Positions 1-64,000 of a stretch of 64,000 nucleotides of DNA are shown piece by piece. The stretch's first letter is position 1. Each line of letters starts with the position of its first letter. A model generated the notes under the pieces. It was not told the DNA's origin and did not search any database. It saw nothing but the letters and a program-made list of their open reading frames with translations. The position numbers were made by a program, and so were the translations under genes. This DNA is from a virus. Taxonomy: Duplodnaviria; Heunggongvirae; Uroviricota; Caudoviricetes. The DNA lies in IMG/VR virus record IMGVR_UViG_3300021399_000101, positions 65,630 through 129,629 of that record; one strand, written 5' to 3'.

Positions 1-8
1 GCTCTGAT

Positions 9-473
9 TTGAGAACTCTCATACAAACAGAGTTTGCAAGACCCACAATTAATATAGACGTTACAAGCACCGCGACAAGAACGTTCAAAGAAGCAATCCA
101 CTTCATTAATGCTGCATTGGTGTTTATTTGTTATCATGTTTTCTTTTTTATATATTCCAATGGTAGTAAAATGGGGTATTTTTTTATAAAAGCTGCACAA
201 ATTCCAGCAAGTGGTTTGCCAACTTTAGCCAGCACCAAAGGGGTATCAGATTCAGACCTGATGTTGGAAACATACAATGCGATAACTTCCATGTTAACAT
301 CAACTACTACAAGAATTCCAGCAATAGATTTAACCGGCTCATCAATAAGTCATTGTTGCAGCAGTTCATCATCTTGCAGCTCAAGCTGCTCATCAAGCTG
401 CAGCTCATCAAGTTGTTCGTCTAGTTCGTCTTGCTCGTGTTCAAGTATATTCATCGCTTACTTTAATATATAA
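9..473 (+). CDS. ORF open at the window edge (likely the 3' end of a longer gene). Its C-terminus is a Cys/Ser low-complexity tail (HCCSSSSSCSSSCSSSCSSSSCSSSSSCSCSS). It could instead be a short precursor-like peptide starting at ATG 261 or 291.
   Basis: No in-frame stop between the window start and 473. Codon-level repeat TCA/AGC/TGC. No convincing ribosome-binding site for the internal ATGs. Lies directly upstream of four radical SAM genes. Confidence 0.3.
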   Translation: MRTLIQTEFARPTINIDVTSTATRTFKEAIHFINAALVFICYHVFFFIYSNGSKMGYFFIKAAQIPASGLPTLASTKGVSDSDLMLETYNAITSMLTSTTTRIPAIDLTGSSISHCCSSSSSCSSSCSSSCSSSSCSSSSSCSCSSIFIAYFNI

Positions 474-500
474 CTTATATATTATTGTAAGGAAATATAT

Positions 501-1388
501 ATGAAAAGCTGCGTCCAGTTTAAACTATGGGATGACTGCAATAATCATTGCACATTCTGTTATTTAAACAAAATAAGAAAAAACACTTCCAAGGAAGAAA
601 AATTAAATAGACTCAGTATATTAAAAACCCGCCTATTATCCCTCGATTTAAGTAAATATGACAGGGTAGGATTAATAGGCGGAGATTTTTATTTGGGAGA
701 GCTGGACGGTTTGGAAAATGCTTGGATTGATATATTGAAGCAAATTGATTCAATGGATTTAAGAGTCTATTGGATTGCTTCTGCTTTAACGCAGCCTGAC
801 CCAACTTTTCTTCTTGAAAGCTTGAAAGACCTTGATAAGTCAAGGGTTCTCATATGTACATCATATGATACTGTCGGCAGGTTTACAGGAAATAAATTAA
901 ATAACTGGAAAAACAATATAAATCTTCTACTGGAAAAAGGTTATGATATAAATATAACCGCAATACCCACCAAAGAATTCATAGAAGAATATCATAATGG
1001 GCTCTTCCCTAAACAATGCTCAGTGAACCTTTGTGAGCCCCACTTAGGAACTGAATGGTATTGTAAGATAGACAAAGAGAAATATAATGAAAATCTGGTA
1101 AAAGAAAACACCTTGTTTAATCTGCCTACAAGAAGTGAGTTTACCAAATTCCTTATAGACAATCCAAAGATTCTTAATACTTATATAAATTATTCAAACA
1201 ATCACAGCAATGATATAATTGACTTTGATGAGCATCTGTCTTATGAAATAAGAAACAACAGGCTCGACGAAAACAATCTGTTTGCTAATTCATCATGTGG
1301 GCATCCGCACTTTTGCAGATTTTATAAAGACAGCGATAAGTGCGCCATGTGTGATGCAATAAACATATACAATTTACAATTAAAATAG
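501..1388 (+). CDS. radical SAM enzyme, paralog 1 of 4 (N-terminal CNNHCTFCY cluster motif, IGGDF glycine motif, C-terminal CGHPHFC...C..C motif)
   Basis: CxxxCxxC followed by an aromatic residue at aa 13-20. GG[DE] motif. Conserved C-terminal Cys/His motif shared with the next three ORFs. Ribosome-binding site AAGGAAATATATATG. Confidence 0.75.
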   Translation: MKSCVQFKLWDDCNNHCTFCYLNKIRKNTSKEEKLNRLSILKTRLLSLDLSKYDRVGLIGGDFYLGELDGLENAWIDILKQIDSMDLRVYWIASALTQPDPTFLLESLKDLDKSRVLICTSYDTVGRFTGNKLNNWKNNINLLLEKGYDINITAIPTKEFIEEYHNGLFPKQCSVNLCEPHLGTEWYCKIDKEKYNENLVKENTLFNLPTRSEFTKFLIDNPKILNTYINYSNNHSNDIIDFDEHLSYEIRNNRLDENNLFANSSCGHPHFCRFYKDSDKCAMCDAINIYNLQLK

Positions 1389-1401
1389 GAGACATATATT
1401 T

Positions 1402-2364
1402 ATGGCAATGTGTCAATGCGGACTATTCAATAACTGCAACGGCTCTTGTGAGTTCTGCATAATAAAGGATAACAAACCCGCTACTTTAAACGAGATTTAT
1501 GCTGAAGTAGAACGACTCATAACAAACATTGATTTCATCTCGACTCAAGAAGATAACTGGACAACAAAATTCAGTGACGGTATCTCTATACTTGGAGGAG
1601 AAGTTTATTATCTAACAGACCCTCACTATAAAGAGCTGTTCATGAAGCTTATAGATGTCATCATTGAAAAAGTGATAAAGGTGTCTAATAATCCGAACTG
1701 CAGATACTCTACAGTAACAAACGGATACTATGACCCTAACAACCTTCTTTTCCCTGTTGTTGATAGGTTTGCAGAAACAGTTGGTCTTCACTATATAGAC
1801 ATAAACTTCAGCTATGACTTTGAATATAGGTTCAAAAGCAAAGAACATGAGCAAAGAGTAAGAAATACGATTCTTGAGTTTACAGACAGGTACAACTATA
1901 CCCCAGGAATTCAAATGATTCTTACTCAGCATTTGATTGACAAAACTCTTTATGAGGGCTGGAGACCATCAAAGTGGATTAAGGAAAACTTCCCTAAAGC
2001 TCAGCTTGCCTTGCTTTATCCGCACCCGATTGGAAGAGGAAATAAATGGAGCGGCGCCAAAAACCTGGAAGGATTCAACTTCACAAGAGAAAGTCTTTTT
2101 AAATTCCTTACCATTCTCAAGGAAGATTCGCCATTCTTGTATCAAAGTTTTATGGCAAGTTGCCATAACAGTGCAATTTTTAAATATACAATGCTGTTTG
2201 ATAAGGGTATGGAAGCAAACGAGCATCAGCTTCCAATATTATCAGACGGAAAGGAAATAATCAATCCTAAGTGCGGACATTCAGTACTTTATCAATGTTA
2301 TAGCGATACAGATAAATGTATGCTTTGCGACTTAGAGACAATAGAATTTGGAGGAATTTACTGA
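1402..2364 (+). CDS. radical SAM enzyme, paralog 2 of 4
   Basis: CNGSCEFCI motif, LGGEVYY, C-terminal CGHSVLYQCYSDTDKCMLCD. Ribosome-binding site TAGGAGACATATATTTATG. Confidence 0.75.
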   Translation: MAMCQCGLFNNCNGSCEFCIIKDNKPATLNEIYAEVERLITNIDFISTQEDNWTTKFSDGISILGGEVYYLTDPHYKELFMKLIDVIIEKVIKVSNNPNCRYSTVTNGYYDPNNLLFPVVDRFAETVGLHYIDINFSYDFEYRFKSKEHEQRVRNTILEFTDRYNYTPGIQMILTQHLIDKTLYEGWRPSKWIKENFPKAQLALLYPHPIGRGNKWSGAKNLEGFNFTRESLFKFLTILKEDSPFLYQSFMASCHNSAIFKYTMLFDKGMEANEHQLPILSDGKEIINPKCGHSVLYQCYSDTDKCMLCDLETIEFGGIY

Positions 2365-3431
2365 TGACTAAAGAAGAGAAAGATTTATTGTATTTAAATA
2401 ACTACAAAAGGAAGTCCTTCCAATGGGAACTCTGGTCGGTATGTAATAATCTCTGCGAGTTCTGCTACCTCGGAAAAACAAACAGGCATACAGATAAAGA
2501 AAGACAGCTTACATCATTGAATGACTTAATCAAAGCATTGAACGTTCTTGACTTTAATAAGTATAACAACATTTCCCTGATAGGCGGAGAATTCTTCCAA
2601 GGCCAGCTTGATGACCCGGAAGTTCATGACAAATTCATGGAGATGATAGACATGATAGCTGACTTCTATGAGCAGAAGAAGATTGGCTCCACTTGGATTG
2701 CAATCACCCTTACAATAGGAGACCAGAAGCATCTTTATGAGGTTCTTGATAAGTTTGATAAAAGGGGGCTTGTACCAGACCCGGATTACGGCTCAAGCGG
2801 ACTTTGGCTTTGCACATCATATGATACAAAAGGACGTTTCCATACTGAAGAGGCTAAGGAGAACTGGAAGTTCCACATGAAGAACATCCATGAGAAATAT
2901 CCATGGGTTAAATTCAACACAACATGCATCCTTACAGAGCCGTTCATTCAGGACTATCTCGATGGGAAGTGGTCGCCAAAGAAGTTCTCTGAGGAGTATC
3001 ATACTTCGCTGTTTTACAAGCAGCCAGGAATAGGTCTTGTACCTAATGATAAATTTATCAGCCTTGGTACAAATCAGTATGACAGATGGATAAATACAAA
3101 GCAATATATAAATGATACTTTCGGCTGGAACTTCATGCCAAGAAGAGAAGTATTTCTTAAGTTCCTTAAAAAGTATGCCATAGAAGATAGAGACACCTTC
3201 GACAGACTTTATAACATAAACTACAGGTCTGATGAGTTGCACAGAAATTTCAATGATGTTGAACACGATGAAGAGTTCATACGTCGTAAAGACCAGAAGG
3301 CAGAAGAAATTGGCGAGTTCATCCCCATCAATGAATGTGGACACAACATGTTCTATGCAGCATATGTAGGAAACAACCACTGTACGTTATGTGATAAGCA
3401 GGCTATTGCGGAGGCACTGGATATTCAATGA
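2364..3431 (+). CDS. radical SAM enzyme, paralog 3 of 4
   Basis: Start at a TGATG overlap with the upstream stop. CNNLCEFCY motif, IGGEFF, C-terminal CGHNMFYAAYVGNNHCTLCD. Confidence 0.75.
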   Translation: MTKEEKDLLYLNNYKRKSFQWELWSVCNNLCEFCYLGKTNRHTDKERQLTSLNDLIKALNVLDFNKYNNISLIGGEFFQGQLDDPEVHDKFMEMIDMIADFYEQKKIGSTWIAITLTIGDQKHLYEVLDKFDKRGLVPDPDYGSSGLWLCTSYDTKGRFHTEEAKENWKFHMKNIHEKYPWVKFNTTCILTEPFIQDYLDGKWSPKKFSEEYHTSLFYKQPGIGLVPNDKFISLGTNQYDRWINTKQYINDTFGWNFMPRREVFLKFLKKYAIEDRDTFDRLYNINYRSDELHRNFNDVEHDEEFIRRKDQKAEEIGEFIPINECGHNMFYAAYVGNNHCTLCDKQAIAEALDIQ

Positions 3432-4300
3432 ACACTATAGTAGATATGAATGAATTTCTTCTATGGTCTAACTGTTCAAACAACTGTAAGTTCTGTTGGC
3501 AAAAGAAAATCAATAATTGTGATTGTATATTAAATGCCGAAGAGAAAATAAGTGCAATAAGCAGGGCGGAAGAACGTATAAACCAGCTACAGAGAAGTGA
3601 TGTGCTTATAGTGGGAGGAGAGGTCTTTGAAGTAACTTCACCAGAGGTTACTTCAAGACTTATTAACTTCTTTGATAATCTTGCCGTAAGATGTGAAGAA
3701 GACAAGATACGATTCCTATATATAAACACAAACCTGATATATAACGACCTGACTATCATTGATTATATTTGTAATAGGTTTCACGAGATTCCTGAGAAGC
3801 TTAAATTCACAACAAGTTACGACCTTGAAGGAAGATTCAGCTCAAAGGAAAAGGAAAATCTCTTCCTCAATAATCTCAAGAATGTCACAGAGCATTACCC
3901 ATATATCAATATAGTGGTAAACACAATTCTTACCAAGCAGGTCTGCAACAGTGATTTCTCAGTTAAGAAGTTCGCAGATGAATATAAAGTAAGACTTGTG
4001 AATCTCATACCATATATACCAATATATTATGGAGACCCGCTCACCCCAACTCTTGGAGAAATCGTAAGCAAGCTTAAGAGTGCAGACAAAGAGATTCCGG
4101 GTTATTTCAAATCATATATTGAGAACTTTGACTTGGACCAGAAGAAGATATTGTGGGAATACCACAAGTCAAATGACGATTATGCAGAATGCACTGCAAG
4201 CTATAACACTTGTGGTCACAATATCAACTTCACAAAAATACTGGGCACTGGAGAGTGCTTCATATGCAAACTAAAGGAGATGTATTATGAACTCAGTTGA
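3428..4300 (+). CDS. radical SAM enzyme, paralog 4 of 4
   Basis: ATGA overlap with the upstream gene. CSNNCKFCW motif, VGGEVF, C-terminal CGHNINFTKILGTGECFICK. Confidence 0.75.
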   Translation: MNTIVDMNEFLLWSNCSNNCKFCWQKKINNCDCILNAEEKISAISRAEERINQLQRSDVLIVGGEVFEVTSPEVTSRLINFFDNLAVRCEEDKIRFLYINTNLIYNDLTIIDYICNRFHEIPEKLKFTTSYDLEGRFSSKEKENLFLNNLKNVTEHYPYINIVVNTILTKQVCNSDFSVKKFADEYKVRLVNLIPYIPIYYGDPLTPTLGEIVSKLKSADKEIPGYFKSYIENFDLDQKKILWEYHKSNDDYAECTASYNTCGHNINFTKILGTGECFICKLKEMYYELS

Positions 4301-4502
4301 TTTCAATATTACTTTATGTACCGGAGGAGCCACAGATGAAACTGTAATGGAGTGCCCTAAGAGATTCGAATGCAAAAGATGGTGGACGCAGGAGCATACT
4401 GATGCAGCCAGGGAGCTTGGTCTGTTAGAGCATAAAATATACGTTCCTGTTGACCCTAATTTTATAACCGAAGAAGGGTGCATAAATTTTCTGGAGAAAT
4501 GA
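4287..4502 (+). CDS. small Cys-containing hypothetical protein (71 aa) between the radical SAM block and the carbamoyltransferase
   Basis: ORF with GGAG-like ribosome-binding site (AAGGAGATGTATTATG) and compact spacing. Confidence 0.4.
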   Translation: MNSVDFNITLCTGGATDETVMECPKRFECKRWWTQEHTDAARELGLLEHKIYVPVDPNFITEEGCINFLEK

Positions 4503-4505
4503 TAA

Positions 4506-6191
4506 ATGAACAATACTGGTATTCATGCCAACAATGCTGAAGCTTTCGATAAGATAGATTTTACAAGACCTATCAGATATGGGCACAAAGAGGAGAACAA
4601 AGATTCCTCTGTTTGTGTAATACAGAATGGAAAAATCATCTATGCGAATGCAGAAGAAAGATTTGTGCTGAGAAAACATGAGGGCGGCTCCAGCAGAAAC
4701 ACCATGATTGATATCAAGCAACACTTGGATGGAAAATTACTGGAAGAACTGGATGCTTGGCAAAAAATTCCATATGTGTCTTTTGTGGATCACCACATAA
4801 CCCATATCTATGAAGTGTTTTACAATTCAGGTTTTGACGAGGCTGCCGTATTTGTAAATGACGGCTGCGGAACATCAAACGATTGTATCACCTTAGCTTA
4901 TATGAAACGTGGCGAAGAGCCGCTTATCCTGAAGAAGTTCAGCGATGAATATTCCCTTGGAATATTATATAGTGTCTTCTCTGCGAACACCTTTCAGAAT
5001 CCGCATGACGGCTCCAAAAGACTGCATACGGATAACCCCAATTTTAATGAAGGCAAATTCATGGGCTTGGCAAGCTATGGAACCCCAATCCCCGGTTTGA
5101 CATTGATTAAATTTGAGAATGGCGAACTTGTATGGAACATGGATGTCTTACAGGAAATAGGCCTGAAGTTCTCTGCCAACGAACTTCTTAGTATGGATAA
5201 AGAATATTCTTTTAAAGATTATCCCATGGTCTTACAGGCAAACTATGCAGCAACCATGCAGAGAGATTTTGAGAATTGCTCACTCGATGTAATCAAGTAT
5301 TTCTATCAGCTTCTGAAAGAGAACGGCATAGAGACGAAGAACCTTTGTATGTCAGGCGGTTGTATACTTAACTGCCCAACCAATTCCAAAATAATTGACC
5401 TGGGTTTATTTGAGAACTATTATGCTTCTCCGAATCCGACAGATGGTGGAGTTGGCTTCGGGCTTTTATATCGAAGGTTGATAAGTGAAGACAAACAGAA
5501 TGCTTTTCAATACAAGCGCCTTGATTCCCCTTACCTGGGATATAACTATACTTATCAGGAAACATTGAAAGACCTTCAACAGACAGAATGGTACGAAAGC
5601 TACAAGAATTGGTTTACAGAGTTAGGAGAGGTATCGCTTAACGTTTTGTGCGATTATCTGGCAAACCAGAAGATACTTTGTTGGTATCAAGGTGGCGCAG
5701 AGTTTGGGCCGAGGGCTCTTGGCCACCGTTCGCTTTTGGCAGACCCGAGAACGTTTGTGATGAACCAGAAGCTGAATAAAATAAAAGGAAGAGAGCTTTG
5801 GCGTCCTCTCGCTCCAGTAGTCCCAGAAGAGCTGTTCAAGGACGTGTTCGAAGTAGATAATACAGACCTATGTGAATTCATGCTTAGAACGCTTAGAATA
5901 AAGGAGAAGTGGGCGCCTATGCTTAAGGCAGTCTGCCATGTAGATGGAACAGCTCGTCCACAGCTCCTTAAGAAAAGTCTTAACCCAGAGCTATACAATC
6001 TGCTTATGATGTGGTATAGAAAGACGGGATGCCCTGCCCTTATAAACACATCGCTTAATCTGGCAGGCTTTCCTATAGTGGAAAGGTCAAGCCAGGTTCT
6101 TGACTTGATGCATACCTCAGGCTCTCCGGAACTAATAGGAGTGTTTGTAGGAAGCACTTTTGATATGACGGTAGTGCCGAATATCATATAA
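4506..6191 (+). CDS. NodU/CmcH/TobZ-family carbamoyltransferase
   Basis: N-terminal Kae1/YgjD-like fold motif (HDSSVCVIQNGKIIYANAEERFVLRKHEG). Length 561 aa is typical of O-carbamoyltransferases. Confidence 0.7.
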   Translation: MNNTGIHANNAEAFDKIDFTRPIRYGHKEENKDSSVCVIQNGKIIYANAEERFVLRKHEGGSSRNTMIDIKQHLDGKLLEELDAWQKIPYVSFVDHHITHIYEVFYNSGFDEAAVFVNDGCGTSNDCITLAYMKRGEEPLILKKFSDEYSLGILYSVFSANTFQNPHDGSKRLHTDNPNFNEGKFMGLASYGTPIPGLTLIKFENGELVWNMDVLQEIGLKFSANELLSMDKEYSFKDYPMVLQANYAATMQRDFENCSLDVIKYFYQLLKENGIETKNLCMSGGCILNCPTNSKIIDLGLFENYYASPNPTDGGVGFGLLYRRLISEDKQNAFQYKRLDSPYLGYNYTYQETLKDLQQTEWYESYKNWFTELGEVSLNVLCDYLANQKILCWYQGGAEFGPRALGHRSLLADPRTFVMNQKLNKIKGRELWRPLAPVVPEELFKDVFEVDNTDLCEFMLRTLRIKEKWAPMLKAVCHVDGTARPQLLKKSLNPELYNLLMMWYRKTGCPALINTSLNLAGFPIVERSSQVLDLMHTSGSPELIGVFVGSTFDMTVVPNII

Positions 6192-6194
6192 AGA

Positions 6195-6222
6195 AAACCC
6201 ACCAAATGGTGGGTTTATTGTT
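6195..6222 (+). terminator. rho-independent terminator (AAACCCACC-AAAT-GGTGGGTTT followed by a T-rich tract)
   Basis: Perfect 9-bp stem directly after the stop codon at 6191. Confidence 0.6.
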
Positions 6223-6284
6223 TGCCGCAGGCTTTTTAGGTAAAGATAAAAATAGCGGCGTATATAATTATATAGAGTCGCTTA

Positions 6285-6935
6285 ATGGCGACATTAGGAG
6301 AAATTAGATTTATGAAGCCTTATTCTGAAATGACTGAACAAGAAGCCAAAGAGTGGTTCGGACTTGCATTTAAAAGACCTCATCATCCGGGAGAACCCGA
6401 GTCTTATGTTTGTGAAGTGGAACAGGATGCTCTCTATTCTGGCTATGGCGTTCTGGATAAAGAGTATGACCCTTATGGAAAATATGATATAAATGAACTC
6501 AAGCAGTATCTTATAGATTATCCTGAGATGGAGTGTGAGGGATGGATTAAGCCTCTTACACAAGAACAGCAGAAGCTTTTGAATATAAGAACTGTATGGA
6601 ACACGACATGGACAAAGGCACATGTAAAGCAGTATCTTTATAACAAGCAGAAGGCCTGCTTCAAGAATGATGATTTGTGGAATGGCGATGATATTGATGA
6701 TAAAGAAGAACCGCAGAGATATCTGATTACCTGGGGAGAAGACCATATTTCCTGTGACCGTGCTTCCGCTTTGATAAACCAGTATGCTGGTATGGAAGAT
6801 GACAAGGCAGAACAGGTGAGACTCCTCAGAAACGCAGCTAAGCAGTATATCTCAGATGCCGTAGACGCTTACTGGGAAGCTCATTACGGTAAACCGGAAA
6901 CTCCTGTCTTCCCAGTTGTATATGTAAAGGAATAA
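6285..6935 (+). CDS. hypothetical protein (216 aa; alternative start at 6311)
   Basis: Long ORF. Ribosome-binding site GGAGAAATTAGATTTATG upstream of the second ATG. Confidence 0.55.
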   Translation: MATLGEIRFMKPYSEMTEQEAKEWFGLAFKRPHHPGEPESYVCEVEQDALYSGYGVLDKEYDPYGKYDINELKQYLIDYPEMECEGWIKPLTQEQQKLLNIRTVWNTTWTKAHVKQYLYNKQKACFKNDDLWNGDDIDDKEEPQRYLITWGEDHISCDRASALINQYAGMEDDKAEQVRLLRNAAKQYISDAVDAYWEAHYGKPETPVFPVVYVKE

Positions 6936-6938
6936 AAA

Positions 6939-7175
6939 ATGGGATGTAAAATTACAGCTTCTGGCATGTATTTGGATGGCAGTTATGGAATGTTTCAGGA
7001 CACAAACTCACCTAGTAATCCTACAGCAAAACAATGGATGGTTATGAGATCCACTACAAAATATAGCGGAGCAAGATGGGTGGCTCTTTATAATGGTTAT
7101 GTTTGGAGCGGTCTTGCTGGAACTACACCTGCTAGTTCAGTTTCCAAAAGTTCGCTTGTTTGGAGGGTAGAATAA
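6939..7175 (+). CDS. small hypothetical protein (78 aa), first of three tandem small genes
   Basis: Ribosome-binding site AAGGAATAAAAAATG. The C-terminal codons ...VWRVE supply the GGAGGG ribosome-binding site of the next gene. Confidence 0.45.
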   Translation: MGCKITASGMYLDGSYGMFQDTNSPSNPTAKQWMVMRSTTKYSGARWVALYNGYVWSGLAGTTPASSVSKSSLVWRVE

Positions 7176-7615
7176 TGTCTGTTAAATGGGAGCCGAATGG
7201 CGTTTATTTTAGCAACAATAGTAACTCATTATATAAAACCAACTATAAATTTTTTACACCGACTTACGATAGTTATAACCAATGGAAATATGAAACAACC
7301 GTAACGACAATTTACGATATCGGTATGATAGTGCTAATAACATATGAATGCACCGGTAATTACGGAAATCATGATTTTTACAATTGGTTTAAAATAAACT
7401 TTAGTTATGGAAAATGGGTGATAGCAATCAGATTTCCATATTGGGATGAGTGGGCAGAAGATGAAGATTCAGAAGTGATTTATGAAGAGGGATATGACAT
7501 AATAGGTACTGCTAGGCCTGGAAGTGCACTTACGGCAAGTAATACTTATAGTAATCGTTATCTTAATTTTACAGTCGATAGTCCCATTAGGGTTTTCGCA
7601 TGGAGGTTGGAATAA
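7175..7615 (+). CDS. hypothetical protein (146 aa), Tyr/Asn/Trp-rich
   Basis: Ribosome-binding site TTGGAGGGTAGAATAATG. Ends ...AWRLE, whose codons form the next ribosome-binding site. Confidence 0.5.
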   Translation: MSVKWEPNGVYFSNNSNSLYKTNYKFFTPTYDSYNQWKYETTVTTIYDIGMIVLITYECTGNYGNHDFYNWFKINFSYGKWVIAIRFPYWDEWAEDEDSEVIYEEGYDIIGTARPGSALTASNTYSNRYLNFTVDSPIRVFAWRLE

Positions 7616-7830
7616 TGGCGCAATTAGATAATAATGGGCTTAGCGCTTATACAGACAAGTCATCTTGGGGAGGAGGAAGCAAACTCTACCCAGTTGGATG
7701 TTGGACAAGATATGCGTATTCTGGCGGAACATATATCATGTTGCATAATCCTGAAGATGGCAGATGCCTTACAGCGTTTGTAGGGCCTTCATCGTATACG
7801 CTTGATGGCGGTTTCATCAGAGTAAAATAA
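7615..7830 (+). CDS. small hypothetical protein (71 aa)
   Basis: Ribosome-binding site ATGGAGGTTGGAATAATG. Confidence 0.5.
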   Translation: MAQLDNNGLSAYTDKSSWGGGSKLYPVGCWTRYAYSGGTYIMLHNPEDGRCLTAFVGPSSYTLDGGFIRVK

Positions 7831-7856
7831 AAAAGGCAGGTTTTTACCTGCCTTTC
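7831..7856. terminator. bidirectional rho-independent terminator between convergent genes (GGCAGG-TTTTTA-CCTGCC, flanked by A and T runs)
   Basis: Hairpin flanked by A-run and T-run, between the + gene ending at 7830 and the - gene ending at 7844. Confidence 0.6.
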
Positions 7857-8842
7857 ATTATATCTTTTACACATAATACACTATTGTATCTTCTTAAGAG
7901 GAAGTCATTGACGCATCCTCTTATTTTTTTCTTTTCTATACCTACCCCAAGAGGTTGGATGAACCAAAACTTATTTCCGCCCTTCCATCTTCTCGGACAT
8001 TCCGCCAATAACCTCTTGCTTAATTGCTTATCAAATCCGTTAAGCGTATTCACATAGATAACCAATGTGCTTAATACACCGGCTTCGTTTACGTCGGTCT
8101 TGATCCATTCATCTACGGCATCGCTGAATTTCTTCATATCAGTATCATCGTTGATTATGCCATAATAAAGTTTTGTCTGACTTGCATAAGGACCCATCCA
8201 AGACAGAGCATGACAGTGCTGACAATATGGCGTTCTCTCGTCTTGCATCACACGGTTCAGCATATAATCATTGACACCGAATTGAATCCTGTTTACCAAT
8301 TTAATTCCAGCAACGTCAACATCCTTAAGACTGCCATACACTTTGTCTTTCTCAAAGTCGAATCCCTTTTCTCTTAATACCAAATCTATAGGCCAGTTAT
8401 TATGCCAAGGTGATTCCGGGTCGTACTTTAAGTTTCTGTATTTCTCAATCCACTCGTAAACTATAGGGTCGCCCTTCTTTACATATGTGAAGCATCCGTT
8501 GTTGCTCCAATGACTGCAGAACTTATCATCCCAGGAAATAAAGGTAGTCTCGAAATAAGAGTCTGGAATTCTGTTTATACAGAACACATCAGTATCCATA
8601 TAAATTCCACCATACTCATACAGGAACTTAAGGCGAGTATAATCAATTACATAAGCATATCTCTTTCTCTCATAGTTGTCACGGGCGTATTCACAATCTT
8701 GAGCGTACTCTTTTATGGTCTTGTCCGTCCAAACTTTAATCTCAAAATCGGGATATACTCTTTTCCAGCTTTCTATACATTGCACTTCATGATTTGAAAG
8801 CTGGCTCATACCTACTTTCATCAGGTGAATTATTTTATCCAT
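7844..8842 (-). CDS. GT32-family glycosyltransferase (Gly_transf_sug, DXD motif)
   Basis: MDKIIHLMKVG...ESWKRVYPDFEIKVWTD...YAYVIDYTRLKFLYEYGGIYMDTDVFCINRIPD matches the GT32 sugar-binding region. Ribosome-binding site GAGGTATAATAAGATG. Confidence 0.75.
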   Translation of the reverse strand: MDKIIHLMKVGMSQLSNHEVQCIESWKRVYPDFEIKVWTDKTIKEYAQDCEYARDNYERKRYAYVIDYTRLKFLYEYGGIYMDTDVFCINRIPDSYFETTFISWDDKFCSHWSNNGCFTYVKKGDPIVYEWIEKYRNLKYDPESPWHNNWPIDLVLREKGFDFEKDKVYGSLKDVDVAGIKLVNRIQFGVNDYMLNRVMQDERTPYCQHCHALSWMGPYASQTKLYYGIINDDTDMKKFSDAVDEWIKTDVNEAGVLSTLVIYVNTLNGFDKQLSKRLLAECPRRWKGGNKFWFIQPLGVGIEKKKIRGCVNDFLLRRYNSVLCVKDIMKGR

Positions 8843-8846
8843 CTTA

Positions 8847-18778: not shown

Positions 18779-20842
18779 ATGTACTTTTATCATGGAAATA
18801 GACAGTATTATTTAACTCGTGTTTTCTTAGATGATAAGGATCTTCAGGAAGTAGTATACGCAAACGGGCTGCTTGGCAATTACGAACAGTTTGCATATTC
18901 TTTAGCTGAGCAGCTTTATTCTCACATAGATTCTCTTGTGGGTGATAATGAGCTGTCAGCAAATGAATATTATGAAGAGGAGTATAACAATTATTCTCTT
19001 GACCCATCTGGTTATATTTCACAGGTGCTATCAAGAATACAGACCGCAATATACAATGCCTATAATAAAGTATGCGTTTGGTATCATAAAAACAACAAAG
19101 GGCTTTATGTTGCCATTCTTAAATCTGTTTTCTACGGGAGTATCAAGCATTTCTTCTATGAAAACAAAAACAAGTATCTTCCTCAATATGATTGGTATTT
19201 GATTAACAACAACCCGAAGAGAAAAGACATAATGGAAATGCTATTCAGGGAGTTTGATAAATTTACTAACGTGGCAGATGCCCTTAAATATTATCAAGAC
19301 CCTGATGACATTCCACTTGAGCTTGTTGCATACTTACAAGAGATAACTGGTCTTTCAATGAATGACTATAACGGAGTATTTACAGATAAACAAATACGTT
19401 CGTTAATAAAGCATATCATAGAAGTATGGAGAGAAAAAGGAGCGTCTTTTTCCATCGAACTGTTCTTCTCTTGCATGGGAATTCAATGTGATATTTCAGA
19501 GCTTTGGTTTGACAAAAGAATGTATGATAATCCGAAGAACTTCAATGAGTATACTAAGGTTCAGTCTGTAACAAGCTTTGGATATTACCTTACGCCAAAT
19601 AAGCCGCACACGGTTTCTTATGAGTTCTCTCCAGATGCTGTTAGCTACAGTATGTATACTAGCCCTAAATCTTCTAGAATTTGGGAATATAAAGTAGCCA
19701 AGTCGGGCAGCTCAATCGACGAGGTTGAAGCTTTGCTGGGCATTTCTGGCTCATCCGACATAACATATACATACTTTAAGTCAAATTTTGTTCTTGTTAA
19801 TTTTTATTATATAGGCTCAAACCGCTCTATCAATAAAGATGAGCTTGATATATTCAAAGAGCTTATCAATCATATGCTTCCGGTTTATATCAGAACTTAC
19901 TACAGCAATGAAAATGAGCAATCCTACGGAAACGACGACTGGGACATTATAAACGCCAAGAACAATGATACAGTGGTGGAAGATATTGCCAATGGAAAAA
20001 CCAGAGACGCCACTCCGCTTGGAATGTTTGATACACAACTCATCAATAAAGGTACAGATTTCTATCCATACTACCTTTATGATGCTTATCCATCTGACAA
20101 AGTAGGAGAAGGCTTCGTTTCTGGCTCTTATATGGTAGTTTACGATGATAGATATAGCCAGTATTTCTCTTGCAACAATATTTCATTGCCTGTAGAGACA
20201 ATAGATGAACTTGTTTCTTCTCCTGAATATGATGTTATTGGCGGAAAACAGCATTCAAGCCCTGATTATCCGGCTTTCCATGATAAAGACGGGAATAATT
20301 ATTCAGTTGTTGGCGAAGACCCTGAGACACATATTATTCAGCTTATAAAACAAGATGGAGCAGAAGGAACACTTGTAATAGAGTCGGGCACAGATGCATC
20401 TGATATATTCGCTACTGGTACACTGGTCAGCTATTATTTCAAAGATAATAATGATAACGAGATAAGAATCTACCCTAACTTGTTCGTGGATGATAACAAT
20501 GGCAGCTTGGTTCGTGTCAGCGAAGGAATCTATGACCCAGGTGGAGAATATGATGAAACCTTCAGCGCAGTTTTGGAGCCACAGTTAAATTGGACTTATG
20601 ACATAGAGGAAACAAGCGAAGTCGAAGAGTTACCATATGAGACTTTCGATATATCCTATACAAACAAAGCCCTTAATTTATTTGAGACTTCCAGTTATTA
20701 TGATGAACCCTTTGCAGTAAATGACCTATATGATGGTAGTAGTTGGAAAGGCAATATTCAATACGAATACTACGAGTACACCAATCCACTTGAGTATATA
20801 GATTCTAAGTTAAACAACGATTTACAAATAACGCTTATATAA
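18779..20842 (+). CDS. virion structural protein, putative (687 aa)
   Basis: Ribosome-binding site TAAGGAGAAATAGATG. Contiguous with the 1487-aa gene. Confidence 0.6.
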   Translation: MYFYHGNRQYYLTRVFLDDKDLQEVVYANGLLGNYEQFAYSLAEQLYSHIDSLVGDNELSANEYYEEEYNNYSLDPSGYISQVLSRIQTAIYNAYNKVCVWYHKNNKGLYVAILKSVFYGSIKHFFYENKNKYLPQYDWYLINNNPKRKDIMEMLFREFDKFTNVADALKYYQDPDDIPLELVAYLQEITGLSMNDYNGVFTDKQIRSLIKHIIEVWREKGASFSIELFFSCMGIQCDISELWFDKRMYDNPKNFNEYTKVQSVTSFGYYLTPNKPHTVSYEFSPDAVSYSMYTSPKSSRIWEYKVAKSGSSIDEVEALLGISGSSDITYTYFKSNFVLVNFYYIGSNRSINKDELDIFKELINHMLPVYIRTYYSNENEQSYGNDDWDIINAKNNDTVVEDIANGKTRDATPLGMFDTQLINKGTDFYPYYLYDAYPSDKVGEGFVSGSYMVVYDDRYSQYFSCNNISLPVETIDELVSSPEYDVIGGKQHSSPDYPAFHDKDGNNYSVVGEDPETHIIQLIKQDGAEGTLVIESGTDASDIFATGTLVSYYFKDNNDNEIRIYPNLFVDDNNGSLVRVSEGIYDPGGEYDETFSAVLEPQLNWTYDIEETSEVEELPYETFDISYTNKALNLFETSSYYDEPFAVNDLYDGSSWKGNIQYEYYEYTNPLEYIDSKLNNDLQITLI

Positions 20843-20858
20843 TTCAGAGAGGAATTTT

Positions 20859-22220
20859 ATGATAAAAGATAAATTAACTGAAGCCGTAGAAGCCGGCTTG
20901 GAAAATATTAAGAAAGGCGATGACCACATCCCTCTTAATATGAGAGGAGAGCTTGAGGTTATTGTCAAAGACAGAGACGGTAATGTAATCTCATACGAAC
21001 GCGGTCATAACCAGGTTACCAACTTGGCAAAAATGGCAATCATACATCTCCTCGCTGGAGAGGTTGGAGTTATTGACAGTAAGGTTTATTCAATGCCTGA
21101 ATCTGCATCAGAGTCCGCTGTCACTCTACAGAGAGTATACGCACTTGAGACTTCTTCTCCACAAGACCCGAAGGCAGAAATCGTTTCTTCTTTTAATCCA
21201 AGCAACCACAGTACCACAAAAAATTTAGATGGTCAGCTTATTTCAGGAGAACAGTTCTTCTACAACGGAGCAACTTATGCGTCTGATGATGTAAGCCAGC
21301 TTTCCCAGGTGCTTCCTAAGGATGTTTTAGGCAACTCGCTCAAATTCAACTTCCCGACTAAAATGCTTTTCGGTACTGGCATGGAAGCATATGATGCTGC
21401 ATCCATGAACAGCGAGTATGCAACAGAAATCAATACAACTGCAACTACAGACCTTAGTACGGCAACCATTCTTAGGCTGAACGGTGTGGCTCAAGGTAAT
21501 ACAATCCCTGATAATTTCTGGTCTGGTTGCAGCTCTTCTAATGATGGCATTGCATCCCCAACAACAAAGCTTTCTAACTGGTATTCCAATTCAAAGTTTA
21601 GATGCAGAACGTTACAGCCATCAACTCCTTCAGCATTGGCGGCAACTCCTAACGCAGCAGATACTTCAATCAAGGGTGCTATTAAGAACTGCTTCATAAC
21701 AAGTACCGGTGATGCATCAAAGTATAATGCGACAACCAAGATGGCATATCCTGAGTACCGTGGATATGGTTACCCTTGTTTCATTTACGCAAAACGCTCC
21801 ACTGAAAAGTTCTATGATGCGGAAGAAAGCAACCATGAGACCTATTATGAAAGAAACGCCGCTCTTGGTTCGGTGCCTTATGAGACTGAGATAACTTATA
21901 CAGTTGATATGCCTGCTCAGCCTGTCAACTCAAATGAAGTTACAACGTTCTATCCTTATAATGGTTGGATACTTAAGCAGGCAGGCCTGTTCTCAGACTC
22001 AAGATTCAGAGTCAGAAGCGAGGATTTAAGCGGCTCTTCACAGCTTTCAGAAAGAGTATTGCTTGAGAAGACAAATGACTCATTAAGGTCTGATGATGCA
22101 AGGTCTTACAGAGATTCGGTTGGTGGCCAGCTTCTTTTCACCAGAAACTTATCATCGCCTATTTTAAAGACTGCCGACAATGAAATCTCATTCATCTGGC
22201 ATATCTTTATAACAATTTAA
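20859..22220 (+). CDS. virion structural protein, putative (453 aa)
   Basis: Ribosome-binding site AGAGAGGAATTTTATG. Confidence 0.6.
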   Translation: MIKDKLTEAVEAGLENIKKGDDHIPLNMRGELEVIVKDRDGNVISYERGHNQVTNLAKMAIIHLLAGEVGVIDSKVYSMPESASESAVTLQRVYALETSSPQDPKAEIVSSFNPSNHSTTKNLDGQLISGEQFFYNGATYASDDVSQLSQVLPKDVLGNSLKFNFPTKMLFGTGMEAYDAASMNSEYATEINTTATTDLSTATILRLNGVAQGNTIPDNFWSGCSSSNDGIASPTTKLSNWYSNSKFRCRTLQPSTPSALAATPNAADTSIKGAIKNCFITSTGDASKYNATTKMAYPEYRGYGYPCFIYAKRSTEKFYDAEESNHETYYERNAALGSVPYETEITYTVDMPAQPVNSNEVTTFYPYNGWILKQAGLFSDSRFRVRSEDLSGSSQLSERVLLEKTNDSLRSDDARSYRDSVGGQLLFTRNLSSPILKTADNEISFIWHIFITI

Positions 22221-22232
22221 GGAGAGGGCAGG

Positions 22233-22400
22233 ATGAACGAATTTGATTATAAAGGTTGGGTAAGCGGAAACTTTTCTGACACCGTTCCCGAATCTGCTAG
22301 CGCAAAAGGTCATAAAGGACAAATTGTCATAGACACTGATTATATTTATGTCTGCGTTGACACAGATACTTGGAAAAGGGCTGCCCTTTCGAGTTTCTAA
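22233..22400 (+). CDS. small hypothetical protein (55 aa, MNEFDYKGWVSGNF...)
   Basis: Ribosome-binding site TAAGGAGAGGGCAGGATG. Not in the ORF track (<60 aa). Confidence 0.4.
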   Translation: MNEFDYKGWVSGNFSDTVPESASAKGHKGQIVIDTDYIYVCVDTDTWKRAALSSF

Positions 22401-22559
22401 TATGGAGAACGAAGAAGAGAAAGAGGAAGTTTACAAGGAGCTTCCCGACGACGGCAGAATATATATTTATGATACAAACACAGGGACATATACTCCACAA
22501 AAGTAATGTCGCAGACCCTCCCCTTAGTGGAGGGTTTTTTAAAAAAATGGAGAGGAAAA

Positions 22560-23219
22560 ATGATTACAACACTTGATTGCGCCGCTTATTTTATAAGCGA
22601 CACTCCTTGGCAGAAGCTGCCGACTGACAAATATGATACGCAGTTTTACATTGAGAAGAAAGAGGATGGAGAAGTGGTAATAGTCTTCAAGGAGTCCGAC
22701 TCTGGGGTAGACTGGAAGAACAACTTTCACTTTTGGAAGGTCGCCTATAGAGACGCAGATATCCCGTTCACAGCTCATTCTGGCTTCCTTAGATGCTGGA
22801 AAGAAGTAAGGCATTACATAGAGGATAAAGTAAGAGAACTTAATCCCTCTTCTATTACAGTAACAGGCTGGAGTTATGGTGGGGCCATATCTGTTCTTTG
22901 TCTGGAAGATATGGTTTATTGCTTCCCTGATGTCCCCTCAAGAATGGTGACATTCGGAGCGCCAAGAGTTCTCGGTTGGAGAAACTGGAAAAAGATTAAG
23001 AATAGGTGGGAGCATTCTGTTCAGTTCAGGAATGGAAGCGATGTTGTCACAGCCGTTCCTTTCTTCAACTTAGGATTCCATCATGTTGTAAGAAGAACGC
23101 AGATTGGGAACGCACCCAACTTCTTCGGCTGGTTTAAATCCGGAACTTATCACTACATAGGTGATTATATGAAATCAGCCAAGAGAATAGAAACAGGAAG
23201 TGTCGCAGATGCTTCGTAA
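22560..23219 (+). CDS. lipase class 3 / alpha-beta hydrolase family protein
   Basis: VIVFKES..W.N..HSGFL..ITVTGWSYGGAIS (GxSxG nucleophile elbow)..VTFGAPRV. Ribosome-binding site GGAGAGGAAAAATG. Confidence 0.7.
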   Translation: MITTLDCAAYFISDTPWQKLPTDKYDTQFYIEKKEDGEVVIVFKESDSGVDWKNNFHFWKVAYRDADIPFTAHSGFLRCWKEVRHYIEDKVRELNPSSITVTGWSYGGAISVLCLEDMVYCFPDVPSRMVTFGAPRVLGWRNWKKIKNRWEHSVQFRNGSDVVTAVPFFNLGFHHVVRRTQIGNAPNFFGWFKSGTYHYIGDYMKSAKRIETGSVADAS

Positions 23220-23697
23220 GATTAAGAAAGTTTTGGTAAAATTTTATGCTTTTTTAGCCAGAAAACTAAGGAAGGCTGAAATAAGCGAATCGGAAATCTA
23301 TAAGCTTCCCGCAGATGAATTCTCCAAGAAAATAAATGAAATGAAATATAAGGCCGACCCAATAGGTGGCCTTATAGATTATGTCGCAGACCCTGACCTG
23401 TTTTTCGATTCCAAGAGAAAATTTGGGCGTGATTGTGACGACTGGGCAAGGCAATGGAGCATCTGGGGTTATCATAACGGATATGTAGCCGAGGAATATT
23501 TTGTTTATAATCCCAAGAGACTTTTCAGAACGGCTCATGTGGTCACATTGCTTTGGAAGAATGGAAATTGCTATCTTGGAAACTATTATCTGTTCGGACC
23601 TTTTTTCAGCGATGAAGAAGCTTTAGGATATCTTAAGAACTATAAAAGCTATCAAGATGGGTTGGAAACTGTTTTCAGTAGAAGGATTCAAAAATAA
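23200..23697 (+). CDS. hypothetical protein (165 aa)
   Basis: ORF overlapping the upstream gene end. Confidence 0.5.
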   Translation: MSQMLRKIKKVLVKFYAFLARKLRKAEISESEIYKLPADEFSKKINEMKYKADPIGGLIDYVADPDLFFDSKRKFGRDCDDWARQWSIWGYHNGYVAEEYFVYNPKRLFRTAHVVTLLWKNGNCYLGNYYLFGPFFSDEEALGYLKNYKSYQDGLETVFSRRIQK

Positions 23698-23763
23698 AAA
23701 ATTTTGTTCCCTCCCCCTGCCAGAAAGCGGTTGAGGCTTCTTTATTTTCAGATGAAAAGCGAG

Positions 23764-23792
23764 TTGACAAAAATCTTTATTTTTTTTATAAT
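23764..23792 (+). promoter_or_regulatory. sigma70-like promoter of the recurring family (TTGACA-17-TATAAT)
   Basis: GTTGACAAAAATCTTTATTTTTTTTATAATTAA. Confidence 0.55.
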
Positions 23793-23819
23793 TAAACCAG
23801 TAAGGCAAGGAAAAATGGT

Positions 23820-24020
23820 ATGAAGATTAAAAGTTTCCGTAACAGGTTCGGGAGGGTTAAGCTTTCTTATAGAAAGATTTATCGGCTTTTTGGAAAAAAG
23901 CGTTGGTTTGTTACAAGCACAGGGCTTGGAAGAACCTATGTACGTTATAACACTCTTGATGAGGCGCTTGCTGTGTATAATACCATACAGCGTCTTTTAG
24001 AAACACGGGTAAAACGATGA
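23820..24020 (+). CDS. small basic hypothetical protein (66 aa)
   Basis: ORF downstream of the promoter. Ribosome-binding site AAGGAAAAATGGTATG. Confidence 0.45.
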   Translation: MKIKSFRNRFGRVKLSYRKIYRLFGKKRWFVTSTGLGRTYVRYNTLDEALAVYNTIQRLLETRVKR

Positions 24021-24745
24021 CTGAGTATATAAGAAAAAACATAGATAATTTAGCTAGTGTCAATTATTATATGAAAGTAAGCACTCTTGCTGGAGAAGTA
24101 ATTACTTCTGGAAAGGTAGTAAATCAGAAAAATATGTGTACTGTAAAATCAGAATATGTATACTTAGGTAATTGGCTTTCTACTGACAACAATTATTTCT
24201 TCAATATAAACAGCAATAACTTTGTGATTGATGTCACTCTAGATGTTTTACCCGAAGTGGCTGTTAAAAAAGACCTTCTTAAAGATTTGACAGTAAAAGA
24301 GTGGATGAAACTCGTTAATCGTTTTACAACGGTTCGTAAGGCAAAAAGAAAAGCTGAAAAGATAGATGTTTTTACAGACAAAGGGTTGGACGAAGCAGAT
24401 ATAGAAATAAAAGAGTTTCTTTATTTTCTAAACAGAATACCCGGTGTTACGACTATCTCCAGTTGTTGTGGTCATAATAAGCATCCTATGTATATTTCTT
24501 TTGTTATAGATTCAAGAAATTCTGAAAGAGCTGTGGATACTTTTCAAAAAATGTTTTTTGTGCTACACAAGCTTCTTTTAGAGAATCTGATATTTATTAG
24601 AGCAGATACTCATCATTTTATAGGTGGTAACTATAAGACAAAGGACTTAAAGTTTGAGTTTTATAGTAACGGAAAAGGCAATAAAGAAGTCTGGAAAGGC
24701 CTTAGAAGGTTTCAGACATTATACGAAACTCTATTTCAAGATTAA
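24017..24745 (+). CDS. hypothetical protein (242 aa)
   Basis: ATGA overlap with the upstream gene. Confidence 0.55.
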   Translation: MTEYIRKNIDNLASVNYYMKVSTLAGEVITSGKVVNQKNMCTVKSEYVYLGNWLSTDNNYFFNINSNNFVIDVTLDVLPEVAVKKDLLKDLTVKEWMKLVNRFTTVRKAKRKAEKIDVFTDKGLDEADIEIKEFLYFLNRIPGVTTISSCCGHNKHPMYISFVIDSRNSERAVDTFQKMFFVLHKLLLENLIFIRADTHHFIGGNYKTKDLKFEFYSNGKGNKEVWKGLRRFQTLYETLFQD

Positions 24746-24754
24746 GATACTGTT

Positions 24755-24827
24755 GGGGTCGTCGTCTAACCGGTTAGGACACCGCCCTTTCACGGCGGCA
24801 ATCCGGGTTCAAGCCCCGGTGACCCTG
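24755..24827 (+). tRNA. tRNA, anticodon loop CTTTCAC (UUC, Glu) by manual folding
   Basis: Acceptor GGGGTCG/TGACCCT (two GU pairs). D stem GTCT/GGAC. Anticodon stem CCGCC/GGCGG. T arm CCGGG-TTCAAGC-CCCGG. Confidence 0.6.
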
Positions 24828-24845
24828 TTATGCAGGGATTTATGA

Positions 24846-24874
24846 TTGACATAAATCCTTATTTTTTTTATAAT
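24846..24874 (+). promoter_or_regulatory. sigma70-like promoter (TTGACA-17-TATAAT)
   Basis: ATTGACATAAATCCTTATTTTTTTTATAATTAAG. Confidence 0.55.
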
Positions 24875-24895
24875 TAAGCGTAAGGAAGTTTGATT

Positions 24896-25078
24896 ATGTT
24901 TGGTGCTAATTGGAGCATTCCGATAACTATTTATATTATAGTGATGAGCTTCTTGACGTTTCTTGAAGCATCGTGCTCTACTAGCATATTCTGGAGAGAG
25001 TTTCTTCTTACATTGTCATTTACTTTCCTTGTTGTTATATTGCCGGCTTTTTGGATAACAGGTATATTTACAATTTGA
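24896..25078 (+). CDS. small hydrophobic membrane protein (about 60 aa, two predicted transmembrane segments)
   Basis: Ribosome-binding site TAAGGAAGTTTGATTATG. Strongly hydrophobic sequence. Confidence 0.45.
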   Translation: MFGANWSIPITIYIIVMSFLTFLEASCSTSIFWREFLLTLSFTFLVVILPAFWITGIFTI

Positions 25079-25285
25079 CAAAAAGCTTAAAAATTTATAT
25101 AATTTAATAAGCGGAAACACAGTAGAAATGATTTAGTGAGAATGTCAGCAAATAATAAGTTTTTGTAGGTGTAGTTAAAGGGATAAAACGTCCGAAAGGA
25201 AAATCCGGGTTCGAATCCCGGCTCCCACCGCTTCCTCTCTTTCAGAGGGCATTCTCAGAGTTTTTTGATAAATATTTTTTAATTT

Positions 25286-25380
25286 GGATGCACACAGCAA
25301 CTAAAAAACAATTATTAGTTCGAATCTAATCTTTCGTGCCATTAAATACGAGAGTGCGCCCAATGGTAGGGCAAGCATCC
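25286..25380 (+). ncRNA. circularly permuted tRNA-like element: outer helix GGATGC/GCATCC enclosing a T-arm plus acceptor-3' (with encoded CCA), a 6-nt linker, then acceptor-5' plus D-arm
   Basis: ATTAG-TTCGAAT-CTAAT T-arm. CTTTCGT-G-CCA, then TTAAAT, then ACGAGAG (7 bp, one GU). GCCC-AATGGTA-GGGC D-arm. Paralog at 63494-63612. Confidence 0.4.
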
Positions 25381-25521
25381 AGTTTTAATTGCCGGGTCGT
25401 ATAAAAGTAGTATAAGGGTCTTTGAAGCCCATGGAGAAGGAGCGTTACCTTCCCCGGCAGTAAGTTATTTGAAGCCTTATAGGAAAGTGTTTGATTATAT
25501 AAATAGTGGAGGCGAAACAAA

Positions 25522-25689
25522 ATGATTAGTGTTGAGCTTGATGATTTGATTGATATGATGGCGCACCCATGTCGTTACTGTTCATATATTGAACCAGGCC
25601 AATGTTCAGAACGTGGCGGATGTTCTAATGGAATAAGAGTATATCTTAAGGATAGGTTTAAAGATGAAATACGTGATTCTGAAAGTTGA
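25522..25689 (+). CDS. small Cys-rich hypothetical protein (55 aa, Zn-ribbon-like CRYC...C..C)
   Basis: Ribosome-binding site AATAGTGGAGGCGAAACAAAATG. Overlaps the start of the exonuclease gene. Confidence 0.3.
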   Translation: MISVELDDLIDMMAHPCRYCSYIEPGQCSERGGCSNGIRVYLKDRFKDEIRDSES

Positions 25690-26164
25690 CACCACCGGTC
25701 TTTCTCCGGAAGAAGCCGATGTGGTTCACATTACTGCTATTCGCATTAAAGACAACGATAAACAGACTTTTGATAAGTTTGTGAATCCAAGGCGCCATAT
25801 ACCTGAAGAAGCTTCAAAGATTTCTGGCATTTATGATAAAGACGTTTCAGGAGCTCCTTTTTTTGAGGACATAAAAGAACAGCTTTTAGAGTTCATAGGC
25901 GATTTCCCTTTAATAGGGCATAATGTAAGTTTTGATATAAGCTTTATAAATAAGTATCTTGATACTCCGCTTACCAATAAAAGCATGAGTCTAATGAACA
26001 TGGCTCGCTCTTTTGGCTATGATGGCAGTTTGAAATTTTTGGCTATGTGTAAACATTATAAAGTTCCTTATTATATGCATTATAATACTGCGGAAATAAC
26101 AGACATGCTTTTTAAAGCAATGATAGAAGAATATACAAAGAAGAAAGATAATAAAGATGCATAA
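25664..26164 (+). CDS. DnaQ-like 3'-5' exonuclease (DEDDh family)
   Basis: VDTTGL (Exo I), GHNVSFDISFI (Exo II) and a C-terminal motif region. Confidence 0.7.
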   Translation: MKYVILKVDTTGLSPEEADVVHITAIRIKDNDKQTFDKFVNPRRHIPEEASKISGIYDKDVSGAPFFEDIKEQLLEFIGDFPLIGHNVSFDISFINKYLDTPLTNKSMSLMNMARSFGYDGSLKFLAMCKHYKVPYYMHYNTAEITDMLFKAMIEEYTKKKDNKDA

Positions 26165-26172
26165 AACAACAT

Positions 26173-26200
26173 TGACAAAAATCTTTAAAAATTTTATAAT
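26173..26200 (+). promoter_or_regulatory. sigma70-like promoter (TTGACA-16-TATAAT)
   Basis: TTGACAAAAATCTTTAAAAATTTTATAATATAGG. Confidence 0.5.
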
Positions 26201-26253
26201 ATAGGCAAGAGAAGTATTTCTCTTGCTTTTTTTTATATGTCGGGGAAACAATT

Positions 26254-26502
26254 ATGAGTAAATGGATTTGTGAAGATGTTGGGCTGTTCATAAATCAGCA
26301 AAGAGACAAATTAAGTGAAAAACTCAATGAGTATACCGAAAAAGAAGGTGAGGTTATGGACGATAAGATTGAGGGTATCATTGTGGGCCTTAATCTTGCT
26401 TATGACATACTCGACGAGCTTGCTGATAATTGGACAAGTAAAGATCCTCCTGCCGAAGTTTTAAATAAGCTGAAAGACAAATATGGAGAGGATTTTGTAT
26501 AA
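26254..26502 (+). CDS. hypothetical protein (82 aa)
   Basis: ORF after the promoter. Confidence 0.5.
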   Translation: MSKWICEDVGLFINQQRDKLSEKLNEYTEKEGEVMDDKIEGIIVGLNLAYDILDELADNWTSKDPPAEVLNKLKDKYGEDFV

Positions 26503-26505
26503 AAC

Positions 26506-26688
26506 ATGAAATATAAAGTATATTTTACAATCAGTAATAGCTATTCGACAAGCATTGAAGCATGCAGCAAAGATGAAGCTTGCGAAATTGTTCAAGATGC
26601 AATAAACGCTGACGACGATGCTTTTTTTAATAACCGTGAATGGTATAACGGTGAAAATTATATAGAAAAAGTGAGATTAGAAAAATGA
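26506..26688 (+). CDS. hypothetical protein (60 aa)
   Basis: Short ORF. ATGA overlap with the glyA start. Confidence 0.45.
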   Translation: MKYKVYFTISNSYSTSIEACSKDEACEIVQDAINADDDAFFNNREWYNGENYIEKVRLEK

Positions 26689-28085
26689 ATGATAAAAAGA
26701 TAATGTTTAATCTTATGCTCAATACAATAGCTGAATCTTCACCTGAAGTTGCCGAGCAGATAAAGAAAGAGCTTGTTTCACAAAGAAACAGCTTAAAACT
26801 AATTGCCTCTGAAAATTACAATTCTCTTCCTGTTTTAATGGCAGGAGCATCATTAACTATGGATAAGTATTCAGAAGGCTTTTTAGAAGAGCAGGTAGAC
26901 GGCTCTTATAAAGCAAAAAGATATTATGCTGGTTGCGAAAGAGTTGATAAAATTGAAGAGTTGGCAATTAAATATGCTAAAGAGTTGTTTGGCGCTGAGT
27001 ATGCTTATGTGCAACCTCATTCTGGGTCTGATGCTAATTTGATAGCGTATTATGCAATAATTAAATGGCTTAGAGAATTTAAGCCAGATTGCTATGACAA
27101 AGAAAATAAACCCGTGCTTTTAAGCATGAGCGTTGATGCTGGCGGCCACTTAACTCATTCCAATCCAATGAATATAGTTAATGAATTGTTTGAAGTTCAT
27201 ACCTATGGAGTAAACAATGAAGGTTTTATAGATTATGATGCGCTAAAGCAACAAGTCTTAAATGAAGAACCAGAAGTAATTCTCGCCGGTTATTCTGCTT
27301 ATCCAAGGAAACTCGACTTTTCTAAGTTTAGAGAAATGGCTGATGAAGTCGGCGCCATATTAATGTGTGATATGGCACACTTTGCCGGACTTGTAGCTGG
27401 AAAAGTTTTTACTGGAGTTTATGACCCTGTTCCTTATTGTGATATTGTAACATCGACCACCCAGAAGACTCTTAGGGCGGGCCGTGGCGGTTTAATTTTA
27501 GCTAAAAAATCATTTAGCCCTTATATAAATAAGGGCATGCCAATGGTTCAAGGCGGGCCTCTAAATAATATGGTGGCTACTAAGGCGGTTGGTTTTGCCG
27601 AAGCCTTGAAACCGGAGTTCAAAGAGTATGCCCAGCAGGTTATAAAGAATTGTCAGGCCATGGCAGATACGTTCAGCCGTTTTTATGGGCTGAAAATGCT
27701 TACTGGCGGTACTGATAATCACATAATAATACTTGATTTAACCGATTTAGGAATAACCGGCAGGCAAGCAGAGCAGGCTTTACTTGAATTTGGGATTGTG
27801 GTTAATAGGAATTCAATCCCAAACGACCCCAACGGCATGTGGAATTGCACAGGCCTTCGTATAGGCCCTGCTGCTCTTACTTCTCGTGGAATGAAAGAAG
27901 AAGAAATGAAACTCATCGCCGGCATTATAGGAAATATATTAAGAGGTGTTAAACCGGTTGGAGATTCTAAATTAAAATATACTTTTGATAAAAGCACTGA
28001 ACTTAATAGGTACTGTTATCAGGCTTCAATTAATGAGTTATTAGACAAATTTCCGCTTTATCCGGAATTAGAAGTAGGAGAATAG
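26685..28085 (+). CDS. glyA: serine hydroxymethyltransferase
   Basis: LIASENYNSLPV, RYYAGCE, VQPHSGSDAN, GGHLTHSNP, TSTTQKTLRAGRGG (PLP-binding Lys), NRNSIPNDP. Collinear with SHMT over the full length. Confidence 0.9.
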   Translation: MNDKKIMFNLMLNTIAESSPEVAEQIKKELVSQRNSLKLIASENYNSLPVLMAGASLTMDKYSEGFLEEQVDGSYKAKRYYAGCERVDKIEELAIKYAKELFGAEYAYVQPHSGSDANLIAYYAIIKWLREFKPDCYDKENKPVLLSMSVDAGGHLTHSNPMNIVNELFEVHTYGVNNEGFIDYDALKQQVLNEEPEVILAGYSAYPRKLDFSKFREMADEVGAILMCDMAHFAGLVAGKVFTGVYDPVPYCDIVTSTTQKTLRAGRGGLILAKKSFSPYINKGMPMVQGGPLNNMVATKAVGFAEALKPEFKEYAQQVIKNCQAMADTFSRFYGLKMLTGGTDNHIIILDLTDLGITGRQAEQALLEFGIVVNRNSIPNDPNGMWNCTGLRIGPAALTSRGMKEEEMKLIAGIIGNILRGVKPVGDSKLKYTFDKSTELNRYCYQASINELLDKFPLYPELEVGE

Positions 28086-28089
28086 AGAT

Positions 28090-28347
28090 ATGGATGACAG
28101 GTTAAAGGCTGCTCTTGAAGAAGGAGCGAGAAATGGAGCTGTCGAAGTTTTTGAGAAACACGATGAGTTTATGAATGCTTTGAAGGAAGAAATGGAACAT
28201 TATAACGCTGCTTTAAAAGAAGCAGAAGAAGTATATGTTAAAAAAACTCGGGAGTTAAAAGACCGATATGCTGACAACGAAGCACAGTACAATTTTGCTC
28301 AGTCAATTCTCGGCGGCATTATAAATAAGTTGGACAAGAAAGAATGA
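28090..28347 (+). CDS. hypothetical protein (85 aa)
   Basis: Ribosome-binding site GGAGAATAGAGATATG. Confidence 0.5.
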   Translation: MDDRLKAALEEGARNGAVEVFEKHDEFMNALKEEMEHYNAALKEAEEVYVKKTRELKDRYADNEAQYNFAQSILGGIINKLDKKE

Positions 28348-28523
28348 GCGTTGACGAGCTGATTAAACAACTACAGAAAGTTGAAGACAAAAGCAAACCT
28401 GTTATGGTATATTTTTGTAATGAACATAACTATGGCGATAATGTATTTAATATTTGTGAAGTTGATTTTTCGATTGAAGACAGAGTTGATATAAATTCAC
28501 TGTATGAAGGAGCGGCAGTATGA
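28344..28523 (+). CDS. small hypothetical protein (59 aa)
   Basis: ATGA overlap. Not in the ORF track. Confidence 0.4.
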   Translation: MSVDELIKQLQKVEDKSKPVMVYFCNEHNYGDNVFNICEVDFSIEDRVDINSLYEGAAV

Positions 28524-28729
28524 CATTTGAAGAAGCCAATGCGATTGTAAAATCAACAGATGACTATCAGAAAGACAAGGAAGCTACTGAAGCTTTTGGC
28601 ATTAAGTACATAACACAGCAGGCTTGTAAAATATGTAGACATGGAGGGGTTTGTAAAATGGCAAGCCCTTTAGTTTACAAATGTAATTTTCTTGCACCAA
28701 GAGTAGATATAAATTACATTATAAATTAA
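28520..28729 (+). CDS. small Cys-containing hypothetical protein (69 aa)
   Basis: ATGA overlap. Ribosome-binding site GAAGGAGCGGCAGTATG. Confidence 0.45.
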   Translation: MTFEEANAIVKSTDDYQKDKEATEAFGIKYITQQACKICRHGGVCKMASPLVYKCNFLAPRVDINYIIN

Positions 28730-28762
28730 ATTAGAAGGATTGGGTTTAGTGGAGGCAAGTGA

Positions 28763-28912
28763 ATGATATTAGCGATCCTAATAATACTTTTCATTGCATG
28801 TTTGGGATTAGCCGTGTTTACAGATTGGTCTGAAAATTTGTTTTTCAGGGCCACCGGACTTTTCTTCGCTATATGCTGCTGGAAGGCCTTTGAAAGTATC
28901 ATGGGAGGATGA
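28763..28912 (+). CDS. small membrane peptide (49 aa)
   Basis: Ribosome-binding site GTGGAGGCAAGTGAATG, one of four near-identical start contexts. Hydrophobic. Confidence 0.45.
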   Translation: MILAILIILFIACLGLAVFTDWSENLFFRATGLFFAICCWKAFESIMGG

Positions 28913-28914
28913 CG

Positions 28915-29082
28915 ATGACTGACGTACACATTCTAAACAACGGAGTTCATCTATGTAATTCTTGCAGATGGGATTATCCAACATGCGAGGCGGATGATGA
29001 AGGTGTCATGTTTGGAGATGGAGTGGGATGTGACAACATTTGTTGCTGTAATAAATATGAGCCGATAGCCTCAAAGGAGTAA
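28915..29082 (+). CDS. small Cys-rich protein (55 aa)
   Basis: ORF immediately after the previous stop. Ribosome-binding site GGGAGGATGACGATG. Confidence 0.4.
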   Translation: MTDVHILNNGVHLCNSCRWDYPTCEADDEGVMFGDGVGCDNICCCNKYEPIASKE

Positions 29083-29085
29083 TGC

Positions 29086-29376
29086 ATGGCTGGCATATTG
29101 ATTAAGGACATGGAATTACCGAAGGATACTGGTTCTATAACTGTAACCATCTATTCTGATGGAAGCACTGGGATATGGACTGAACAGGAAATGATTCCTG
29201 GCGGCATGGCGATTGAGATTCCAAAACATGGAAGGCTTGGGGACTTGGATAGGGTTTGGAAAAGGCTTGAAGATTGTAAATTAATCACCTATGACTGTCG
29301 AATATTGCTGGAGGATGTGTTTGATACAGCACCTACTGTGCTGGAGGCAAGTGAATGTTTAAACGATTCTTGTTGA
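29086..29376 (+). CDS. hypothetical protein (96 aa)
   Basis: Ribosome-binding site AAAGGAGTAATGCATG. Confidence 0.5.
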   Translation: MAGILIKDMELPKDTGSITVTIYSDGSTGIWTEQEMIPGGMAIEIPKHGRLGDLDRVWKRLEDCKLITYDCRILLEDVFDTAPTVLEASECLNDSC

Positions 29377-29510
29377 GAAGAAAATACAAGCGTTTCTGTA
29401 AACTTAATGGATACCGATGCCCAGAGTGCATCTACCATGATTTCGTTTTTGAAGGGTTCATATTCCGTGGCAACAAATGCCGACATCCATATAAGGAGGC
29501 AAGCAAATGA
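29355..29510 (+). CDS. small basic Zn-ribbon-like protein (50 aa)
   Basis: Ribosome-binding site CTGGAGGCAAGTGAATG. Its 3' end encodes the next ribosome-binding site. Confidence 0.4.
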   Translation: MFKRFLLRRKYKRFCKLNGYRCPECIYHDFVFEGFIFRGNKCRHPYKEASK

Positions 29511-29815
29511 TTAAAAAGATTATCATAGTAATGGTTGTTACACTGTTTGCATTTCTTTGGCTTGTTTCCTGTACTCCGTATATCACAGAGGGTGAGATAA
29601 TCAGCAAGGAGTACAGACCGCAGAAAATGTGGGTCACGTACATGTATGTCAACAAGACACTGATTCCGCAGACGCATGTTTCACCCGAAGCATATATCAT
29701 AAGAATCAGAGGCATCGTTGATGGCGAGGAAGTAATCAACGAGAGGAATATCCCTGCGTATCTGTATGAGAAGCTTTCCATAGGCGAATGGTGGACAGAT
29801 GCTTTTATGAATTGA
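29507..29815 (+). CDS. predicted lipoprotein (signal peptide with lipobox LVSC)
   Basis: Ribosome-binding site ATAAGGAGGCAAGCAAATG. N-terminus MIKKIIIVMVVTLFAFLWLVSCTPY. Confidence 0.55.
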   Translation: MIKKIIIVMVVTLFAFLWLVSCTPYITEGEIISKEYRPQKMWVTYMYVNKTLIPQTHVSPEAYIIRIRGIVDGEEVINERNIPAYLYEKLSIGEWWTDAFMN

Positions 29816-29947
29816 ACTTTCTGACGGAGAGATAGGCCCGACTCCTATGCCTCTTGAGATTTAAATGTGGAGGCAAGCAATGATAAAATTTAAAAATTCA
29901 ACACTAAAAGAAGCTATAATTTGCTGTAATTTTTATGAGGAAGAATA

Positions 29948-30367
29948 ATGGCAGACAAAGAATTTGAGTACGACCAATTTGTTCATGGTGCGTTAGAAAG
30001 TGAAGAAGAGACTACAACAGATTTTAATTTGCAAATGGACAAACCTCTTAAAACTTTTTGCTTTTTAAGAGACATATATATAAATGGTAAATACAATCTT
30101 CGACCTGCTAGAAGCGGTATTTCTGCGGATGGCGACCCATTTTTGGCTTATAAACCAAGAAACCCTAAAAAAACCAACGTGGAAGAACTCTATATAGAAA
30201 CATATGAAGGCTCCATAGGCGTAGTAGTTTTATTCAGAAAGAAGTTTTCAGTTATGGAATATTTTTCTATTGAAGAACTTTGTAAACAATCTTCGGTTAA
30301 AGAATATTTTTCTATTGAAGAACTTTGTAAGCAAATTGATGAAATTATAGAGAATGAGTTGCTATGA
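29948..30367 (+). CDS. hypothetical protein (139 aa) with an internal 39-nt tandem duplication
   Basis: Ribosome-binding site GAGGAAGAATAATG. Repeat SVMEYFSIEELCKQS / SVKEYFSIEELCKQI. Confidence 0.5.
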   Translation: MADKEFEYDQFVHGALESEEETTTDFNLQMDKPLKTFCFLRDIYINGKYNLRPARSGISADGDPFLAYKPRNPKKTNVEELYIETYEGSIGVVVLFRKKFSVMEYFSIEELCKQSSVKEYFSIEELCKQIDEIIENELL

Positions 30368-30513
30368 AACCAGATTTACATGAAAACATTGACTATTTTA
30401 AATACCTTCTTAGAAAAGAAGAGGTGGCTGGTCTTGATGATGAAGAGAGATGGGAGCTTCAGAACTTTATAAGTGAGCACGGGCGTCAAATATTTGTCGA
30501 GGAACAGAAATGA
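30364..30513 (+). CDS. small hypothetical protein (49 aa)
   Basis: ATGA overlaps at both ends. Confidence 0.4.
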   Translation: MKPDLHENIDYFKYLLRKEEVAGLDDEERWELQNFISEHGRQIFVEEQK

Positions 30514-30806
30514 CAAAAGAGCAGTACATAAAAACAATTGAAGTTTGCGGAACTAAAGTAGACCTTGGACTTGATGATTACGGTCAATGCTATTTTATAG
30601 AATGGGTTGACGAAAATGGGGAAAAGCAGTCTACTGGATTAGGTACATATAATTTTAATTATATGGAAAGTATCTATCGCATGTTTGATGAAAGATATAG
30701 AGAACTTTCAAGAAAAGAGTTGTTTGGCGAAGTTACTTCCCCGGAATGGCTTGAGCTAGAAGAATATTACAAGATGTTTGATAAGGAATATGAAAAAGGA
30801 AAATGA
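30510..30806 (+). CDS. hypothetical protein (98 aa)
   Basis: ATGA overlap. Confidence 0.5.
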   Translation: MTKEQYIKTIEVCGTKVDLGLDDYGQCYFIEWVDENGEKQSTGLGTYNFNYMESIYRMFDERYRELSRKELFGEVTSPEWLELEEYYKMFDKEYEKGK

Positions 30807-30940
30807 AAAACTTACTTGCTGATTTAGATGATTGCATTTGGAAATTGGATAGTTATCTTGAATTAGATGAAGAGCGAGAACTTTTTGAAAGGTTGAAAGA
30901 AATTTCTGAAGGCCTTAAGGAGGTTCTTGGTGACGGCTAA
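30803..30940 (+). CDS. small hypothetical protein (45 aa)
   Basis: ATGA overlap. Acidic. Confidence 0.35.
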   Translation: MKNLLADLDDCIWKLDSYLELDEERELFERLKEISEGLKEVLGDG

Positions 30941-31092
30941 GCGAAGAAAAGAATTAATTATCAACGAGCTGCTTGATATCTCAAAACGGTTAGGCGAGCT
31001 TGTAATCAGAAACAGCATGGATGCTGAAGACCTTGCTGAGCAACTAAAAGAGTGTGCTATGACTTTAGATGCATTATGGGAGACCGAATAAT
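30928..31092 (+). CDS. small hypothetical protein (54 aa, GTG start)
   Basis: Ribosome-binding site AAGGAGGTTCTTGGTG. Confidence 0.3.
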
Positions 31093-31486
31093 GGTGCCTT
31101 TATTGGAAAATAAATTATTTGTACTGATTCTGATGATATTCCTGCACGTTATTGAGGATTTTCATTTGCAAGGTATTTTGGCCAGCATGAAGCAAATCAA
31201 ATGGTGGGAGCAGCAGCTCGATTCCGAATATCTTAGTAGATATGCTTATGATTGGGTGCTCGCATTGATAGTTCATTCATTTGAGTGGGCATTTATAATA
31301 ATGGTTCCGATATTTTTAGTACACGGCTTTAATTTGCTAATGCTTATGGTCATTATATTAAATATTGGTGTTCATTTTGTGGTGGATCATTTTAAATGCA
31401 ACAGGCTGAGAATCAACTTGATTGTTGACCAAAGTATTCACATTGTACAAATATTACTTACTTGGGTTATTTTTATTGTTTTATAA
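31091..31486 (+). CDS. integral membrane protein (131 aa, His-rich loops)
   Basis: ATAATG overlap with the upstream stop. About four hydrophobic segments. Confidence 0.5.
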   Translation: MVPLLENKLFVLILMIFLHVIEDFHLQGILASMKQIKWWEQQLDSEYLSRYAYDWVLALIVHSFEWAFIIMVPIFLVHGFNLLMLMVIILNIGVHFVVDHFKCNRLRINLIVDQSIHIVQILLTWVIFIVL

Positions 31487-31505
31487 AATGTAGGGAGAAA
31501 GTTTA

Positions 31506-32510
31506 ATGAACAAGAAGCTTTTAAAAAGGTTGATTGTGTGCGGCGCCATTGTCTTAGTTGTTTTGATTTTGGCTGTGTCTTCGATAACAATTATTTCACC
31601 GACTGAGCGTGGAGTAAAGGTTACTTTGGGTAAGGCTGGAGATTCTGTTTTGGAACCTGGCCTAACATTGAAAACGCCATTTGTTCAGACGGTCAGAAAA
31701 TATGATTTGAGTCCTAAAGCACTCAACATGACATTCAGTATGGGGCAGGATGCTGCAGTTACTTCAGACATGCAGTCTGTCGCATGTGAGTTGGTGGCAT
31801 ATTGGACTTATGACGAAACAAGAATTTTAGATATCGTAAATGGTTATCAGGATTCCACAATTAAGAGCCTTGTCAAGGATAATACTCTAGGTGCCATTAA
31901 AGAGGTAATCGGTAAGTATTCTATCTATGACATTGTAGAGAAGCAGGAAGAGGTCACTGAGAAGGTCAGGGCTTCCTTGATTGACAGACTATCTAATTAT
32001 CCTGTGGTTATCAGTTCTCTTACAATCAATAACTGGGACTGGTCTGCAGAGTTTGATGCTCAGATTGCAAATACAATGGCTATGGCTCAGCAGGTCAAGG
32101 TCGCTCAGCAGGAGCTTGAGGTCACCAAACAGCAGTCTCAGAAGCAGGTCGCTGAGGCAAATGCCGCCAAGGAGAAGGCAGAGATTGAGGCTCAGATGAG
32201 AGTCGCGGTTGCTGAACAGGAAGCACTCGCAAAAGAGAAACAGGCTCAAGGTCAGGCCAACGCGGCTAAAGTGACCGCTGATGCTGAGGCTTATAAGGCT
32301 AAGGTTGCAGCAGATGCTGAAGCTTATGCTAGGGAAGTTCAAGGTAAGGCAGAAGCTGCTTATTATGCAAGTCTTACTGAATATGCGGACACTATATCGT
32401 TGCTAAGGCAGCTTGATATTGACGCAGTTAGGGCTGAAAATTGGAACGGAGTAGAAGTATCGACTTACGTACCTCTTACTGGAACCGGAGCAATAGTTAC
32501 ACTAAATTAA
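31506..32510 (+). CDS. SPFH/band-7 (prohibitin, HflK/C-like) domain membrane protein with a C-terminal Ala/Gln/Glu-rich coiled coil
   Basis: N-terminal transmembrane segment, then ERGVKVTLGK...LEPGLTLKTPFVQTVRKYDLSP, typical of an SPFH domain. Ribosome-binding site TAGGGAGAAAGTTTAATG. Confidence 0.7.
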   Translation: MNKKLLKRLIVCGAIVLVVLILAVSSITIISPTERGVKVTLGKAGDSVLEPGLTLKTPFVQTVRKYDLSPKALNMTFSMGQDAAVTSDMQSVACELVAYWTYDETRILDIVNGYQDSTIKSLVKDNTLGAIKEVIGKYSIYDIVEKQEEVTEKVRASLIDRLSNYPVVISSLTINNWDWSAEFDAQIANTMAMAQQVKVAQQELEVTKQQSQKQVAEANAAKEKAEIEAQMRVAVAEQEALAKEKQAQGQANAAKVTADAEAYKAKVAADAEAYAREVQGKAEAAYYASLTEYADTISLLRQLDIDAVRAENWNGVEVSTYVPLTGTGAIVTLN

Positions 32511-32511
32511 T

Positions 32512-32712
32512 ATGTTTTATGGAAAATTTATTTGTCCTGAATGTGGCAAGAAATTTAGAAGAAAAATATATATAAATAAAGGAGCCAAACCCGAAGACTG
32601 TCAAGCGGCCTGTCGGGATGGCTCTATTTTTTATTTTCATGTGCATTGTCCTAAGTGCGAAGCGTGTGTTGATTATGTAAATAGATTAAATTATAAAGGA
32701 GAAAATAAATGA
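32512..32712 (+). CDS. small Zn-ribbon protein (CPECG...CPKCEAC)
   Basis: Two CxxC pairs. Confidence 0.45.
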   Translation: MFYGKFICPECGKKFRRKIYINKGAKPEDCQAACRDGSIFYFHVHCPKCEACVDYVNRLNYKGENK

Positions 32713-33968
32713 CGAATGCTCGTTATGGTGTAGCTGATAAGCCGCCCATCAAGGAATTGATACCGTTATCATTCCAAATGCTGTTGTCTTGTTTTGGAGC
32801 AACCATTCTCGTTCCGATGTTGACAGGACTTTCGATTGGACCCGCTTTGTTCGGAGCAGGAATAGGAACTTTGATTTTTGTCCTTCTTGCTAAAAAGAAA
32901 GTAGGTCTTTTTTTAGGCAGTAGCTTTGCCTTTATAGCGCCGATAATATTTGCCGGCCAGTACGGCCCTGGTTATGTAGCCGGCGGGTGCATAGTTTCAG
33001 GTCTATTATATATGATAGTCGCAGCTATTATTTCAAAGACGGGAATAAACTGGTTGAATAAAGCATTGCCACCGGTTGTGGTCGGAAGTATCATTATGAT
33101 AATCGGACTTTCACTCAGCCCCACTGCTGTATCGCAGGCAACAACATTGAATGGCGAATACAGTTTGGTTGCATTGAGTATTGCAGCAGTTTCGCTGATA
33201 GCAACTATCATAGCGAACAATTTCTGCAAAGGATTTATTACTCTTATTCCAGTTGCGGTTGGAATGCTTGTCGGATATCTGTTCACGCTTATCATGGGTT
33301 GGATATTCCCTGCTTATCATATAATAAGCTTTGAAGCAGTCAAACAAGCACCATGGTTTACATTGCCTAAGTTTGTGGTACCGAAGTTTAATATGGCAAT
33401 AGTGCTGATATTCCTCTTGACTTCACTTTCTACCATAGTTGAGCATTGTGGAGATATGAAGACACTCACTAAGGTTTCAGATGTTGACGTTTACAATGAT
33501 GTAGGCCTTCATAGGACTCTTTTCGCAGATGGATTGTCAAGTGCGTTAAGCGGAGTATTCGGGGCCCCTTGCACAACAAGTTATGGAGAATCTCTTTCCA
33601 CAATGGTACTTACCAAAGTAACCAGCGTAGCGGTTCTTATAGGCGCAGCGATACTTGCAATAGCTCTTTCGTTCTTCGGAAAGTTTACCGCTTTAATCGG
33701 AACAATACCTGCTCCTGTCCTTGGTGGTGTATGTATCTTGCTTTATGGACTTATCGCCTCATCAGGTGTCAGAAATATTGTGGATGCTGGAATTGACTAT
33801 TCCAATAAGAGAAATCTTGTTATATCAAGCACAATCCTTGTTATTGGCATAGGCGGACTTGCATTGAATTTCACAATCAACAGCACTATAAATTTCAGCC
33901 TTTCAGCAATTGCTTTGGCTACTGTAGTCGGTATAATTTTGAATTTAATTCTACCTGAAGATAAATAA
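32709..33968 (+). CDS. NCS2-family uracil/xanthine permease
   Basis: LSFQMLLSCFGATILVPMLTGL...GAGIGTLIF...FLGSSFAFIAP resembles UraA/PyrP. About 12 transmembrane segments. Confidence 0.8.
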   Translation: MTNARYGVADKPPIKELIPLSFQMLLSCFGATILVPMLTGLSIGPALFGAGIGTLIFVLLAKKKVGLFLGSSFAFIAPIIFAGQYGPGYVAGGCIVSGLLYMIVAAIISKTGINWLNKALPPVVVGSIIMIIGLSLSPTAVSQATTLNGEYSLVALSIAAVSLIATIIANNFCKGFITLIPVAVGMLVGYLFTLIMGWIFPAYHIISFEAVKQAPWFTLPKFVVPKFNMAIVLIFLLTSLSTIVEHCGDMKTLTKVSDVDVYNDVGLHRTLFADGLSSALSGVFGAPCTTSYGESLSTMVLTKVTSVAVLIGAAILAIALSFFGKFTALIGTIPAPVLGGVCILLYGLIASSGVRNIVDAGIDYSNKRNLVISSTILVIGIGGLALNFTINSTINFSLSAIALATVVGIILNLILPEDK

Positions 33969-34033
33969 AGATAATTATACCAGATGCCTGAGAGCCTCTC
34001 ACTGAAGCGCAACACTCAGGCCCTTTCTAAAAT

Positions 34034-34061
34034 TGACAAAAATTTTGAAAATTTATATAAT
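34034..34061 (+). promoter_or_regulatory. sigma70-like promoter (TTGACA-16-TATAAT)
   Basis: ATTGACAAAAATTTTGAAAATTTATATAATTAGG. Confidence 0.5.
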
Positions 34062-34109
34062 TAGGGCAGAGAGGAAAATCTCTGCTCTTTTTTTATAAGG
34101 AAATATCAA

Positions 34110-34388
34110 ATGAAATATTACGTAATTTACCAATACATTGGAGAAATTGGAAAAAATCGTTATCATGTTAAATATGACTGGACTCGTTTTGATAGTCTAG
34201 ATGCTAGACATGCCTTAGAAAAATTTTGGAATTATAATTCTGACTCTGGTATGTATTTTAATACGAACAGGGAACATAAAAAAGACTTTAAAATTTTAGA
34301 TGTAAAAACTTTTTCAGACATTGTTGAAGAGGAAAGTTTTAGACGCAAATATTGGGACGAAATAGACCCCTATGGGTTCCAGGATTAA
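34110..34388 (+). CDS. hypothetical protein (92 aa)
   Basis: Ribosome-binding site TAAGGAAATATCAAATG. Confidence 0.5.
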   Translation: MKYYVIYQYIGEIGKNRYHVKYDWTRFDSLDARHALEKFWNYNSDSGMYFNTNREHKKDFKILDVKTFSDIVEEESFRRKYWDEIDPYGFQD

Positions 34389-34391
34389 ATT

Positions 34392-34775
34392 ATGCTTTTT
34401 AGATTTGAAATTTGTTTAAACGCCATACCAGAGAACCCCTTTTCTCGACATGTTACTGGGCAGTCTTTAAAAGAAGCTATAAGGAAAGTTGATAGGACTC
34501 TTCTTAGAATAAGAGGCAAAAAAGTAGCACATATTATTTCTGTGGAAGAAGTACCATATTCAGATGCCTTATCGGTAGCGAATTCTTATGCCAATGTTGC
34601 ATATTCTACTTATGCCTATTCCTATTCTGCCCCATCAATAGTAACACGACCGATAGGTTATTATAGCACTCAAGCCACTACAACCGCGACCGCGGCGGCT
34701 TATTCCAACTATTATGTTTCTTCTGCATCAACGTGGGCAAGCGGTTATTATAGCACTAATACCACCACAACATAA
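34392..34775 (+). CDS. hypothetical protein with a Tyr/Ser/Thr/Ala-rich low-complexity C-terminus
   Basis: ORF. The C-terminus AYSTYAYSYS...YYSTNTTTT is low-complexity. Confidence 0.45.
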   Translation: MLFRFEICLNAIPENPFSRHVTGQSLKEAIRKVDRTLLRIRGKKVAHIISVEEVPYSDALSVANSYANVAYSTYAYSYSAPSIVTRPIGYYSTQATTTATAAAYSNYYVSSASTWASGYYSTNTTTT

Positions 34776-34802
34776 AATTTACATTTAAAAGGAGAAGGTT
34801 CT

Positions 34803-35657
34803 ATGTCTAATTCTTTAATTTGGAGTGAAAATCAGATTCTTGATTTTTACGATACAATTTATCCATGGGAGTCTGTTGAAGACCCATTTCATACGGAGTT
34901 CTTTTGCCTTGCAGCTCGTAAAAAGTACATGACTGATGAGCAGAAGAGAAACACCAATCTTGGTGATACTTGTATGATGTTTAAGACTATTATTAAAGAG
35001 CACAACCCTAAAAAGTTTTTCTCTAAGATTCTTCAGGCTGATTCTTGTTCTGACTTCTTTCTTGATAGAGACGATAACTACATTCCTAAGGAATGCATGG
35101 TATATTATATCAACATAAATAGAACAAATGTTTTAAAGGCCATGAGAGAATTTAAATCTCTCATTAACGAATGGGATTATGACCTTGCTACGTTGCTTGA
35201 GTTTAGCAATACAAACAAAAAGCAGAACATAGGCAATCAGCTTAAGACGGCTCAGAACAACTTGCTTAAGTCTTTTCAGGACCCTAAAAATGCTGAGAGC
35301 TACTGGCTGGATATTGACTGTGACTGTGGAGTTGAGTTTGATGCTAATAAATACAAAGAGAAGTTGACGGAATTTCTTGCTACTACGCAGGCCTATGTAA
35401 TATCTACCCATGGTGGTTGCCATATTCTCATAGCTAAAGAAACTATTTCTGAATACAACAAGAATATGGCTCAGATTTTTTCAAAGAAAGAAATGAAAGA
35501 AAAGGCTATGACACTTAACAAAATCCTGAACTTTGTAAAGGAAATGCTTTCCGAGGATTTTTCAAAAGAAGAGATTAAAGAAATTAAGCTCAATCAGAAT
35601 AATGCTGTTCCTCTTCCGGGTACATTCCAGGGCGGTTTCCCTGTAAGTTTTGTTTGA
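34803..35657 (+). CDS. hypothetical protein (284 aa)
   Basis: Ribosome-binding site AAAGGAGAAGGTTCTATG. Confidence 0.55.
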   Translation: MSNSLIWSENQILDFYDTIYPWESVEDPFHTEFFCLAARKKYMTDEQKRNTNLGDTCMMFKTIIKEHNPKKFFSKILQADSCSDFFLDRDDNYIPKECMVYYININRTNVLKAMREFKSLINEWDYDLATLLEFSNTNKKQNIGNQLKTAQNNLLKSFQDPKNAESYWLDIDCDCGVEFDANKYKEKLTEFLATTQAYVISTHGGCHILIAKETISEYNKNMAQIFSKKEMKEKAMTLNKILNFVKEMLSEDFSKEEIKEIKLNQNNAVPLPGTFQGGFPVSFV

Positions 35658-35696
35658 CAAAAAAAGTATATTATATTATAATATAGATGAAAAAAG

Positions 35697-35951
35697 ATGA
35701 AGAATAATTATTTAGTGGATGTTTATTATACTCGTATTATAGACAACCTTCGTTGTCTAGGGGAAAATTTTATACCCGTTGTTTCCGTATTTGTTGAAAG
35801 ACTTAACTATGTTGATTTTAGTGATGCGCCTTTAAAGGAATTTATTCATAATGTTGCAAGAGATTTTGACAGATATCATCTTAGGGTTAAAGGGAAGAGA
35901 ACGGGAAAAATTGTAGGCATAAAGATTGTAAATGTAAGACCTTGCTATTAA
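35697..35951 (+). CDS. hypothetical protein (84 aa)
   Basis: ORF after the promoter-like TTGACAAAAAAAGTATATTATATTATAAT. Confidence 0.45.
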   Translation: MKNNYLVDVYYTRIIDNLRCLGENFIPVVSVFVERLNYVDFSDAPLKEFIHNVARDFDRYHLRVKGKRTGKIVGIKIVNVRPCY

Positions 35952-35969
35952 CTATTAAAGGAGGGAAAA

Positions 35970-36683
35970 ATGGGCTGCTGGTTTACTTCAGATTTGCATC
36001 TTAATCATAAACTCGCTCTTAGAGAAAGACCCGAATTCTCTTCTATGGAAGAGATGAATAATGCCATATTTAAAATGTTTGATGTAATAAAAAAGGGTGA
36101 TGATATTTACATTCTTGGCGACCTTGGTTGGGACCCCGAGATTGTACAGGAGCTTTTCAATTTTCTTATTATGAAAAAGAAAGCCAATGGAGTCCATGTT
36201 ATAATCGGTAACCATGATGATAATTGGATGCGGAAGGTGATGGACCACCCAAGAATTCATTATTGTCAGACAATGTTCTTAAAGCCTCAGATAAAAAACG
36301 GGTATCATGGAATTTTTCTCTCTCATTATCCGCAGATAATATTTGACAAGTCTCACTACGGAGCATTTCAGCTTCATGGACATGGACATTCTACTACTTC
36401 AGACAGACCACTTCTTGATGCTCTTGTCATGGGTAAAAGGCTTAATGTAAATTGCGAGCTTCATGGTTTCAAGCTTTGGAGCAGAGATGACATCGAAGAA
36501 TATATGAAGAGTCTTCCCGCCAATATTGATAATATTCTTTGCCGTGGAAGCGAAAAACAGAAGAATAAGGTTAAGCGGATGCTTAAAAGGATTAACAGAA
36601 TCTTAAGGGGTTTAAATGACATACAGCTTGACGATGTGCAAGCATCATCAACATCTAATAAATCAAGGCCTGTGGTGGTGTGA
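35970..36683 (+). CDS. calcineurin-like metallophosphoesterase (MPP1)
   Basis: SDLHLNH, ILGDLGWD, GNHDDN, LHGHGH. Ribosome-binding site AAAGGAGGGAAAAATG. Confidence 0.75.
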   Translation: MGCWFTSDLHLNHKLALRERPEFSSMEEMNNAIFKMFDVIKKGDDIYILGDLGWDPEIVQELFNFLIMKKKANGVHVIIGNHDDNWMRKVMDHPRIHYCQTMFLKPQIKNGYHGIFLSHYPQIIFDKSHYGAFQLHGHGHSTTSDRPLLDALVMGKRLNVNCELHGFKLWSRDDIEEYMKSLPANIDNILCRGSEKQKNKVKRMLKRINRILRGLNDIQLDDVQASSTSNKSRPVVV

Positions 36684-36802
36684 TAAGCAAGATGACAAGA
36701 GCAGCCCTAACATAGGTTACTATATGAACTGTGATTGTGAACGTTGCCCTGAAATGCTAGACAAAGAAAATTTAATAACTTTCGAATTTTCTTCTGAAAC
36801 GA

Positions 36803-37309
36803 GTGTGCCTTATGAAGAAGTATAAAGTTGGTATGTATGGTGGAAAATTTCTGCCTTTTCACAAAGGGCATTTTCATTGTTTACAGAGAGCAAGTGAAGA
36901 GTGCGAGTTAGTTTATTGCGTTCTTGTTACCGGCGGGTTTGATGAAAAAAGAATTCTTTCTGAAAGAAAAGATGATTTTTTACAACCTTCATCTAGAATA
37001 GAAACCATTAAAAAAATTTGTGAAGACAATTTTGATAATGTGAAATTTGCTACTATTGATGTTACAGACTGCGTAAAAGAAGATGGCAGCGAAGATTGGG
37101 ATGGCGAAACACCTCTTATGGTTGAAGCATGCGAAGGCCATACGCTTAATGCCGTGTATGGTAGTGAGCCGGCTTATAAGGCTTACTTCAATAATGCTTA
37201 TCCATTTGCTGAATATGTTTTGGTAGATATTGATAGAAAAGAAGTTCCTATTTCTGCAACAATGATTAGAAATATGGATGAAAAGGAGAGAAAAAAGTGG
37301 ATGGTCTGA
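36803..37309 (+). CDS. NMN/NaMN adenylyltransferase-like nucleotidyltransferase (HxGH family, NadM/NadR-type)
   Basis: GMYGGKFLPFHKGHFHCL matches the G-x-F-x-P-x-H-x-G-H signature. Confidence 0.6.
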   Translation: MCLMKKYKVGMYGGKFLPFHKGHFHCLQRASEECELVYCVLVTGGFDEKRILSERKDDFLQPSSRIETIKKICEDNFDNVKFATIDVTDCVKEDGSEDWDGETPLMVEACEGHTLNAVYGSEPAYKAYFNNAYPFAEYVLVDIDRKEVPISATMIRNMDEKERKKWMV

Positions 37310-38022
37310 AAAATTTGAAGAACACCGCTAAAAGCCTTAAGTGGTATGAATGGGCGATGTTCGGAGTTATGGTTGTTATAGCTGCGTATGCTATGATATC
37401 AGCGTTTGTAAACCCAGATAGTTCTAAAAACCCCGCATGGCTTACGGTGGTAAATTTTATAAGTGCTGTTTGTGGAGTTGTATGTATTTTCTTCTGTGCT
37501 AAGGCAAGTATCAGTAATTTTGCTTTTGGCTTGGTTAATACTGTGGTTTATATAGTTTATCTATGGTATTGGAAAATATATGGCACAATGATGCTTGAAC
37601 TAATTGTGTATTTGCCGGTTGGTATAGCTTCGTGGAAGCTATGGTCATTACATAGAGATGAAGTTCAGGAAGAACTTACCAAAGCCAAGAAACTGAAGTA
37701 TTGGCAGGACGCACTTGTAGTGGCGATAGTTGTAATAAGCACTATAGTATACCATGCGATTTTGGTTAAAGTTGGCGGTAATGTTGCTTGGCTTGATGCC
37801 ATGACAGTGGCTATCGGCGTAATTGCCACATTCCTTGAAATGTTCCGTTACAGAGAGCAGTATGTACTCTGGCTTGTTACAGACTTTATAGCAGTAGCTA
37901 TGTACATAGTTCATTTCGACGCAGTATACCTTACGAAAAAGAGCATTTATCTCATCATGGCTATCATAGGGCTCATCAATTGGGTTAAGTTAAATAATGA
38001 GAGAAACAAACTCAACGAGTGA
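37297..38022 (+). CDS. pnuC: PnuC-like nicotinamide riboside transporter (multi-pass membrane protein)
   Basis: About 240 aa with 7-8 transmembrane segments. Overlaps the NMNAT-like gene in its 3' end, an arrangement typical of nadR-pnuC. Confidence 0.5.
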   Translation: MDGLKNLKNTAKSLKWYEWAMFGVMVVIAAYAMISAFVNPDSSKNPAWLTVVNFISAVCGVVCIFFCAKASISNFAFGLVNTVVYIVYLWYWKIYGTMMLELIVYLPVGIASWKLWSLHRDEVQEELTKAKKLKYWQDALVVAIVVISTIVYHAILVKVGGNVAWLDAMTVAIGVIATFLEMFRYREQYVLWLVTDFIAVAMYIVHFDAVYLTKKSIYLIMAIIGLINWVKLNNERNKLNE

Positions 38023-38034
38023 GGAAAATATATC

Positions 38035-38391
38035 ATGATAAGAATGACAGGCAAAGAAATGAAGGCTTACGCAAAACGTGTCGGGCTTAAAATTAGGTCT
38101 GGTGCTGTGGCAGCGTTGTTATCTTCATCCGGAAAAAGAGTCCAATCACCCATAAAGACAATTTCCGGTATCCCCGATGATGCTCAAGGTTGGTTTGACC
38201 CTAGCATTAACAGATTTGACGCATCAACACCGAAAACTACTCTTAAGGTCACTTTTGAAGGTTCTACCGACCCCGATGAAGAGAAGATGGAGCTTATCAG
38301 ACGTGCAGAGCTTAAAGGCAAAAAAGCCAAAAAGTCATATGATTATTATTCAACAAGTAGTTGCGGTAGTGGTTTAGGAAGCAGTTGTTAA
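38035..38391 (+). CDS. hypothetical protein (118 aa)
   Basis: Ribosome-binding site GAGGAAAATATATCATG. Confidence 0.45.
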   Translation: MIRMTGKEMKAYAKRVGLKIRSGAVAALLSSSGKRVQSPIKTISGIPDDAQGWFDPSINRFDASTPKTTLKVTFEGSTDPDEEKMELIRRAELKGKKAKKSYDYYSTSSCGSGLGSSC

Positions 38392-38395
38392 AATT

Positions 38396-39277
38396 ATGTT
38401 TAATAAAAAATATCCTATGGCATGCGAAGGAATATGGGGTGACGCTTTTAGCGTCACCTTTTGTTCTATATGCGATAATAATTGTAAATTTTGTATAGCA
38501 AAAGGCACCCTTGAGAAAAATCAAAAGTTGAAAAGAAATGTTGATGCTATGATAGAGACTACCATCAAACACTGCGAGGACAGAGACATGGTTGAAATTT
38601 CCGGCGGCGAGCCGTTCCTTTTCATGGACGAGCTTGAGAAATATGTTACTGCTATTCGTCCTCATGTAAAATCCATAAGAATATTTACCAGCCTCCCAAA
38701 AACAATAATGGACAATTGGGAAAAGTTTCTCAATATCTATGAAAATGTAGATACAATTATTGCGTCTTACCAGCATTATGATTCAGATCTTAATAATTTT
38801 CTTTATAGGGCACATTCAAATCATAACAGGCTTGAAATCCTTACCAAGATAGCCGAATTAAACACCGATAAACTACGAGTTAACATGAATCTAATTCGTT
38901 ATGGGTTTGACACAAAAAGCGAGATAGACAAAGGCCTTGCATTTCTAGCGGCTATTCATGTGAAGCATGTCAGGCTTAACGAAATGCAGAAAGCTGATTT
39001 CTGCTATGTAGATTTTCAGAAAGCATACGGAAAGAAATTGCCAAGCCCTTATATTTATGGTTGCGTTAGGCCAATTAAACTTAGGAAGTTTAAAGACCTT
39101 GATTTGACAATTAAGGTCGCTTGCTTCCATATGACAAACTTTAAACGACCAACCAGGAGGGAGCTTAAGTTCTGCTATGAAAGGGCAAGACGTAAGCCTG
39201 AATCGAATACGATGGTTATTCGTGAAGACGGAAGTTATTCATATGGTTATCATGGTAAGATAGAAAACGAAGATTGA
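38396..39277 (+). CDS. radical SAM enzyme (fifth in the window; lacks the C-terminal CGH motif of the tandem quartet)
   Basis: CDNNCKFCI cluster motif, ISGGEPFLF. Confidence 0.7.
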   Translation: MFNKKYPMACEGIWGDAFSVTFCSICDNNCKFCIAKGTLEKNQKLKRNVDAMIETTIKHCEDRDMVEISGGEPFLFMDELEKYVTAIRPHVKSIRIFTSLPKTIMDNWEKFLNIYENVDTIIASYQHYDSDLNNFLYRAHSNHNRLEILTKIAELNTDKLRVNMNLIRYGFDTKSEIDKGLAFLAAIHVKHVRLNEMQKADFCYVDFQKAYGKKLPSPYIYGCVRPIKLRKFKDLDLTIKVACFHMTNFKRPTRRELKFCYERARRKPESNTMVIREDGSYSYGYHGKIENED

Positions 39278-39302
39278 CAAAAATCTTCGTTTTTTTTATA
39301 AT
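39274..39302 (+). promoter_or_regulatory. sigma70-like promoter (TTGACA-17-TATAAT)
   Basis: ATTGACAAAAATCTTCGTTTTTTTTATAATTATAAT. Confidence 0.55.
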
Positions 39303-39324
39303 TATAATAGGAAAAAAGGAAATT

Positions 39325-39822
39325 ATGAGTAAGCGTGAAGATTTGTTTAACGAATTAAAAGAAAAAAATCTTATTACTCTTTATTATGATAGAGTAATGT
39401 TTTATGATGAAGGTTACGGAGAAATCCAGTTTTGGAGCCTCGAAGAAATTTCCGAGAGGGTCCTTTGTCTGAAAAATAAAGGCGTTTGGGTCTTCTTTGA
39501 CAGGTGGGAGTTTTCAGAAATACCCACTTCAAAATCACTTCATGTTTATAATGGAGAATTTGAAACTGCTGAGTTCAAATTACCCAATGAAAAAAAGATA
39601 GCATCTAATCATAACCATTTTTATGTTGATAATTTTGCGGTCGATATGTCAGAGACTCTTGATAATAACTATTCGGAAAAGGGAGACTGGGCGTATTGTA
39701 ATGTTGAGCAGACCGTGAGCCTTCTTAAGAAAAATGTTGGCAATTTAGATAGCAAAAAGGACATTAAGAAGTCTTGCGTTGATATAGCAAATTTTGCTAT
39801 GATGACTTTTTATTTATCATGA
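39325..39822 (+). CDS. hypothetical protein (165 aa)
   Basis: Ribosome-binding site AAAAGGAAATTATG downstream of the promoter. Confidence 0.5.
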   Translation: MSKREDLFNELKEKNLITLYYDRVMFYDEGYGEIQFWSLEEISERVLCLKNKGVWVFFDRWEFSEIPTSKSLHVYNGEFETAEFKLPNEKKIASNHNHFYVDNFAVDMSETLDNNYSEKGDWAYCNVEQTVSLLKKNVGNLDSKKDIKKSCVDIANFAMMTFYLS

Positions 39823-40118
39823 CAGAAGAATTGTTCATAGAAGAATTAAGCAAGTTTTATAAAAGAAGTGTTATTAGTACAGCATATTCACACGTTAGTG
39901 ACATAATAGATTCTTTTTCTTGGGACACACCCGGAATTTCAACGCGAATAAAATATAAATTAAAATGTATGGCAATACGTTTCTATTACCGGCACGCATT
40001 ATCACAGGATATAGACGGTTTAAATGACTGGATAACAATGCACACATTTGGTCGCTTGTGTGCTGTGGCAGTAGAAAAAATTGAATATTGGCAGAAGACG
40101 GGAGGTTGGTTTGATTAA
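39819..40118 (+). CDS. hypothetical protein (99 aa)
   Basis: ATGA overlap. Confidence 0.45.
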   Translation: MTEELFIEELSKFYKRSVISTAYSHVSDIIDSFSWDTPGISTRIKYKLKCMAIRFYYRHALSQDIDGLNDWITMHTFGRLCAVAVEKIEYWQKTGGWFD

Positions 40119-40368
40119 TTGGGCAGCATGCAGGGGCGATTTTCTTTATCAGTTACATGAACGTCTTATTAGTTATAATATGAGATATGCAGCCGACATT
40201 GTATTTTCTGTATATTGGGGTAACTCCAATAGTCTAGTTCATATTAAGTGGCTGTTATCTCAGCGTATAAGAGAGGAAAATATAACTCAAAAACAGCGCG
40301 AAGAAGTCGAAAGAGCATTTAAAGCCATCACAAAATGGTCAAAAGGCGAAAGAAGGTTTGAATTATGA
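40081..40368 (+). CDS. hypothetical protein (start uncertain)
   Basis: ORF. Overlaps the upstream gene by 38 nt. Confidence 0.35.
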   Translation: MNIGRRREVGLINWAACRGDFLYQLHERLISYNMRYAADIVFSVYWGNSNSLVHIKWLLSQRIREENITQKQREEVERAFKAITKWSKGERRFEL

Positions 40369-40658
40369 TGAACGAAGAGCAATTTTTGCAAGGCATTTAC
40401 GATGAATATAGCTGTGGAACTGCAGCGGAACGATGGGTATCTCATCAGCTAGATAGGGAAGTGATATGGGCGGCAAGAGGTTCTACAATAAAGGCAAAAC
40501 GTGTGATGTCAAATTTGATTTACGCTTATATAAATATGGAGCGAAAAGACTCGGCAGAAATAGTAATTAGTACTAGGATTGAGGCTCTTAAAGAAGCTTT
40601 AAGTAAAATCATAAAATTTCAAAGCCGGCCTTATATAAAAGGAGGGGGAGAATATTGA
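40365..40658 (+). CDS. hypothetical protein (97 aa)
   Basis: ATGA overlap. Confidence 0.45.
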   Translation: MMNEEQFLQGIYDEYSCGTAAERWVSHQLDREVIWAARGSTIKAKRVMSNLIYAYINMERKDSAEIVISTRIEALKEALSKIIKFQSRPYIKGGGEY

Positions 40659-41182
40659 ATTGCCAAGAGTTTTGTGATATGTTTAATGTGTGGATTGGTT
40701 TTGACCAATCCGGTTATGGACAGATATTTGCGGAGAAGCCAAAGCTGATAGAAAAAGATAATTTCTTTCTTTGCAAAGATGATGCTAAACTTTTACCCTG
40801 TTTAGTAAGTGATTTTGCTGAATGGTCAAATCGTAGGCGAACTGTTCTCTTCTCTCCTGGGCAGAAGATGGAGACTAAGGACAAAGGAAAGGTTATTATG
40901 GAATGTAGCGATTTTAAGAAAGGTGATATTTTTACTGGTAATGTTCTTGTAAGAGAAGTATTCACAATGCCAGACCCTATAAACGACGGCGAGAAATTTA
41001 TCATAACTTGCCGTGATGATAACGGGCATGATTTAGTTTGGACAACTAGAGCGAAAAATATACCTAATCAAAATGACAGAAAGCTTTTGAAAGCAAAGGT
41101 TGTCGGAAACTGCGCTTCTGCTGAGTATGGAATTCCAGCTTTTGAAGTTACAAGCTGCATCTTTACAAGGGAGAAAAAATGA
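40655..41182 (+). CDS. hypothetical protein (175 aa)
   Basis: ATTGA overlap. Ribosome-binding site GGAGGGGGAGAATATTG. Confidence 0.5.
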   Translation: MNCQEFCDMFNVWIGFDQSGYGQIFAEKPKLIEKDNFFLCKDDAKLLPCLVSDFAEWSNRRRTVLFSPGQKMETKDKGKVIMECSDFKKGDIFTGNVLVREVFTMPDPINDGEKFIITCRDDNGHDLVWTTRAKNIPNQNDRKLLKAKVVGNCASAEYGIPAFEVTSCIFTREKK

Positions 41183-41931
41183 GTAACATTATGGACTGGG
41201 CAACTCGTGAGGTTGAGATTGCTTGCAAAAAAGAGAACCCCGACAGAAAAGATGGCGAATGGGATTACGGTTGCGCTTGCTACGAATCTGCTTTAAAAGC
41301 ATATAACTCGCTTCTTGAAGACGGACATTCAGGCTTCAGTTTTTCTTTGACCAGAAATATTTTAATCAGACTGATGAATCATCTTCCGCTTACGCCTATA
41401 ACAGATGAAGACTTTTTCATGGCAGATAAAGATACTTTCCCTAACGACCCGGAGTGGCTTGCCAGTAAGGGTCTTAAATCAGATATACAATGCCCAAGAA
41501 TGCCCTCGCTGTTTAGATACGAAACCTTAGACGGTAAAGTGTCCTATCACGATAATGACAGAGCGTTTTGTTATGATGCAGATAACCCCAAAAGCACTTA
41601 TGATTTCGGCTTTTTCACAAGCATTGTTGATGATATGTTCCCCATTACTATGCCATACTATCCAATAAACGAAAAATATGAATTGGAATGTTCGGAGGTA
41701 TTGTTCGACAAGAACAACGGCGACTTTGATACTGTGGCTCTTTGGAGTATTACTACTCCAAGCAAGGAAAAGATACCTGTTAATCGTTTTTGGAAAGAGT
41801 CTGAAAACGGGTTTGCTGAGATAGATTATGAAGAGTGGAAATTTCGCAGCACTCATAAAATAGATGGCTCTAAGAAAAAAGGCTTGACAGAAAAGGTAAG
41901 GGATAATATTATTGAAACCGAGAAAGGATAA
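41179..41931 (+). CDS. hypothetical protein (250 aa)
   Basis: ATGA overlap. Confidence 0.55.
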   Translation: MSNIMDWATREVEIACKKENPDRKDGEWDYGCACYESALKAYNSLLEDGHSGFSFSLTRNILIRLMNHLPLTPITDEDFFMADKDTFPNDPEWLASKGLKSDIQCPRMPSLFRYETLDGKVSYHDNDRAFCYDADNPKSTYDFGFFTSIVDDMFPITMPYYPINEKYELECSEVLFDKNNGDFDTVALWSITTPSKEKIPVNRFWKESENGFAEIDYEEWKFRSTHKIDGSKKKGLTEKVRDNIIETEKG

Positions 41932-42016
41932 GATAATATTACGTGGGGTAGAGGTCTGCGTTTAAAGAAAATTCCAATTGCGAAAGCGATTTTTTAATAG
42001 GGATAATTTCGCCTAA

Positions 42017-42058
42017 TGGGAGCCTCTACTTCTCATTAGGCGTTTTTATTAAGGAGAA
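42017..42058 (+). terminator. rho-independent terminator or structured leader (GCCTAATG...CATTAGGC followed by T5) upstream of the nrd module
   Basis: 8-bp stem plus T-run. Additional upstream hairpins (GCGAAAGC tetraloop; GTAGAGG complementary to CCTCTAC in the terminator loop). Confidence 0.55.
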
Positions 42059-42061
42059 AAA

Positions 42062-42262
42062 ATGGTAAAGTTATATTCTACACATTGTCCTCAGTGTATT
42101 ATGTTGGAGAATCTTTTGAAAAGCAAAAAGGTGGATTTTGAGTTGGTAAACACGACAGAAGAAGAAGTGAAAACCATGGGATTTAATTCAGTTCCTATTT
42201 TAGAAGTCGATGGAAAGTTTTTCACTTTTACTGACGCAAAAGCTTGGGCGAAGAAAAAGTGA
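42062..42262 (+). CDS. nrdH: NrdH/glutaredoxin-like redoxin
   Basis: CPQC redox motif near the N-terminus. About 66 aa. Lies immediately upstream of nrdG/nrdD. Confidence 0.65.
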   Translation: MVKLYSTHCPQCIMLENLLKSKKVDFELVNTTEEEVKTMGFNSVPILEVDGKFFTFTDAKAWAKKK

Positions 42263-42291
42263 AAGAAAGAATAATTACAGTAACGTGGAAA

Positions 42292-42849
42292 ATGTCCTCA
42301 GTGTCGTTACCAGTTGGTATTACTTGGACGGATTTCCCATCCAAAAAAGATTGTGCGGTAATAGTCTATTACTGTGGCTGCAGTCATGGTTGCCCAGGCT
42401 GCCAGAACCCAGAATTACAAAACCCGGACAATGGAACCTATATGGCATATGATGAACTTATCAGCATCATAATGGACGAAGCCGAAAAAGCGCATACTAA
42501 TAAAGTAGTTCTTTCCGGCGGAGACCCTTATTTTCAGCCAGGTACTGATATAAGTGCTGTTGTTTCGGCATTAGTGATAAGAGGTTATGAAGTATGCGTT
42601 TATACAGGTGCTAATATTGAGGATGTAAGAAGAAAAATTCCTTTTGCCACATACTACAAATGCGGAAAGTATGATGAGCAAAACAAGGAAAAAGAATGGG
42701 GCAAGTTTTCCGACAAAATGGTTTTTGTTTCAAAAAATCAAGCGTTATATAATGGCAAAGGAAAACAAATCTCCGTTGATAATGTTTACTACTTTAGCAA
42801 GTGGGATACATTTAAAGCAAAAATTAAAAAGTGGTTTAAAGTGAAATGA
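42292..42849 (+). CDS. nrdG: anaerobic ribonucleotide reductase activating protein (radical SAM)
   Basis: YYCGCSHGCPGC cluster motif. Size and position upstream of nrdD. Confidence 0.75.
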   Translation: MSSVSLPVGITWTDFPSKKDCAVIVYYCGCSHGCPGCQNPELQNPDNGTYMAYDELISIIMDEAEKAHTNKVVLSGGDPYFQPGTDISAVVSALVIRGYEVCVYTGANIEDVRRKIPFATYYKCGKYDEQNKEKEWGKFSDKMVFVSKNQALYNGKGKQISVDNVYYFSKWDTFKAKIKKWFKVK

Positions 42850-42910
42850 ATCGTGAAAGTGTTTGAAAAAAGTTGCACCCTAAATTTAGGGGCAGAAGGA
42901 AGAGAACATT

Positions 42911-44986
42911 TTGAACGAAAACATCAAAACAGAAGATGATGTATTTACAGCAGATAGTGTTGCTCACGGAAGTTCATCCGTAGGGGCAGCAATGAACAGA
43001 GTGAAGAGTTGTTTAAATTATTCACTCAAACAGAAGTATGGAATTGAGAACGATGAAATCAGCGAGGCTATTCTTAGAGTTCATGGCCTGAGCAAAAAGA
43101 ATCTCGAATTTATCAACAATTTTGAATCACTTGTAGAATCAAAGGCAGAAGTGCATAGTGAGGAAAGTGAAGAAACAAACATAGACCAAAATTCAAACAA
43201 AAGTGACATAAGTGTTTCAGGCATTCTAAATGAAAATGCTACTCCAATTTCCAAGCTTCTTGGATACAGATATTTGTATCGTAAGATGGTTGAGCTTTAT
43301 GGGAAGCAAAGAGCAAAATTCCTTTGTGGAGAAATGTATGATTATTCTCTCGCATTAGCTGATAGCTCAAATATATTAAAGCCGTATTGCTTTAGTATAA
43401 ATGCAAGTAGACTTGTTCTTGAGGGGAGACCGTTTGGGAAACTTCATAGCTTACCGCCACACAGGGTATCAAGCTATATCGCTTGTCTTAATGAAACAGT
43501 TCACCAGTTGTCAAATCATACAGCAGGTGCTTTAGCAATTGCAACGCTTTTCTTGGACTGTGCAAGGGTTATGTTGTTCGAAGAGCATAAAACTTTGTTT
43601 AGGCTTAAGCACAACAGAAGATATAGAAAATATATCAGAAACTGCCTTCAGAACTTTGTTCATAGTATGAATCATTTAAGCAGAAACAGTACGGAAAGCC
43701 CATTTACAAACGTATCTGTTTTTGATAAGTCAAAGCTCAGAGGCCTTCTTGATGAAGACAACTTCGGTTGGTATTTTGATTTGGAAAAGAAGCCGAAAGA
43801 TTTCAAGTTCTATAAATCATTTAAGAAACATGATTGGACAGACTATTGCGTTGAAGTAGTCTCTGAAATGCAGGACATATTCCTTGATATAATGGACGCA
43901 GGTGATGTGGCAAGAAACGGTCTTCCGATTACTTTCCCTGTCACTACAATCAATATTTCAGTCGATGACGATAGAAATATTACAGAGCCTGAGTTTGTGA
44001 AGAAGATGTGTAAACACGATATTTTCAGATACAATATTTTTGTATCACAGGGAAACAAGATCGCGTCGTGTTGTCGTTTGATCAATGATGAAGACCTGTT
44101 TGAGCAAGGAGCCCATGTAAATAGCCTTGGTGGCGGTGGTTCCGTTAGCCTTGGCTCTCATAGAGTATGTACCGTCAATCTTTACAGAATTTTCTTGGAG
44201 TGCGACAGTTTTGACGATTACCTTGCAAGATTGCATAAAAGACTTGAATCATGTGCCGATATTCTACAAGCCCATAAAGAACTCATTAAAGACCTTACAG
44301 CCCGTGGTCTTGAACCATTTATTGAGAACGGTTATCTCAATTTAAACAGAATGTTCAGTACAGTCGGTATTGCAGGTTTTTATGAAGCGGATAAGCACCT
44401 TAAGGAAAAATTCGGAGAACGTGATTACCTTAAAGAAATCCTTGAGGCCATTGAAGATTTCAATCGTAAGGTAACGGCTTCTGGCAGAGGGCTTATCATG
44501 AACACAGAGGAAATTCCGGCTGAGTCAATGATGACTCGTCTTCCTAAAGTTGACAATATGCTTTTCGGTATTCCTGAAAAGATTTATTCAAATCAGTTCG
44601 TACCTCTTTTTGAAGAAGGGCATAACGTATTTGAAAGAATGGATTTGGATGGAAAGTACGGAAAGCTTCTTACCGGCGGCGGAATTGTTCATATTACTCT
44701 TGGTGAAAAAACAACACCTGAGCAGTCTGAAATGCTTATTGCTTATGCAGCAAAAGCAGGCTGTAACCACTTTGCATTAAATCCGTGTTATAGTATCTGC
44801 GAACATGACCATTCTACGTTTGGTAAGGTGGATGTTTGTCCTATATGCGGTGGTAAGATTGTCGATTACCTCACAAGGACAATCGGATATTTCAGCCATG
44901 TGACAAACTGGACTAACTCAAAGAGGGAAAACGACTTTGAAAAGAGAGACATGAGTGTTACAGATGTATTAAAAGAAGCTGTCTGA
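42911..44986 (+). CDS. nrdD: anaerobic ribonucleoside-triphosphate reductase (class III)
   Basis: C-terminal CPICGGK Zn site and glycyl radical motif LTRTIGYFSHVTNWTNSKRENDFEKRDM. 691 aa. The start codon is uncertain (TTG at 42911 has an AGGAAG ribosome-binding site). Confidence 0.88.
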   Translation: MNENIKTEDDVFTADSVAHGSSSVGAAMNRVKSCLNYSLKQKYGIENDEISEAILRVHGLSKKNLEFINNFESLVESKAEVHSEESEETNIDQNSNKSDISVSGILNENATPISKLLGYRYLYRKMVELYGKQRAKFLCGEMYDYSLALADSSNILKPYCFSINASRLVLEGRPFGKLHSLPPHRVSSYIACLNETVHQLSNHTAGALAIATLFLDCARVMLFEEHKTLFRLKHNRRYRKYIRNCLQNFVHSMNHLSRNSTESPFTNVSVFDKSKLRGLLDEDNFGWYFDLEKKPKDFKFYKSFKKHDWTDYCVEVVSEMQDIFLDIMDAGDVARNGLPITFPVTTINISVDDDRNITEPEFVKKMCKHDIFRYNIFVSQGNKIASCCRLINDEDLFEQGAHVNSLGGGGSVSLGSHRVCTVNLYRIFLECDSFDDYLARLHKRLESCADILQAHKELIKDLTARGLEPFIENGYLNLNRMFSTVGIAGFYEADKHLKEKFGERDYLKEILEAIEDFNRKVTASGRGLIMNTEEIPAESMMTRLPKVDNMLFGIPEKIYSNQFVPLFEEGHNVFERMDLDGKYGKLLTGGGIVHITLGEKTTPEQSEMLIAYAAKAGCNHFALNPCYSICEHDHSTFGKVDVCPICGGKIVDYLTRTIGYFSHVTNWTNSKRENDFEKRDMSVTDVLKEAV

Positions 44987-45005
44987 TTAAAAGCGTTTTT
45001 AGTTA

Positions 45006-45034
45006 AAGCAGGGTAAAAACCCTGCTTTTTTATT
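45006..45034 (+). terminator. rho-independent terminator (AGCAGGG-TAAAAA-CCCTGCT followed by T6)
   Basis: Hairpin plus T-run after the nrdD stop. Confidence 0.7.
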
Positions 45035-45062
45035 TGCCAAAAAAATAAAAATTTTATATAAT
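45034..45062 (+). promoter_or_regulatory. sigma70-like promoter (TTGCCA-17-TATAAT)
   Basis: TTGCCAAAAAAATAAAAATTTTATATAATTAAG. Confidence 0.5.
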
Positions 45063-45082
45063 TAAGTGTGAAGGGAAGTTGT

Positions 45083-45874
45083 ATGAGAAGATTATGTGTT
45101 GGAGACATTCATGGCAGTTATAACAAGCTGCTTGATGTTCTAGATAGATGTAAATTTTCAGATACAGATATTTTATACTCAGTAGGTGATTTCACAGACA
45201 GAGGGAAACAGAATGTTAAGACTCTTGATTTCCTCATGGGATTAAGCAATTTCAAACCGGTTTGTGGAAACCATGACCTTTGGAATTATGAATATCTAAC
45301 CAGCATGTCTCCTGACGCTTTTGAATGTTGGGTGCGTTGGAATGGCGGTCATTATACATATAATGAAGAAAAACAGCAACCTGAGGAGTGGCGTAAAAAA
45401 ATAGGAAACTGGCTCAAAGACATTCCGTATAGAATAAACTTAGGAGACAAAATAATAATTCATAGCGTTTGCCCCTCAAGAGCTTACCAACATATAGATG
45501 ATGTTGATGAACTCACTATGGAAACTCTCAAGTCTTCTAACCTTATAAAAGATGCTGTTTATGATGATTACATTTGGAACAGAGGGGTGATTGGCGGCTG
45601 TAAAGATTATTACCAAATTGGCTCAAAAGCATCCAGTTTTAATGAATACTTTAGAAATGTCTACGGAAAAGAGTTTACTGGAACACCGATTTATATAATT
45701 GGACATACTCCTCTTGACCACCCGTTTTTTGACAAGGAAATGGGAATCATAGGAATAGATACCGGAGCGTTTTGCTATAAAGAAGGCTGGGGAGTGGATG
45801 GATATCTTACCGTGCTTGATATTGATACATTTGAGTATTGGCAGTCAAATAAAGAAGGAGGCTTTAGACTGTGA
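45083..45874 (+). CDS. Ser/Thr phosphatase-like calcineurin-family metallophosphoesterase (MPP2, lambda-PPase-like)
   Basis: VGDIHG, GDFTDRG, GNHD, IIGHTP motifs. Ribosome-binding site GTGAAGGGAAGTTGTATG. Confidence 0.8.
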   Translation: MRRLCVGDIHGSYNKLLDVLDRCKFSDTDILYSVGDFTDRGKQNVKTLDFLMGLSNFKPVCGNHDLWNYEYLTSMSPDAFECWVRWNGGHYTYNEEKQQPEEWRKKIGNWLKDIPYRINLGDKIIIHSVCPSRAYQHIDDVDELTMETLKSSNLIKDAVYDDYIWNRGVIGGCKDYYQIGSKASSFNEYFRNVYGKEFTGTPIYIIGHTPLDHPFFDKEMGIIGIDTGAFCYKEGWGVDGYLTVLDIDTFEYWQSNKEGGFRL

Positions 45875-46137
45875 GCGATGAAGAAAAACTAAATGCTATT
45901 AGAGAAAGCTTTCCGGAGTATGTTCCTTACTACGAAAATGGCACCGTAAACATATTTGCCTTCTATCGAACTAGAATTCTTCGTTATAAAAAGTTTATTG
46001 CTTTTAAAGAAGCAGTAAAGCAAGATCTTATCGTAACAAAAGGTCGTGCCAAAGAAGGCTACGGGTTCCCTACACCTACAATTCAGGAAGTTGAAGATTT
46101 AGAAACTCTATTTTTTCTTGTCAAAAAATTTGATTGA
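45871..46137 (+). CDS. hypothetical protein (88 aa)
   Basis: GTGA overlap. Confidence 0.5.
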   Translation: MSDEEKLNAIRESFPEYVPYYENGTVNIFAFYRTRILRYKKFIAFKEAVKQDLIVTKGRAKEGYGFPTPTIQEVEDLETLFFLVKKFD

Positions 46138-46162
46138 CAAAAATTAAGAAAAATTTTATAAT
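46134..46162 (+). promoter_or_regulatory. sigma70-like promoter
   Basis: ATTGACAAAAATTAAGAAAAATTTTATAATATACG. Confidence 0.5.
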
Positions 46163-46180
46163 ATACGTGTAGGAAAAATA

Positions 46181-46582
46181 ATGTCAAGAAAGAAAAGCAA
46201 AAAAAAGATTATGATTACAGATACAAATAACAAGGACACAAAAGAACTGGCTCCGGCTCCATCTAAAATGGAGCAGATGGCGAACATGCTTTTTAATCGT
46301 TTTTTAAAACAGACGATGAAAATCTATAATTATTTTGATAATGATTATGTTTCAATTGTTCCGTACATAGAAGACAAAAGTGAAGAAAAAGATGATGGAA
46401 CTGATGTCGTTTGTTACGAGATTACCCCTAAGAGTAATAAAGAAGTGGTAGTTTATTTAGACGATAGTTCTATATATGCTTCATTAAAAGGTTCAGGCGT
46501 TAAACTCAATGACGATGCATTGGCTTATTTGACCACAAATATCATTAGCTATGTAAGAGGTCACTGTCCAGTTGCCGCTTGA
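46181..46582 (+). CDS. hypothetical protein (133 aa)
   Basis: Ribosome-binding site GTAGGAAAAATAATG. Confidence 0.5.
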   Translation: MSRKKSKKKIMITDTNNKDTKELAPAPSKMEQMANMLFNRFLKQTMKIYNYFDNDYVSIVPYIEDKSEEKDDGTDVVCYEITPKSNKEVVVYLDDSSIYASLKGSGVKLNDDALAYLTTNIISYVRGHCPVAA

Positions 46583-46608
46583 CAAAAATTCTTAAAAATT
46601 ATATAATT
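46579..46608 (+). promoter_or_regulatory. sigma70-like promoter
   Basis: CTTGACAAAAATTCTTAAAAATTATATAATTAAG. Confidence 0.5.
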
Positions 46609-46637
46609 AAGTAGAAACAAGGAGAAAAAGAAATAAA

Positions 46638-47255
46638 ATGCAGAAAAAGTATATTTTCACTTTGGACAAGTATTACAATGACGAGGAAATTGCAAAGGTT
46701 TCCCCTATTATAGAAAATTTTGTTGATTTCTTTGCTGATGAAAACGGAATCGCAACCCTTAAGCTTAAGGATGACGTTTCTGTTGTTGTGGTTAAAGGAG
46801 AGGGCCTTGTCCTTCACATGGTTCTTGATAATGCAGAGCATTTTACCGCTCTTCCGAAGAAGCTTACCAGAGCAAGAGATTTCCTCAATACATTCATTAC
46901 GGCTATGGCAAAAGAGGTTGACACACAGGCAAAGAAAGTCGAAGCGGAAAAGAAGAGAGCTGCTGATATCGAGTCCGCAAAGGCAAAGGTTGAGTCTGAT
47001 GCTGAGAATTCACTCTTTGATTATATCGGCGGAGCAACTCCCGCAACTAATACTGCCCCGGAGACCAAGACAACTGTTAAGGTGAACGGCGAGGAAGTTA
47101 CAGACCCGGCTGAGAAGCAGAAGGTCATTGACGATATTGACGCAAAGATTGCAGCAATGCGTGAGCGTGCTACAAAGGTCTTTAATGAGACTTTCGATAG
47201 CGTCTTCAAGACGCTCGTAGGTAATGATGATTGGCTCAAGAAATATCTTGGTTAA
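46638..47255 (+). CDS. hypothetical protein (205 aa) with an Ala/Lys/Glu-rich C-terminal half
   Basis: Ribosome-binding site AAGGAGAAAAAGAAATAAAATG. Confidence 0.55.
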   Translation: MQKKYIFTLDKYYNDEEIAKVSPIIENFVDFFADENGIATLKLKDDVSVVVVKGEGLVLHMVLDNAEHFTALPKKLTRARDFLNTFITAMAKEVDTQAKKVEAEKKRAADIESAKAKVESDAENSLFDYIGGATPATNTAPETKTTVKVNGEEVTDPAEKQKVIDDIDAKIAAMRERATKVFNETFDSVFKTLVGNDDWLKKYLG

Positions 47256-47266
47256 TCATCAAAACC

Positions 47267-47295
47267 TTGACAAAAAATCTTAAAAATTTTATAAT
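47267..47295 (+). promoter_or_regulatory. sigma70-like promoter
   Basis: CTTGACAAAAAATCTTAAAAATTTTATAATTAAAG. Confidence 0.55.
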
Positions 47296-47326
47296 TAAAG
47301 TACGAAGAATATAGGAGATTTTTCAT

Positions 47327-47674
47327 ATGAAGAAGTATCGCTTTTATCTGCCTAAGTGGGCAGACGAAGCAACCGCCAGGGCTTACAGAAAAGCTCTTAA
47401 GGATTGGATTGCTGAGAACGAGGGAGAGGTAACTCCTCTCTACGTTAAGGACGATGTTTTTGTTTGGGCAACAGACAAGGACATCTTGCACATGGTCATC
47501 GAGTCACATGATTTCGACAATCTTCCCAAGGTTCTCACAAACTTTGGTTCAGAGATTCTTGAAGTCCTTATGGATGCCGTTATCAACAGAGATGTTGATT
47601 GCGATGATGACTGCGACGAAGAGGACGATGAGTATGATGCAGAGGATGCCCTCTACGAGTATCTCACGGACTAA
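47327..47674 (+). CDS. hypothetical acidic protein (115 aa)
   Basis: Ribosome-binding site ATAGGAGATTTTTCATATG. Confidence 0.5.
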   Translation: MKKYRFYLPKWADEATARAYRKALKDWIAENEGEVTPLYVKDDVFVWATDKDILHMVIESHDFDNLPKVLTNFGSEILEVLMDAVINRDVDCDDDCDEEDDEYDAEDALYEYLTD

Positions 47675-47742
47675 TCGAAACTGATTTTTTTGACATTACT
47701 AGCGTAGGGAACCTGAGAAGGTAAATTGGAAAAAGTATCGTT

Positions 47743-47778
47743 AAGCCTTGGCTGCCCTATGCGCCAAGGCTTTTTTTA
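47743..47778 (+). terminator. rho-independent terminator (AGCCTTGGC...GCCAAGGCT followed by T7)
   Basis: 9-bp stem plus T-run. Confidence 0.65.
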
Positions 47779-47808
47779 TTGACAAAAAATCTTAAAAGGA
47801 ATATAATT
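47779..47808 (+). promoter_or_regulatory. sigma70-like promoter placed 4 nt before the ATG at 47813 (leaderless start possible)
   Basis: ATTGACAAAAAATCTTAAAAGGAATATAATTTGGCATGG. Confidence 0.45.
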
Positions 47809-47812
47809 TGGC

Positions 47813-48709
47813 ATGGATTTTTTAGAGTTTAAGAAACTTGTGTTAGAAAAAGCAAAAGAGAAAAATTTAGACAAAAACGCTTTGATACGTCTAAGAACTG
47901 AACTCTTTCATGCTGAAGTTTATTATAAAGATATCGGCGATTTATATGAAGATTTAACAACAAAAGAAATAAAAACTAAAGCCGGCATCATTCCTTTTGT
48001 ATTAGGACTGTCTGAACTTGATGTAAACGAACCTTTGAAATTTGTTCAAGTAAGGCCGGGAGCAAGCGGCGGTATTGATGTTGACTCAGACTTCTCTGGT
48101 GTCGGTCGTGATTTAATCATTAAGTATTTGAAAGACAAATATGGCGATGATTGCGTCACACCAGTTGGAACAACATCGACACTTCAAATGAAAGTGGCGT
48201 GTAAAGATTTGCTTCGTTACGCTTGTTCAACCGTCGCAGAGGCAAATGAATTTACCAAAGAGCTTGATGATGAAATTTCATTTGAGGAAAATATAAAACA
48301 CTTGTTAGCAGGAACCTCACCAGCGAGAGATATTTACATCAAGTATCAGAAGATACTTGATTTGGTTCCAAGATTTTTAGGAAAAGCAAGAAATATTGGT
48401 AAGCATGCTGGTGGAGTTGTACTAACTCCAAAGCCGATTTGGAATTATTGTCCGGTAGAGTTATCAAGTGATGAAATTGTTACGGCTTTTCCGGAATCGG
48501 GAACGTCGCAGTACCTTGATGAAATAGGCTTGGTCAAACTGGATTTACTTGCAATATCTGTCTTAGATGTTATCCAAGAAACAGTTGACCTTATTGATGA
48601 AGAATTATATTTAATTGAAGAAGACGGAATTCAAAAGATAGTACCGAAATCATATATTGATTTTTGTAAAAACAATGGCATAGAGGTTACTGATGAAGTG
48701 GAGAATTGA
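47813..48709 (+). CDS. dnaE: DNA polymerase III alpha (DnaE) palm-domain fragment. It is an isolated 298-aa piece lacking the PHP N-terminus and the C-terminal fingers, OB and beta-binding parts.
   Basis: GIDVDSDFSG...LIIKYLKDKYG (PDxDxDF catalytic region) and GKHAGGVVL plus GLVKLDLL motifs, collinear with the central part of DnaE. Confidence 0.6.
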   Translation: MDFLEFKKLVLEKAKEKNLDKNALIRLRTELFHAEVYYKDIGDLYEDLTTKEIKTKAGIIPFVLGLSELDVNEPLKFVQVRPGASGGIDVDSDFSGVGRDLIIKYLKDKYGDDCVTPVGTTSTLQMKVACKDLLRYACSTVAEANEFTKELDDEISFEENIKHLLAGTSPARDIYIKYQKILDLVPRFLGKARNIGKHAGGVVLTPKPIWNYCPVELSSDEIVTAFPESGTSQYLDEIGLVKLDLLAISVLDVIQETVDLIDEELYLIEEDGIQKIVPKSYIDFCKNNGIEVTDEVEN

Positions 48710-48875
48710 AATTGATTCAGATGATGTTAAAACGCTCGATTCTGCAATCTTCAAAGTATATCTCGATATAAAAAAGAAAACTTATATAACCAAGCAACCT
48801 ATTCCTAGTTCTTTTACTGAGCTTGATTGTGATTGCAAAGAAAAGGTGAAATATCGCGTGAGCGAGTACGTGTAA
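48693..48875 (+). CDS. small hypothetical protein (60 aa)
   Basis: ORF overlapping the dnaE-fragment end. Confidence 0.35.
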   Translation: MKWRIEIDSDDVKTLDSAIFKVYLDIKKKTYITKQPIPSSFTELDCDCKEKVKYRVSEYV

Positions 48876-48897
48876 GGGGGATATAGGAGATTTATAT

Positions 48898-49299
48898 TTG
48901 TTAGAGGTTTTATATCTATATTTTCAGTATAGAAAATATAATACAAAAATTGCCAGAAAATTAAAAATCCATAGAGACAAAAAATACGAAAAATACATTT
49001 TATTTAATTTGAGAAAAACAAACGCCGAGCTGGAAGAGGATTTGAAAGAGAGTTGCCGGTGTTTTATAAAGTATTATGAGAAGAGAGAGAAAGAATTAGA
49101 TTTTAAAGCCTTAAACTACATTATTTGTAGAATTATGGCGACGTTCTTGGTAACGCAAGATGAGAAAGTTCTAGAACTAGAACAGCAAAATTTCACAAAT
49201 CCTTTTTGTGAAACGTATGTAAGAAGTAAAATTGCATGGTTAAAAGGTGATACCTTCATTGAAAATCATTTGAGCTCCAACATAGAGGCGATTATATAA
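48898..49299 (+). CDS. hypothetical protein (133 aa, TTG/ATG start uncertain)
   Basis: ORF after the dnaE fragment. Confidence 0.4.
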   Translation: MLEVLYLYFQYRKYNTKIARKLKIHRDKKYEKYILFNLRKTNAELEEDLKESCRCFIKYYEKREKELDFKALNYIICRIMATFLVTQDEKVLELEQQNFTNPFCETYVRSKIAWLKGDTFIENHLSSNIEAII

Positions 49300-49576
49300 T
49301 CGCCTCTATTTTTTTGAAAAATTATTTTTTCTAAAAAATTTTAGAAAAATTTTGGGGTTGTCGTACATCCTTCCCTAAAAAAATTATTAAGGGCCCCTGG
49401 CAGAAAGCGGTTCCCTCTCAAAAACGCTGAACTACGAGTTTATTTGGGGTCTTGACAAATTTTTGGAAAAAAATTATAATTTCTCGGATTTTTTTGAACT
49501 TCGAAATTTTTTCGAAATTCGGAACCTTGTTCGACACAAGGGTTGACATTTTTTCTAAAAAATTTTATAATTATAG

Positions 49577-49620
49577 CGTAAGGAACGAGGAACAAACCTC
49601 GGAGCCTTACAACGGAAACT
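49577..49620 (+). ncRNA. candidate short hairpin RNA (GTAAGG-...-CCTTAC outer stem followed by AACGGAAACTGGAAG)
   Basis: Begins at the expected transcription start of the 49543 promoter. Paralog at 49757-49800 has the same outer stem and tail but a different inner hairpin (UUCG loop). Confidence 0.3.
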
Positions 49621-49756
49621 GGAAGTTCAAGAGTTGACAACAATTCTTGAATATGATAAAATTCTAGTGCGAAGAACGAGAGGTTCGCCTCCCGACCTTC
49701 ACAAGTGAAAAGTTCAAGAGTTGACAACAATTCTTGAATATGGTAAAATGGTTGTG

Positions 49757-49800
49757 TAAGGTTGAGGACTTCGGTTCAAGCCTTACAACGGAAACTGGAA
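49757..49800 (+). ncRNA. candidate short hairpin RNA, paralog of 49577-49620
   Basis: GTAAGG-TTGAGGACTTCGGTTCAAG-CCTTAC-AACGGAAACTGGAAG. Confidence 0.3.
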
Positions 49801-50029
49801 GTTCAAGAGTTGACAACAATTCTTGAATATGATAAAATTCTAGTGTGGTCAAAAGGTAGTGGTGCTACCGACCATGCTAGAAACCTCAAGAGTTGACAAC
49901 AACTCTTGAATATGATAAAATAGAAGAGTCAAGAGCGACAATCGGTTGCTTGAGCAACTGACCGACTTGACCGAAATTCTTAAAAATGGTACAATTAAGT
50001 ATCAAACGAGAAAGAAGGAGAAAATAACT

Positions 50030-50389
50030 ATGAAGGAACTTAATGAAATGACTCTTGCTGAGGTTAAGGCTCTTGAGGACGCTATCAAGGCTCGTAAGGC
50101 TGAGCTGAAGGATACTGCCAAGGCTGACAAGGCAAATGCAAACGCAAACACCGTTGAGACTGTCAACTCCATGATTAAGGACAAGACTCTTGCCCTCGGC
50201 ATGAAGGTTATCGTTCTCTACGGTTCGAAGAACGAGGAAGTTGAGGGTGAGCTGGTTGGTGTCCTCTCGACTGACAAGAAGTCCCTTACTGTTGAGTCCA
50301 CCGCCTTCAAGTCCACCAAGGACGGCGAGGAAAACGCTCTCAAGCGTAGGTACATCGACAAGTCAAGGTTTGTTAGGGTTGCTGACTGA
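50030..50389 (+). CDS. small Lys/Ala/Glu-rich protein (119 aa) with strongly biased, high-expression-type codon usage (GCT, AAG, CGT, GAG)
   Basis: Ribosome-binding site AAGGAGAAAATAACTATG. Sits downstream of about seven promoters. Its codon usage differs from neighbouring genes. Confidence 0.65.
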   Translation: MKELNEMTLAEVKALEDAIKARKAELKDTAKADKANANANTVETVNSMIKDKTLALGMKVIVLYGSKNEEVEGELVGVLSTDKKSLTVESTAFKSTKDGEENALKRRYIDKSRFVRVAD

Positions 50390-50430
50390 GCAACCTTGAC
50401 AAAAGGCTTCTGTTCTGTTACAATGTAAGG

Positions 50431-50467
50431 GGTTCGGACGTGTGAGCCCCAAATTTTTTCACTTCGT
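50431..50467 (+). terminator. rho-independent terminator (GGGGTTC-GGACGTGT-GAGCCCC, then AAATTTTTT)
   Basis: 7-bp stem plus T-run. Confidence 0.55.
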
Positions 50468-51480
50468 GTCAAGTTCAAGTGATGACTGTAAAGAGAACCC
50501 GCAAATTCGCAGGTCGGTGGCTTAAATCTTGACTTGAACGATTAAAGGCTTGCATGGAGCGAAAACCCTTACTTCCAAGGGGTTCAGAGTAACTCCAAGC
50601 CACTTGACGGCAATTCTGAAAACTGCTATAATTAAAGCACCAAGTAGGAAATGCTGGAAGTCAGATGGTTAGGCTTTCTCGAAAGGACTATAAACACAAG
50701 TAAAGCCGTTGTTATTGGTTTGGGTGGGTGCTTGACTATCTAAAGAAGCACTACGCAGGGGGTCAGCGTTTAGAGAAGGCTCCAACTGTTTGGTCACAGT
50801 TGACAACTTAAAGTTTCAAGACAACGAAAAGAAAACTAGACTATGTTCACGGCGTAAGGCGGATACATTTACTTTAATAATGAGATACCGCTAACCTCAG
50901 TCCGGCTTGGCAACCGAACGGGTTAAATAGTTGAGCCATGGGGCTTGACGCCAAATCATGAATTTGGTATAATATTTATGTGAGTTGACTGGGGTTTAAT
51001 GGAGGTTGCACTGATGTGTGGTAAAATGTTCCTACCGATTAAGGTTCGATTCCTTAACAACTTATCGGTCACTGTTGGGTATTGAGGCTGAAACAGTGGC
51101 AAGTGATATTGGTATTTTCTAGGGATATTGATGTTGCTAGGCTTATGGCGGTTGCAAACGCCATGCTGAAATAACACTATGGGATTTTATCATAACCGTC
51201 CACCCACGGCACGATGAAACAAGTTCGACTCTTGTTAGTGTTAATAGGGTTTTTGGCAGTTCTGCAGACCCGCTCTAGCGAAGCAAAACTGCAAGTGTTC
51301 TCGTGTTGACCACCATGAGGTAATTCGCCGTTGGGCTGGTCACCCAATAAAGGATAGAGTTAATTGGTATGGTGAAATGCCAAAGTGGGCAGAGTAGACA
51401 CAGGGTTCAAGTCCCTGCTATCCAGTCAAAAGTCAAGTTGAGGGCTTGGCACCAAATCAAAAATTTGGTATAATGTGTGT
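50468..51480 (+). other. about 1 kb non-coding region with at least four consensus-like promoters (near 50585, 50945, 51434 and the upstream 50395), several long hairpins and degenerate tRNA-like T-arm/acceptor modules (e.g. 50984-51070 and 51330-51410)
   Basis: No ORF with a ribosome-binding site on either strand. TTCGATT and TTCAAGT T-loop-like hairpins with flanking complementary acceptor-like strands. Confidence 0.4.
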
Positions 51481-51494
51481 GTGAGGTAAAAAAA

Positions 51495-51707
51495 GTGGAG
51501 ACAAATAAAAACCTTGATGTAAAAAGTTCAGGTATGAGTTGGTCATGGGCAACAACTATTGTCCTTATATTGCTTAAAGCGTTTGATAAAATCAATTGGA
51601 CATGGTTCCAGGTGTTTTTACCTGCAATTTGTGGGGTGGCGTTGAGATTGGTGGTTGCCATCATCTTGATTGCTTTCGCGTCGGTTGTTTCAAAGTATTC
51701 AAACTAA
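51495..51707 (+). CDS. small membrane protein (about 70 aa, GTG start; alternative ATG at 51533)
   Basis: Ribosome-binding site TGAGGTAAAAAAAGTG. Two hydrophobic segments. Confidence 0.4.
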   Translation: METNKNLDVKSSGMSWSWATTIVLILLKAFDKINWTWFQVFLPAICGVALRLVVAIILIAFASVVSKYSN

Positions 51708-51805
51708 GCGGTTCAAGATGCATTTGTCTCGCATCTTGAAAAACTTGACGGCATTTCTCAAAAATGCTATAATTAAGTATCAAGTAAAGAAGGAAGGTGA
51801 ATAAA

Positions 51806-51991
51806 ATGGCTAAAGAGAAGGTTAAGACTTCAAAAACTTTTATCGTTCAGAGAACCTATGAGGTTATCGTTCAGGCTTACGACCGTGACGACGCAATCTC
51901 TCAGGCAGCGATGTTTGACCCGACTCCGGAGAGCATGGTCGGCGTCAAGTGCGGTACTCCGAAGCAGATGAAGAGAACTGATGTGGAGTAA
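51806..51991 (+). CDS. small protein (61 aa) with high-expression-type codon usage
   Basis: Ribosome-binding site AAGGAAGGTGAATAAAATG downstream of the 51745 promoter. Confidence 0.55.
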   Translation: MAKEKVKTSKTFIVQRTYEVIVQAYDRDDAISQAAMFDPTPESMVGVKCGTPKQMKRTDVE

Positions 51992-52062
51992 GAAGGGTAT
52001 CGTCTTATGAGGGGCAGTCGCCCCTTATATCGAATCTTTGATTGAGGTATCGTATGTTCGCT

Positions 52063-52173
52063 AATACTCTTGCTAAAATCTTGATTGTTGTGGCGATTGG
52101 TGCCCCAGTATCATTACTTGTTTGCCTTACAATCAGATGGTGTAGAAAAATTCTAAAGGGGTAAAAAAATGTT
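52063..52173 (+). CDS. small transmembrane peptide (36 aa)
   Basis: Ribosome-binding site TTGAGGTATCGTATG. Hydrophobic. Confidence 0.3.
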
Positions 52174-52558
52174 CGTAAAAAGATTGGGTTTCTTAAAAGC
52201 AGTTTGCCCTCATTGTGGAGCAGAGATAACACTCAGTAATGATGAGTATTTGAAATACCGCAAAGAGGTCGAAGACTATGGCGGTTCAGTTATTACCTGT
52301 CAGAGAAAAGACGAGAACGGTATAAACTCTGATATTAACTATACCAATATGAACTGCCCGGTGTGTAAAGGTTACATACCAATGACTGTTTCTGATGGTA
52401 TTGATTCAGACATCTTCGGCTTCTGTTTCTCAAAATGCGTAACTCCTATCTATGACCCCTTAAAAGAGATAAAAATAGATGATTGCATCAAAAATTTCTT
52501 CGGTGATGATGAAGAGGAAGACGAAGAAGAGGAAGATGGTTGTACCGGCATAAGGTAA
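52169..52558 (+). CDS. Zn-ribbon protein with an acidic C-terminal tail (129 aa)
   Basis: CPHCG...CPVCKG. Ribosome-binding site AAAGGGGTAAAAAAATG. Confidence 0.5.
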   Translation: MFVKRLGFLKAVCPHCGAEITLSNDEYLKYRKEVEDYGGSVITCQRKDENGINSDINYTNMNCPVCKGYIPMTVSDGIDSDIFGFCFSKCVTPIYDPLKEIKIDDCIKNFFGDDEEEDEEEEDGCTGIR

Positions 52559-52599
52559 AAAATCAAACTTGACGAAAACTCTGAAAATTGTTATAATGT

Positions 52600-53160
52600 A
52601 TATGTAAAATGTAACATGGGTTGCTAGCTGGCTTTACGGTGATAGACCGGGCTTATGTTAACTCAAGAAGTTTGGAGCGAAAATCCCTATGGTAACTTTT
52701 GGGAAAGAGTAATCTGTCAAACTTCACGAATGGGTTTGAGGTGTAATTTGGGTACACACAAAAGGGTTCAACTCCCTCTCAGACCTTTTTAATACCGCAT
52801 TTAATTCTAGGGGTGGTATCCTAGCTTGCTCTATCGTTTTTTGAGGTTTCGGGAGTTCAACGAGCAAGTAAAATATTGACAAAAATAAAACCAAGGGATT
52901 GTTTGGCAGGTGGGTTCGACTCCCACACAATCTTTATTCGGTGCGATTGTTGGTAACTGGTTTTCAGCCGTGCGACAAAAATGAGAACTTGTTCCCCTAA
53001 GAGTATGTCGCTAATCTCTTAGGTTTTAATGTTTGCTTGTCTTACTCAATCGAGTATCAATGTTGGTAAACGAGGGTTCGATTCCCTTCAAGCAAAAATT
53101 ATGTGTCAGTAGGAAAGAAAAAATCACGTCAGATGATAAAGAAATCCGAAAGCACTTTAT
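52600..53160 (+). other. cluster of degenerate tRNA-like modules and hairpins downstream of the 52568 promoter
   Basis: Includes a T-arm at 52770-52790, an acceptor plus T-arm minihelix at 52896-52934, an 8-bp hairpin at 52993-53023, and an anticodon-arm-less tRNA-like at 53033-53095 (TTGCTTG acceptor, TACTC/GAGTA D-like arm, AGGG-TTCGATT-CCCT). Confidence 0.35.
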
Positions 53161-53162
53161 AT

Positions 53163-53234
53163 ACCCTCTTGGTGTAGCGGTTAGCACGTGAGATTGTCGA
53201 TCTTTAAGCAGGGGTTCGATTCCCCTAGGGGGTG
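53163..53234 (+). tRNA. tRNA, tentative anticodon GUC (Asp), with a 27:43 mismatch
   Basis: Acceptor ACCCTCT/AGGGGGT. D arm GTGT-AGCGGTTA-GCAC. Anticodon loop TTGTCGA. T arm AGGGG-TTCGATT-CCCCT. Confidence 0.5.
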
Positions 53235-53399
53235 TAAGCAGTAATGATGAGATTTTCGGGGACGCCCGAAAAAGAGCCCTGCCACGCTAATGGCACAGGT
53301 TAACCTATATAGACGTAAGCTGGTTTTGGAGTCATTCTCCAAGAAATGCAAGATATTAAATGCCAGACTTGCAGGAACAGGGGCAAAACTGCTTTTAAT

Positions 53400-53470
53400 G
53401 TTCCCATCGACTAATAGCAGGTCGCTACCTTCTCAGGGTGGAAATATTGGTGCAAATCCATTTGGGAATA
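53400..53470 (+). tRNA. tRNA family member A: acceptor GTTCCCA, anticodon loop TTCTCAG (CUC, Glu), non-canonical T-loop TGCAAAT
   Basis: GTTCCCA-TC-GACT-AATAGCA-GGTC-G-CTACC-TTCTCAG-GGTGG-AAAT-ATTGG-TGCAAAT-CCATT-TGGGAAT-A. Confidence 0.5.
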
Positions 53471-53478
53471 AAAAGAAG

Positions 53479-53508
53479 TTGACAAAAAATTTAAAATTTG
53501 TTATAATA
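53479..53508 (+). promoter_or_regulatory. sigma70-like promoter
   Basis: GTTGACAAAAAATTTAAAATTTGTTATAATATTTG. Confidence 0.5.
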
Positions 53509-53527
53509 TTTGTGTAAGGGGTTATAA

Positions 53528-54025
53528 ATGGTTTATCATTTTGTAAAGCATATTGGTATTGATGTTGAGGCTGATTCGCTTGAACAAGCTATGGATTTCG
53601 TCAATGACATTGATAACTGCGATGATATCATTGAGGATGCTGTATATCACTGTACAGAAGATGATGTCAATGATTTCGCTTCTGATGTCGCTAGTGTTAG
53701 CACCCATTGCGGTTATACAGAATATGCTGGTTATACTGATGATGTTGAAGAGGATGATGATTCTTGGAAGGCAGAAAAGAATTTTTATGACTATCTTACT
53801 GATGATGAGGAAGAGGTTCGTTATGTCATTACCGATAAGGGGCGTGACTGGCTTGCCCATATGAACGGTGAATATCCCGAGTATGACGAAAACAACTATG
53901 ACGAGCATGGTTCTCGTATAAAAGATACCTCAGACGAGGTTGACGAACTTGCCCTGTTTAAAAAGCTATTTTTTGACCTTAAAAAAAAGGCTCATAAAAA
54001 CTCTTTCGCACGGGAGAGACCGTGA
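53528..54025 (+). CDS. acidic hypothetical protein (165 aa)
   Basis: Ribosome-binding site TAAGGGGTTATAAATG after the promoter. Asp/Glu-rich. Confidence 0.6.
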   Translation: MVYHFVKHIGIDVEADSLEQAMDFVNDIDNCDDIIEDAVYHCTEDDVNDFASDVASVSTHCGYTEYAGYTDDVEEDDDSWKAEKNFYDYLTDDEEEVRYVITDKGRDWLAHMNGEYPEYDENNYDEHGSRIKDTSDEVDELALFKKLFFDLKKKAHKNSFARERP

Positions 54026-54259
54026 GGTAGTTACTTACAACTAGCACATTACACTAGAGTCTGAGTAGTGCGAGTGGGCAGGACACGAATGTGCTTTAAT
54101 CTGTGAGAGAAGGTTTCTAAGGGTAGAGTACTATGCGTTTAGAGATTAGCTCGTTCTGCGAAAACCGACACACGAATGCCAAATCCGCTTAAGTCGATTG
54201 TAAGTGCACAAAGTAGAGATAAAGGTCGCCTCGAAGTTAGCAGAGTAGCAGATTTTAAT

Positions 54260-54330
54260 GTTCCCATCGACTAGTAGTAGGTCGCTTGGTTCTCAGCCAA
54301 GAAACATTGGTGCAATTCCATTTGGGAATA
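54260..54330 (+). tRNA. tRNA family member B: anticodon stem CTTGG/CCAAG, loop TTCTCAG (CUC)
   Basis: Same acceptor, D and T arms as member A. The anticodon stem differs by compensatory changes. Confidence 0.5.
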
Positions 54331-54474
54331 AACTTGCGAAAAAATGTTTATAAATAATCTTTGCGGTTTTTATGAATATTTGCACCGTCAAAACTTGATA
54401 CCGGTTTCTCCAGTAGGGAGTCAAAGTAGGGATATAGTTGCCGCCCGAAGTTGGCACCGCTAGCAAGTTATAAT

Positions 54475-54546
54475 GTTCCCTTCGAATAATGGTTAGTTCG
54501 TCAGATTTTCAATCTGAAAACATCGGTTCAACTCCGTTAGGGAATA
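54475..54546 (+). tRNA. tRNA family member C: anticodon loop TTTTCAA (UUC, Glu), canonical T-loop TTCAACT
   Basis: GTTCCCT-TC-GAAT-AATGGTTA-GTTC-G-TCAGA-TTTTCAA-TCTGA-AAAC-ATCGG-TTCAACT-CCGTT-AGGGAAT-A. Confidence 0.6.
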
Positions 54547-54731
54547 TCGGGTTAAACGACACCCACGAAAAGAACGTTAGGCACTAAAAGTTCCACCTTT
54601 ATGGAAGCAAGCATTTTCGATGGTTTTAGCAACAAAACCATAACAACTTGTTTGCTGAGGTACAAGTAGGTAAACGAAGTGGGGGTCGCCAGTGAATGGT
54701 ATACCGAGTGCGATACCTTATTTTTTATAAT

Positions 54732-54801
54732 GTTCCCATCGACTAATGCAGGTCGTCACCTTCTCAGGGTGGAAATATTGGTTCAAGTCCATTTGGGAAT
54801 A
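54732..54801 (+). tRNA. tRNA family member D: anticodon stem TCACC/GGTGG, loop TTCTCAG (CUC), canonical T-loop TTCAAGT
   Basis: GTTCCCA-TC-GACT-AATGCA-GGTC-G-TCACC-TTCTCAG-GGTGG-AAAT-ATTGG-TTCAAGT-CCATT-TGGGAAT-A. Confidence 0.6.
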
Positions 54802-54896
54802 TCTGGTTAAAAAACACCCATTAAAAGAAATTCTCGGTTTGTAGCTTTAGACACCGCCTTGCCTCTTAACGACTGTAAGGTTTTAAAGAACTATGT

Positions 54897-54962
54897 GTTC
54901 CCATAGACCAAGTTGGTCATCACTTCTTAGTGAAGAAATTGGTGCAAGTCCGATTGGGAATA
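54897..54962 (+). ncRNA. tRNA-like family member E with a collapsed anticodon arm (TCACT-TCTT-AGTGA, a 4-nt loop); probably not decodable
   Basis: Shares acceptor GTTCCCA/TGGGAAT and T-arm with members A-D. 66 nt. Confidence 0.4.
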
Positions 54963-55344
54963 AATGTAAAACAAAGTTGAGCAGTTTTCAGCCATCTGAA
55001 ATATAGGTGGAGCCGTAACACTTTTAGGCTCAATGAAATCGTCAACACTTCTGACCAAGTTTGGCGTCCCTTTTCTTCAAATTCTTTTAGGGTATGCGTA
55101 GAAATAAAGAACACCGTTTCACCCTTTATCGGTATTTAGAAGAAGGGTAGGTGAGCCTTTGTGCAATTTGCGTATTTTGACCTGAGGATATTAAATACGA
55201 CGAGCGTGAGAGTGGGTAGATGGAGCAAGTTGGTCAGCGATGCTACTCACATAATGTGCCACGTTGCGAGTTTCTTAGGGGCAGATGCAGGTGCTCCTAA
55301 GGGATTTGCGAAGTAGCACATACTTTTTTATTAAGGAGAGGAAG

Positions 55345-55689
55345 ATGAAAAGTTATTTTAGATATGTTCGTAAGGAAAACGGTGCTGGAATTGGTGCTAT
55401 CGCTATCGAAGAGGACGAGCACGGCATCTTTAATATAGGTGCTTCAGTTTGTGCCCCTAATGATACTTTCAGCAAGGATACGGCAAGGTTTATTGCCTTT
55501 AACAAGGTGAGTTCCATTCCACTCAGATTTTCGTTTTATGAGCTTGTCGACAACGACTGGTATGATGAGTTCGTTTCTATTCTCCCTTATAGGGACGAAG
55601 CGATTGAGCTTTTCGTGGCTACCTTCTTTGACATGATAGATGACATTATCATGGATTATGCAAAGGAGCATTACAAGACTCTGGTTTGA
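55345..55689 (+). CDS. hypothetical protein (114 aa)
   Basis: Ribosome-binding site TAAGGAGAGGAAGATG. Confidence 0.5.
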   Translation: MKSYFRYVRKENGAGIGAIAIEEDEHGIFNIGASVCAPNDTFSKDTARFIAFNKVSSIPLRFSFYELVDNDWYDEFVSILPYRDEAIELFVATFFDMIDDIIMDYAKEHYKTLV

Positions 55690-55754
55690 ACGACATCAAT
55701 CAGGTTTTAATATAATGGCAAGCAGTCTAACATTATTGTTAGACTGCTTTTTTA

Positions 55755-55783
55755 TTGACAAAAAATCTAAAGTTTATTATAAT
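55755..55783 (+). promoter_or_regulatory. sigma70-like promoter
   Basis: ATTGACAAAAAATCTAAAGTTTATTATAATGTAAA. Confidence 0.55.
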
Positions 55784-55827
55784 GTAAATATAGAGCAAAA
55801 AAAATATTTTTAAAGGAGACAAACAAA

Positions 55828-56625
55828 ATGGTTTATGTTACTGGTGATACCCACGGTGATGTATCAGACCCAAGATGGGATTGGTTTGATGAACATCTTA
55901 CTTCAGACGACATTTTAATTATTACCGGCGACTTTGGCTTTGATTGGAATGATGACATTCGAAAAAAATGGCAGAATTTCAAGCATGATTATATCGTTTT
56001 GTTTTGTGACGGCAATCATGAAAACTATGATGTCCTAAATTCATTGGATACCATTAAGAAGTTTGACGATATTGTAGGCGTTTTTGGCAATAACACTTAT
56101 CGGCTTTTTACCGGGCATATGTATATTATTGAGGGTAAAAAGTATTTTGTGTTCGGCGGAGCATCGTCTATTGACAAGGACTGGAGGGTTGAGTACGAGG
56201 AGAAAAATAACTCCCCTAGAACTCTTTGGTGGCCTGAAGAGGTTCCTTCTGAGGACACATTGCTTCTTGCAAAGAACACTTTAGCCAAACATAATTACAA
56301 GTTTGACTATTTTATTACTCATACTTGTAATCCACAGCTTAAAGGGCCCGTACTAAAAACCTATAAGATGGATTTTTATGACCCAACTGAATCAATGATT
56401 AATCATCTTGAATATCTTATTAGGGAAAACAATGGAGACTTCAAATACAACTTCTTCGGACACTTTCACAAAAATGTCCATTTTCTCAAATATCATTGTC
56501 TTTATGGAGACATTGTTAATCTGGACGATTCTAAAATCATTAAGGGTTTTGACGATTTTTCCTTCGAGACTTGGGAAACCTACCCACTTGAGGAAAGCGA
56601 AAGGTCGGAAATAGTTTCTGTTTAA
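55828..56625 (+). CDS. calcineurin-like metallophosphoesterase (MPP3)
   Basis: VTGDTHGD, ITGDFGFD, CDGNHENYD motifs. Ribosome-binding site TTAAAGGAGACAAACAAAATG. Confidence 0.75.
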   Translation: MVYVTGDTHGDVSDPRWDWFDEHLTSDDILIITGDFGFDWNDDIRKKWQNFKHDYIVLFCDGNHENYDVLNSLDTIKKFDDIVGVFGNNTYRLFTGHMYIIEGKKYFVFGGASSIDKDWRVEYEEKNNSPRTLWWPEEVPSEDTLLLAKNTLAKHNYKFDYFITHTCNPQLKGPVLKTYKMDFYDPTESMINHLEYLIRENNGDFKYNFFGHFHKNVHFLKYHCLYGDIVNLDDSKIIKGFDDFSFETWETYPLEESERSEIVSV

Positions 56626-56674
56626 TTTGACAGAAATTCTCGAAATTGATATAATTATTGTGAAGAGGGAGAAT

Positions 56675-56848
56675 ATGTTTAACATTGTAGTTTGGATTAT
56701 TGTCTTGATTTTTGCTTCAATAACGACATTTGTTTCTTTTGCCAATTATCGCAACTCCCATATGAAACTTCATTTGGTCGCCATAATACTTGGTGCGTTT
56801 GTCGTTGTTCTTGAGGTGATGGCTCTTATTATGGTACATAAGGTATGA
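56675..56848 (+). CDS. small membrane protein (57 aa)
   Basis: Ribosome-binding site GAAGAGGGAGAATATG downstream of the 56624 promoter. Confidence 0.45.
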   Translation: MFNIVVWIIVLIFASITTFVSFANYRNSHMKLHLVAIILGAFVVVLEVMALIMVHKV

Positions 56849-57054
56849 GTAACAAAACTTATAACAACATAAAAAACTTAATAGCATTTATTGCCACAAT
56901 CGCTTTTGCAGTATGCAAGGTGATTGGGGTAATTTCTGCATCTTGGTGGTTAATTGTGGTTCCCCTGTTATTAGCGATGGTGTTCCAAGTCAAAGAAGAT
57001 GACGACGATGACGAGGGTGGGTCTAATTCGAGCAATAATCTTAAAATGGCATGA
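56845..57054 (+). CDS. small membrane protein with an acidic tail (69 aa)
   Basis: ATGA overlap. Hydrophobic core then DDDDDEGG. Confidence 0.45.
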   Translation: MSNKTYNNIKNLIAFIATIAFAVCKVIGVISASWWLIVVPLLLAMVFQVKEDDDDDEGGSNSSNNLKMA

Positions 57055-57064
57055 GGTGCTTATT

Positions 57065-57610
57065 ATGAGTAAAAAGATTCTAATTGTTGTTGATATGCAG
57101 AACGATTTCATTGATGGAGTTCTTGGTAATCCCTACAATAAAGAAGTTGTTCTACCTAACGTGATTAAAAAAGTTAAGCAGGCTAACAGAAACGGAAACT
57201 ATGTTTTCTTTACTTGCGATACCCACTTTCAGAGAGATTTCCACGAATCTATTGAAGGTCAAAGGCTTCCACTTCATTGCGAATTTAACACGCATGGATG
57301 GCAAATAAATGAAGAGCTTTCTAAAGTTGTCAATTCTTCCCCAATTCTAGTATGGAAGCCCACTTTCGGCAAATTGAATTGGAAGGAATATATTGGGCAC
57401 CTTGTTGATGATGATGTTGATGAAAATACTGAAATTGAACTTTGTGGTCTTTGTACTGATATTTGTGTTGTCAGCAATGCACTCATTCTCAGAGCTATGT
57501 ATCCCAATAATAAAATCACAATTGACTCTTCATGTTGTGGCGGGACAACTCCCGAAGCACATGAGTCAGCTTTAACTGTAATGCGTTCTTGCATGATTGA
57601 TATTGTTTAA
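57065..57610 (+). CDS. isochorismatase-family cysteine hydrolase (nicotinamidase PncA-like)
   Basis: ILIVVDMQNDFIDG signature and CGLCTDICVVSNALILRA (catalytic Cys region). Ribosome-binding site TGAGGTGCTTATTATG. Confidence 0.7.
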   Translation: MSKKILIVVDMQNDFIDGVLGNPYNKEVVLPNVIKKVKQANRNGNYVFFTCDTHFQRDFHESIEGQRLPLHCEFNTHGWQINEELSKVVNSSPILVWKPTFGKLNWKEYIGHLVDDDVDENTEIELCGLCTDICVVSNALILRAMYPNNKITIDSSCCGGTTPEAHESALTVMRSCMIDIV

Positions 57611-57637
57611 TGCGTTTTTTCTCATACTTAAAATCAA

Positions 57638-57679
57638 AAGGTAAGTGGTCTTAGGTGGGTTCAATTCCCACCTACCTTA
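57638..57679 (+). ncRNA. tRNA-like minihelix (acceptor-like AAGGTAA / CTACCTT flanking a T-arm GTGGG-TTCAATT-CCCAC)
   Basis: Same architecture as 52896-52934. Lies directly after the stop at 57610. Confidence 0.3.
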
Positions 57680-57699
57680 TAAATTAAACAAGGTGAAAA

Positions 57700-57894
57700 A
57701 TGGTTAAGAAGATTTTAATTACCATTATTTTGGTAATAGTTCTGGCTTTTGTCGTCCATTGGACTGGCATACCACTTGGCTCATATATTGACAGAGCACT
57801 CGATTGGGTGTTCTCTTGGACTAACAAAATTATTCCAAGACTGACAGAAATTCTGCCTGCATGGGGAGAAAAGATTAAGTCCACTTTGAACTGA
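57700..57894 (+). CDS. small membrane protein (64 aa)
   Basis: Ribosome-binding site AAACAAGGTGAAAAATG. Confidence 0.5.
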   Translation: MVKKILITIILVIVLAFVVHWTGIPLGSYIDRALDWVFSWTNKIIPRLTEILPAWGEKIKSTLN

Positions 57895-57945
57895 TTTTTT
57901 GTTCCCTCCCTCCTGCCAGAAAGCGAAAGCAACTCTTGAAATTTT

Positions 57946-57971
57946 AGCACTCTTGATGAGTGCTTTTTTTA
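57946..57971 (+). terminator. rho-independent terminator (AGCACTC-TTGAT-GAGTGCT followed by T7)
   Basis: Perfect 7-bp stem plus T-run. Confidence 0.65.
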
Positions 57972-57972
57972 T

Positions 57973-58000
57973 TGACAAAAAAAGCAAAATTTGTTATAAT
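57973..58000 (+). promoter_or_regulatory. sigma70-like promoter
   Basis: ATTGACAAAAAAAGCAAAATTTGTTATAATATAAG. Confidence 0.55.
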
Positions 58001-58018
58001 ATAAGCAGGAGAAAGGAC

Positions 58019-59032
58019 ATGAGCAATATTTATTTACTGAGCGAAGAAGTTAGGAAGACATCAAACGAACTTATAAATTTGGGTATCGCCGCTAGGAGAA
58101 ATCTCAAGACAAATGTGTATGGCGGTCTTCCCATGATAATCTTTGCGAATACTGAATCGGAAGAGTTGGGACATTATGATATGTCTCAAAACCTTATTGT
58201 CCTTTCAATAGAACTTCTTGGCAAGGACGCTACTGAAATAAGAAACAATGTCTATCTTCATGAACTTGCTCATTGGGTAGATGTAATGATAAATAAAGGC
58301 TCAGCACATGACAGCACATTCAAAGAGATTTGTGCCGATTTGGGTGTTGAGCCGGATTACTCAAGAGCAACTGTAAAAGACTTCTTTGAGAAAAAGGCTA
58401 AGATGCGTTCCAAGGTAGAGAAACTCATAGCCCTTTCAAGTTCTGATTTCGAAGGAGAGGCTGATTCTGCCATCGCAAAGGCTCAGGCTTTGATGGAGAA
58501 GTATAACATTAAATATACCGAAAGCGATTCCGAAGACGAAATTTTTGGTGTAGATGTGTACACAGCAGGCAGAATGGATGTTTGGAGAGTTTTGCTTACC
58601 GGAGTTATAGCAGATATAACCGGAGCTTTCCACCTTACCAATCACAATTCAAAGGGTAAGACACTCTCATTTTTCGGCTCTGCCGAACAGGTTGAGTCTG
58701 CTCTTTATTTATGGGAACAACTTACTTATAATGTTGAGCTTGAATACAAGAAAATCAGAAAGACTGTTACTGGAACCGTAAGGCCCGCCGAGATTCATAA
58801 CGGAATAGTTCTTGGGCTTAAGAGAAAGGTTGCCAGTTCTTCTTGTAAGTCTTTGATTCCTTCGCAGAGAAAAAATGAAAACATATACTGCCGTATTACT
58901 GGTATTAAAATTTCGCATACCAGTATAAAATCCGGACAGAGTGCTCAGTTTAGAGCAGGGCTTTCTAGTGGAGCAGCCATGGCTGTACCGAGCGGAAAGG
59001 GCGTGGCTGTTAAAAGAATAGCTGGATATTGA
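58019..59032 (+). CDS. protein with an SprT-like HExxH zinc metallopeptidase motif (338 aa)
   Basis: NVYLHELAHWVD. Ribosome-binding site AGCAGGAGAAAGGACATG. Confidence 0.5.
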   Translation: MSNIYLLSEEVRKTSNELINLGIAARRNLKTNVYGGLPMIIFANTESEELGHYDMSQNLIVLSIELLGKDATEIRNNVYLHELAHWVDVMINKGSAHDSTFKEICADLGVEPDYSRATVKDFFEKKAKMRSKVEKLIALSSSDFEGEADSAIAKAQALMEKYNIKYTESDSEDEIFGVDVYTAGRMDVWRVLLTGVIADITGAFHLTNHNSKGKTLSFFGSAEQVESALYLWEQLTYNVELEYKKIRKTVTGTVRPAEIHNGIVLGLKRKVASSSCKSLIPSQRKNENIYCRITGIKISHTSIKSGQSAQFRAGLSSGAAMAVPSGKGVAVKRIAGY

Positions 59033-59047
59033 TTGGAGAGACTGATT

Positions 59048-59209
59048 ATGCCCACAGATGCAGAGAAATGGAAACAAGACATGATTAAAAGTGGACGTAT
59101 GAAAGATGATGATGGGTATTATCATTATACCTCAAAAAAGAACGAAGATGCCAACGATGAGTTGGTAAAATTTTGTTTGACAAAACTCCTTGATTATGAT
59201 ATAATATAA
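59048..59209 (+). CDS. small hypothetical protein (53 aa)
   Basis: Ribosome-binding site TTGGAGAGACTGATTATG. Its 3' end contains the next promoter. Confidence 0.3.
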   Translation: MPTDAEKWKQDMIKSGRMKDDDGYYHYTSKKNEDANDELVKFCLTKLLDYDII

Positions 59210-59230
59210 TTGAAAAGGAAGGTATTATAA

Positions 59231-60337
59231 ATGGCACATGAACTTGCAGTTATATCTAAGATTCAGAGTATTACTCCAATTGAAGGAAAAGACTTCATTG
59301 AGCTTGCTAGAATTGAGAACTACGACTCAGTAGTTCAGAAAGGCGAGTTTAAGGAAGGCGATATTGCTATATATGTTTTTTATGACTCTATTCTTCCTCA
59401 GAGGGAGGAATTTGAGTTTCTTAGAAAGAGATGCTGGTCTCCTAAGTATCAGGGGTTTAGAATTAGACCTATGAAACTTGGCAATGTTGTATCAGAGGGC
59501 CTCGTTCTTCCTATGTCTGTACTTCCGCAGAATAAGAAATACAAGGTCGGTGATGTTGTTACTGACGACCTTGGCATTGTTCTTTATGACCCGGAATATA
59601 ACCCTTCTAAGCCGAAGGCAGAGCCCAAGGGATTCTTTAAGGCTCTTATGAAGATTCCTGCTTTTAGGAAACTTGTCAATCGTTATTATGCCTTTAAGAA
59701 GGCTCATAATAACAAGAATTATCCTAATTGGGTTGTCAAGTCCGACGAGGATAATATTGAAAAGCTTTGGGATAAGGTTAAAGACAATTCCTCAGTTTTT
59801 ATTCTTACTGAAAAAGTTGAAGGTATGTCCACTTCTTATGCAATCGAGAAGGGCAAGTTCAAGGTTTATTCTCATAATTGGAGAGTGAAGGAAGGTGCTT
59901 GGGTTGAGTACGCCGTAAAGCACAATATTGAGGCAAAGCTTAGAAAACTCTGCAAGAATAATGGCTGGAAGTCTATTTGTATTCAGGGCGAGCTTGTCGG
60001 CCCTACAATTCAGAGAAATATCTATAATCTTAAAGACTTTGATTTTTATATGTTTGGCGGATACTATGCAGATGGTCAGAAATTCACTTGGAGCGACGTC
60101 TGTAATGTTGCAAGCTGGATTGACGAAAAGACCGTTCCTAGACTTGGCACAAAGCACATTTCCGATTTTGACGGACTTGATGCAATAATCAAGAACGCAG
60201 ATGGAAAGTCAAAAATTTATAATGTCAAAAGAGAGGGAATTGTTTGGAGAGACCAGTCTGGGTCAGTACATTTCAAAGCCAAGTCTAGGGACTACAAGGT
60301 GTGGTTTGAGAAGAAAGCTGAGAAGGAAGGCGAGTAA
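59231..60337 (+). CDS. ATP-dependent polynucleotide ligase of the covalent nucleotidyltransferase superfamily (RNA-ligase-like, with an N-terminal OB-like domain)
   Basis: Motif I TEKVEGMS (KxEG), motif III ICIQGELVGP, motif IV REGIVWR, motif V HFKAKSRDY. The size and N-terminal domain resemble Rnl-type ligases. Confidence 0.6.
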   Translation: MAHELAVISKIQSITPIEGKDFIELARIENYDSVVQKGEFKEGDIAIYVFYDSILPQREEFEFLRKRCWSPKYQGFRIRPMKLGNVVSEGLVLPMSVLPQNKKYKVGDVVTDDLGIVLYDPEYNPSKPKAEPKGFFKALMKIPAFRKLVNRYYAFKKAHNNKNYPNWVVKSDEDNIEKLWDKVKDNSSVFILTEKVEGMSTSYAIEKGKFKVYSHNWRVKEGAWVEYAVKHNIEAKLRKLCKNNGWKSICIQGELVGPTIQRNIYNLKDFDFYMFGGYYADGQKFTWSDVCNVASWIDEKTVPRLGTKHISDFDGLDAIIKNADGKSKIYNVKREGIVWRDQSGSVHFKAKSRDYKVWFEKKAEKEGE

Positions 60338-60618
60338 TGAAAAGAAAACTAATTGCTGTTGTCACCACGGCTTTGCTGGCAATTTCTTTAGTGTCTTGCA
60401 CCCCAGCTGCGAGAAATTCTTTCTCGCAAATGACTACCTATAAAGACCCACAGAGTTTAGGTGGTTATTGGAACGTCACGATGCAGACCGGGCAGACTTT
60501 TAATCATGTCAAGTGTACTTACTGGGGAACTGACGATGATACTGCTGTGTTTCAGATGGACGATGGTACACTCATTTGCCAGTCTGGAGCAGTTGTGTGT
60601 GTGGAGTGCAAAAGGTGA
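60337..60618 (+). CDS. predicted lipoprotein (lipobox LVSC)
   Basis: MKRKLIAVVTTALLAISLVSCTP. ATGA overlap with the ligase stop. Confidence 0.55.
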   Translation: MKRKLIAVVTTALLAISLVSCTPAARNSFSQMTTYKDPQSLGGYWNVTMQTGQTFNHVKCTYWGTDDDTAVFQMDDGTLICQSGAVVCVECKR

Positions 60619-60830
60619 CTTTAAACGATTTTCCGATTACAGTAAATAATAAACCAGCCTGCGTAAAATTGATGCAGGCTATTGAATCATCATTACCTAA
60701 ATTACTTTGGGGAGGCGGTCAAAAACCAACCGGTTTTATACCAGATGGTCATAACTTCCCTATTCAAATATGTTTGGTAACCGAATATGGTTATTACCAT
60801 ATGTATTATAAAAGCAGACGCGGACTTTAA
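60576..60830 (+). CDS. hypothetical protein (start uncertain)
   Basis: ORF overlapping the previous gene by 43 nt. Confidence 0.3.
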   Translation: MPVWSSCVCGVQKVTLNDFPITVNNKPACVKLMQAIESSLPKLLWGGGQKPTGFIPDGHNFPIQICLVTEYGYYHMYYKSRRGL

Positions 60831-60841
60831 GAGGAGTTTTT

Positions 60842-61270
60842 ATGGGACTTGATATGTATATGTTGAAACGAAATAAGGCTCAGGAGCCTCATTTCGATGA
60901 AGATACCAATGAGCCTTGTTATAATTGGGAGGACGTTGCTTACTGGCGTAAAGCTAACGAAATTCATAAGTGGTTTCTTGATTATTACAATCTTGATGGG
61001 GATTTTAATTGCGAGCTTCAGGAAGTTGGAAAAGATGGCTTGCAGGAACTTGTTGATACTTGTAAGTTTGTTCTTGCCAGAAGGGGCAAGAATGATGCTT
61101 CAAAAGTAGCAAGTGAAAAACTCCCAACGCAAGGGGGATTCTTTTTCGGCGATACCGATTATGACGATTATTATTATGAAGACTTGGAAAATACGGTTTC
61201 TCAAATGGAAAAAGTAATTAGGGAAACTGATTGGGACAACGAAGTTGTTGTTTATTCTTGTTGGTGGTAA
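60842..61270 (+). CDS. hypothetical protein (142 aa)
   Basis: Ribosome-binding site AAGAGGAGTTTTTATG. Confidence 0.5.
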   Translation: MGLDMYMLKRNKAQEPHFDEDTNEPCYNWEDVAYWRKANEIHKWFLDYYNLDGDFNCELQEVGKDGLQELVDTCKFVLARRGKNDASKVASEKLPTQGGFFFGDTDYDDYYYEDLENTVSQMEKVIRETDWDNEVVVYSCWW

Positions 61271-61312
61271 GATAAACTTACCACCTAAAAATAATTTTGT
61301 AGTAATAACTAA

Positions 61313-61501
61313 ATGGAAGAGACTGTAGACAAGAAGGTTTATACATTATTGGAATATAGACTTTTGTTAAGGAAATTACAAAAAGCAGGTTATTATTGGT
61401 TAGACGGTGATTCTTTGAGTGTTCCATTTGTGCCGGACGAGCCTTTCCCAATAATTATTCATTTACTTACAAAAAGCAAGAAAATTTATTGGAGCTGGTA
61501 A
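61313..61501 (+). CDS. small hypothetical protein
   Basis: ORF. Confidence 0.4.
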   Translation: MEETVDKKVYTLLEYRLLLRKLQKAGYYWLDGDSLSVPFVPDEPFPIIIHLLTKSKKIYWSW

Positions 61502-61719
61502 TGGTTTTTAAAGAAATAAAAGTAAATACAAGAAGAGAGCTCTTGACTCTTTTTGAAAAGTTGGATAATAATGACTTTGCATGGGCAAGCGGTAGAAACC
61601 TTGTTGCCAATATCAACATAGTTGATGATATGCCGGCCTTTATACATTTGCATAAAGGTAATCGAGTGACTTGGGGAACATCTTCTTTACCAAGAAACCT
61701 TTGGGGGCTTATGCTTTAA
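61489..61719 (+). CDS. small hypothetical protein
   Basis: ORF overlapping the previous gene. Confidence 0.4.
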   Translation: MELVMVFKEIKVNTRRELLTLFEKLDNNDFAWASGRNLVANINIVDDMPAFIHLHKGNRVTWGTSSLPRNLWGLML

Positions 61720-61720
61720 A

Positions 61721-61912
61721 ATGAAAACCGATATTAAAAGATTGAATATCTTAAGAGACTCTTTTGCTTCTAAAAGGGAGCATAAAATTTTTCTCCTTGA
61801 AGAAGGGGAGGACCTTTCTGAAGAAGATAAAATTGTCCTTTCCAACGAAATAAACGAACTTACTGAAAGAATTAACACAATTGATTCAAAACTTCCATCA
61901 AGAAAAACTTGA
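61721..61912 (+). CDS. small hypothetical protein
   Basis: ORF directly after the previous stop. Confidence 0.4.
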   Translation: MKTDIKRLNILRDSFASKREHKIFLLEEGEDLSEEDKIVLSNEINELTERINTIDSKLPSRKT

Positions 61913-61938
61913 CTAAACTCTTAAAAAATTATATAATT
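61910..61938 (+). promoter_or_regulatory. sigma70-like promoter (TTGACT-17-TATAAT)
   Basis: CTTGACTAAACTCTTAAAAAATTATATAATTAAG. Confidence 0.5.
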
Positions 61939-62082
61939 AAGCGTAAAGAAAGGAATAATGGGGCGTAAATGGTGTCGGTGGTGACTTTATTAAAGCCTGA
62001 TAAATATATTCCTTTATGCGGTTTCCCGTTTTCAATAAGAATAGACAGTGTGTTAAAGAGAATTTGGTGTCGAGAAATTTAA

Positions 62083-62111
62083 TTGCCAAAATTTTAAAAA
62101 TTTGTTATAAT
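62083..62111 (+). promoter_or_regulatory. sigma70-like promoter (TTGCCA-17-TATAAT)
   Basis: ATTGCCAAAATTTTAAAAATTTGTTATAATTATAG. Confidence 0.5.
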
Positions 62112-62122
62112 TATAGTGTAAG

Positions 62123-62326
62123 GTGAGAAAAATGAATGTAACAAAAAGTCAGTTCAAAAGGCTGTCTCTTACAAGAGGTGCTTTAATCAGAGAACGAGAA
62201 ACAAAGATTGCCCAATATGAAGAACAGAAAGAGATGTTAAATGAAAATGAGACATCTACTCTTTTGGACAATATAAACACTTTGGCGTCAAGAATAAATA
62301 AGATAGACGAAAAAATTGGGGTGTAA
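62123..62326 (+). CDS. small hypothetical protein (67 aa)
   Basis: Ribosome-binding site AAGGTGAGAAAAATG. Confidence 0.45.
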   Translation: MRKMNVTKSQFKRLSLTRGALIRERETKIAQYEEQKEMLNENETSTLLDNINTLASRINKIDEKIGV

Positions 62327-62397
62327 ATGGTGTCGATTGGAGTTCAAGACCCCAAGCGGGAAACTTCAAGACGTGGGTTCAATTCCCACACGCTCCA
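62318..62397 (+). ncRNA. tRNA-like, type-II-sized (80 nt): acceptor GGGGTGT/ACGCTCC, T-arm GTGGG-TTCAATT-CCCAC, candidate anticodon loop TTCAAGA (CAA). The D-arm is not resolvable by eye.
   Basis: 7-bp acceptor (two GU pairs) and a canonical T-arm. The first 18 nt (GGGGTGTAAATGGTGTCG) recur at 61967. Confidence 0.35.
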
Positions 62398-62506
62398 CTA
62401 TGACTGGAAGTATATTTGGTGATATTTGTATTACATTGGTAGTTGCAACAACGTGCTTTTGTGTAGGTTGCCTCTTTTTGGCAATTTATAAATATATAGT
62501 AAAATA

Positions 62507-62582
62507 GCGGGCGGTTAGCTCAGTTGGTAGTAGCATTACACTTTTAATGTAAGAGTCGGCGGTTCAAATCCGCCACCGCTCA
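62507..62582 (+). tRNA. tRNA-Lys (anticodon UUU)
   Basis: GCGGGCG-GT-TAGC-TCAGTTGGTA-GTAGC... anticodon arm TTACA-CTTTTAA-TGTAA, T-arm GGCGG-TTCAAAT-CCGCC, acceptor 3' ACCGCTC-A. Confidence 0.85.
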
Positions 62583-62777
62583 ACCAGTCCCTTGATTATC
62601 CACTAGGAGAGGGAAACTTGTTAGGTGAAGGATACACAGTGAACAAGAGGAAATATGGCTGTTAGAGGGTTTTCGCGAGAACCCTGCTCCATATTAGTCA
62701 GACGCCTAAATAAAACGAGAGGAATCTTCGGAGTCCGCAAAAAATGTCTGACATTTATATTTATACAGGGGAAAATT

Positions 62778-64000: not shown

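Follow-up and report, generated by a model that had tools for sequence, protein, structure and literature searches.

Putative Y-RNA-type small RNA genes of a large phage, probable partners of a divergent Ro60-like protein

tRNA-like elements in the phage genome

The window analysed here, a 64,000-nt stretch of the genome of a phage of the Caudoviricetes, carries two copies of a small tRNA-like element and a third, related module, all on the plus strand (Table 1). The phage has over 40 tRNA genes and, at 59231-60337, a gene for an RNA ligase; RNA-ligase and kinase genes are found near the elements, which sit in the tRNA islands of large phages. Megablast searches of both copy regions against GenBank phages returned no match, and that set contains no close sequenced relative. 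In copy 1, the T arm is followed by the acceptor 3' strand (CUUUCGU, 25331-25337), a G and an encoded CCA (25338-25341), the loop UUAAAU, the acceptor 5' strand (ACGAGAG, 25348-25354), which completes a 7-bp acceptor with one G.U pair, and the D arm. This layout, first described in the first-pass annotation, is borne out by the sequence; the closing helix, hereafter P1, was given there as 6 bp and is actually 8 bp, and the gap between the acceptor and the D stem is 3 nt (UGC), not two. The same annotation's view of the unit as a structured RNA whose topology is that of a circularly permuted tRNA also holds, but an anticodon arm is absent, the 22-nt stretch between P1 and the T arm (ACACAGCAACUAAAAAACAAUU) being unstructured. 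The minimum free energy fold of copy 1 contains the closing helix, acceptor hairpin and D arm described above and misdraws the A/U-poor T arm; its z-score is -3.2 and none of 200 shuffled sequences is as stable.

Copy 2, located at 63493-63613 and noticed earlier as 63494-63612, has the layout of copy 1 plus an anticodon-like hairpin with the loop CUUGUAA. R1, a covariance model trained on sequences of other phages only and with no sequence from the window, matches both copies over the full model length, with 61.5 bits (E 2.4e-10) for copy 1 and 86.9 bits (E 1e-15) for copy 2. The module at 25137-25257, which is absent from the first-pass annotation, contains a tRNA-like body in normal order (25165-25229) with a 3-bp "anticodon" arm capped by GAAA, followed by a hairpin, and its inner part is matched by the Rfam tRNA model with 38.7 bits. 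A promoter-like site with 12 of 12 consensus positions ends about 30 nt before this module and is a candidate promoter for the RNA cluster, as judged from the consensus scan.

Table 1. Positions of the RNA elements and associated features (window numbering, except for the last four lines, which refer to scaffold L328)
Feature	Position	Strand	Basis or remark
Promoter-like TTGACA-17-TATAAT (12/12)	25075..25103	+	Consensus scan only; function not implied
Third module, UGAGAAUG-U-CAGCAA ... CAUUCUCA	25137..25257	+	Helix-plus-motif scan
Copy 1, Y-RNA-like gene, P1 5' through P1 3' strand	25284..25382	+	Sequence, fold, R1 score
Copy 1 P1 5' strand, UUGGAUGC	25284..25291	+	Partner 25375-25382
Copy 1 CAGCAA	25295..25300	+	3 nt 3' of the P1 5' strand
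Copy 1 T arm, AUUAG-UUCGAAU-CUAAU	25314..25330	+	Sequence; covariation of family helix 2
Copy 1 closed acceptor-like hairpin, CUUUCGU-G-CCA-UUAAAU-ACGAGAG	25331..25354	+	Fold; family helix 3
Copy 1 D arm, GCCC-AAUGGUA-GGGC	25358..25372	+	Fold, family covariation
Copy 1 P1 3' strand, GCAUCCAG, then UUU	25375..25382	+	Fold, helix-plus-motif scan, family covariation
Copy 2	63493..63613	+	Sequence, fold, R1 score
Copy 2 P1, UGGAUAC(A)/(U)GUAUCCA	within 63493..63613	+	
Copy 2 CAGCAA	63503-63508	+	
Copy 2 T arm	63541-63557	+	
Copy 2 acceptor hairpin	63558-63577	+	
Copy 2 D arm	63580-63595	+	
Module flanking the DUF2828+vWA gene, same phage	L328 9856-9976		
Module flanking the DUF2828+vWA gene, same phage	L328 12006-12221		
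Module flanking the DUF2828+vWA gene, same phage	L328 12988-13049		
Module flanking the DUF2828+vWA gene, same phage	L328 14643-14766		

A conserved clamp defines the RNA family

The conserved and defining module of this RNA family is a clamp, not the tRNA-like body. It consists, in this order, of P1 (7-9 bp), a spacer (3 nt in copies 1 and 2 and 1-4 nt across the family), CAGCAA, an A-rich 3' linker and the P1 3' strand. The first-pass annotation correctly recognised the flanks (GGATRCACACAGCAA...RYATCCAGT) as conserved but missed their role as the defining module. A T loop is present in 37 of 233 modules, and the majority of the relatives are without a tRNA-like insert. Tandem arrays of 54-64-nt units also exist, in giant-virus-like contigs.

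RNAalifold analysis of 55 members independently recovered P1, the T arm, the acceptor hairpin and the D arm. All four helices covary, with compensatory changes in 21 of the 23 pairs and a covariation score of 0.867, compared with 0.229 for shuffled alignments, none of 500 shuffles reaching the observed value. All seven pairs of the acceptor-like hairpin (family helix 3) are changed on both sides, and so are all seven modelled pairs of P1, although the 55 aligned members were picked for the presence of P1 and the unbiased figure for this helix is 79 of 104 pattern matches with P1 in register, where 2.2 are expected. Compensatory conservation in related phages, which had been named earlier as a check on the fold, is therefore present, and the converse proposal, that the two halves are remnants of two adjacent ordinary tRNA genes, is refuted by the P1 register, the covariation and the R1 scores. 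More generally, adjacent tRNAs resemble the element in linear order, as a T loop is there followed by the D loop of the neighbour, and pattern scans are noisy for this reason; four covarying helices, a conserved clamp and hundreds of independent loci nevertheless leave a chance arrangement or the decayed remnants of adjacent tRNA genes with next to no probability.

The tRNA body is attached to the clamp in at least three permutations, and its break point varies by member, lying at 26/27, at 43/44 or at the acceptor end. Anticodon loops of 7 nt that look real, having U33 and a purine as residue 37, are present in copy 2 and in many relatives, the loops found in relatives being of the Lys, Arg, Thr, Ile, Tyr and Asp types. 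When un-permuted, copy 2 gives a 72-nt tRNA-Thr-like sequence that shares 74% identity with the tRNA-Thr(GGU) of the phage itself and has an anticodon stem of 3-4 bp only. Such features, together with the RNA ligase gene and the G73-CCA directly 3' of the copy 1 acceptor 3' strand, would suit a working permuted (split) tRNA gene, in which RNase P and 3' processing cut the acceptor loop and yield a two-piece tRNA kept together by P1, or a ligated and then re-opened circle, that is charged and used in translation. An encoded N73-CCA is, however, found in 9 of the 55 aligned members and missing in the other 46, copy 1 offers no anticodon arm, most modules lack a tRNA-like insert and the break points differ among those that have one. 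P1 and CAGCAA would also be superfluous to a tRNA, no 3-4-3 bulge-helix-bulge was found by inspection and a splicing endonuclease was not seen, so that we regard this alternative as highly improbable.

The pattern is nearly absent from cellular genomes: a scan of 185,579 species genomes of bacteria and archaea found it in a single contig, which is phage-like. Scans of genomes and metagenomes yielded few new tRNA-like members, at the L151 locus only, and otherwise arrays and chance matches, and a scan with the bare 15-mer GGATRCACACAGCAA yielded chiefly chance matches plus one conserved coding sequence (GGATGCACACAGCAATTCACCC...). In Rfam searches at the gathering thresholds and at E <= 10, tRNA and a sub-threshold YrlA core were matched and no other family.

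At L128 and some other loci the units lie about 5 nt from tRNA genes, which, like the tandem arrays, is compatible with P1 and CAGCAA being a processing signal or self-cleaving ribozyme that releases units from a polycistronic tRNA transcript, or a type III antitoxin-like repeat. No Rfam ribozyme was matched at E <= 10, the cores of hammerhead, twister, pistol, hatchet and HDV-like ribozymes are absent by eye, and the linkage to a Ro60-like gene described below would be left unexplained, which makes this alternative most improbable. Several other candidates were considered and dropped: a CRISPR-like array, since the "spacers" would be hairpins of almost the same sequence; a permuted group I intron, given the shortness of the flanks; a type III antitoxin repeat as such; and an extra P2 helix between the linkers, which is inconsistent across members.

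A linked gene for a predicted Ro60-like protein

A gene for a 480-aa protein with DUF2828 and vWA domains lies 546 nt downstream of copy 2 on the same strand. It went unseen by the earlier reader because it is just outside the window. The gene was read, at positions 10522-11961, from the metagenomic scaffold L328, which overlaps the last 10.4 kb of the window and agrees with it at every comparison made (the query protein, a 100-nt probe, the copy 2 sequence and the tRNA positions). Four modules flank the gene on L328 (Table 1); directly beyond the window end, this phage has three modules in addition to those within the window.

Pfam searches of the protein at E <= 10 matched DUF2828, DUF7788 and, weakly, VWA_2 only, with TROVE (PF05731) unmatched, and NCBIfam searches gave no match, Rsr included; in NCBI, these proteins are labelled "DUF2828 family protein" or "hypothetical". 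A BLASTP comparison of the DUF2828 protein with Ro60 aligned the MIDAS segment alone, and phmmer against PDB sequences found nothing. BLASTP and phmmer were thus insufficient, and structure prediction and profile methods were therefore needed. A homologue, P0001, with 91% identity to the protein of this phage was modelled with AF2; the model has a pLDDT of 89.5, and its ten best matches in the PDB are all Ro60/TROVE structures, matched over the full length with E values of 6e-8 to 2e-5, although the identity to solved Ro60 structures is 12-14% only. Alignment with phage TROVE proteins by hhalign gave a probability of 92.6%, and the profile phrog_850, annotated as "RNA-binding protein", matches both the DUF2828 protein (5e-129) and the Ro60 of CcrColossus (5e-73). 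The MIDAS residues D289, S291 and S293 (DxSxS) are invariant. The structural model gives the family the Ro60 fold, with a HEAT-repeat ring and a C-terminal vWA domain with a MIDAS, and together with the profile matches it shows the homology to Ro60. A tblastn search with the CcrColossus Ro60 against about 320 loci and the window found nothing, and none of the 20 largest ORFs of the window matches TROVE.

The genomic linkage between the RNA and the protein genes is tight, strand-specific and reciprocal. Among the 119 loci fetched by the RNA pattern, 42 contain a DUF2828 homologue, compared with 2 in a comparison set of 118 mostly chance loci, both of which are true members. Conversely, at least one CAGCAA module is found on the same strand within 1.5 kb in 71 of the 80 loci fetched by the protein alone; these 80 loci contain 202 such modules, with a median distance of 182 nt, and in the controls only 8 loci had modules when the opposite strand was scanned, and again 8 when the flanks were shuffled. 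CAGCAA is also the top strand-specific hexamer of DUF2828 flanks (96 flanks vs. 21 for its reverse complement). Across the loci compared, the motif tracks the protein type, CAGCAA being found with DUF2828 and UACUUCR (UUCGA/UUCAA) with TROVE: DUF2828 loci contain 256 CAGCAA and 10 UACUUCR modules, and TROVE loci 0 and 13, respectively. Most tandem-array loci are without a DUF2828 gene in the flanks examined. Viral contigs with this branch number at least 574 and its proteins more than 3,000, and the RNA-protein pairing, found in hundreds of phage genomes, is uncatalogued as an RNA family.

Proposed role of the elements

We consider it likely that the element is a Y-RNA-type small non-coding RNA gene, a YrlA-like tRNA mimic that belongs to a divergent Ro60-like particle. 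The earlier suggestion of a tRNA mimic instead of an ordinary tRNA gene is thereby upheld as the best view. We infer that the genes are transcribed and processed and that the RNAs are physically bound by the protein, and the biological role set out below is likewise a proposal.

We propose that the RNA is made of two modules. The handle, which comprises P1, the unpaired CAGCAA and the A-rich linker before the P1 3' strand, may be the binding site of the phage Ro60-like ring protein with its DUF2828 helical domain and vWA/MIDAS domain, and CAGCAA may be the bulge that contacts the protein in place of the CGAA of canonical Y RNAs. The cargo would be the tRNA-shaped body, whose T and D arms could form a tRNA elbow next to the loop-closed acceptor stem. 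Ro60/Rsr binds YrlA, in which tRNA modifications (pseudouridine 55 and dihydrouridine) are present and on which tRNA enzymes act. If Ro60/Y RNA particles are taken as the model, the cargo may link the ring protein to factors that recognise tRNAs, or to nucleases and repair enzymes, and would do so during infection by a phage with so many tRNA genes and an RNA ligase of its own.

A free-standing decoy for host defences that target tRNAs, such as anticodon nucleases, in which P1 only stabilises the RNA and no Ro-like protein takes part, would fit the position of the element inside large-phage tRNA islands, the recurrence of Lys, Arg, Thr, Ile, Tyr and Asp anticodon-like loops and the RNA-ligase and kinase genes nearby. 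It is nevertheless unlikely, for it leaves the invariant CAGCAA, the short members and the strand-specific linkage to the Ro60-like gene unexplained, and copy 1 offers no anticodon loop. A decoy role can coexist with a YrlA-like RNA in a Ro60-like particle, as the role of the cargo.

A bolder reading, which taken as a whole is possible but rather doubtful, is that the Ro60-like particle serves as a phage counter-defence or tRNA-surveillance machine with interchangeable RNA adaptors. The ring would be loaded with RNA "adaptors" whose cargo, including genuine Lys, Arg, Thr, Ile, Tyr and Asp anticodon loops, might serve as bait for the anticodon nucleases of the host, or might bring in damaged tRNAs together with the RNA ligase and kinase of the phage, so that the tRNA pool would be protected or repaired while the infection runs. 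The 54-64-nt arrays of giant-virus-like contigs might then be the same system in another viral realm, and a CCA-encoding subset might even give rise to two-piece tRNAs through RNase P cleavage.

Ro60/Y-RNA particles are known from organisms as distant as humans and bacteria, and from a few phages. To the best of our knowledge, RNA partners of Ro60 have hitherto been found only beside genes annotated as TROVE. The system described here would add a much larger, virus-specific Ro60-like branch with an RNA handle of its own (P1 and CAGCAA) that lies beyond the Rfam models and bears swappable cargo, from hairpins to tRNA bodies in different permutations. With two natural pairs of motif and protein, the reading of RNA by Ro60-type rings becomes testable, as do the purpose of tRNA mimicry by Y RNAs and the reason why such RNAs lie within large-phage tRNA islands beside RNA-repair genes. 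Unannotated gaps in phage tRNA regions would also be accounted for.

Comparison with known systems

Permuted tRNA genes of Cyanidioschyzon merolae and other algae resemble the element in that the 3' half precedes the 5' half, the linker is short and the termini are paired. The algal transcripts mature via a bulge-helix-bulge cut, circularisation, RNase P and RNase Z to complete tRNAs. Unlike in the algal genes, the clamp itself is conserved here and also occurs without a tRNA-like body; inspection revealed no bulge-helix-bulge, P1 being an unbroken 7-9 bp helix flanked on a single side by a conserved unpaired motif; and un-permuting gives a tRNA-like sequence for copy 2 but no anticodon arm for copy 1. 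The comparison with algal permuted tRNAs made in the first-pass annotation is not the relevant one, because the topology is already known as that of YrlA-type Y RNAs (PMC4201824; Rfam consensus).

Two-piece tmRNA likewise has a permuted tRNA-like domain, with the acceptor 3' strand and CCA before the 5' strand. In contrast, the element has no tag reading frame or pseudoknots, and its D arm is stemmed, whereas tmRNA is without a regular D stem. E-value searches of both element regions with tmRNA and permuted-tmRNA models gave no match, and ARAGORN found no tmRNA.

YrlA, which is found in bacteria and phages, has the same topology of a 5'/3' stem, a T arm, a closed acceptor-like stem and a D arm, and its gene lies less than 4 kb from rsr on the same strand (PMC4201824). 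YrlA (RF02553) and the element share a stem formed by the ends, a short unpaired motif after its 5' strand, an A-rich 3' strand and the domain order (V) - T arm - closed acceptor-like stem - D arm. In both, multiple RNA genes adjoin a Ro60-fold gene on the same strand, phages are among the carriers, and shorter siblings without the tRNA-like domain exist (cf. YrlB). The two differ in the motif, which is CAGCAA here and GNCGAA/CGAA (GNCGAAN0-1G) in YrlA, where it is taken as the Ro60/Rsr contact; in the partner, which is a Pfam DUF2828+DUF7788 protein and not TROVE; in the permutations of the tRNA body and the near-absence from cellular genomes; and in the location within phage tRNA islands, some genes lying tens of kb from the protein gene. 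Copy 2 lies 546 nt from the Ro60-fold gene on the same strand, but this is a DUF2828 gene outside the window and not a Pfam TROVE gene; copy 1 and the module at 25137 lie 38.8 kb from it, well past the 4 kb applied to YrlA. The Rfam gathering search of the whole window did not report YrlA; copy 1 has no YrlA match at E <= 10, and copy 2 has a partial one of 32.9 bits, far under the gathering score of 69, which covers the core only (model positions 24-84; E 1e-5 in a 301-nt search).

The shared T / closed-acceptor / D topology, the match of the copy 2 core to the YrlA model and the cross-matching of R1 to RNAs beside TROVE genes could also mean that the element is an ordinary YrlA that works with a canonical TROVE Ro60/Rsr of host or phage, the DUF2828 neighbour being irrelevant. 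This is very unlikely given the scores just described, the absence of GNCGAA, the lack of TROVE matches among the 20 largest window ORFs and in the tblastn search of about 320 loci and the window, the tracking of protein type by the motif and the single phage-like contig among the cellular genomes.

Among the close counterparts of the proposed DUF2828-linked Y-RNA-like family are the UACUUCGA RNAs of phages with a TROVE-type Ro60. Phage Ro60 binds Y-like RNAs with a CGAA bulge (PMC12135203), and the Yrl RNAs of Thermus phage phiLo (PMC12135203), CcrColossus, Bacillus phage G and crAss001 are like the element in architecture and in adjacency to a ring-protein gene. RNAs beside the TROVE genes of CcrColossus, crAss001, Bacillus phage G and LR745206 contain P1, UAC-UUCRA and an insert that is either short or a tRNA-like body of the T / closed-acceptor / D type, and R1 matches them with 53-58 bits. 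Their motif, unlike CAGCAA, is UAC-UUCGA or UAC-UUCAA, and their neighbours are Pfam-recognisable TROVE genes. Common to both phage groups are P1, a 3-nt spacer, a motif of 5-6 nt that ends in RA and an insert that sometimes carries ACCA.

Layout and fold of the RNA elements

Copy 1 is closed by a helix of the RNA's 5' and 3' ends (P1), which is followed by the motif CAGCAA and an enclosed insert, or cargo. Minimum-free-energy folding recovers the closing helix, acceptor hairpin and D arm (z = -3.2), so that the permuted tRNA-like layout described for this site in the first-pass annotation is borne out by both sequence reading and fold. The second copy of like architecture is likewise real, and it adds an anticodon-like hairpin to the plan of copy 1; put back into tRNA order, it becomes a 72-nt tRNA-Thr-like sequence. 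Neither copy is called by ARAGORN or the Rfam tRNA model. Scanning the window for the helix together with the motif added a third member, which encloses an odd 65-nt Rfam 'tRNA'. A split tRNA in working order is unlikely for copy 1, because this copy is without an anticodon arm, and such a tRNA would also leave unexplained the conserved clamp (P1 plus CAGCAA) and the insert-free majority of modules.

Immediately 3' of copy 1 is a 71-nt tRNA-like gene with the anticodon loop CUUUGAA and an atypical T loop, scoring 38.5 bits with Rfam tRNA in a local search; it was not called by ARAGORN and is missing from the whole-window gathering search.

Positions of RNA elements and associated features (window coordinates unless a retrieved viral or metagenomic locus, L, is named)
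Feature	Position	Strand	Detail
Copy 1	25284-25382	+	parts in the next eight rows by sequence reading
P1 5' strand	first part of copy 1	+	UUGGAUGC
ACA then CAGCAA	directly 3' of P1 5' strand	+
A-rich linker	between CAGCAA and T arm	+	13 nt
T arm	after A-rich linker	+	AUUAG-UUCGAAU-CUAAU
Acceptor-like hairpin	after T arm	+	CUUUCGU-G-CCA-UUAAAU-ACGAGAG
UGC	between acceptor-like hairpin and D arm	+
D arm	after UGC	+	GCCC-AAUGGUA-GGGC
AA then P1 3' strand	3' end of copy 1	+	GCAUCCAG
Copy 2	63493-63613	+
Third member	25137-25257
Enclosed Rfam 'tRNA'	25165-25229
Candidate promoter	25075-25103
tRNA-like gene	25390-25460	+
tRNA-Glu genes	24754-24828, 53399-53471, 54259-54331, 54474-54548, 54731-54803, 62888-62961
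'tRNA-???'	54896-54963		68 nt
ORF-poor stretch	50400-51480	+	~1.1 kb
RNA ligase gene	59231-60337	+	PHA02142 OB fold + RNA_ligase
5' piece similar to tmRNA-like sequence	~61951-61975		GGGGCGUAAAUGGUGUCGGUGG
tmRNA-like sequence	62318-62400	+	83 nt
Unannotated, 3' of tRNA-Lys	62583-62760	+	GGAUACACAGUGAACAAG
ORF at window end	63638-63883
DUF2828 gene	64159-65601 (window-equivalent)	+	480 aa
AAA_33 kinase-like and Acb2/Tad1-like genes	L328 17950-18441 and 18848-19180
ACCACA-ending cargo	L102 9566-9683
ACCACA-ending cargo	L128 4942-5059	-
ACCACA-ending cargo	L287
ACCACA-ending cargo	L323 ~2340-2440
Tandem array	L016 ~1036-1430	-

A conserved clamp with variable cargo

The conserved portion of the element is the clamp. 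Searching viral contigs with the 5' motif of the first-pass annotation as the pattern returned mostly chance matches, plus true relatives whose flanks enclose differing inserts: permuted tRNA-like bodies (L099, L151), another tRNA-like body with ACCACA at its end (L102, L128) or short A/U-rich inserts (L108, L177/L191); in further relatives (L016, L112, L121, L131, L184 and others), units of 54-64 nt, each with a small hairpin of UUCG type, form tandem arrays. A later scan, in which only CAGCAA, the T loop and the D loop were fixed, gave at least 104 distinct matches. A 7-bp helix is in register, with its 5' strand ending exactly 3 nt before CAGCAA and its 3' strand after the D arm, in 79 of the 104 distinct matches listed, against 2.2 expected with a shuffled 5' strand, and the sequence of P1 varies freely among phages (e.g., AGGAUAC/GUAUCCU, AGGUUCU/AGAACCU and AGACCGU/ACGGUCU). 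From an alignment of 55 relatives picked for having P1, RNAalifold alone predicts P1, T arm, acceptor hairpin and D arm, and 21 of 23 pairs are compensatory. Paired cells amount to 96.6% (64.5% in shuffles, 36-45% in slid controls), and the covariation score of 0.867 (vs. 0.229) was equalled by 0 of 500 shuffles. The relatives thus support all four helices, and because these covary, a chance arrangement or remnants of adjacent tRNAs are ruled out. R1, a covariance model trained on other phages with no window sequence, matches copy 2 (86.9 bits) and copy 1 (61.5 bits), each at full length.

The unannotated 62583-62760 contains several GC-rich hairpins and a sequence loosely like the clamp 5' motif; R1 on the overlapping 62515-62664, which takes in the tRNA-Lys, scores only 21 bits (E 0.08).

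The order of the tRNA body also varies: anticodon arm, T, acceptor hairpin and D (break at 26/27); T, acceptor hairpin, D and anticodon arm (break at 43/44); D, anticodon arm and T, with P1 replacing the acceptor stem; or a T arm with unrelated hairpins. N73-CCA is encoded after the acceptor 3' strand in 9 of the 55 aligned members, copy 1 among them. Modules beside the putative partner gene, which encodes a DUF2828 protein, have a median length of 64 nt (n = 233), and a T loop occurs in only 37 of them; the tRNA mimic is therefore one kind of cargo and not an obligatory one.

A second cargo in the same clamp (...GCCGUSCAAGUGGGSACCGUGGUUGAAAU.GGGGUUCGAUUCCCGGC...ACCACA, with the P1 3' strand directly after) looks like a tRNA- or tmRNA-like domain in normal order, and a similar sequence adjoins the canonical Ro60 gene of the Caulobacter phage CcrColossus. 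The tandem arrays (also at L124) have up to 14 units, each being the same P1 + AC(A/C)CAGCAA module with a small, often UUCG-closed hairpin showing compensatory changes; alternatively, the P1 strands of neighbouring units could pair with each other (GUAUUC-UGUAGA-GGAUAC). Array contigs are AT-rich and often labelled giant-virus MAG or freshwater metagenome. At two of them (L119 = L193; L126) the opposite strand has a DUF2828 gene at a distance of 170-230 nt; the retrieved flanks of the others have none.

Linkage to a gene for a Ro60-like protein

Among 185,579 bacterial and archaeal species genomes the RNA pattern is almost absent, the one matching contig being phage-like. Extension past the window end from the terminal ORF reached L328, a metagenomic scaffold that overlaps the final 10.4 kb of the window and has 33 tRNA genes. 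Just outside the window, 546 nt downstream of copy 2 and on the same strand, L328 encodes a protein with the Pfam domains DUF2828 and DUF7788, and three further modules follow this gene at distances of 42 nt, 1.0 kb and 2.7 kb.

The linkage is reciprocal and strand-specific. A DUF2828 homologue lies within the few retrieved kb of 42 of 119 RNA-pattern loci, usually 16-400 nt from the module and on the same strand, compared with 2 of 118 mostly chance loci, both of which are true members. Conversely, among 80 viral loci picked by protein similarity alone, 71 have at least one same-strand module within 1.5 kb (202 modules in all, median distance 182 nt), whereas the opposite-strand control and the shuffled-flank control each gave 8 loci. 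No hexamer in the flanks of DUF2828 genes is more strand-biased than CAGCAA. A decoy independent of a Ro protein leaves the clamp and this linkage unexplained, though acting as a decoy may be the role of the cargo; a ribozyme, processing signal or antitoxin has no support.

The neighbouring DUF2828 protein is a Ro60 relative. Its family has more than 3,000 members, labelled 'DUF2828 family protein' or not at all, and no functional account of DUF2828 was found in the literature searched. The protein of this phage shares 91% identity with a homologue, P0001, whose AlphaFold model (pLDDT 89.5, pTM 0.89) shows a helical domain and, after it, a vWA domain. Every one of the ten best PDB matches to that model is a Ro60/TROVE chain, the sources being Xenopus, Deinococcus and Thermus phage phiLo (500-570 aligned columns, E 6e-8 to 2e-5). 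Comparison with three phage TROVE proteins by hhalign gave a probability of 92.6%, covering the final helical repeats together with the MIDAS region, and the PHROGs family phrog_850 ('RNA-binding protein') matches both the DUF2828 protein (5e-129) and CcrColossus Ro60 (5e-73) end to end. The DUF2828 protein has no match to Pfam TROVE or NCBIfam Rsr. A YrlA bound by canonical Rsr fails as a reading of the RNAs, in the Rfam score test as well as in the motif test.

Proposed function and genomic setting

We propose that the RNAs are transcribed on the + strand along with the tRNA island, where a consensus scan places a candidate sigma-70 promoter (12/12) ~30 nt before the first module, and that P1 and CAGCAA form a putative binding site for the Ro60-like protein. 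The tRNA-shaped cargo may then engage enzymes that recognise tRNA, a nuclease or a factor for repair, by analogy with proposals for the Ro60-Y RNA-PNPase complex and for YrlA. The setting fits a role in RNA quality control or repair during infection without proving it: 11 tRNA genes are called inside the window, a further 25 follow shortly after its end, and an RNA ligase gene and a downstream kinase-like gene accompany them.

In or beside the tRNA island are also an RNA ligase gene and, past the window end, AAA_33 kinase-like and Acb2/Tad1-like genes, the latter with an anti-CBASS/Thoeris sponge fold; an RNA-repair and anti-defence neighbourhood is possible. tRNA-Glu, with six genes in 64 kb (anticodons UUC and CUC), is an unusually over-represented isoacceptor family in the window, and one 'tRNA-???' has a 2-nt anticodon call. 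The tmRNA-like sequence (51.2 bits; Rfam gathering score 47) covers only both ends of the model, i.e., the tRNA-like domain without the tag-coding part, and a similar 5' piece lies ~370 nt upstream. The stretch at 50400-51480, without an ORF of at least 90 aa and higher in GC (44%), has several near-consensus sigma-70 promoter sites, each followed by 100-300 nt with GGTTCGATTCC, AGTTCGACTCT or GGTTCAAGTCC, all resembling a T arm, at the end. The units have the look of unclassified genes for small tRNA-like RNAs; Rfam gave no match there at E <= 0.01.

Comparison with known Y RNAs

tRNA-mimicking Y RNAs and their Ro60 partners are already known, phages included. What appears undescribed in Rfam 15 and the literature searched is the virus-specific branch of DUF2828-type Ro60-like proteins, its CAGCAA RNA handle, the several ways in which the tRNA body is permuted, the siting of the modules inside tRNA islands, and their tandem arrays.

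At the CcrColossus locus, reached through a blastn match, four to five unannotated RNAs lie immediately upstream of a TROVE+vWA gene, and like RNAs adjoin the TROVE gene in crAss001, in Bacillus phage G and in an uncultured phage of 635 kb. They share with the window RNAs the architecture of P1, motif, insert and P1 3' strand, with a P1 of 7-10 bp, but have UAC then UUCGA or UUCAA where the window RNAs have CAGCAA; their insert is short, or consists of T arm, closed acceptor (with ACCA in phage G) and D arm. This architecture agrees with the Rfam YrlA consensus and with Y RNAs as published, in which the 5' and 3' ends form a stem and a bulge carries the CGAA motif (PMC4201824; PMC12135203). 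Consequently, of the novel, tRNA-mimicking structured RNA suggested in the first-pass annotation, the mimicry holds, whereas the plan is not new. Motif type and protein type correspond: DUF2828 loci (562 kb) contain 256 CAGCAA and 10 UACUUCR modules, and TROVE loci (33 kb) contain 0 and 13, respectively. The tRNA-like RNAs adjacent to TROVE genes still reach 53-58 bits with R1, and the CAGCAA and UACUUCR classes are therefore related in architecture.

Follow-up and report, generated by a model that had tools for sequence, protein, structure and literature searches.

Why would a phage keep several tRNA-Glu genes side by side that resemble each other everywhere except in the anticodon stem? The question is raised by five tRNA or tRNA-like genes (copies a–e, Table 1) in a 64,000-nt stretch of DNA, here called the window, of a jumbo phage from the sheep rumen whose scaffolds reach 208 kb. 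An initial annotation had proposed decoy or replacement tRNAs that evade a host anticodon nuclease. We consider it likely that copies a–d are working tRNA-Glu genes of a phage-specific lineage, three of them reading GAG via the anticodon CUC and one carrying UUC, with copy e as a non-decoding derivative. The array may be an insurance against bacterial tRNA-cutting enzymes.

Table 1. Positions of the array copies, of the other parts of the transcription unit and of neighbouring tRNA genes in the window.
Feature	Position	Strand	Basis
tRNA-Glu(UUC), different GC-rich scaffold, also G1·U72	24755–24827	+	ARAGORN, Rfam
tRNA-Asp(GUC), 5' edge of array	53163–53234	+	ARAGORN; Rfam 58.1 bits
tRNA-Glu(CUC) copy a, 'type A'	53400–53470	+	ARAGORN (53399–53471); Rfam 44.1 bits; family model 93.6 bits
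Sigma-70-type promoter, consensus extended −10 (TTGACA-17-TATAAT, 12/12, with TG)	53479–53507	+	Consensus scan
ORF, 165 aa, very acidic (pI 4.2, 28% Asp+Glu)	53528–54025	+	36 homologues
Conserved structured non-coding RNA	54009–54259	+	Alignment of six phages; RNAalifold
tRNA-Glu(CUC) copy b, 'type A'	54260–54330	+	ARAGORN (54259–54331); Rfam 50.4 bits; family model 89 bits
tRNA-Glu(UUC) copy c	54475–54546	+	ARAGORN (54474–54548); Rfam 59.6 bits
tRNA-Glu(CUC) copy d, 'type D'	54732–54801	+	ARAGORN (54731–54803); Rfam 45.7 bits; family model 92.3 bits
tRNA-like copy e, non-decoding	54897–54962	+	ARAGORN 'tRNA-???' with 2-nt anticodon (54896–54963); family model 55.9 bits; fold z = −3.45
Conserved non-coding stretch past last tRNA copy	54963–55284	+	Alignment with L110, L109, L011
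ORF, 134 aa, last gene of unit	55285–55689	+	Homologue in same place in L107, L109
Intrinsic-terminator-like hairpin, 13 pairs then T run, closes unit	55720–55749	+	Sequence scan
tRNA-Glu(UUC), third scaffold (G1-C72)	62889–62960	+	ARAGORN, Rfam

ARAGORN and Rfam both find the three CUC genes and the UUC gene, and the anticodon loops and stems turned out to be exactly those of the initial annotation. All four copies have 7-bp acceptor, 4-bp D, 5-bp anticodon and 5-bp T stems and a 7-nt anticodon loop with U33 and a purine at position 37 (UUCUCAG in the CUC copies, UUUUCAA in copy c). The anticodon stems are CTACC/GGTGG in copy a, CTTGG/CCAAG in copy b, where the loop-proximal pairs are flipped to G-C, TCAGA/TCTGA in copy c and TCACC/GGTGG in copy d. 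The Rfam values of copies a–d all lie above the gathering score of the tRNA model (29 bits). We rejected the ARAGORN register, which starts at U(−1), for that of Rfam, which gives U8, G10, G26 and U13·G22 as in E. coli tRNA-Glu. The predicted MFE fold is a cloverleaf for copies a, c and d, but not for copy b.

The array is less uniform than first described. The shared scaffold (acceptor stem GTTCCCA/TGGGAAT, D stem GACT/GGTC, T stem ATTGG/CCATT) does exist, but it is not identical in all five genes: copy c has GTTCCCT/AGGGAAT, GAAT/GTTC and ATCGG/CCGTT, and copy e has GACC/GGTC as its D stem and ATTGG/CCGAT, with all bases paired, as its T stem. At the 50-64 pair, a U·U or U·C mismatch is conserved. 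Three of the gaps (143, 184 and 94 nt) agree with the reported spacing of 95–190 nt, while the first measures 789 nt and contains the consensus promoter, the 165-aa ORF and the structured RNA. The spacers are also not fully unique, as the 3' flanks of copies c and d are about 78% alike and a block of about 50 nt is shared upstream of copies b and c. The T(T/A)TAATG box, said to precede each gene, is present at four of the five copies and absent from one. It is a conserved leader and not a promoter: it abuts the mature 5' end (+1), has no properly spaced −35 partner and is missing from the consensus scan. Across the relatives this leader carries U at −1 in 17/17 copies and A at −2 in 16/17.

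The copies differ further in the elbow. A canonical elbow (G18-G19 with U54-U55-C56) is found in copy c only (D-loop AATGGTTA, T-loop TTCAACT). Copies a and b combine A18-G19 with U54-G55-C56 (D-loops AATAGCA and AGTAGTA, T-loops TGCAAAT and TGCAATT), and in copy d a D-loop of 6 nt with one G, AATGCA, stands next to a canonical T-loop, TTCAAGT, so that all three CUC copies are without the canonical G18-G19 pair. U55 is near-universal in tRNAs, and a non-canonical elbow (no G18-G19 pair; G55) might hinder maturation or ribosome use of the CUC copies. The A18/G55 elbow is probably a viable variant, because related phages show the same pairing in their Phe, Lys, Gln and Met tRNAs, which with Glu makes five isotypes; in the literature that we searched, no report of it was found.

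The E. coli GluRS recognizes its tRNA by U13·G22, A46, the absence of nucleotide 47, U35 C36 A37, U2-A71 and G1-C72. Copies a–d all present U13·G22, a 4-nt variable loop (AAAU/AAAC), U35 C36 A37 and U2-A71. All array copies begin with a G1·U72 wobble pair, where E. coli tRNA-Glu has G1-C72. Copy a carries A73, and none of the copies encodes CCA.

Copy e retains the acceptor stem and the T arm (with G55). Its D arm forms a 5-bp hairpin whose 3-nt loop contains no G, and its anticodon arm, TCACT-TCTT-AGTGA, ends in a 4-nt loop, giving four helices with altered loops. With this loop, UCUU, in place of the 7-nt loop of the other copies, copy e cannot decode. It gave no match to the Rfam tRNA model even at E ≤ 5, and the family-specific covariance model scores it at 55.9 bits versus 89–94 bits for the other four copies; it is a derivative of the tRNA-Glu family. 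Like the tRNA-like domain of tmRNA and mascRNA-type signals, it has kept the acceptor stem and T arm with the anticodon arm lost or replaced; unlike those, it is plainly a recent descendant of its family. Its occurrences are confined to modules like that of the window, in L001, L018 and L110. The sequence is identical in L018 and L110, but the flanks are mostly near-identical as well (about 87% across the full alignment), so that purifying selection on copy e itself cannot be inferred. The RNA island around the array contains six or more tRNA-like elements that have an acceptor stem and a T arm, but no usable anticodon arm, and one of them matches both ends of the Rfam tmRNA model. In L011, a 'Pro-like' anticodon-less element occupies the position of copy e.

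We next turn to the relatives, in which the fold is kept while the anticodon stem changes by compensation, just as had been proposed. Among 22 family members, 95.7% of the cells are paired and 10 pairs show double changes, a result that 0/500 shuffles reach; all five anticodon-stem pairs have double changes with no broken pair. For 14 CUC copies from six genomes, located via neighbouring proteins, 10/10 anticodon-stem sites are variable and always paired, compared to 5/32 sites in the other stems (p = 2e-6), and the loop is UUCUCAG in 13/14. The tRNA bodies of the window and L011 are 88–94% identical, their neighbouring proteins about 74%, and the spacers are mostly unalignable. The elbow types are linked, A18-G19 going with U54-G55-C56 while anticodon-stem alleles reassort between both types, which argues for selection on the tertiary fold. 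The compensated anticodon stems, the few variable sites elsewhere and the near-fixed loop indicate that copies a–d are under purifying selection across the rumen jumbo phage clade and are not pseudogenes; they show neither a decay of the fold nor divergence at the rate of their flanks.

The tRNA-Asp(GUC) orthologues of the same genomes served as an internal control. Their anticodon stem is equally variable (pi 0.49 vs 0.46 for Glu), but in tRNA-Asp the acceptor, D and T stems vary too. The rate of change in the Glu stem is thus the background of the clade; what sets the Glu genes apart is their frozen scaffold.

The array is found in 9/9 relatives examined (L011, L107, L109, L112, L113, L018, L044, L052 and L076), in a common operon in which a strong sigma-70-type promoter is followed by an acidic protein, a structured RNA and 2–4 tRNA-Glu(CUC) genes. 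Cassettes change places between these phages: copy a has an identical twin at another array position of L076, and L018 holds a CUC copy in the position orthologous to copy c. Outside the clade the array is hard to find. Neither positions 52000–58000 nor copy a gave a blastn match in 50,697 phage records. Searches of IMG/VR with a strict tRNA pattern, with the phosphoesterase and with the acidic ORF returned no loci, and a relaxed tRNA pattern returned three, 0 of them from this rumen clade. The scaffold pattern has 26 matches in genomes of 185,579 species, 25/26 of which are not tRNAs, and the single real tRNA comes from a phage-like contig that had been binned into a MAG. For this reason we rejected the idea that the scaffold was taken from a cellular tRNA-Glu. 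Judged by these searches, copies a–e belong to a phage-specific tRNA-Glu lineage.

Copies b–e belong to a predicted transcription unit headed by the promoter at 53479, while copy a closes the preceding one. The promoter, whose strength is read from its match to the consensus, belongs to a set of eight that are nearly identical and lie between 50396 and 55783, and L011 and L107 have a matching one ahead of the acidic ORF. In all the relatives examined, this ORF directly precedes the tRNA-Glu(CUC) copies. It has no Pfam or PHROG match, and its AlphaFold2 model, a weak one (pLDDT 72.8, pTM 0.38), found no fold match in the PDB by Foldseek; by these comparisons it is not recognizable as a DNA mimic. 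The structured RNA runs directly into copy b. It has a 5' core (about 54009–54100) of three covariation-supported helices with the conserved loop GAGTCTGAG, a variable middle and then a conserved 3' block, AAGTAGAGATAA..CTCGAAGTTGGCA. RNAalifold gives 28 pairs for the six phages, 7 of them with compensatory changes, and no Rfam family matched at E ≤ 5, including ROOL, GOLLD and self-cleaving ribozymes; by these comparisons the RNA is previously undescribed. Past copy e follows the conserved non-coding stretch with the blocks AAATGYAAAAC..GTTTTCAGCC..CCGTRACACTTTT, and then the 134-aa ORF, for which Pfam and PHROG searches gave no function. Downstream of the terminator-like hairpin, the next consensus promoter (55755) drives a metallophosphoesterase gene.

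The RNA ligase (59231–60337) and the metallophosphoesterases (55828, 45068 and 35970) noted at the outset are real and conserved beside the array in relatives. The additional Glu(UUC) genes at 24755 and 62889 are real, too. The ligase is a distant DraRnl (TIGR02306)-type enzyme (97.8 bits vs a cutoff of 151), and no polynucleotide kinase was found. Tad3, PnuC and an isochorismatase-family gene complete the neighbourhood, to which relatives add PTH2 and an NAD-salvage set.

From the sequence we infer that copies a–d are transcribed, processed, charged and used in translation. Copies b–e would be made with the acidic gene, the structured RNA and the small ORF as one precursor from the consensus early-type promoter. 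Host RNase P would cleave at the conserved U(−1) leader and the 3' ends would be trimmed, followed by the addition of CCA, which is needed because no copy encodes it. The host GluRS would then charge the copies via the retained identity set (U13·G22, the 4-nt variable loop without position 47, U35 C36 A37). The charged products would allow Glu decoding independent of the host tRNA-Glu, and C34 would require no wobble-uridine modification.

Why there are several copies is a separate matter. They quite possibly form a replacement pool for when the host tRNA-Glu is cut or depleted; plain dosage is also possible, at a somewhat lower probability. Of the two roles initially offered, 'replacement' fits better and 'decoy' poorly, because a decoy should resemble its target. 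Codon use bears on dosage. GAG makes up 40% of the Glu codons and 2.8% of all codons, with Glu at 7.2% of the residues, so a GAG reader is useful. GAG use is nevertheless ordinary and not enriched in any gene class, and we therefore rejected codon demand as a sufficient explanation for three or four CUC genes.

Could the stem diversity itself be adaptive? PrrC-, RloC- and gamma-toxin-type enzymes depend on a modified wobble uridine, which C34 would drop, and a set of CUC isodecoders with alternative stems could not all be disabled by one anticodon-arm tRNase. The emphasis here is on the two pairs next to the loop, 30-40 and 31-39, both of which are C-G in one class of stems and G-C in the other. 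Both stem classes are present in 6/7 complete arrays, and identical stem alleles recur across genomes with both elbow types. Moreover, the phage has at least eight Glu-type genes within about 85 kb despite its ordinary codon use, and the genes around the array (the DraRnl-like ligase, three metallophosphoesterases, Tad3, PnuC, the isochorismatase-family gene and, in relatives, PTH2 and NAD salvage) are of the RNA-repair or counter-defence kind. Known nucleases act at the relevant place: PARIS AriB recognizes the anticodon stem-loop, exchanging a U-A pair of the stem for A-U gives resistance and T5 tRNA-Lys escapes (PMC11464382), while the bacterial Schlafen RorSlfn5 cleaves between nucleotides 30 and 31 and AriB near position 41 (PMC13056530). 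The statement that RloC attacks tRNA-Glu proved correct, as this was apparently the favoured substrate on overexpression in E. coli, its natural substrate being unknown (PMC2610378). T5 also drives a tRNA-Tyr from an exceptionally strong promoter against retron-Eco7 (PMC11555353), and the array stands behind 12/12 consensus promoters. However, with an equally variable stem in tRNA-Asp no Glu-specific acceleration is seen, and the 6/7 arrays with both classes are not significant (estimated p ~0.12); the arrays are non-independent, and an inherited ancestral pair would give the identical picture. L112 even holds two identical CUC copies, and the anticodon loop does not change. Evasion of tRNA-cutting enzymes via stem variants is plausible; that the diversity as such is adaptive we regard as rather doubtful.

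Equally doubtful is that dosage accounts for everything, the phage needing much GAG-reading tRNA-Glu, for example in a host with tRNA-Glu(UUC) alone. Tandem duplicates would have been fixed and their stems would have drifted neutrally with compensation, the anticodon stem being the least constrained helix and divergence stabilizing the array by shortening perfect direct-repeat homology. Indeed, this stem is the most variable helix in tRNA-Asp too, perfect matches between copies of the window reach about 25 nt at most, relatives have anywhere from 2 to 4 copies, with cassettes swapping positions, and the identical pair in L112 is what dosage would allow. What does not fit is the unremarkable GAG usage, together with the commoner codon AAG, for which the window has no tRNA-Lys(CUU). 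Discrete stem alleles also stay the same between phages that share only 45–70% identity in their neighbouring proteins (a TTAGG/CCTAA copy is the same in L107, L112 and L113), which looks like maintenance and not like continuing drift.

A broader proposal makes the whole operon a tRNA insurance, and this we consider unlikely. The early promoter would drive the acidic protein, the structured RNA and the CUC battery, and C34, alternative stem pairs and the A18:G55 elbow would let Glu decoding survive AriB-, Schlafen- or RloC-like tRNases and bypass host tRNA-modifying enzymes. The acidic protein may in this proposal mimic DNA or trigger a defence. The PARIS trigger is an acidic DNA-mimic protein (PMC11464382), and the very acidic protein of the array is predicted to share a transcript with the tRNAs, but no similarity to Ocr or to a solved fold could be detected in it.

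A non-translational role is improbable. The tRNA shapes could be RNase P/RNase Z cut signals on a polycistronic transcript, with which their interleaving with ORFs and a structured RNA in a single transcription unit would agree, as would the six or more anticodon-less elements of the RNA island and the fact that copy e and the 'Pro-like' element of L011 share a position and type. The invariant anticodon loop, the Glu identity elements and the constant CUC are needless for a processing signal; for decoys or sponges of a tRNA-binding host factor, mimicry of the target and not variation would be expected. Finally, recent neutral duplications or functionless pseudogenes, for which one might cite the non-canonical elbows of the CUC copies and the lost anticodon loop and D-loop of copy e with its restriction to closely related modules, are very improbable given four proper copies conserved where spacers no longer align, stem substitutions that are all compensated and the presence of the array in every relative examined.

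How does the array compare with known systems? In T4, a tRNA cluster is found together with PrrC and Pnkp-Rnl1, and the cleaved host tRNA-Lys is repaired, not replaced; PMC2610378 and PMC13056530 cite this system too. Both phages have co-transcribed tRNAs (by prediction in the array) among small stable RNAs, with an RNA ligase and phosphoesterases nearby; the ligase here is of the distant DraRnl type and the kinase was not found. Acinetobacter phage AM24 and Aeromonas phage 4_4572, which have ordinary codon-compensation arrays, likewise carry tRNA-Glu in a multi-tRNA cluster. The AM24 tRNA-Glu is 76% identical to copy c, that of 4_4572 has G1·U72 as in the array, and A73 is common to both; each of these phages has one tRNA-Glu(UUC) with the CCA end encoded, unlike the array. 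With T5 tRNA-Lys the array shares a phage tRNA that has the amino-acid specificity of a host tRNA; in T5, the anticodon stem-loop differs from that of the host tRNA and a base-pair swap in the stem suffices for resistance (PMC11464382). Here the isotype is Glu where T5 has Lys, and each genome carries several isodecoders where T5 has a single tRNA. The likeness to T5 tRNA-Tyr against retron-Eco7 is abundance (PMC11555353), here read from the promoter sequence (12/12 consensus) and multiple gene copies; the T5 case is one of quantity alone, whereas the array copies differ in sequence too.

If the multiplication serves plain dosage, the array is an ordinary though well-documented tRNA gene expansion. 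To our knowledge, every known tRNA-based escape from tRNA-cutting immunity involves a single tRNA of a laboratory coliphage. If the defence reading is true, phage-tRNA escape would extend to tRNA-Glu and to uncultured gut and rumen jumbo phages, and a new tactic would be added, in which the isodecoders of one genome have their differences at the very sites on which AriB and Schlafen nucleases act. Bet-hedging against tRNA-targeting immunity by diversifying isodecoders within a genome would be a first, and the natural stem variants, a handful of 70-nt RNAs, could be used as reagents against candidate nucleases. Regardless of the defence reading, a phage-restricted tRNA-Glu scaffold with G1·U72, an A18/G55 elbow variant that recurs in five tRNA isotypes and a conserved structured RNA fused to a tRNA are defined, and all three are useful in the annotation of viral dark matter.

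ARAGORN called 11 tRNA genes in the window, five of them at 53399-54963 on the plus strand (copies a-e, see table). The initial annotation had described these five as one tRNA-Glu(-like) family, and with ARAGORN, Rfam and our own reading of the sequence this core description proved correct. Copies a, b, c and d reach 44.1, 50.4, 59.6 and 45.7 bits with the Rfam tRNA model (gathering score 29); copy e gave zero Rfam tRNA matches, even at E <= 5. Numbered in Rfam's register, which yields U8, G10, G26 and U13·G22 as in E. coli tRNA-Glu, the scaffold common to copies a, b and d is GTTCCCA-TC-GACT-[D-loop]-GGTC-G-[anticodon arm]-AAAY-ATTGG-[T-loop]-CCATT-TGGGAAT-A, from which three pairs set copy c apart. 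In copy e the D arm is a closed hairpin and the anticodon arm reads TCACT-TCTT-AGTGA. All copies carry a G1·U72 wobble and A73, and CCA is not encoded. The cloverleaf is the minimum-free-energy fold of copies a, c and d, while the predicted fold of copy b is not a cloverleaf and that of copy e is a four-hairpin shape. Some details had to be corrected, mainly the following: the spacers are not all short and unique, given that the first gap measures 789 nt and holds a gene and that spacers show some homology to each other, and the T(T/A)TAATG box noted before the copies is present but is no promoter.

Eight near-identical extended -10 promoters on the plus strand mark out an "RNA island" with few ORFs, in which each predicted promoter is followed by a short unit made up of small ORFs, tRNAs and tRNA-like elements. 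The promoter before the 165-aa, very acidic ORF matches the consensus at 12/12 positions. Behind it follow, in this order, the acidic ORF, a structured RNA, copies b, c, d and e, a conserved non-coding stretch, a 134-aa ORF (ORF134) and a 13-bp terminator hairpin; the preceding unit ends with tRNA-Asp(GUC) and copy a. The structured RNA, found in six relatives of which five were aligned, has three helices with covariation support and the conserved loop GAGTCTGAG, and its first hairpin contains the stop codon of the acidic ORF; no Rfam family matched it. In the non-coding stretch after copy e, the blocks AAATGYAAAAC, GTTTTCAGCC and CCGTRACACTTTT are kept in the relatives L109, L110 and L011, and this stretch may be a further RNA element. 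Additionally, the A/T-rich leader of the tRNAs has U at -1 in 17/17 copies from six genomes and nearly always A at -2, which, from the known behaviour of bacterial RNase P, would provide a processing context; U(-1) might pair with A73.

Positions of the features discussed (L-numbers denote loci compared with the window)
Feature	Locus	Position	Strand	Remark
Copy a, tRNA-Glu(CUC)	window	53400	+	ARAGORN start 53399; A18/G55
Copy b, tRNA-Glu(CUC)	window	54260	+	ARAGORN start 54259; A18/G55
Copy c, tRNA-Glu(UUC)	window	54475	+	ARAGORN start 54474
Copy d, tRNA-Glu(CUC)	window	54732	+	ARAGORN start 54731
Copy e, "tRNA-???"	window	54897	+	ARAGORN start 54896; two-base anticodon
Array, copies a-e	window	53400-54962	+	G1·U72
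tRNA-Glu(UUC)	window	24755-24827		G1·U72
tRNA-Glu(UUC)	window	62889		
tRNA-Glu(CUC), just past window end	L001	20724-20795		G1·U72
tRNA-Glu	L106	1494-1568		G1·U72
tRNA-Phe	L011	12641-12714		A18/G55
tRNA-Lys	L014	5263-5333		A18/G55
tRNA-Gln	L073	3236-3307		A18/G55
tRNA-Met	L092	~5026		A18/G55
tRNA-Asp(GUC)	window	53163-53234		internal control
RNA island	window	50396-55783		
Extended -10 promoters	window	50396, 50604, 50945, 51446, 51745, 52569, 53479, 55755	+	consensus, by sequence match
Promoter of the acidic-ORF unit	window	53479-53507	+	
Acidic ORF	window	53528-54025		
Structured RNA	window	54009-54259		core 54009-54100
Non-coding stretch	window	54963-55284		
ORF134	window	55285-55689		
Terminator hairpin	window	55720-55749		
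tRNA-like elements	window	51352-51423, 52732-52786, 52894-52935, 53033-53095, 25165-25229		53033-53096, family model, 23.4 bits; 25165-25229, Rfam tRNA model, 38.7 bits; 52732-52786, counterpart of gata tRNA
tmRNA-like element	window	62318-62400		83 nt
gata tRNA	L018	139-216		
gata tRNA	L052	~1386	reverse	
Asp-like derivatives	L011	6658-6728, 8148-8221		
Tad3-like Thoeris inhibitor	window	41179-41931		
PnuC-type transporter	window	37297-38022		
Isochorismatase-family protein	window	56999-57610		
NAPRTase/NMNAT-like/NUDIX/NAD synthase set	L107	10196-13198		
PTH2 peptidyl-tRNA hydrolase	L109	8830-9294		also in L110
DNA polymerase III alpha fragment	window	47813-48709		298 aa
Locus with the corresponding polymerase fragment	L011	177-3076		DUF723 gene on each side
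HipA_C-domain kinase	L111	4944-5891		

Relatives were reached by two routes. Syntenic contigs of several rumen studies (L011, L107, L109, L110, L112 and L113) were identified from homologues of ligase, phosphoesterase and acidic ORF. In all of these that cover the region, two to three tRNA-Glu(CUC) genes of the same scaffold follow the acidic ORF, as does the structured RNA in those where this part was read. A search of collections with the scaffold pattern gave the rumen contigs L018, L019, L030, L044 (four copies), L052, L068 and L076, and also tRNA arrays of more distant phages, sampled in lakes, sediments and the human gut. In the genomes of 185,579 cellular species the pattern matches 26 places. 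Because only 1/26 is a tRNA, and this one lies on a phage-like contig with 18 tRNAs, we read the scaffold as belonging to phages.

Selection on the fold with compensatory change in the anticodon stem, as the initial annotation had proposed from the window, is borne out in these relatives. The cloverleaf is 95.7% paired in 22 distinct family members, with double changes at ten pairs, and no shuffle equals this; all five anticodon-stem pairs covary with zero broken pairs. Since the 22-member set is partly ascertained by acceptor and D-stem sequence, we recounted on 14 CUC copies from six genomes that were located via neighbouring proteins only. Here 10/10 anticodon-stem sites are variable (pi ~0.46) versus 5/32 sites in the remaining stems (pi 0-0.13; Fisher's exact p = 2e-6), and 13 of the 14 copies keep the UUCUCAG loop. 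When the window is compared with L011, tRNA identity is 88-94% and ligase protein identity 74%, and the spacers are mostly unalignable. The covariation, the conservation of these remaining stems and of the loop, and the identity of the tRNAs against diverged spacers all argue that copies a-d are maintained. At the level of sequence this confirms them as real, selected tRNA-Glu genes of a phage-specific lineage in a conserved predicted operon.

The tRNA-Asp orthologues of the same genomes gave pi values of 0.49 in the anticodon stem, 0.23-0.29 in the acceptor stem, 0.24 in the T stem and 0.15 in the D stem. Because the anticodon-stem value is the same as in tRNA-Glu, the Glu anticodon stem does not evolve unusually fast; the unusual feature is the near-unchanging remainder of the Glu scaffold, which may reflect either very strong constraint or recombination among copies and among phages that keeps it homogeneous. 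Recombination among the arrays is evident. L018 carries a CUC copy at the site orthologous to the UUC copy of the window, with a near-identical downstream flank, and in L076 the exact sequence of copy a occupies the position of copy b. One entire copy is identical across L107, L112 and L113. The stem alleles are discrete and recurring (TTAGG/CCTAA, CAACC/GGTTG, CTACC/GGTGG, TCACC/GGTGG, TTACC/GGTAG), and both non-canonical elbow types of the CUC copies carry shared ones. Pairs 30-40 and 31-39 define two stem classes, C-G/C-G or G-C/G-C, which are both present in 6/7 complete arrays; this is not significant (estimated p ~0.12), and common descent would explain it. In L112 two copies are identical to each other.

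As for these elbows, formed by the D- and T-loops, copies a and b (type A) combine the D-loop AAYAGYA with the T-loop UGCAAWU, which gives A18-G19 and U54-G55-C56. In copy d (type D) the T-loop is normal and the D-loop, 6 nt long, contains a single G; the elbow of copy c is canonical. A18/G55 recurs in five isotypes, namely Glu, Phe, Lys, Gln and Met, and among all tRNAs of the fetched loci a UGC T-loop always goes with "AG" instead of "GG" in the D-loop, copy e excepted. Since U-G-N-R-A is an accepted T-loop motif, A18/G55 looks like a covarying tertiary pair and not like damage; we found no description of this variant in the literature searched. Another observation concerns the first pair: three unrelated tRNA-Glu scaffolds of the window phage have G1·U72, as does the tRNA-Glu from Aeromonas phage 4_4572, and that of Acinetobacter phage AM24 has A1-U72, whereas the window's tRNAs for Asp, Lys, Leu and Met have a Watson-Crick pair there. 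U72 in a weak first pair thus looks like a trait of phage tRNA-Glu.

Copy e is a non-decoding derivative. It is present only in the window, L001, L018 and L110, where the flanks are mostly near-identical too; the corresponding position is taken by a normal CUC copy in L109 and by a different degenerate tRNA-like element, "Pro(tgg)" for ARAGORN, in L011. In five further elements of the window the acceptor stem is accompanied by a canonical T arm (GGTTCRAnTCC), but the anticodon arm is missing or deviant; they may serve as stable small RNAs or as signals for processing. The most fitting view of copy e is that of a recent duplicate which joined this class of tRNA-like elements without a usable anticodon arm. 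A sixth element, not called by ARAGORN, resembles the Rfam tmRNA model (51.2 bits, gathering score 47) at the model's two ends only; as 15 nt replace the tag-ORF-bearing body of 306 nt, what remains is a bare tmRNA-like tRNA domain. A tRNA with the four-base anticodon gata in an 8-nt loop is conserved between L018 and L052, and its counterpart in the window wholly lacks the anticodon arm. L011 holds two Asp-like derivatives with aberrant anticodon loops, namely "Phe(aaa)", which has C33, and "Pro(tgg)", whose 7-bp stem carries a loop of 5 nt, showing that degenerate tRNA-like genes are a general feature of the clade.

The phosphoesterase just downstream of the array recurs, identical in sequence, on scaffolds as long as 207,848 bp in sheep-rumen metagenomes. 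Further genes of the window encode a baseplate wedge protein, an anaerobic ribonucleotide reductase, a DnaE fragment, radical-SAM enzymes, serine hydroxymethyltransferase, three metallophosphoesterases and a distant DraRnl-type RNA ligase. From these scaffolds and this gene content we conclude that it stems from an uncultured rumen jumbo phage; DNA-level likeness to any cultured phage was not found. We infer a non-Bacteroidetes host from the near-consensus TTGACA-17-TATAAT promoters and from Shine-Dalgarno sequences that we read as strong. In this clade counter-defence and NAD-salvage genes sit near the array: a Tad3-like Thoeris inhibitor, a PnuC-type transporter and an isochorismatase-family protein in the window, and a NAD-related gene set in L107. 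A PTH2 peptidyl-tRNA hydrolase lies near the array in L109 and L110. The DNA polymerase III alpha subunit fragment stands alone in the window, and its counterpart in L011 lies between two DUF723 genes, suggesting that the polymerase gene is split, with mobile elements interrupting it. The more distant phage L111, reached via the phosphoesterase (55% identity), encodes a HipA_C-domain kinase at a locus without a tRNA-Glu array; glutamyl-tRNA synthetase is a phosphorylation target of E. coli HipA.

At least eight Glu-type genes lie in the ~85 kb seen of this phage. The initial annotation had read the conserved fold and diversified anticodon stem as a sign of decoy or replacement tRNAs that evade a host anticodon nuclease. 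PrrC-, RloC- and gamma-toxin-type enzymes use the modified wobble uridine, a base that C34 would remove, in favour of such an arms race. The precedent is also better now than it was for the annotation, whose statement that an RloC-type enzyme attacks tRNA-Glu agrees with the literature: tRNA-Glu was the favoured substrate of overexpressed RloC (PMC2610378). The anticodon stem-loop is what PARIS AriB recognises, with resistance given by the swap of a stem pair and escape of T5's tRNA-Lys (PMC11464382), a bacterial Schlafen cleaves between nt 30 and 31 (PMC13056530), and T5 out-produces the damage by retron-Eco7 via a very strong promoter (PMC11555353). By analogy with these systems a defence link is plausible. 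However, the anticodon loop is invariant, and the tRNA-Asp control weakens the argument, stem variability not being specific to Glu. Codon demand gives no reason for several tRNA-Glu genes, Glu and GAG usage being ordinary (Glu 7.2% of residues, GAA:GAG 60:40, enrichment in no gene class; tRNA-Lys(CUU) is absent from the window although AAG is commoner than GAG). Within the arms-race reading, "replacement" is more coherent than "decoy", because a decoy should resemble its target. The array fits a known kind, the phage tRNA clusters, and is possibly one of the anti-defence type.
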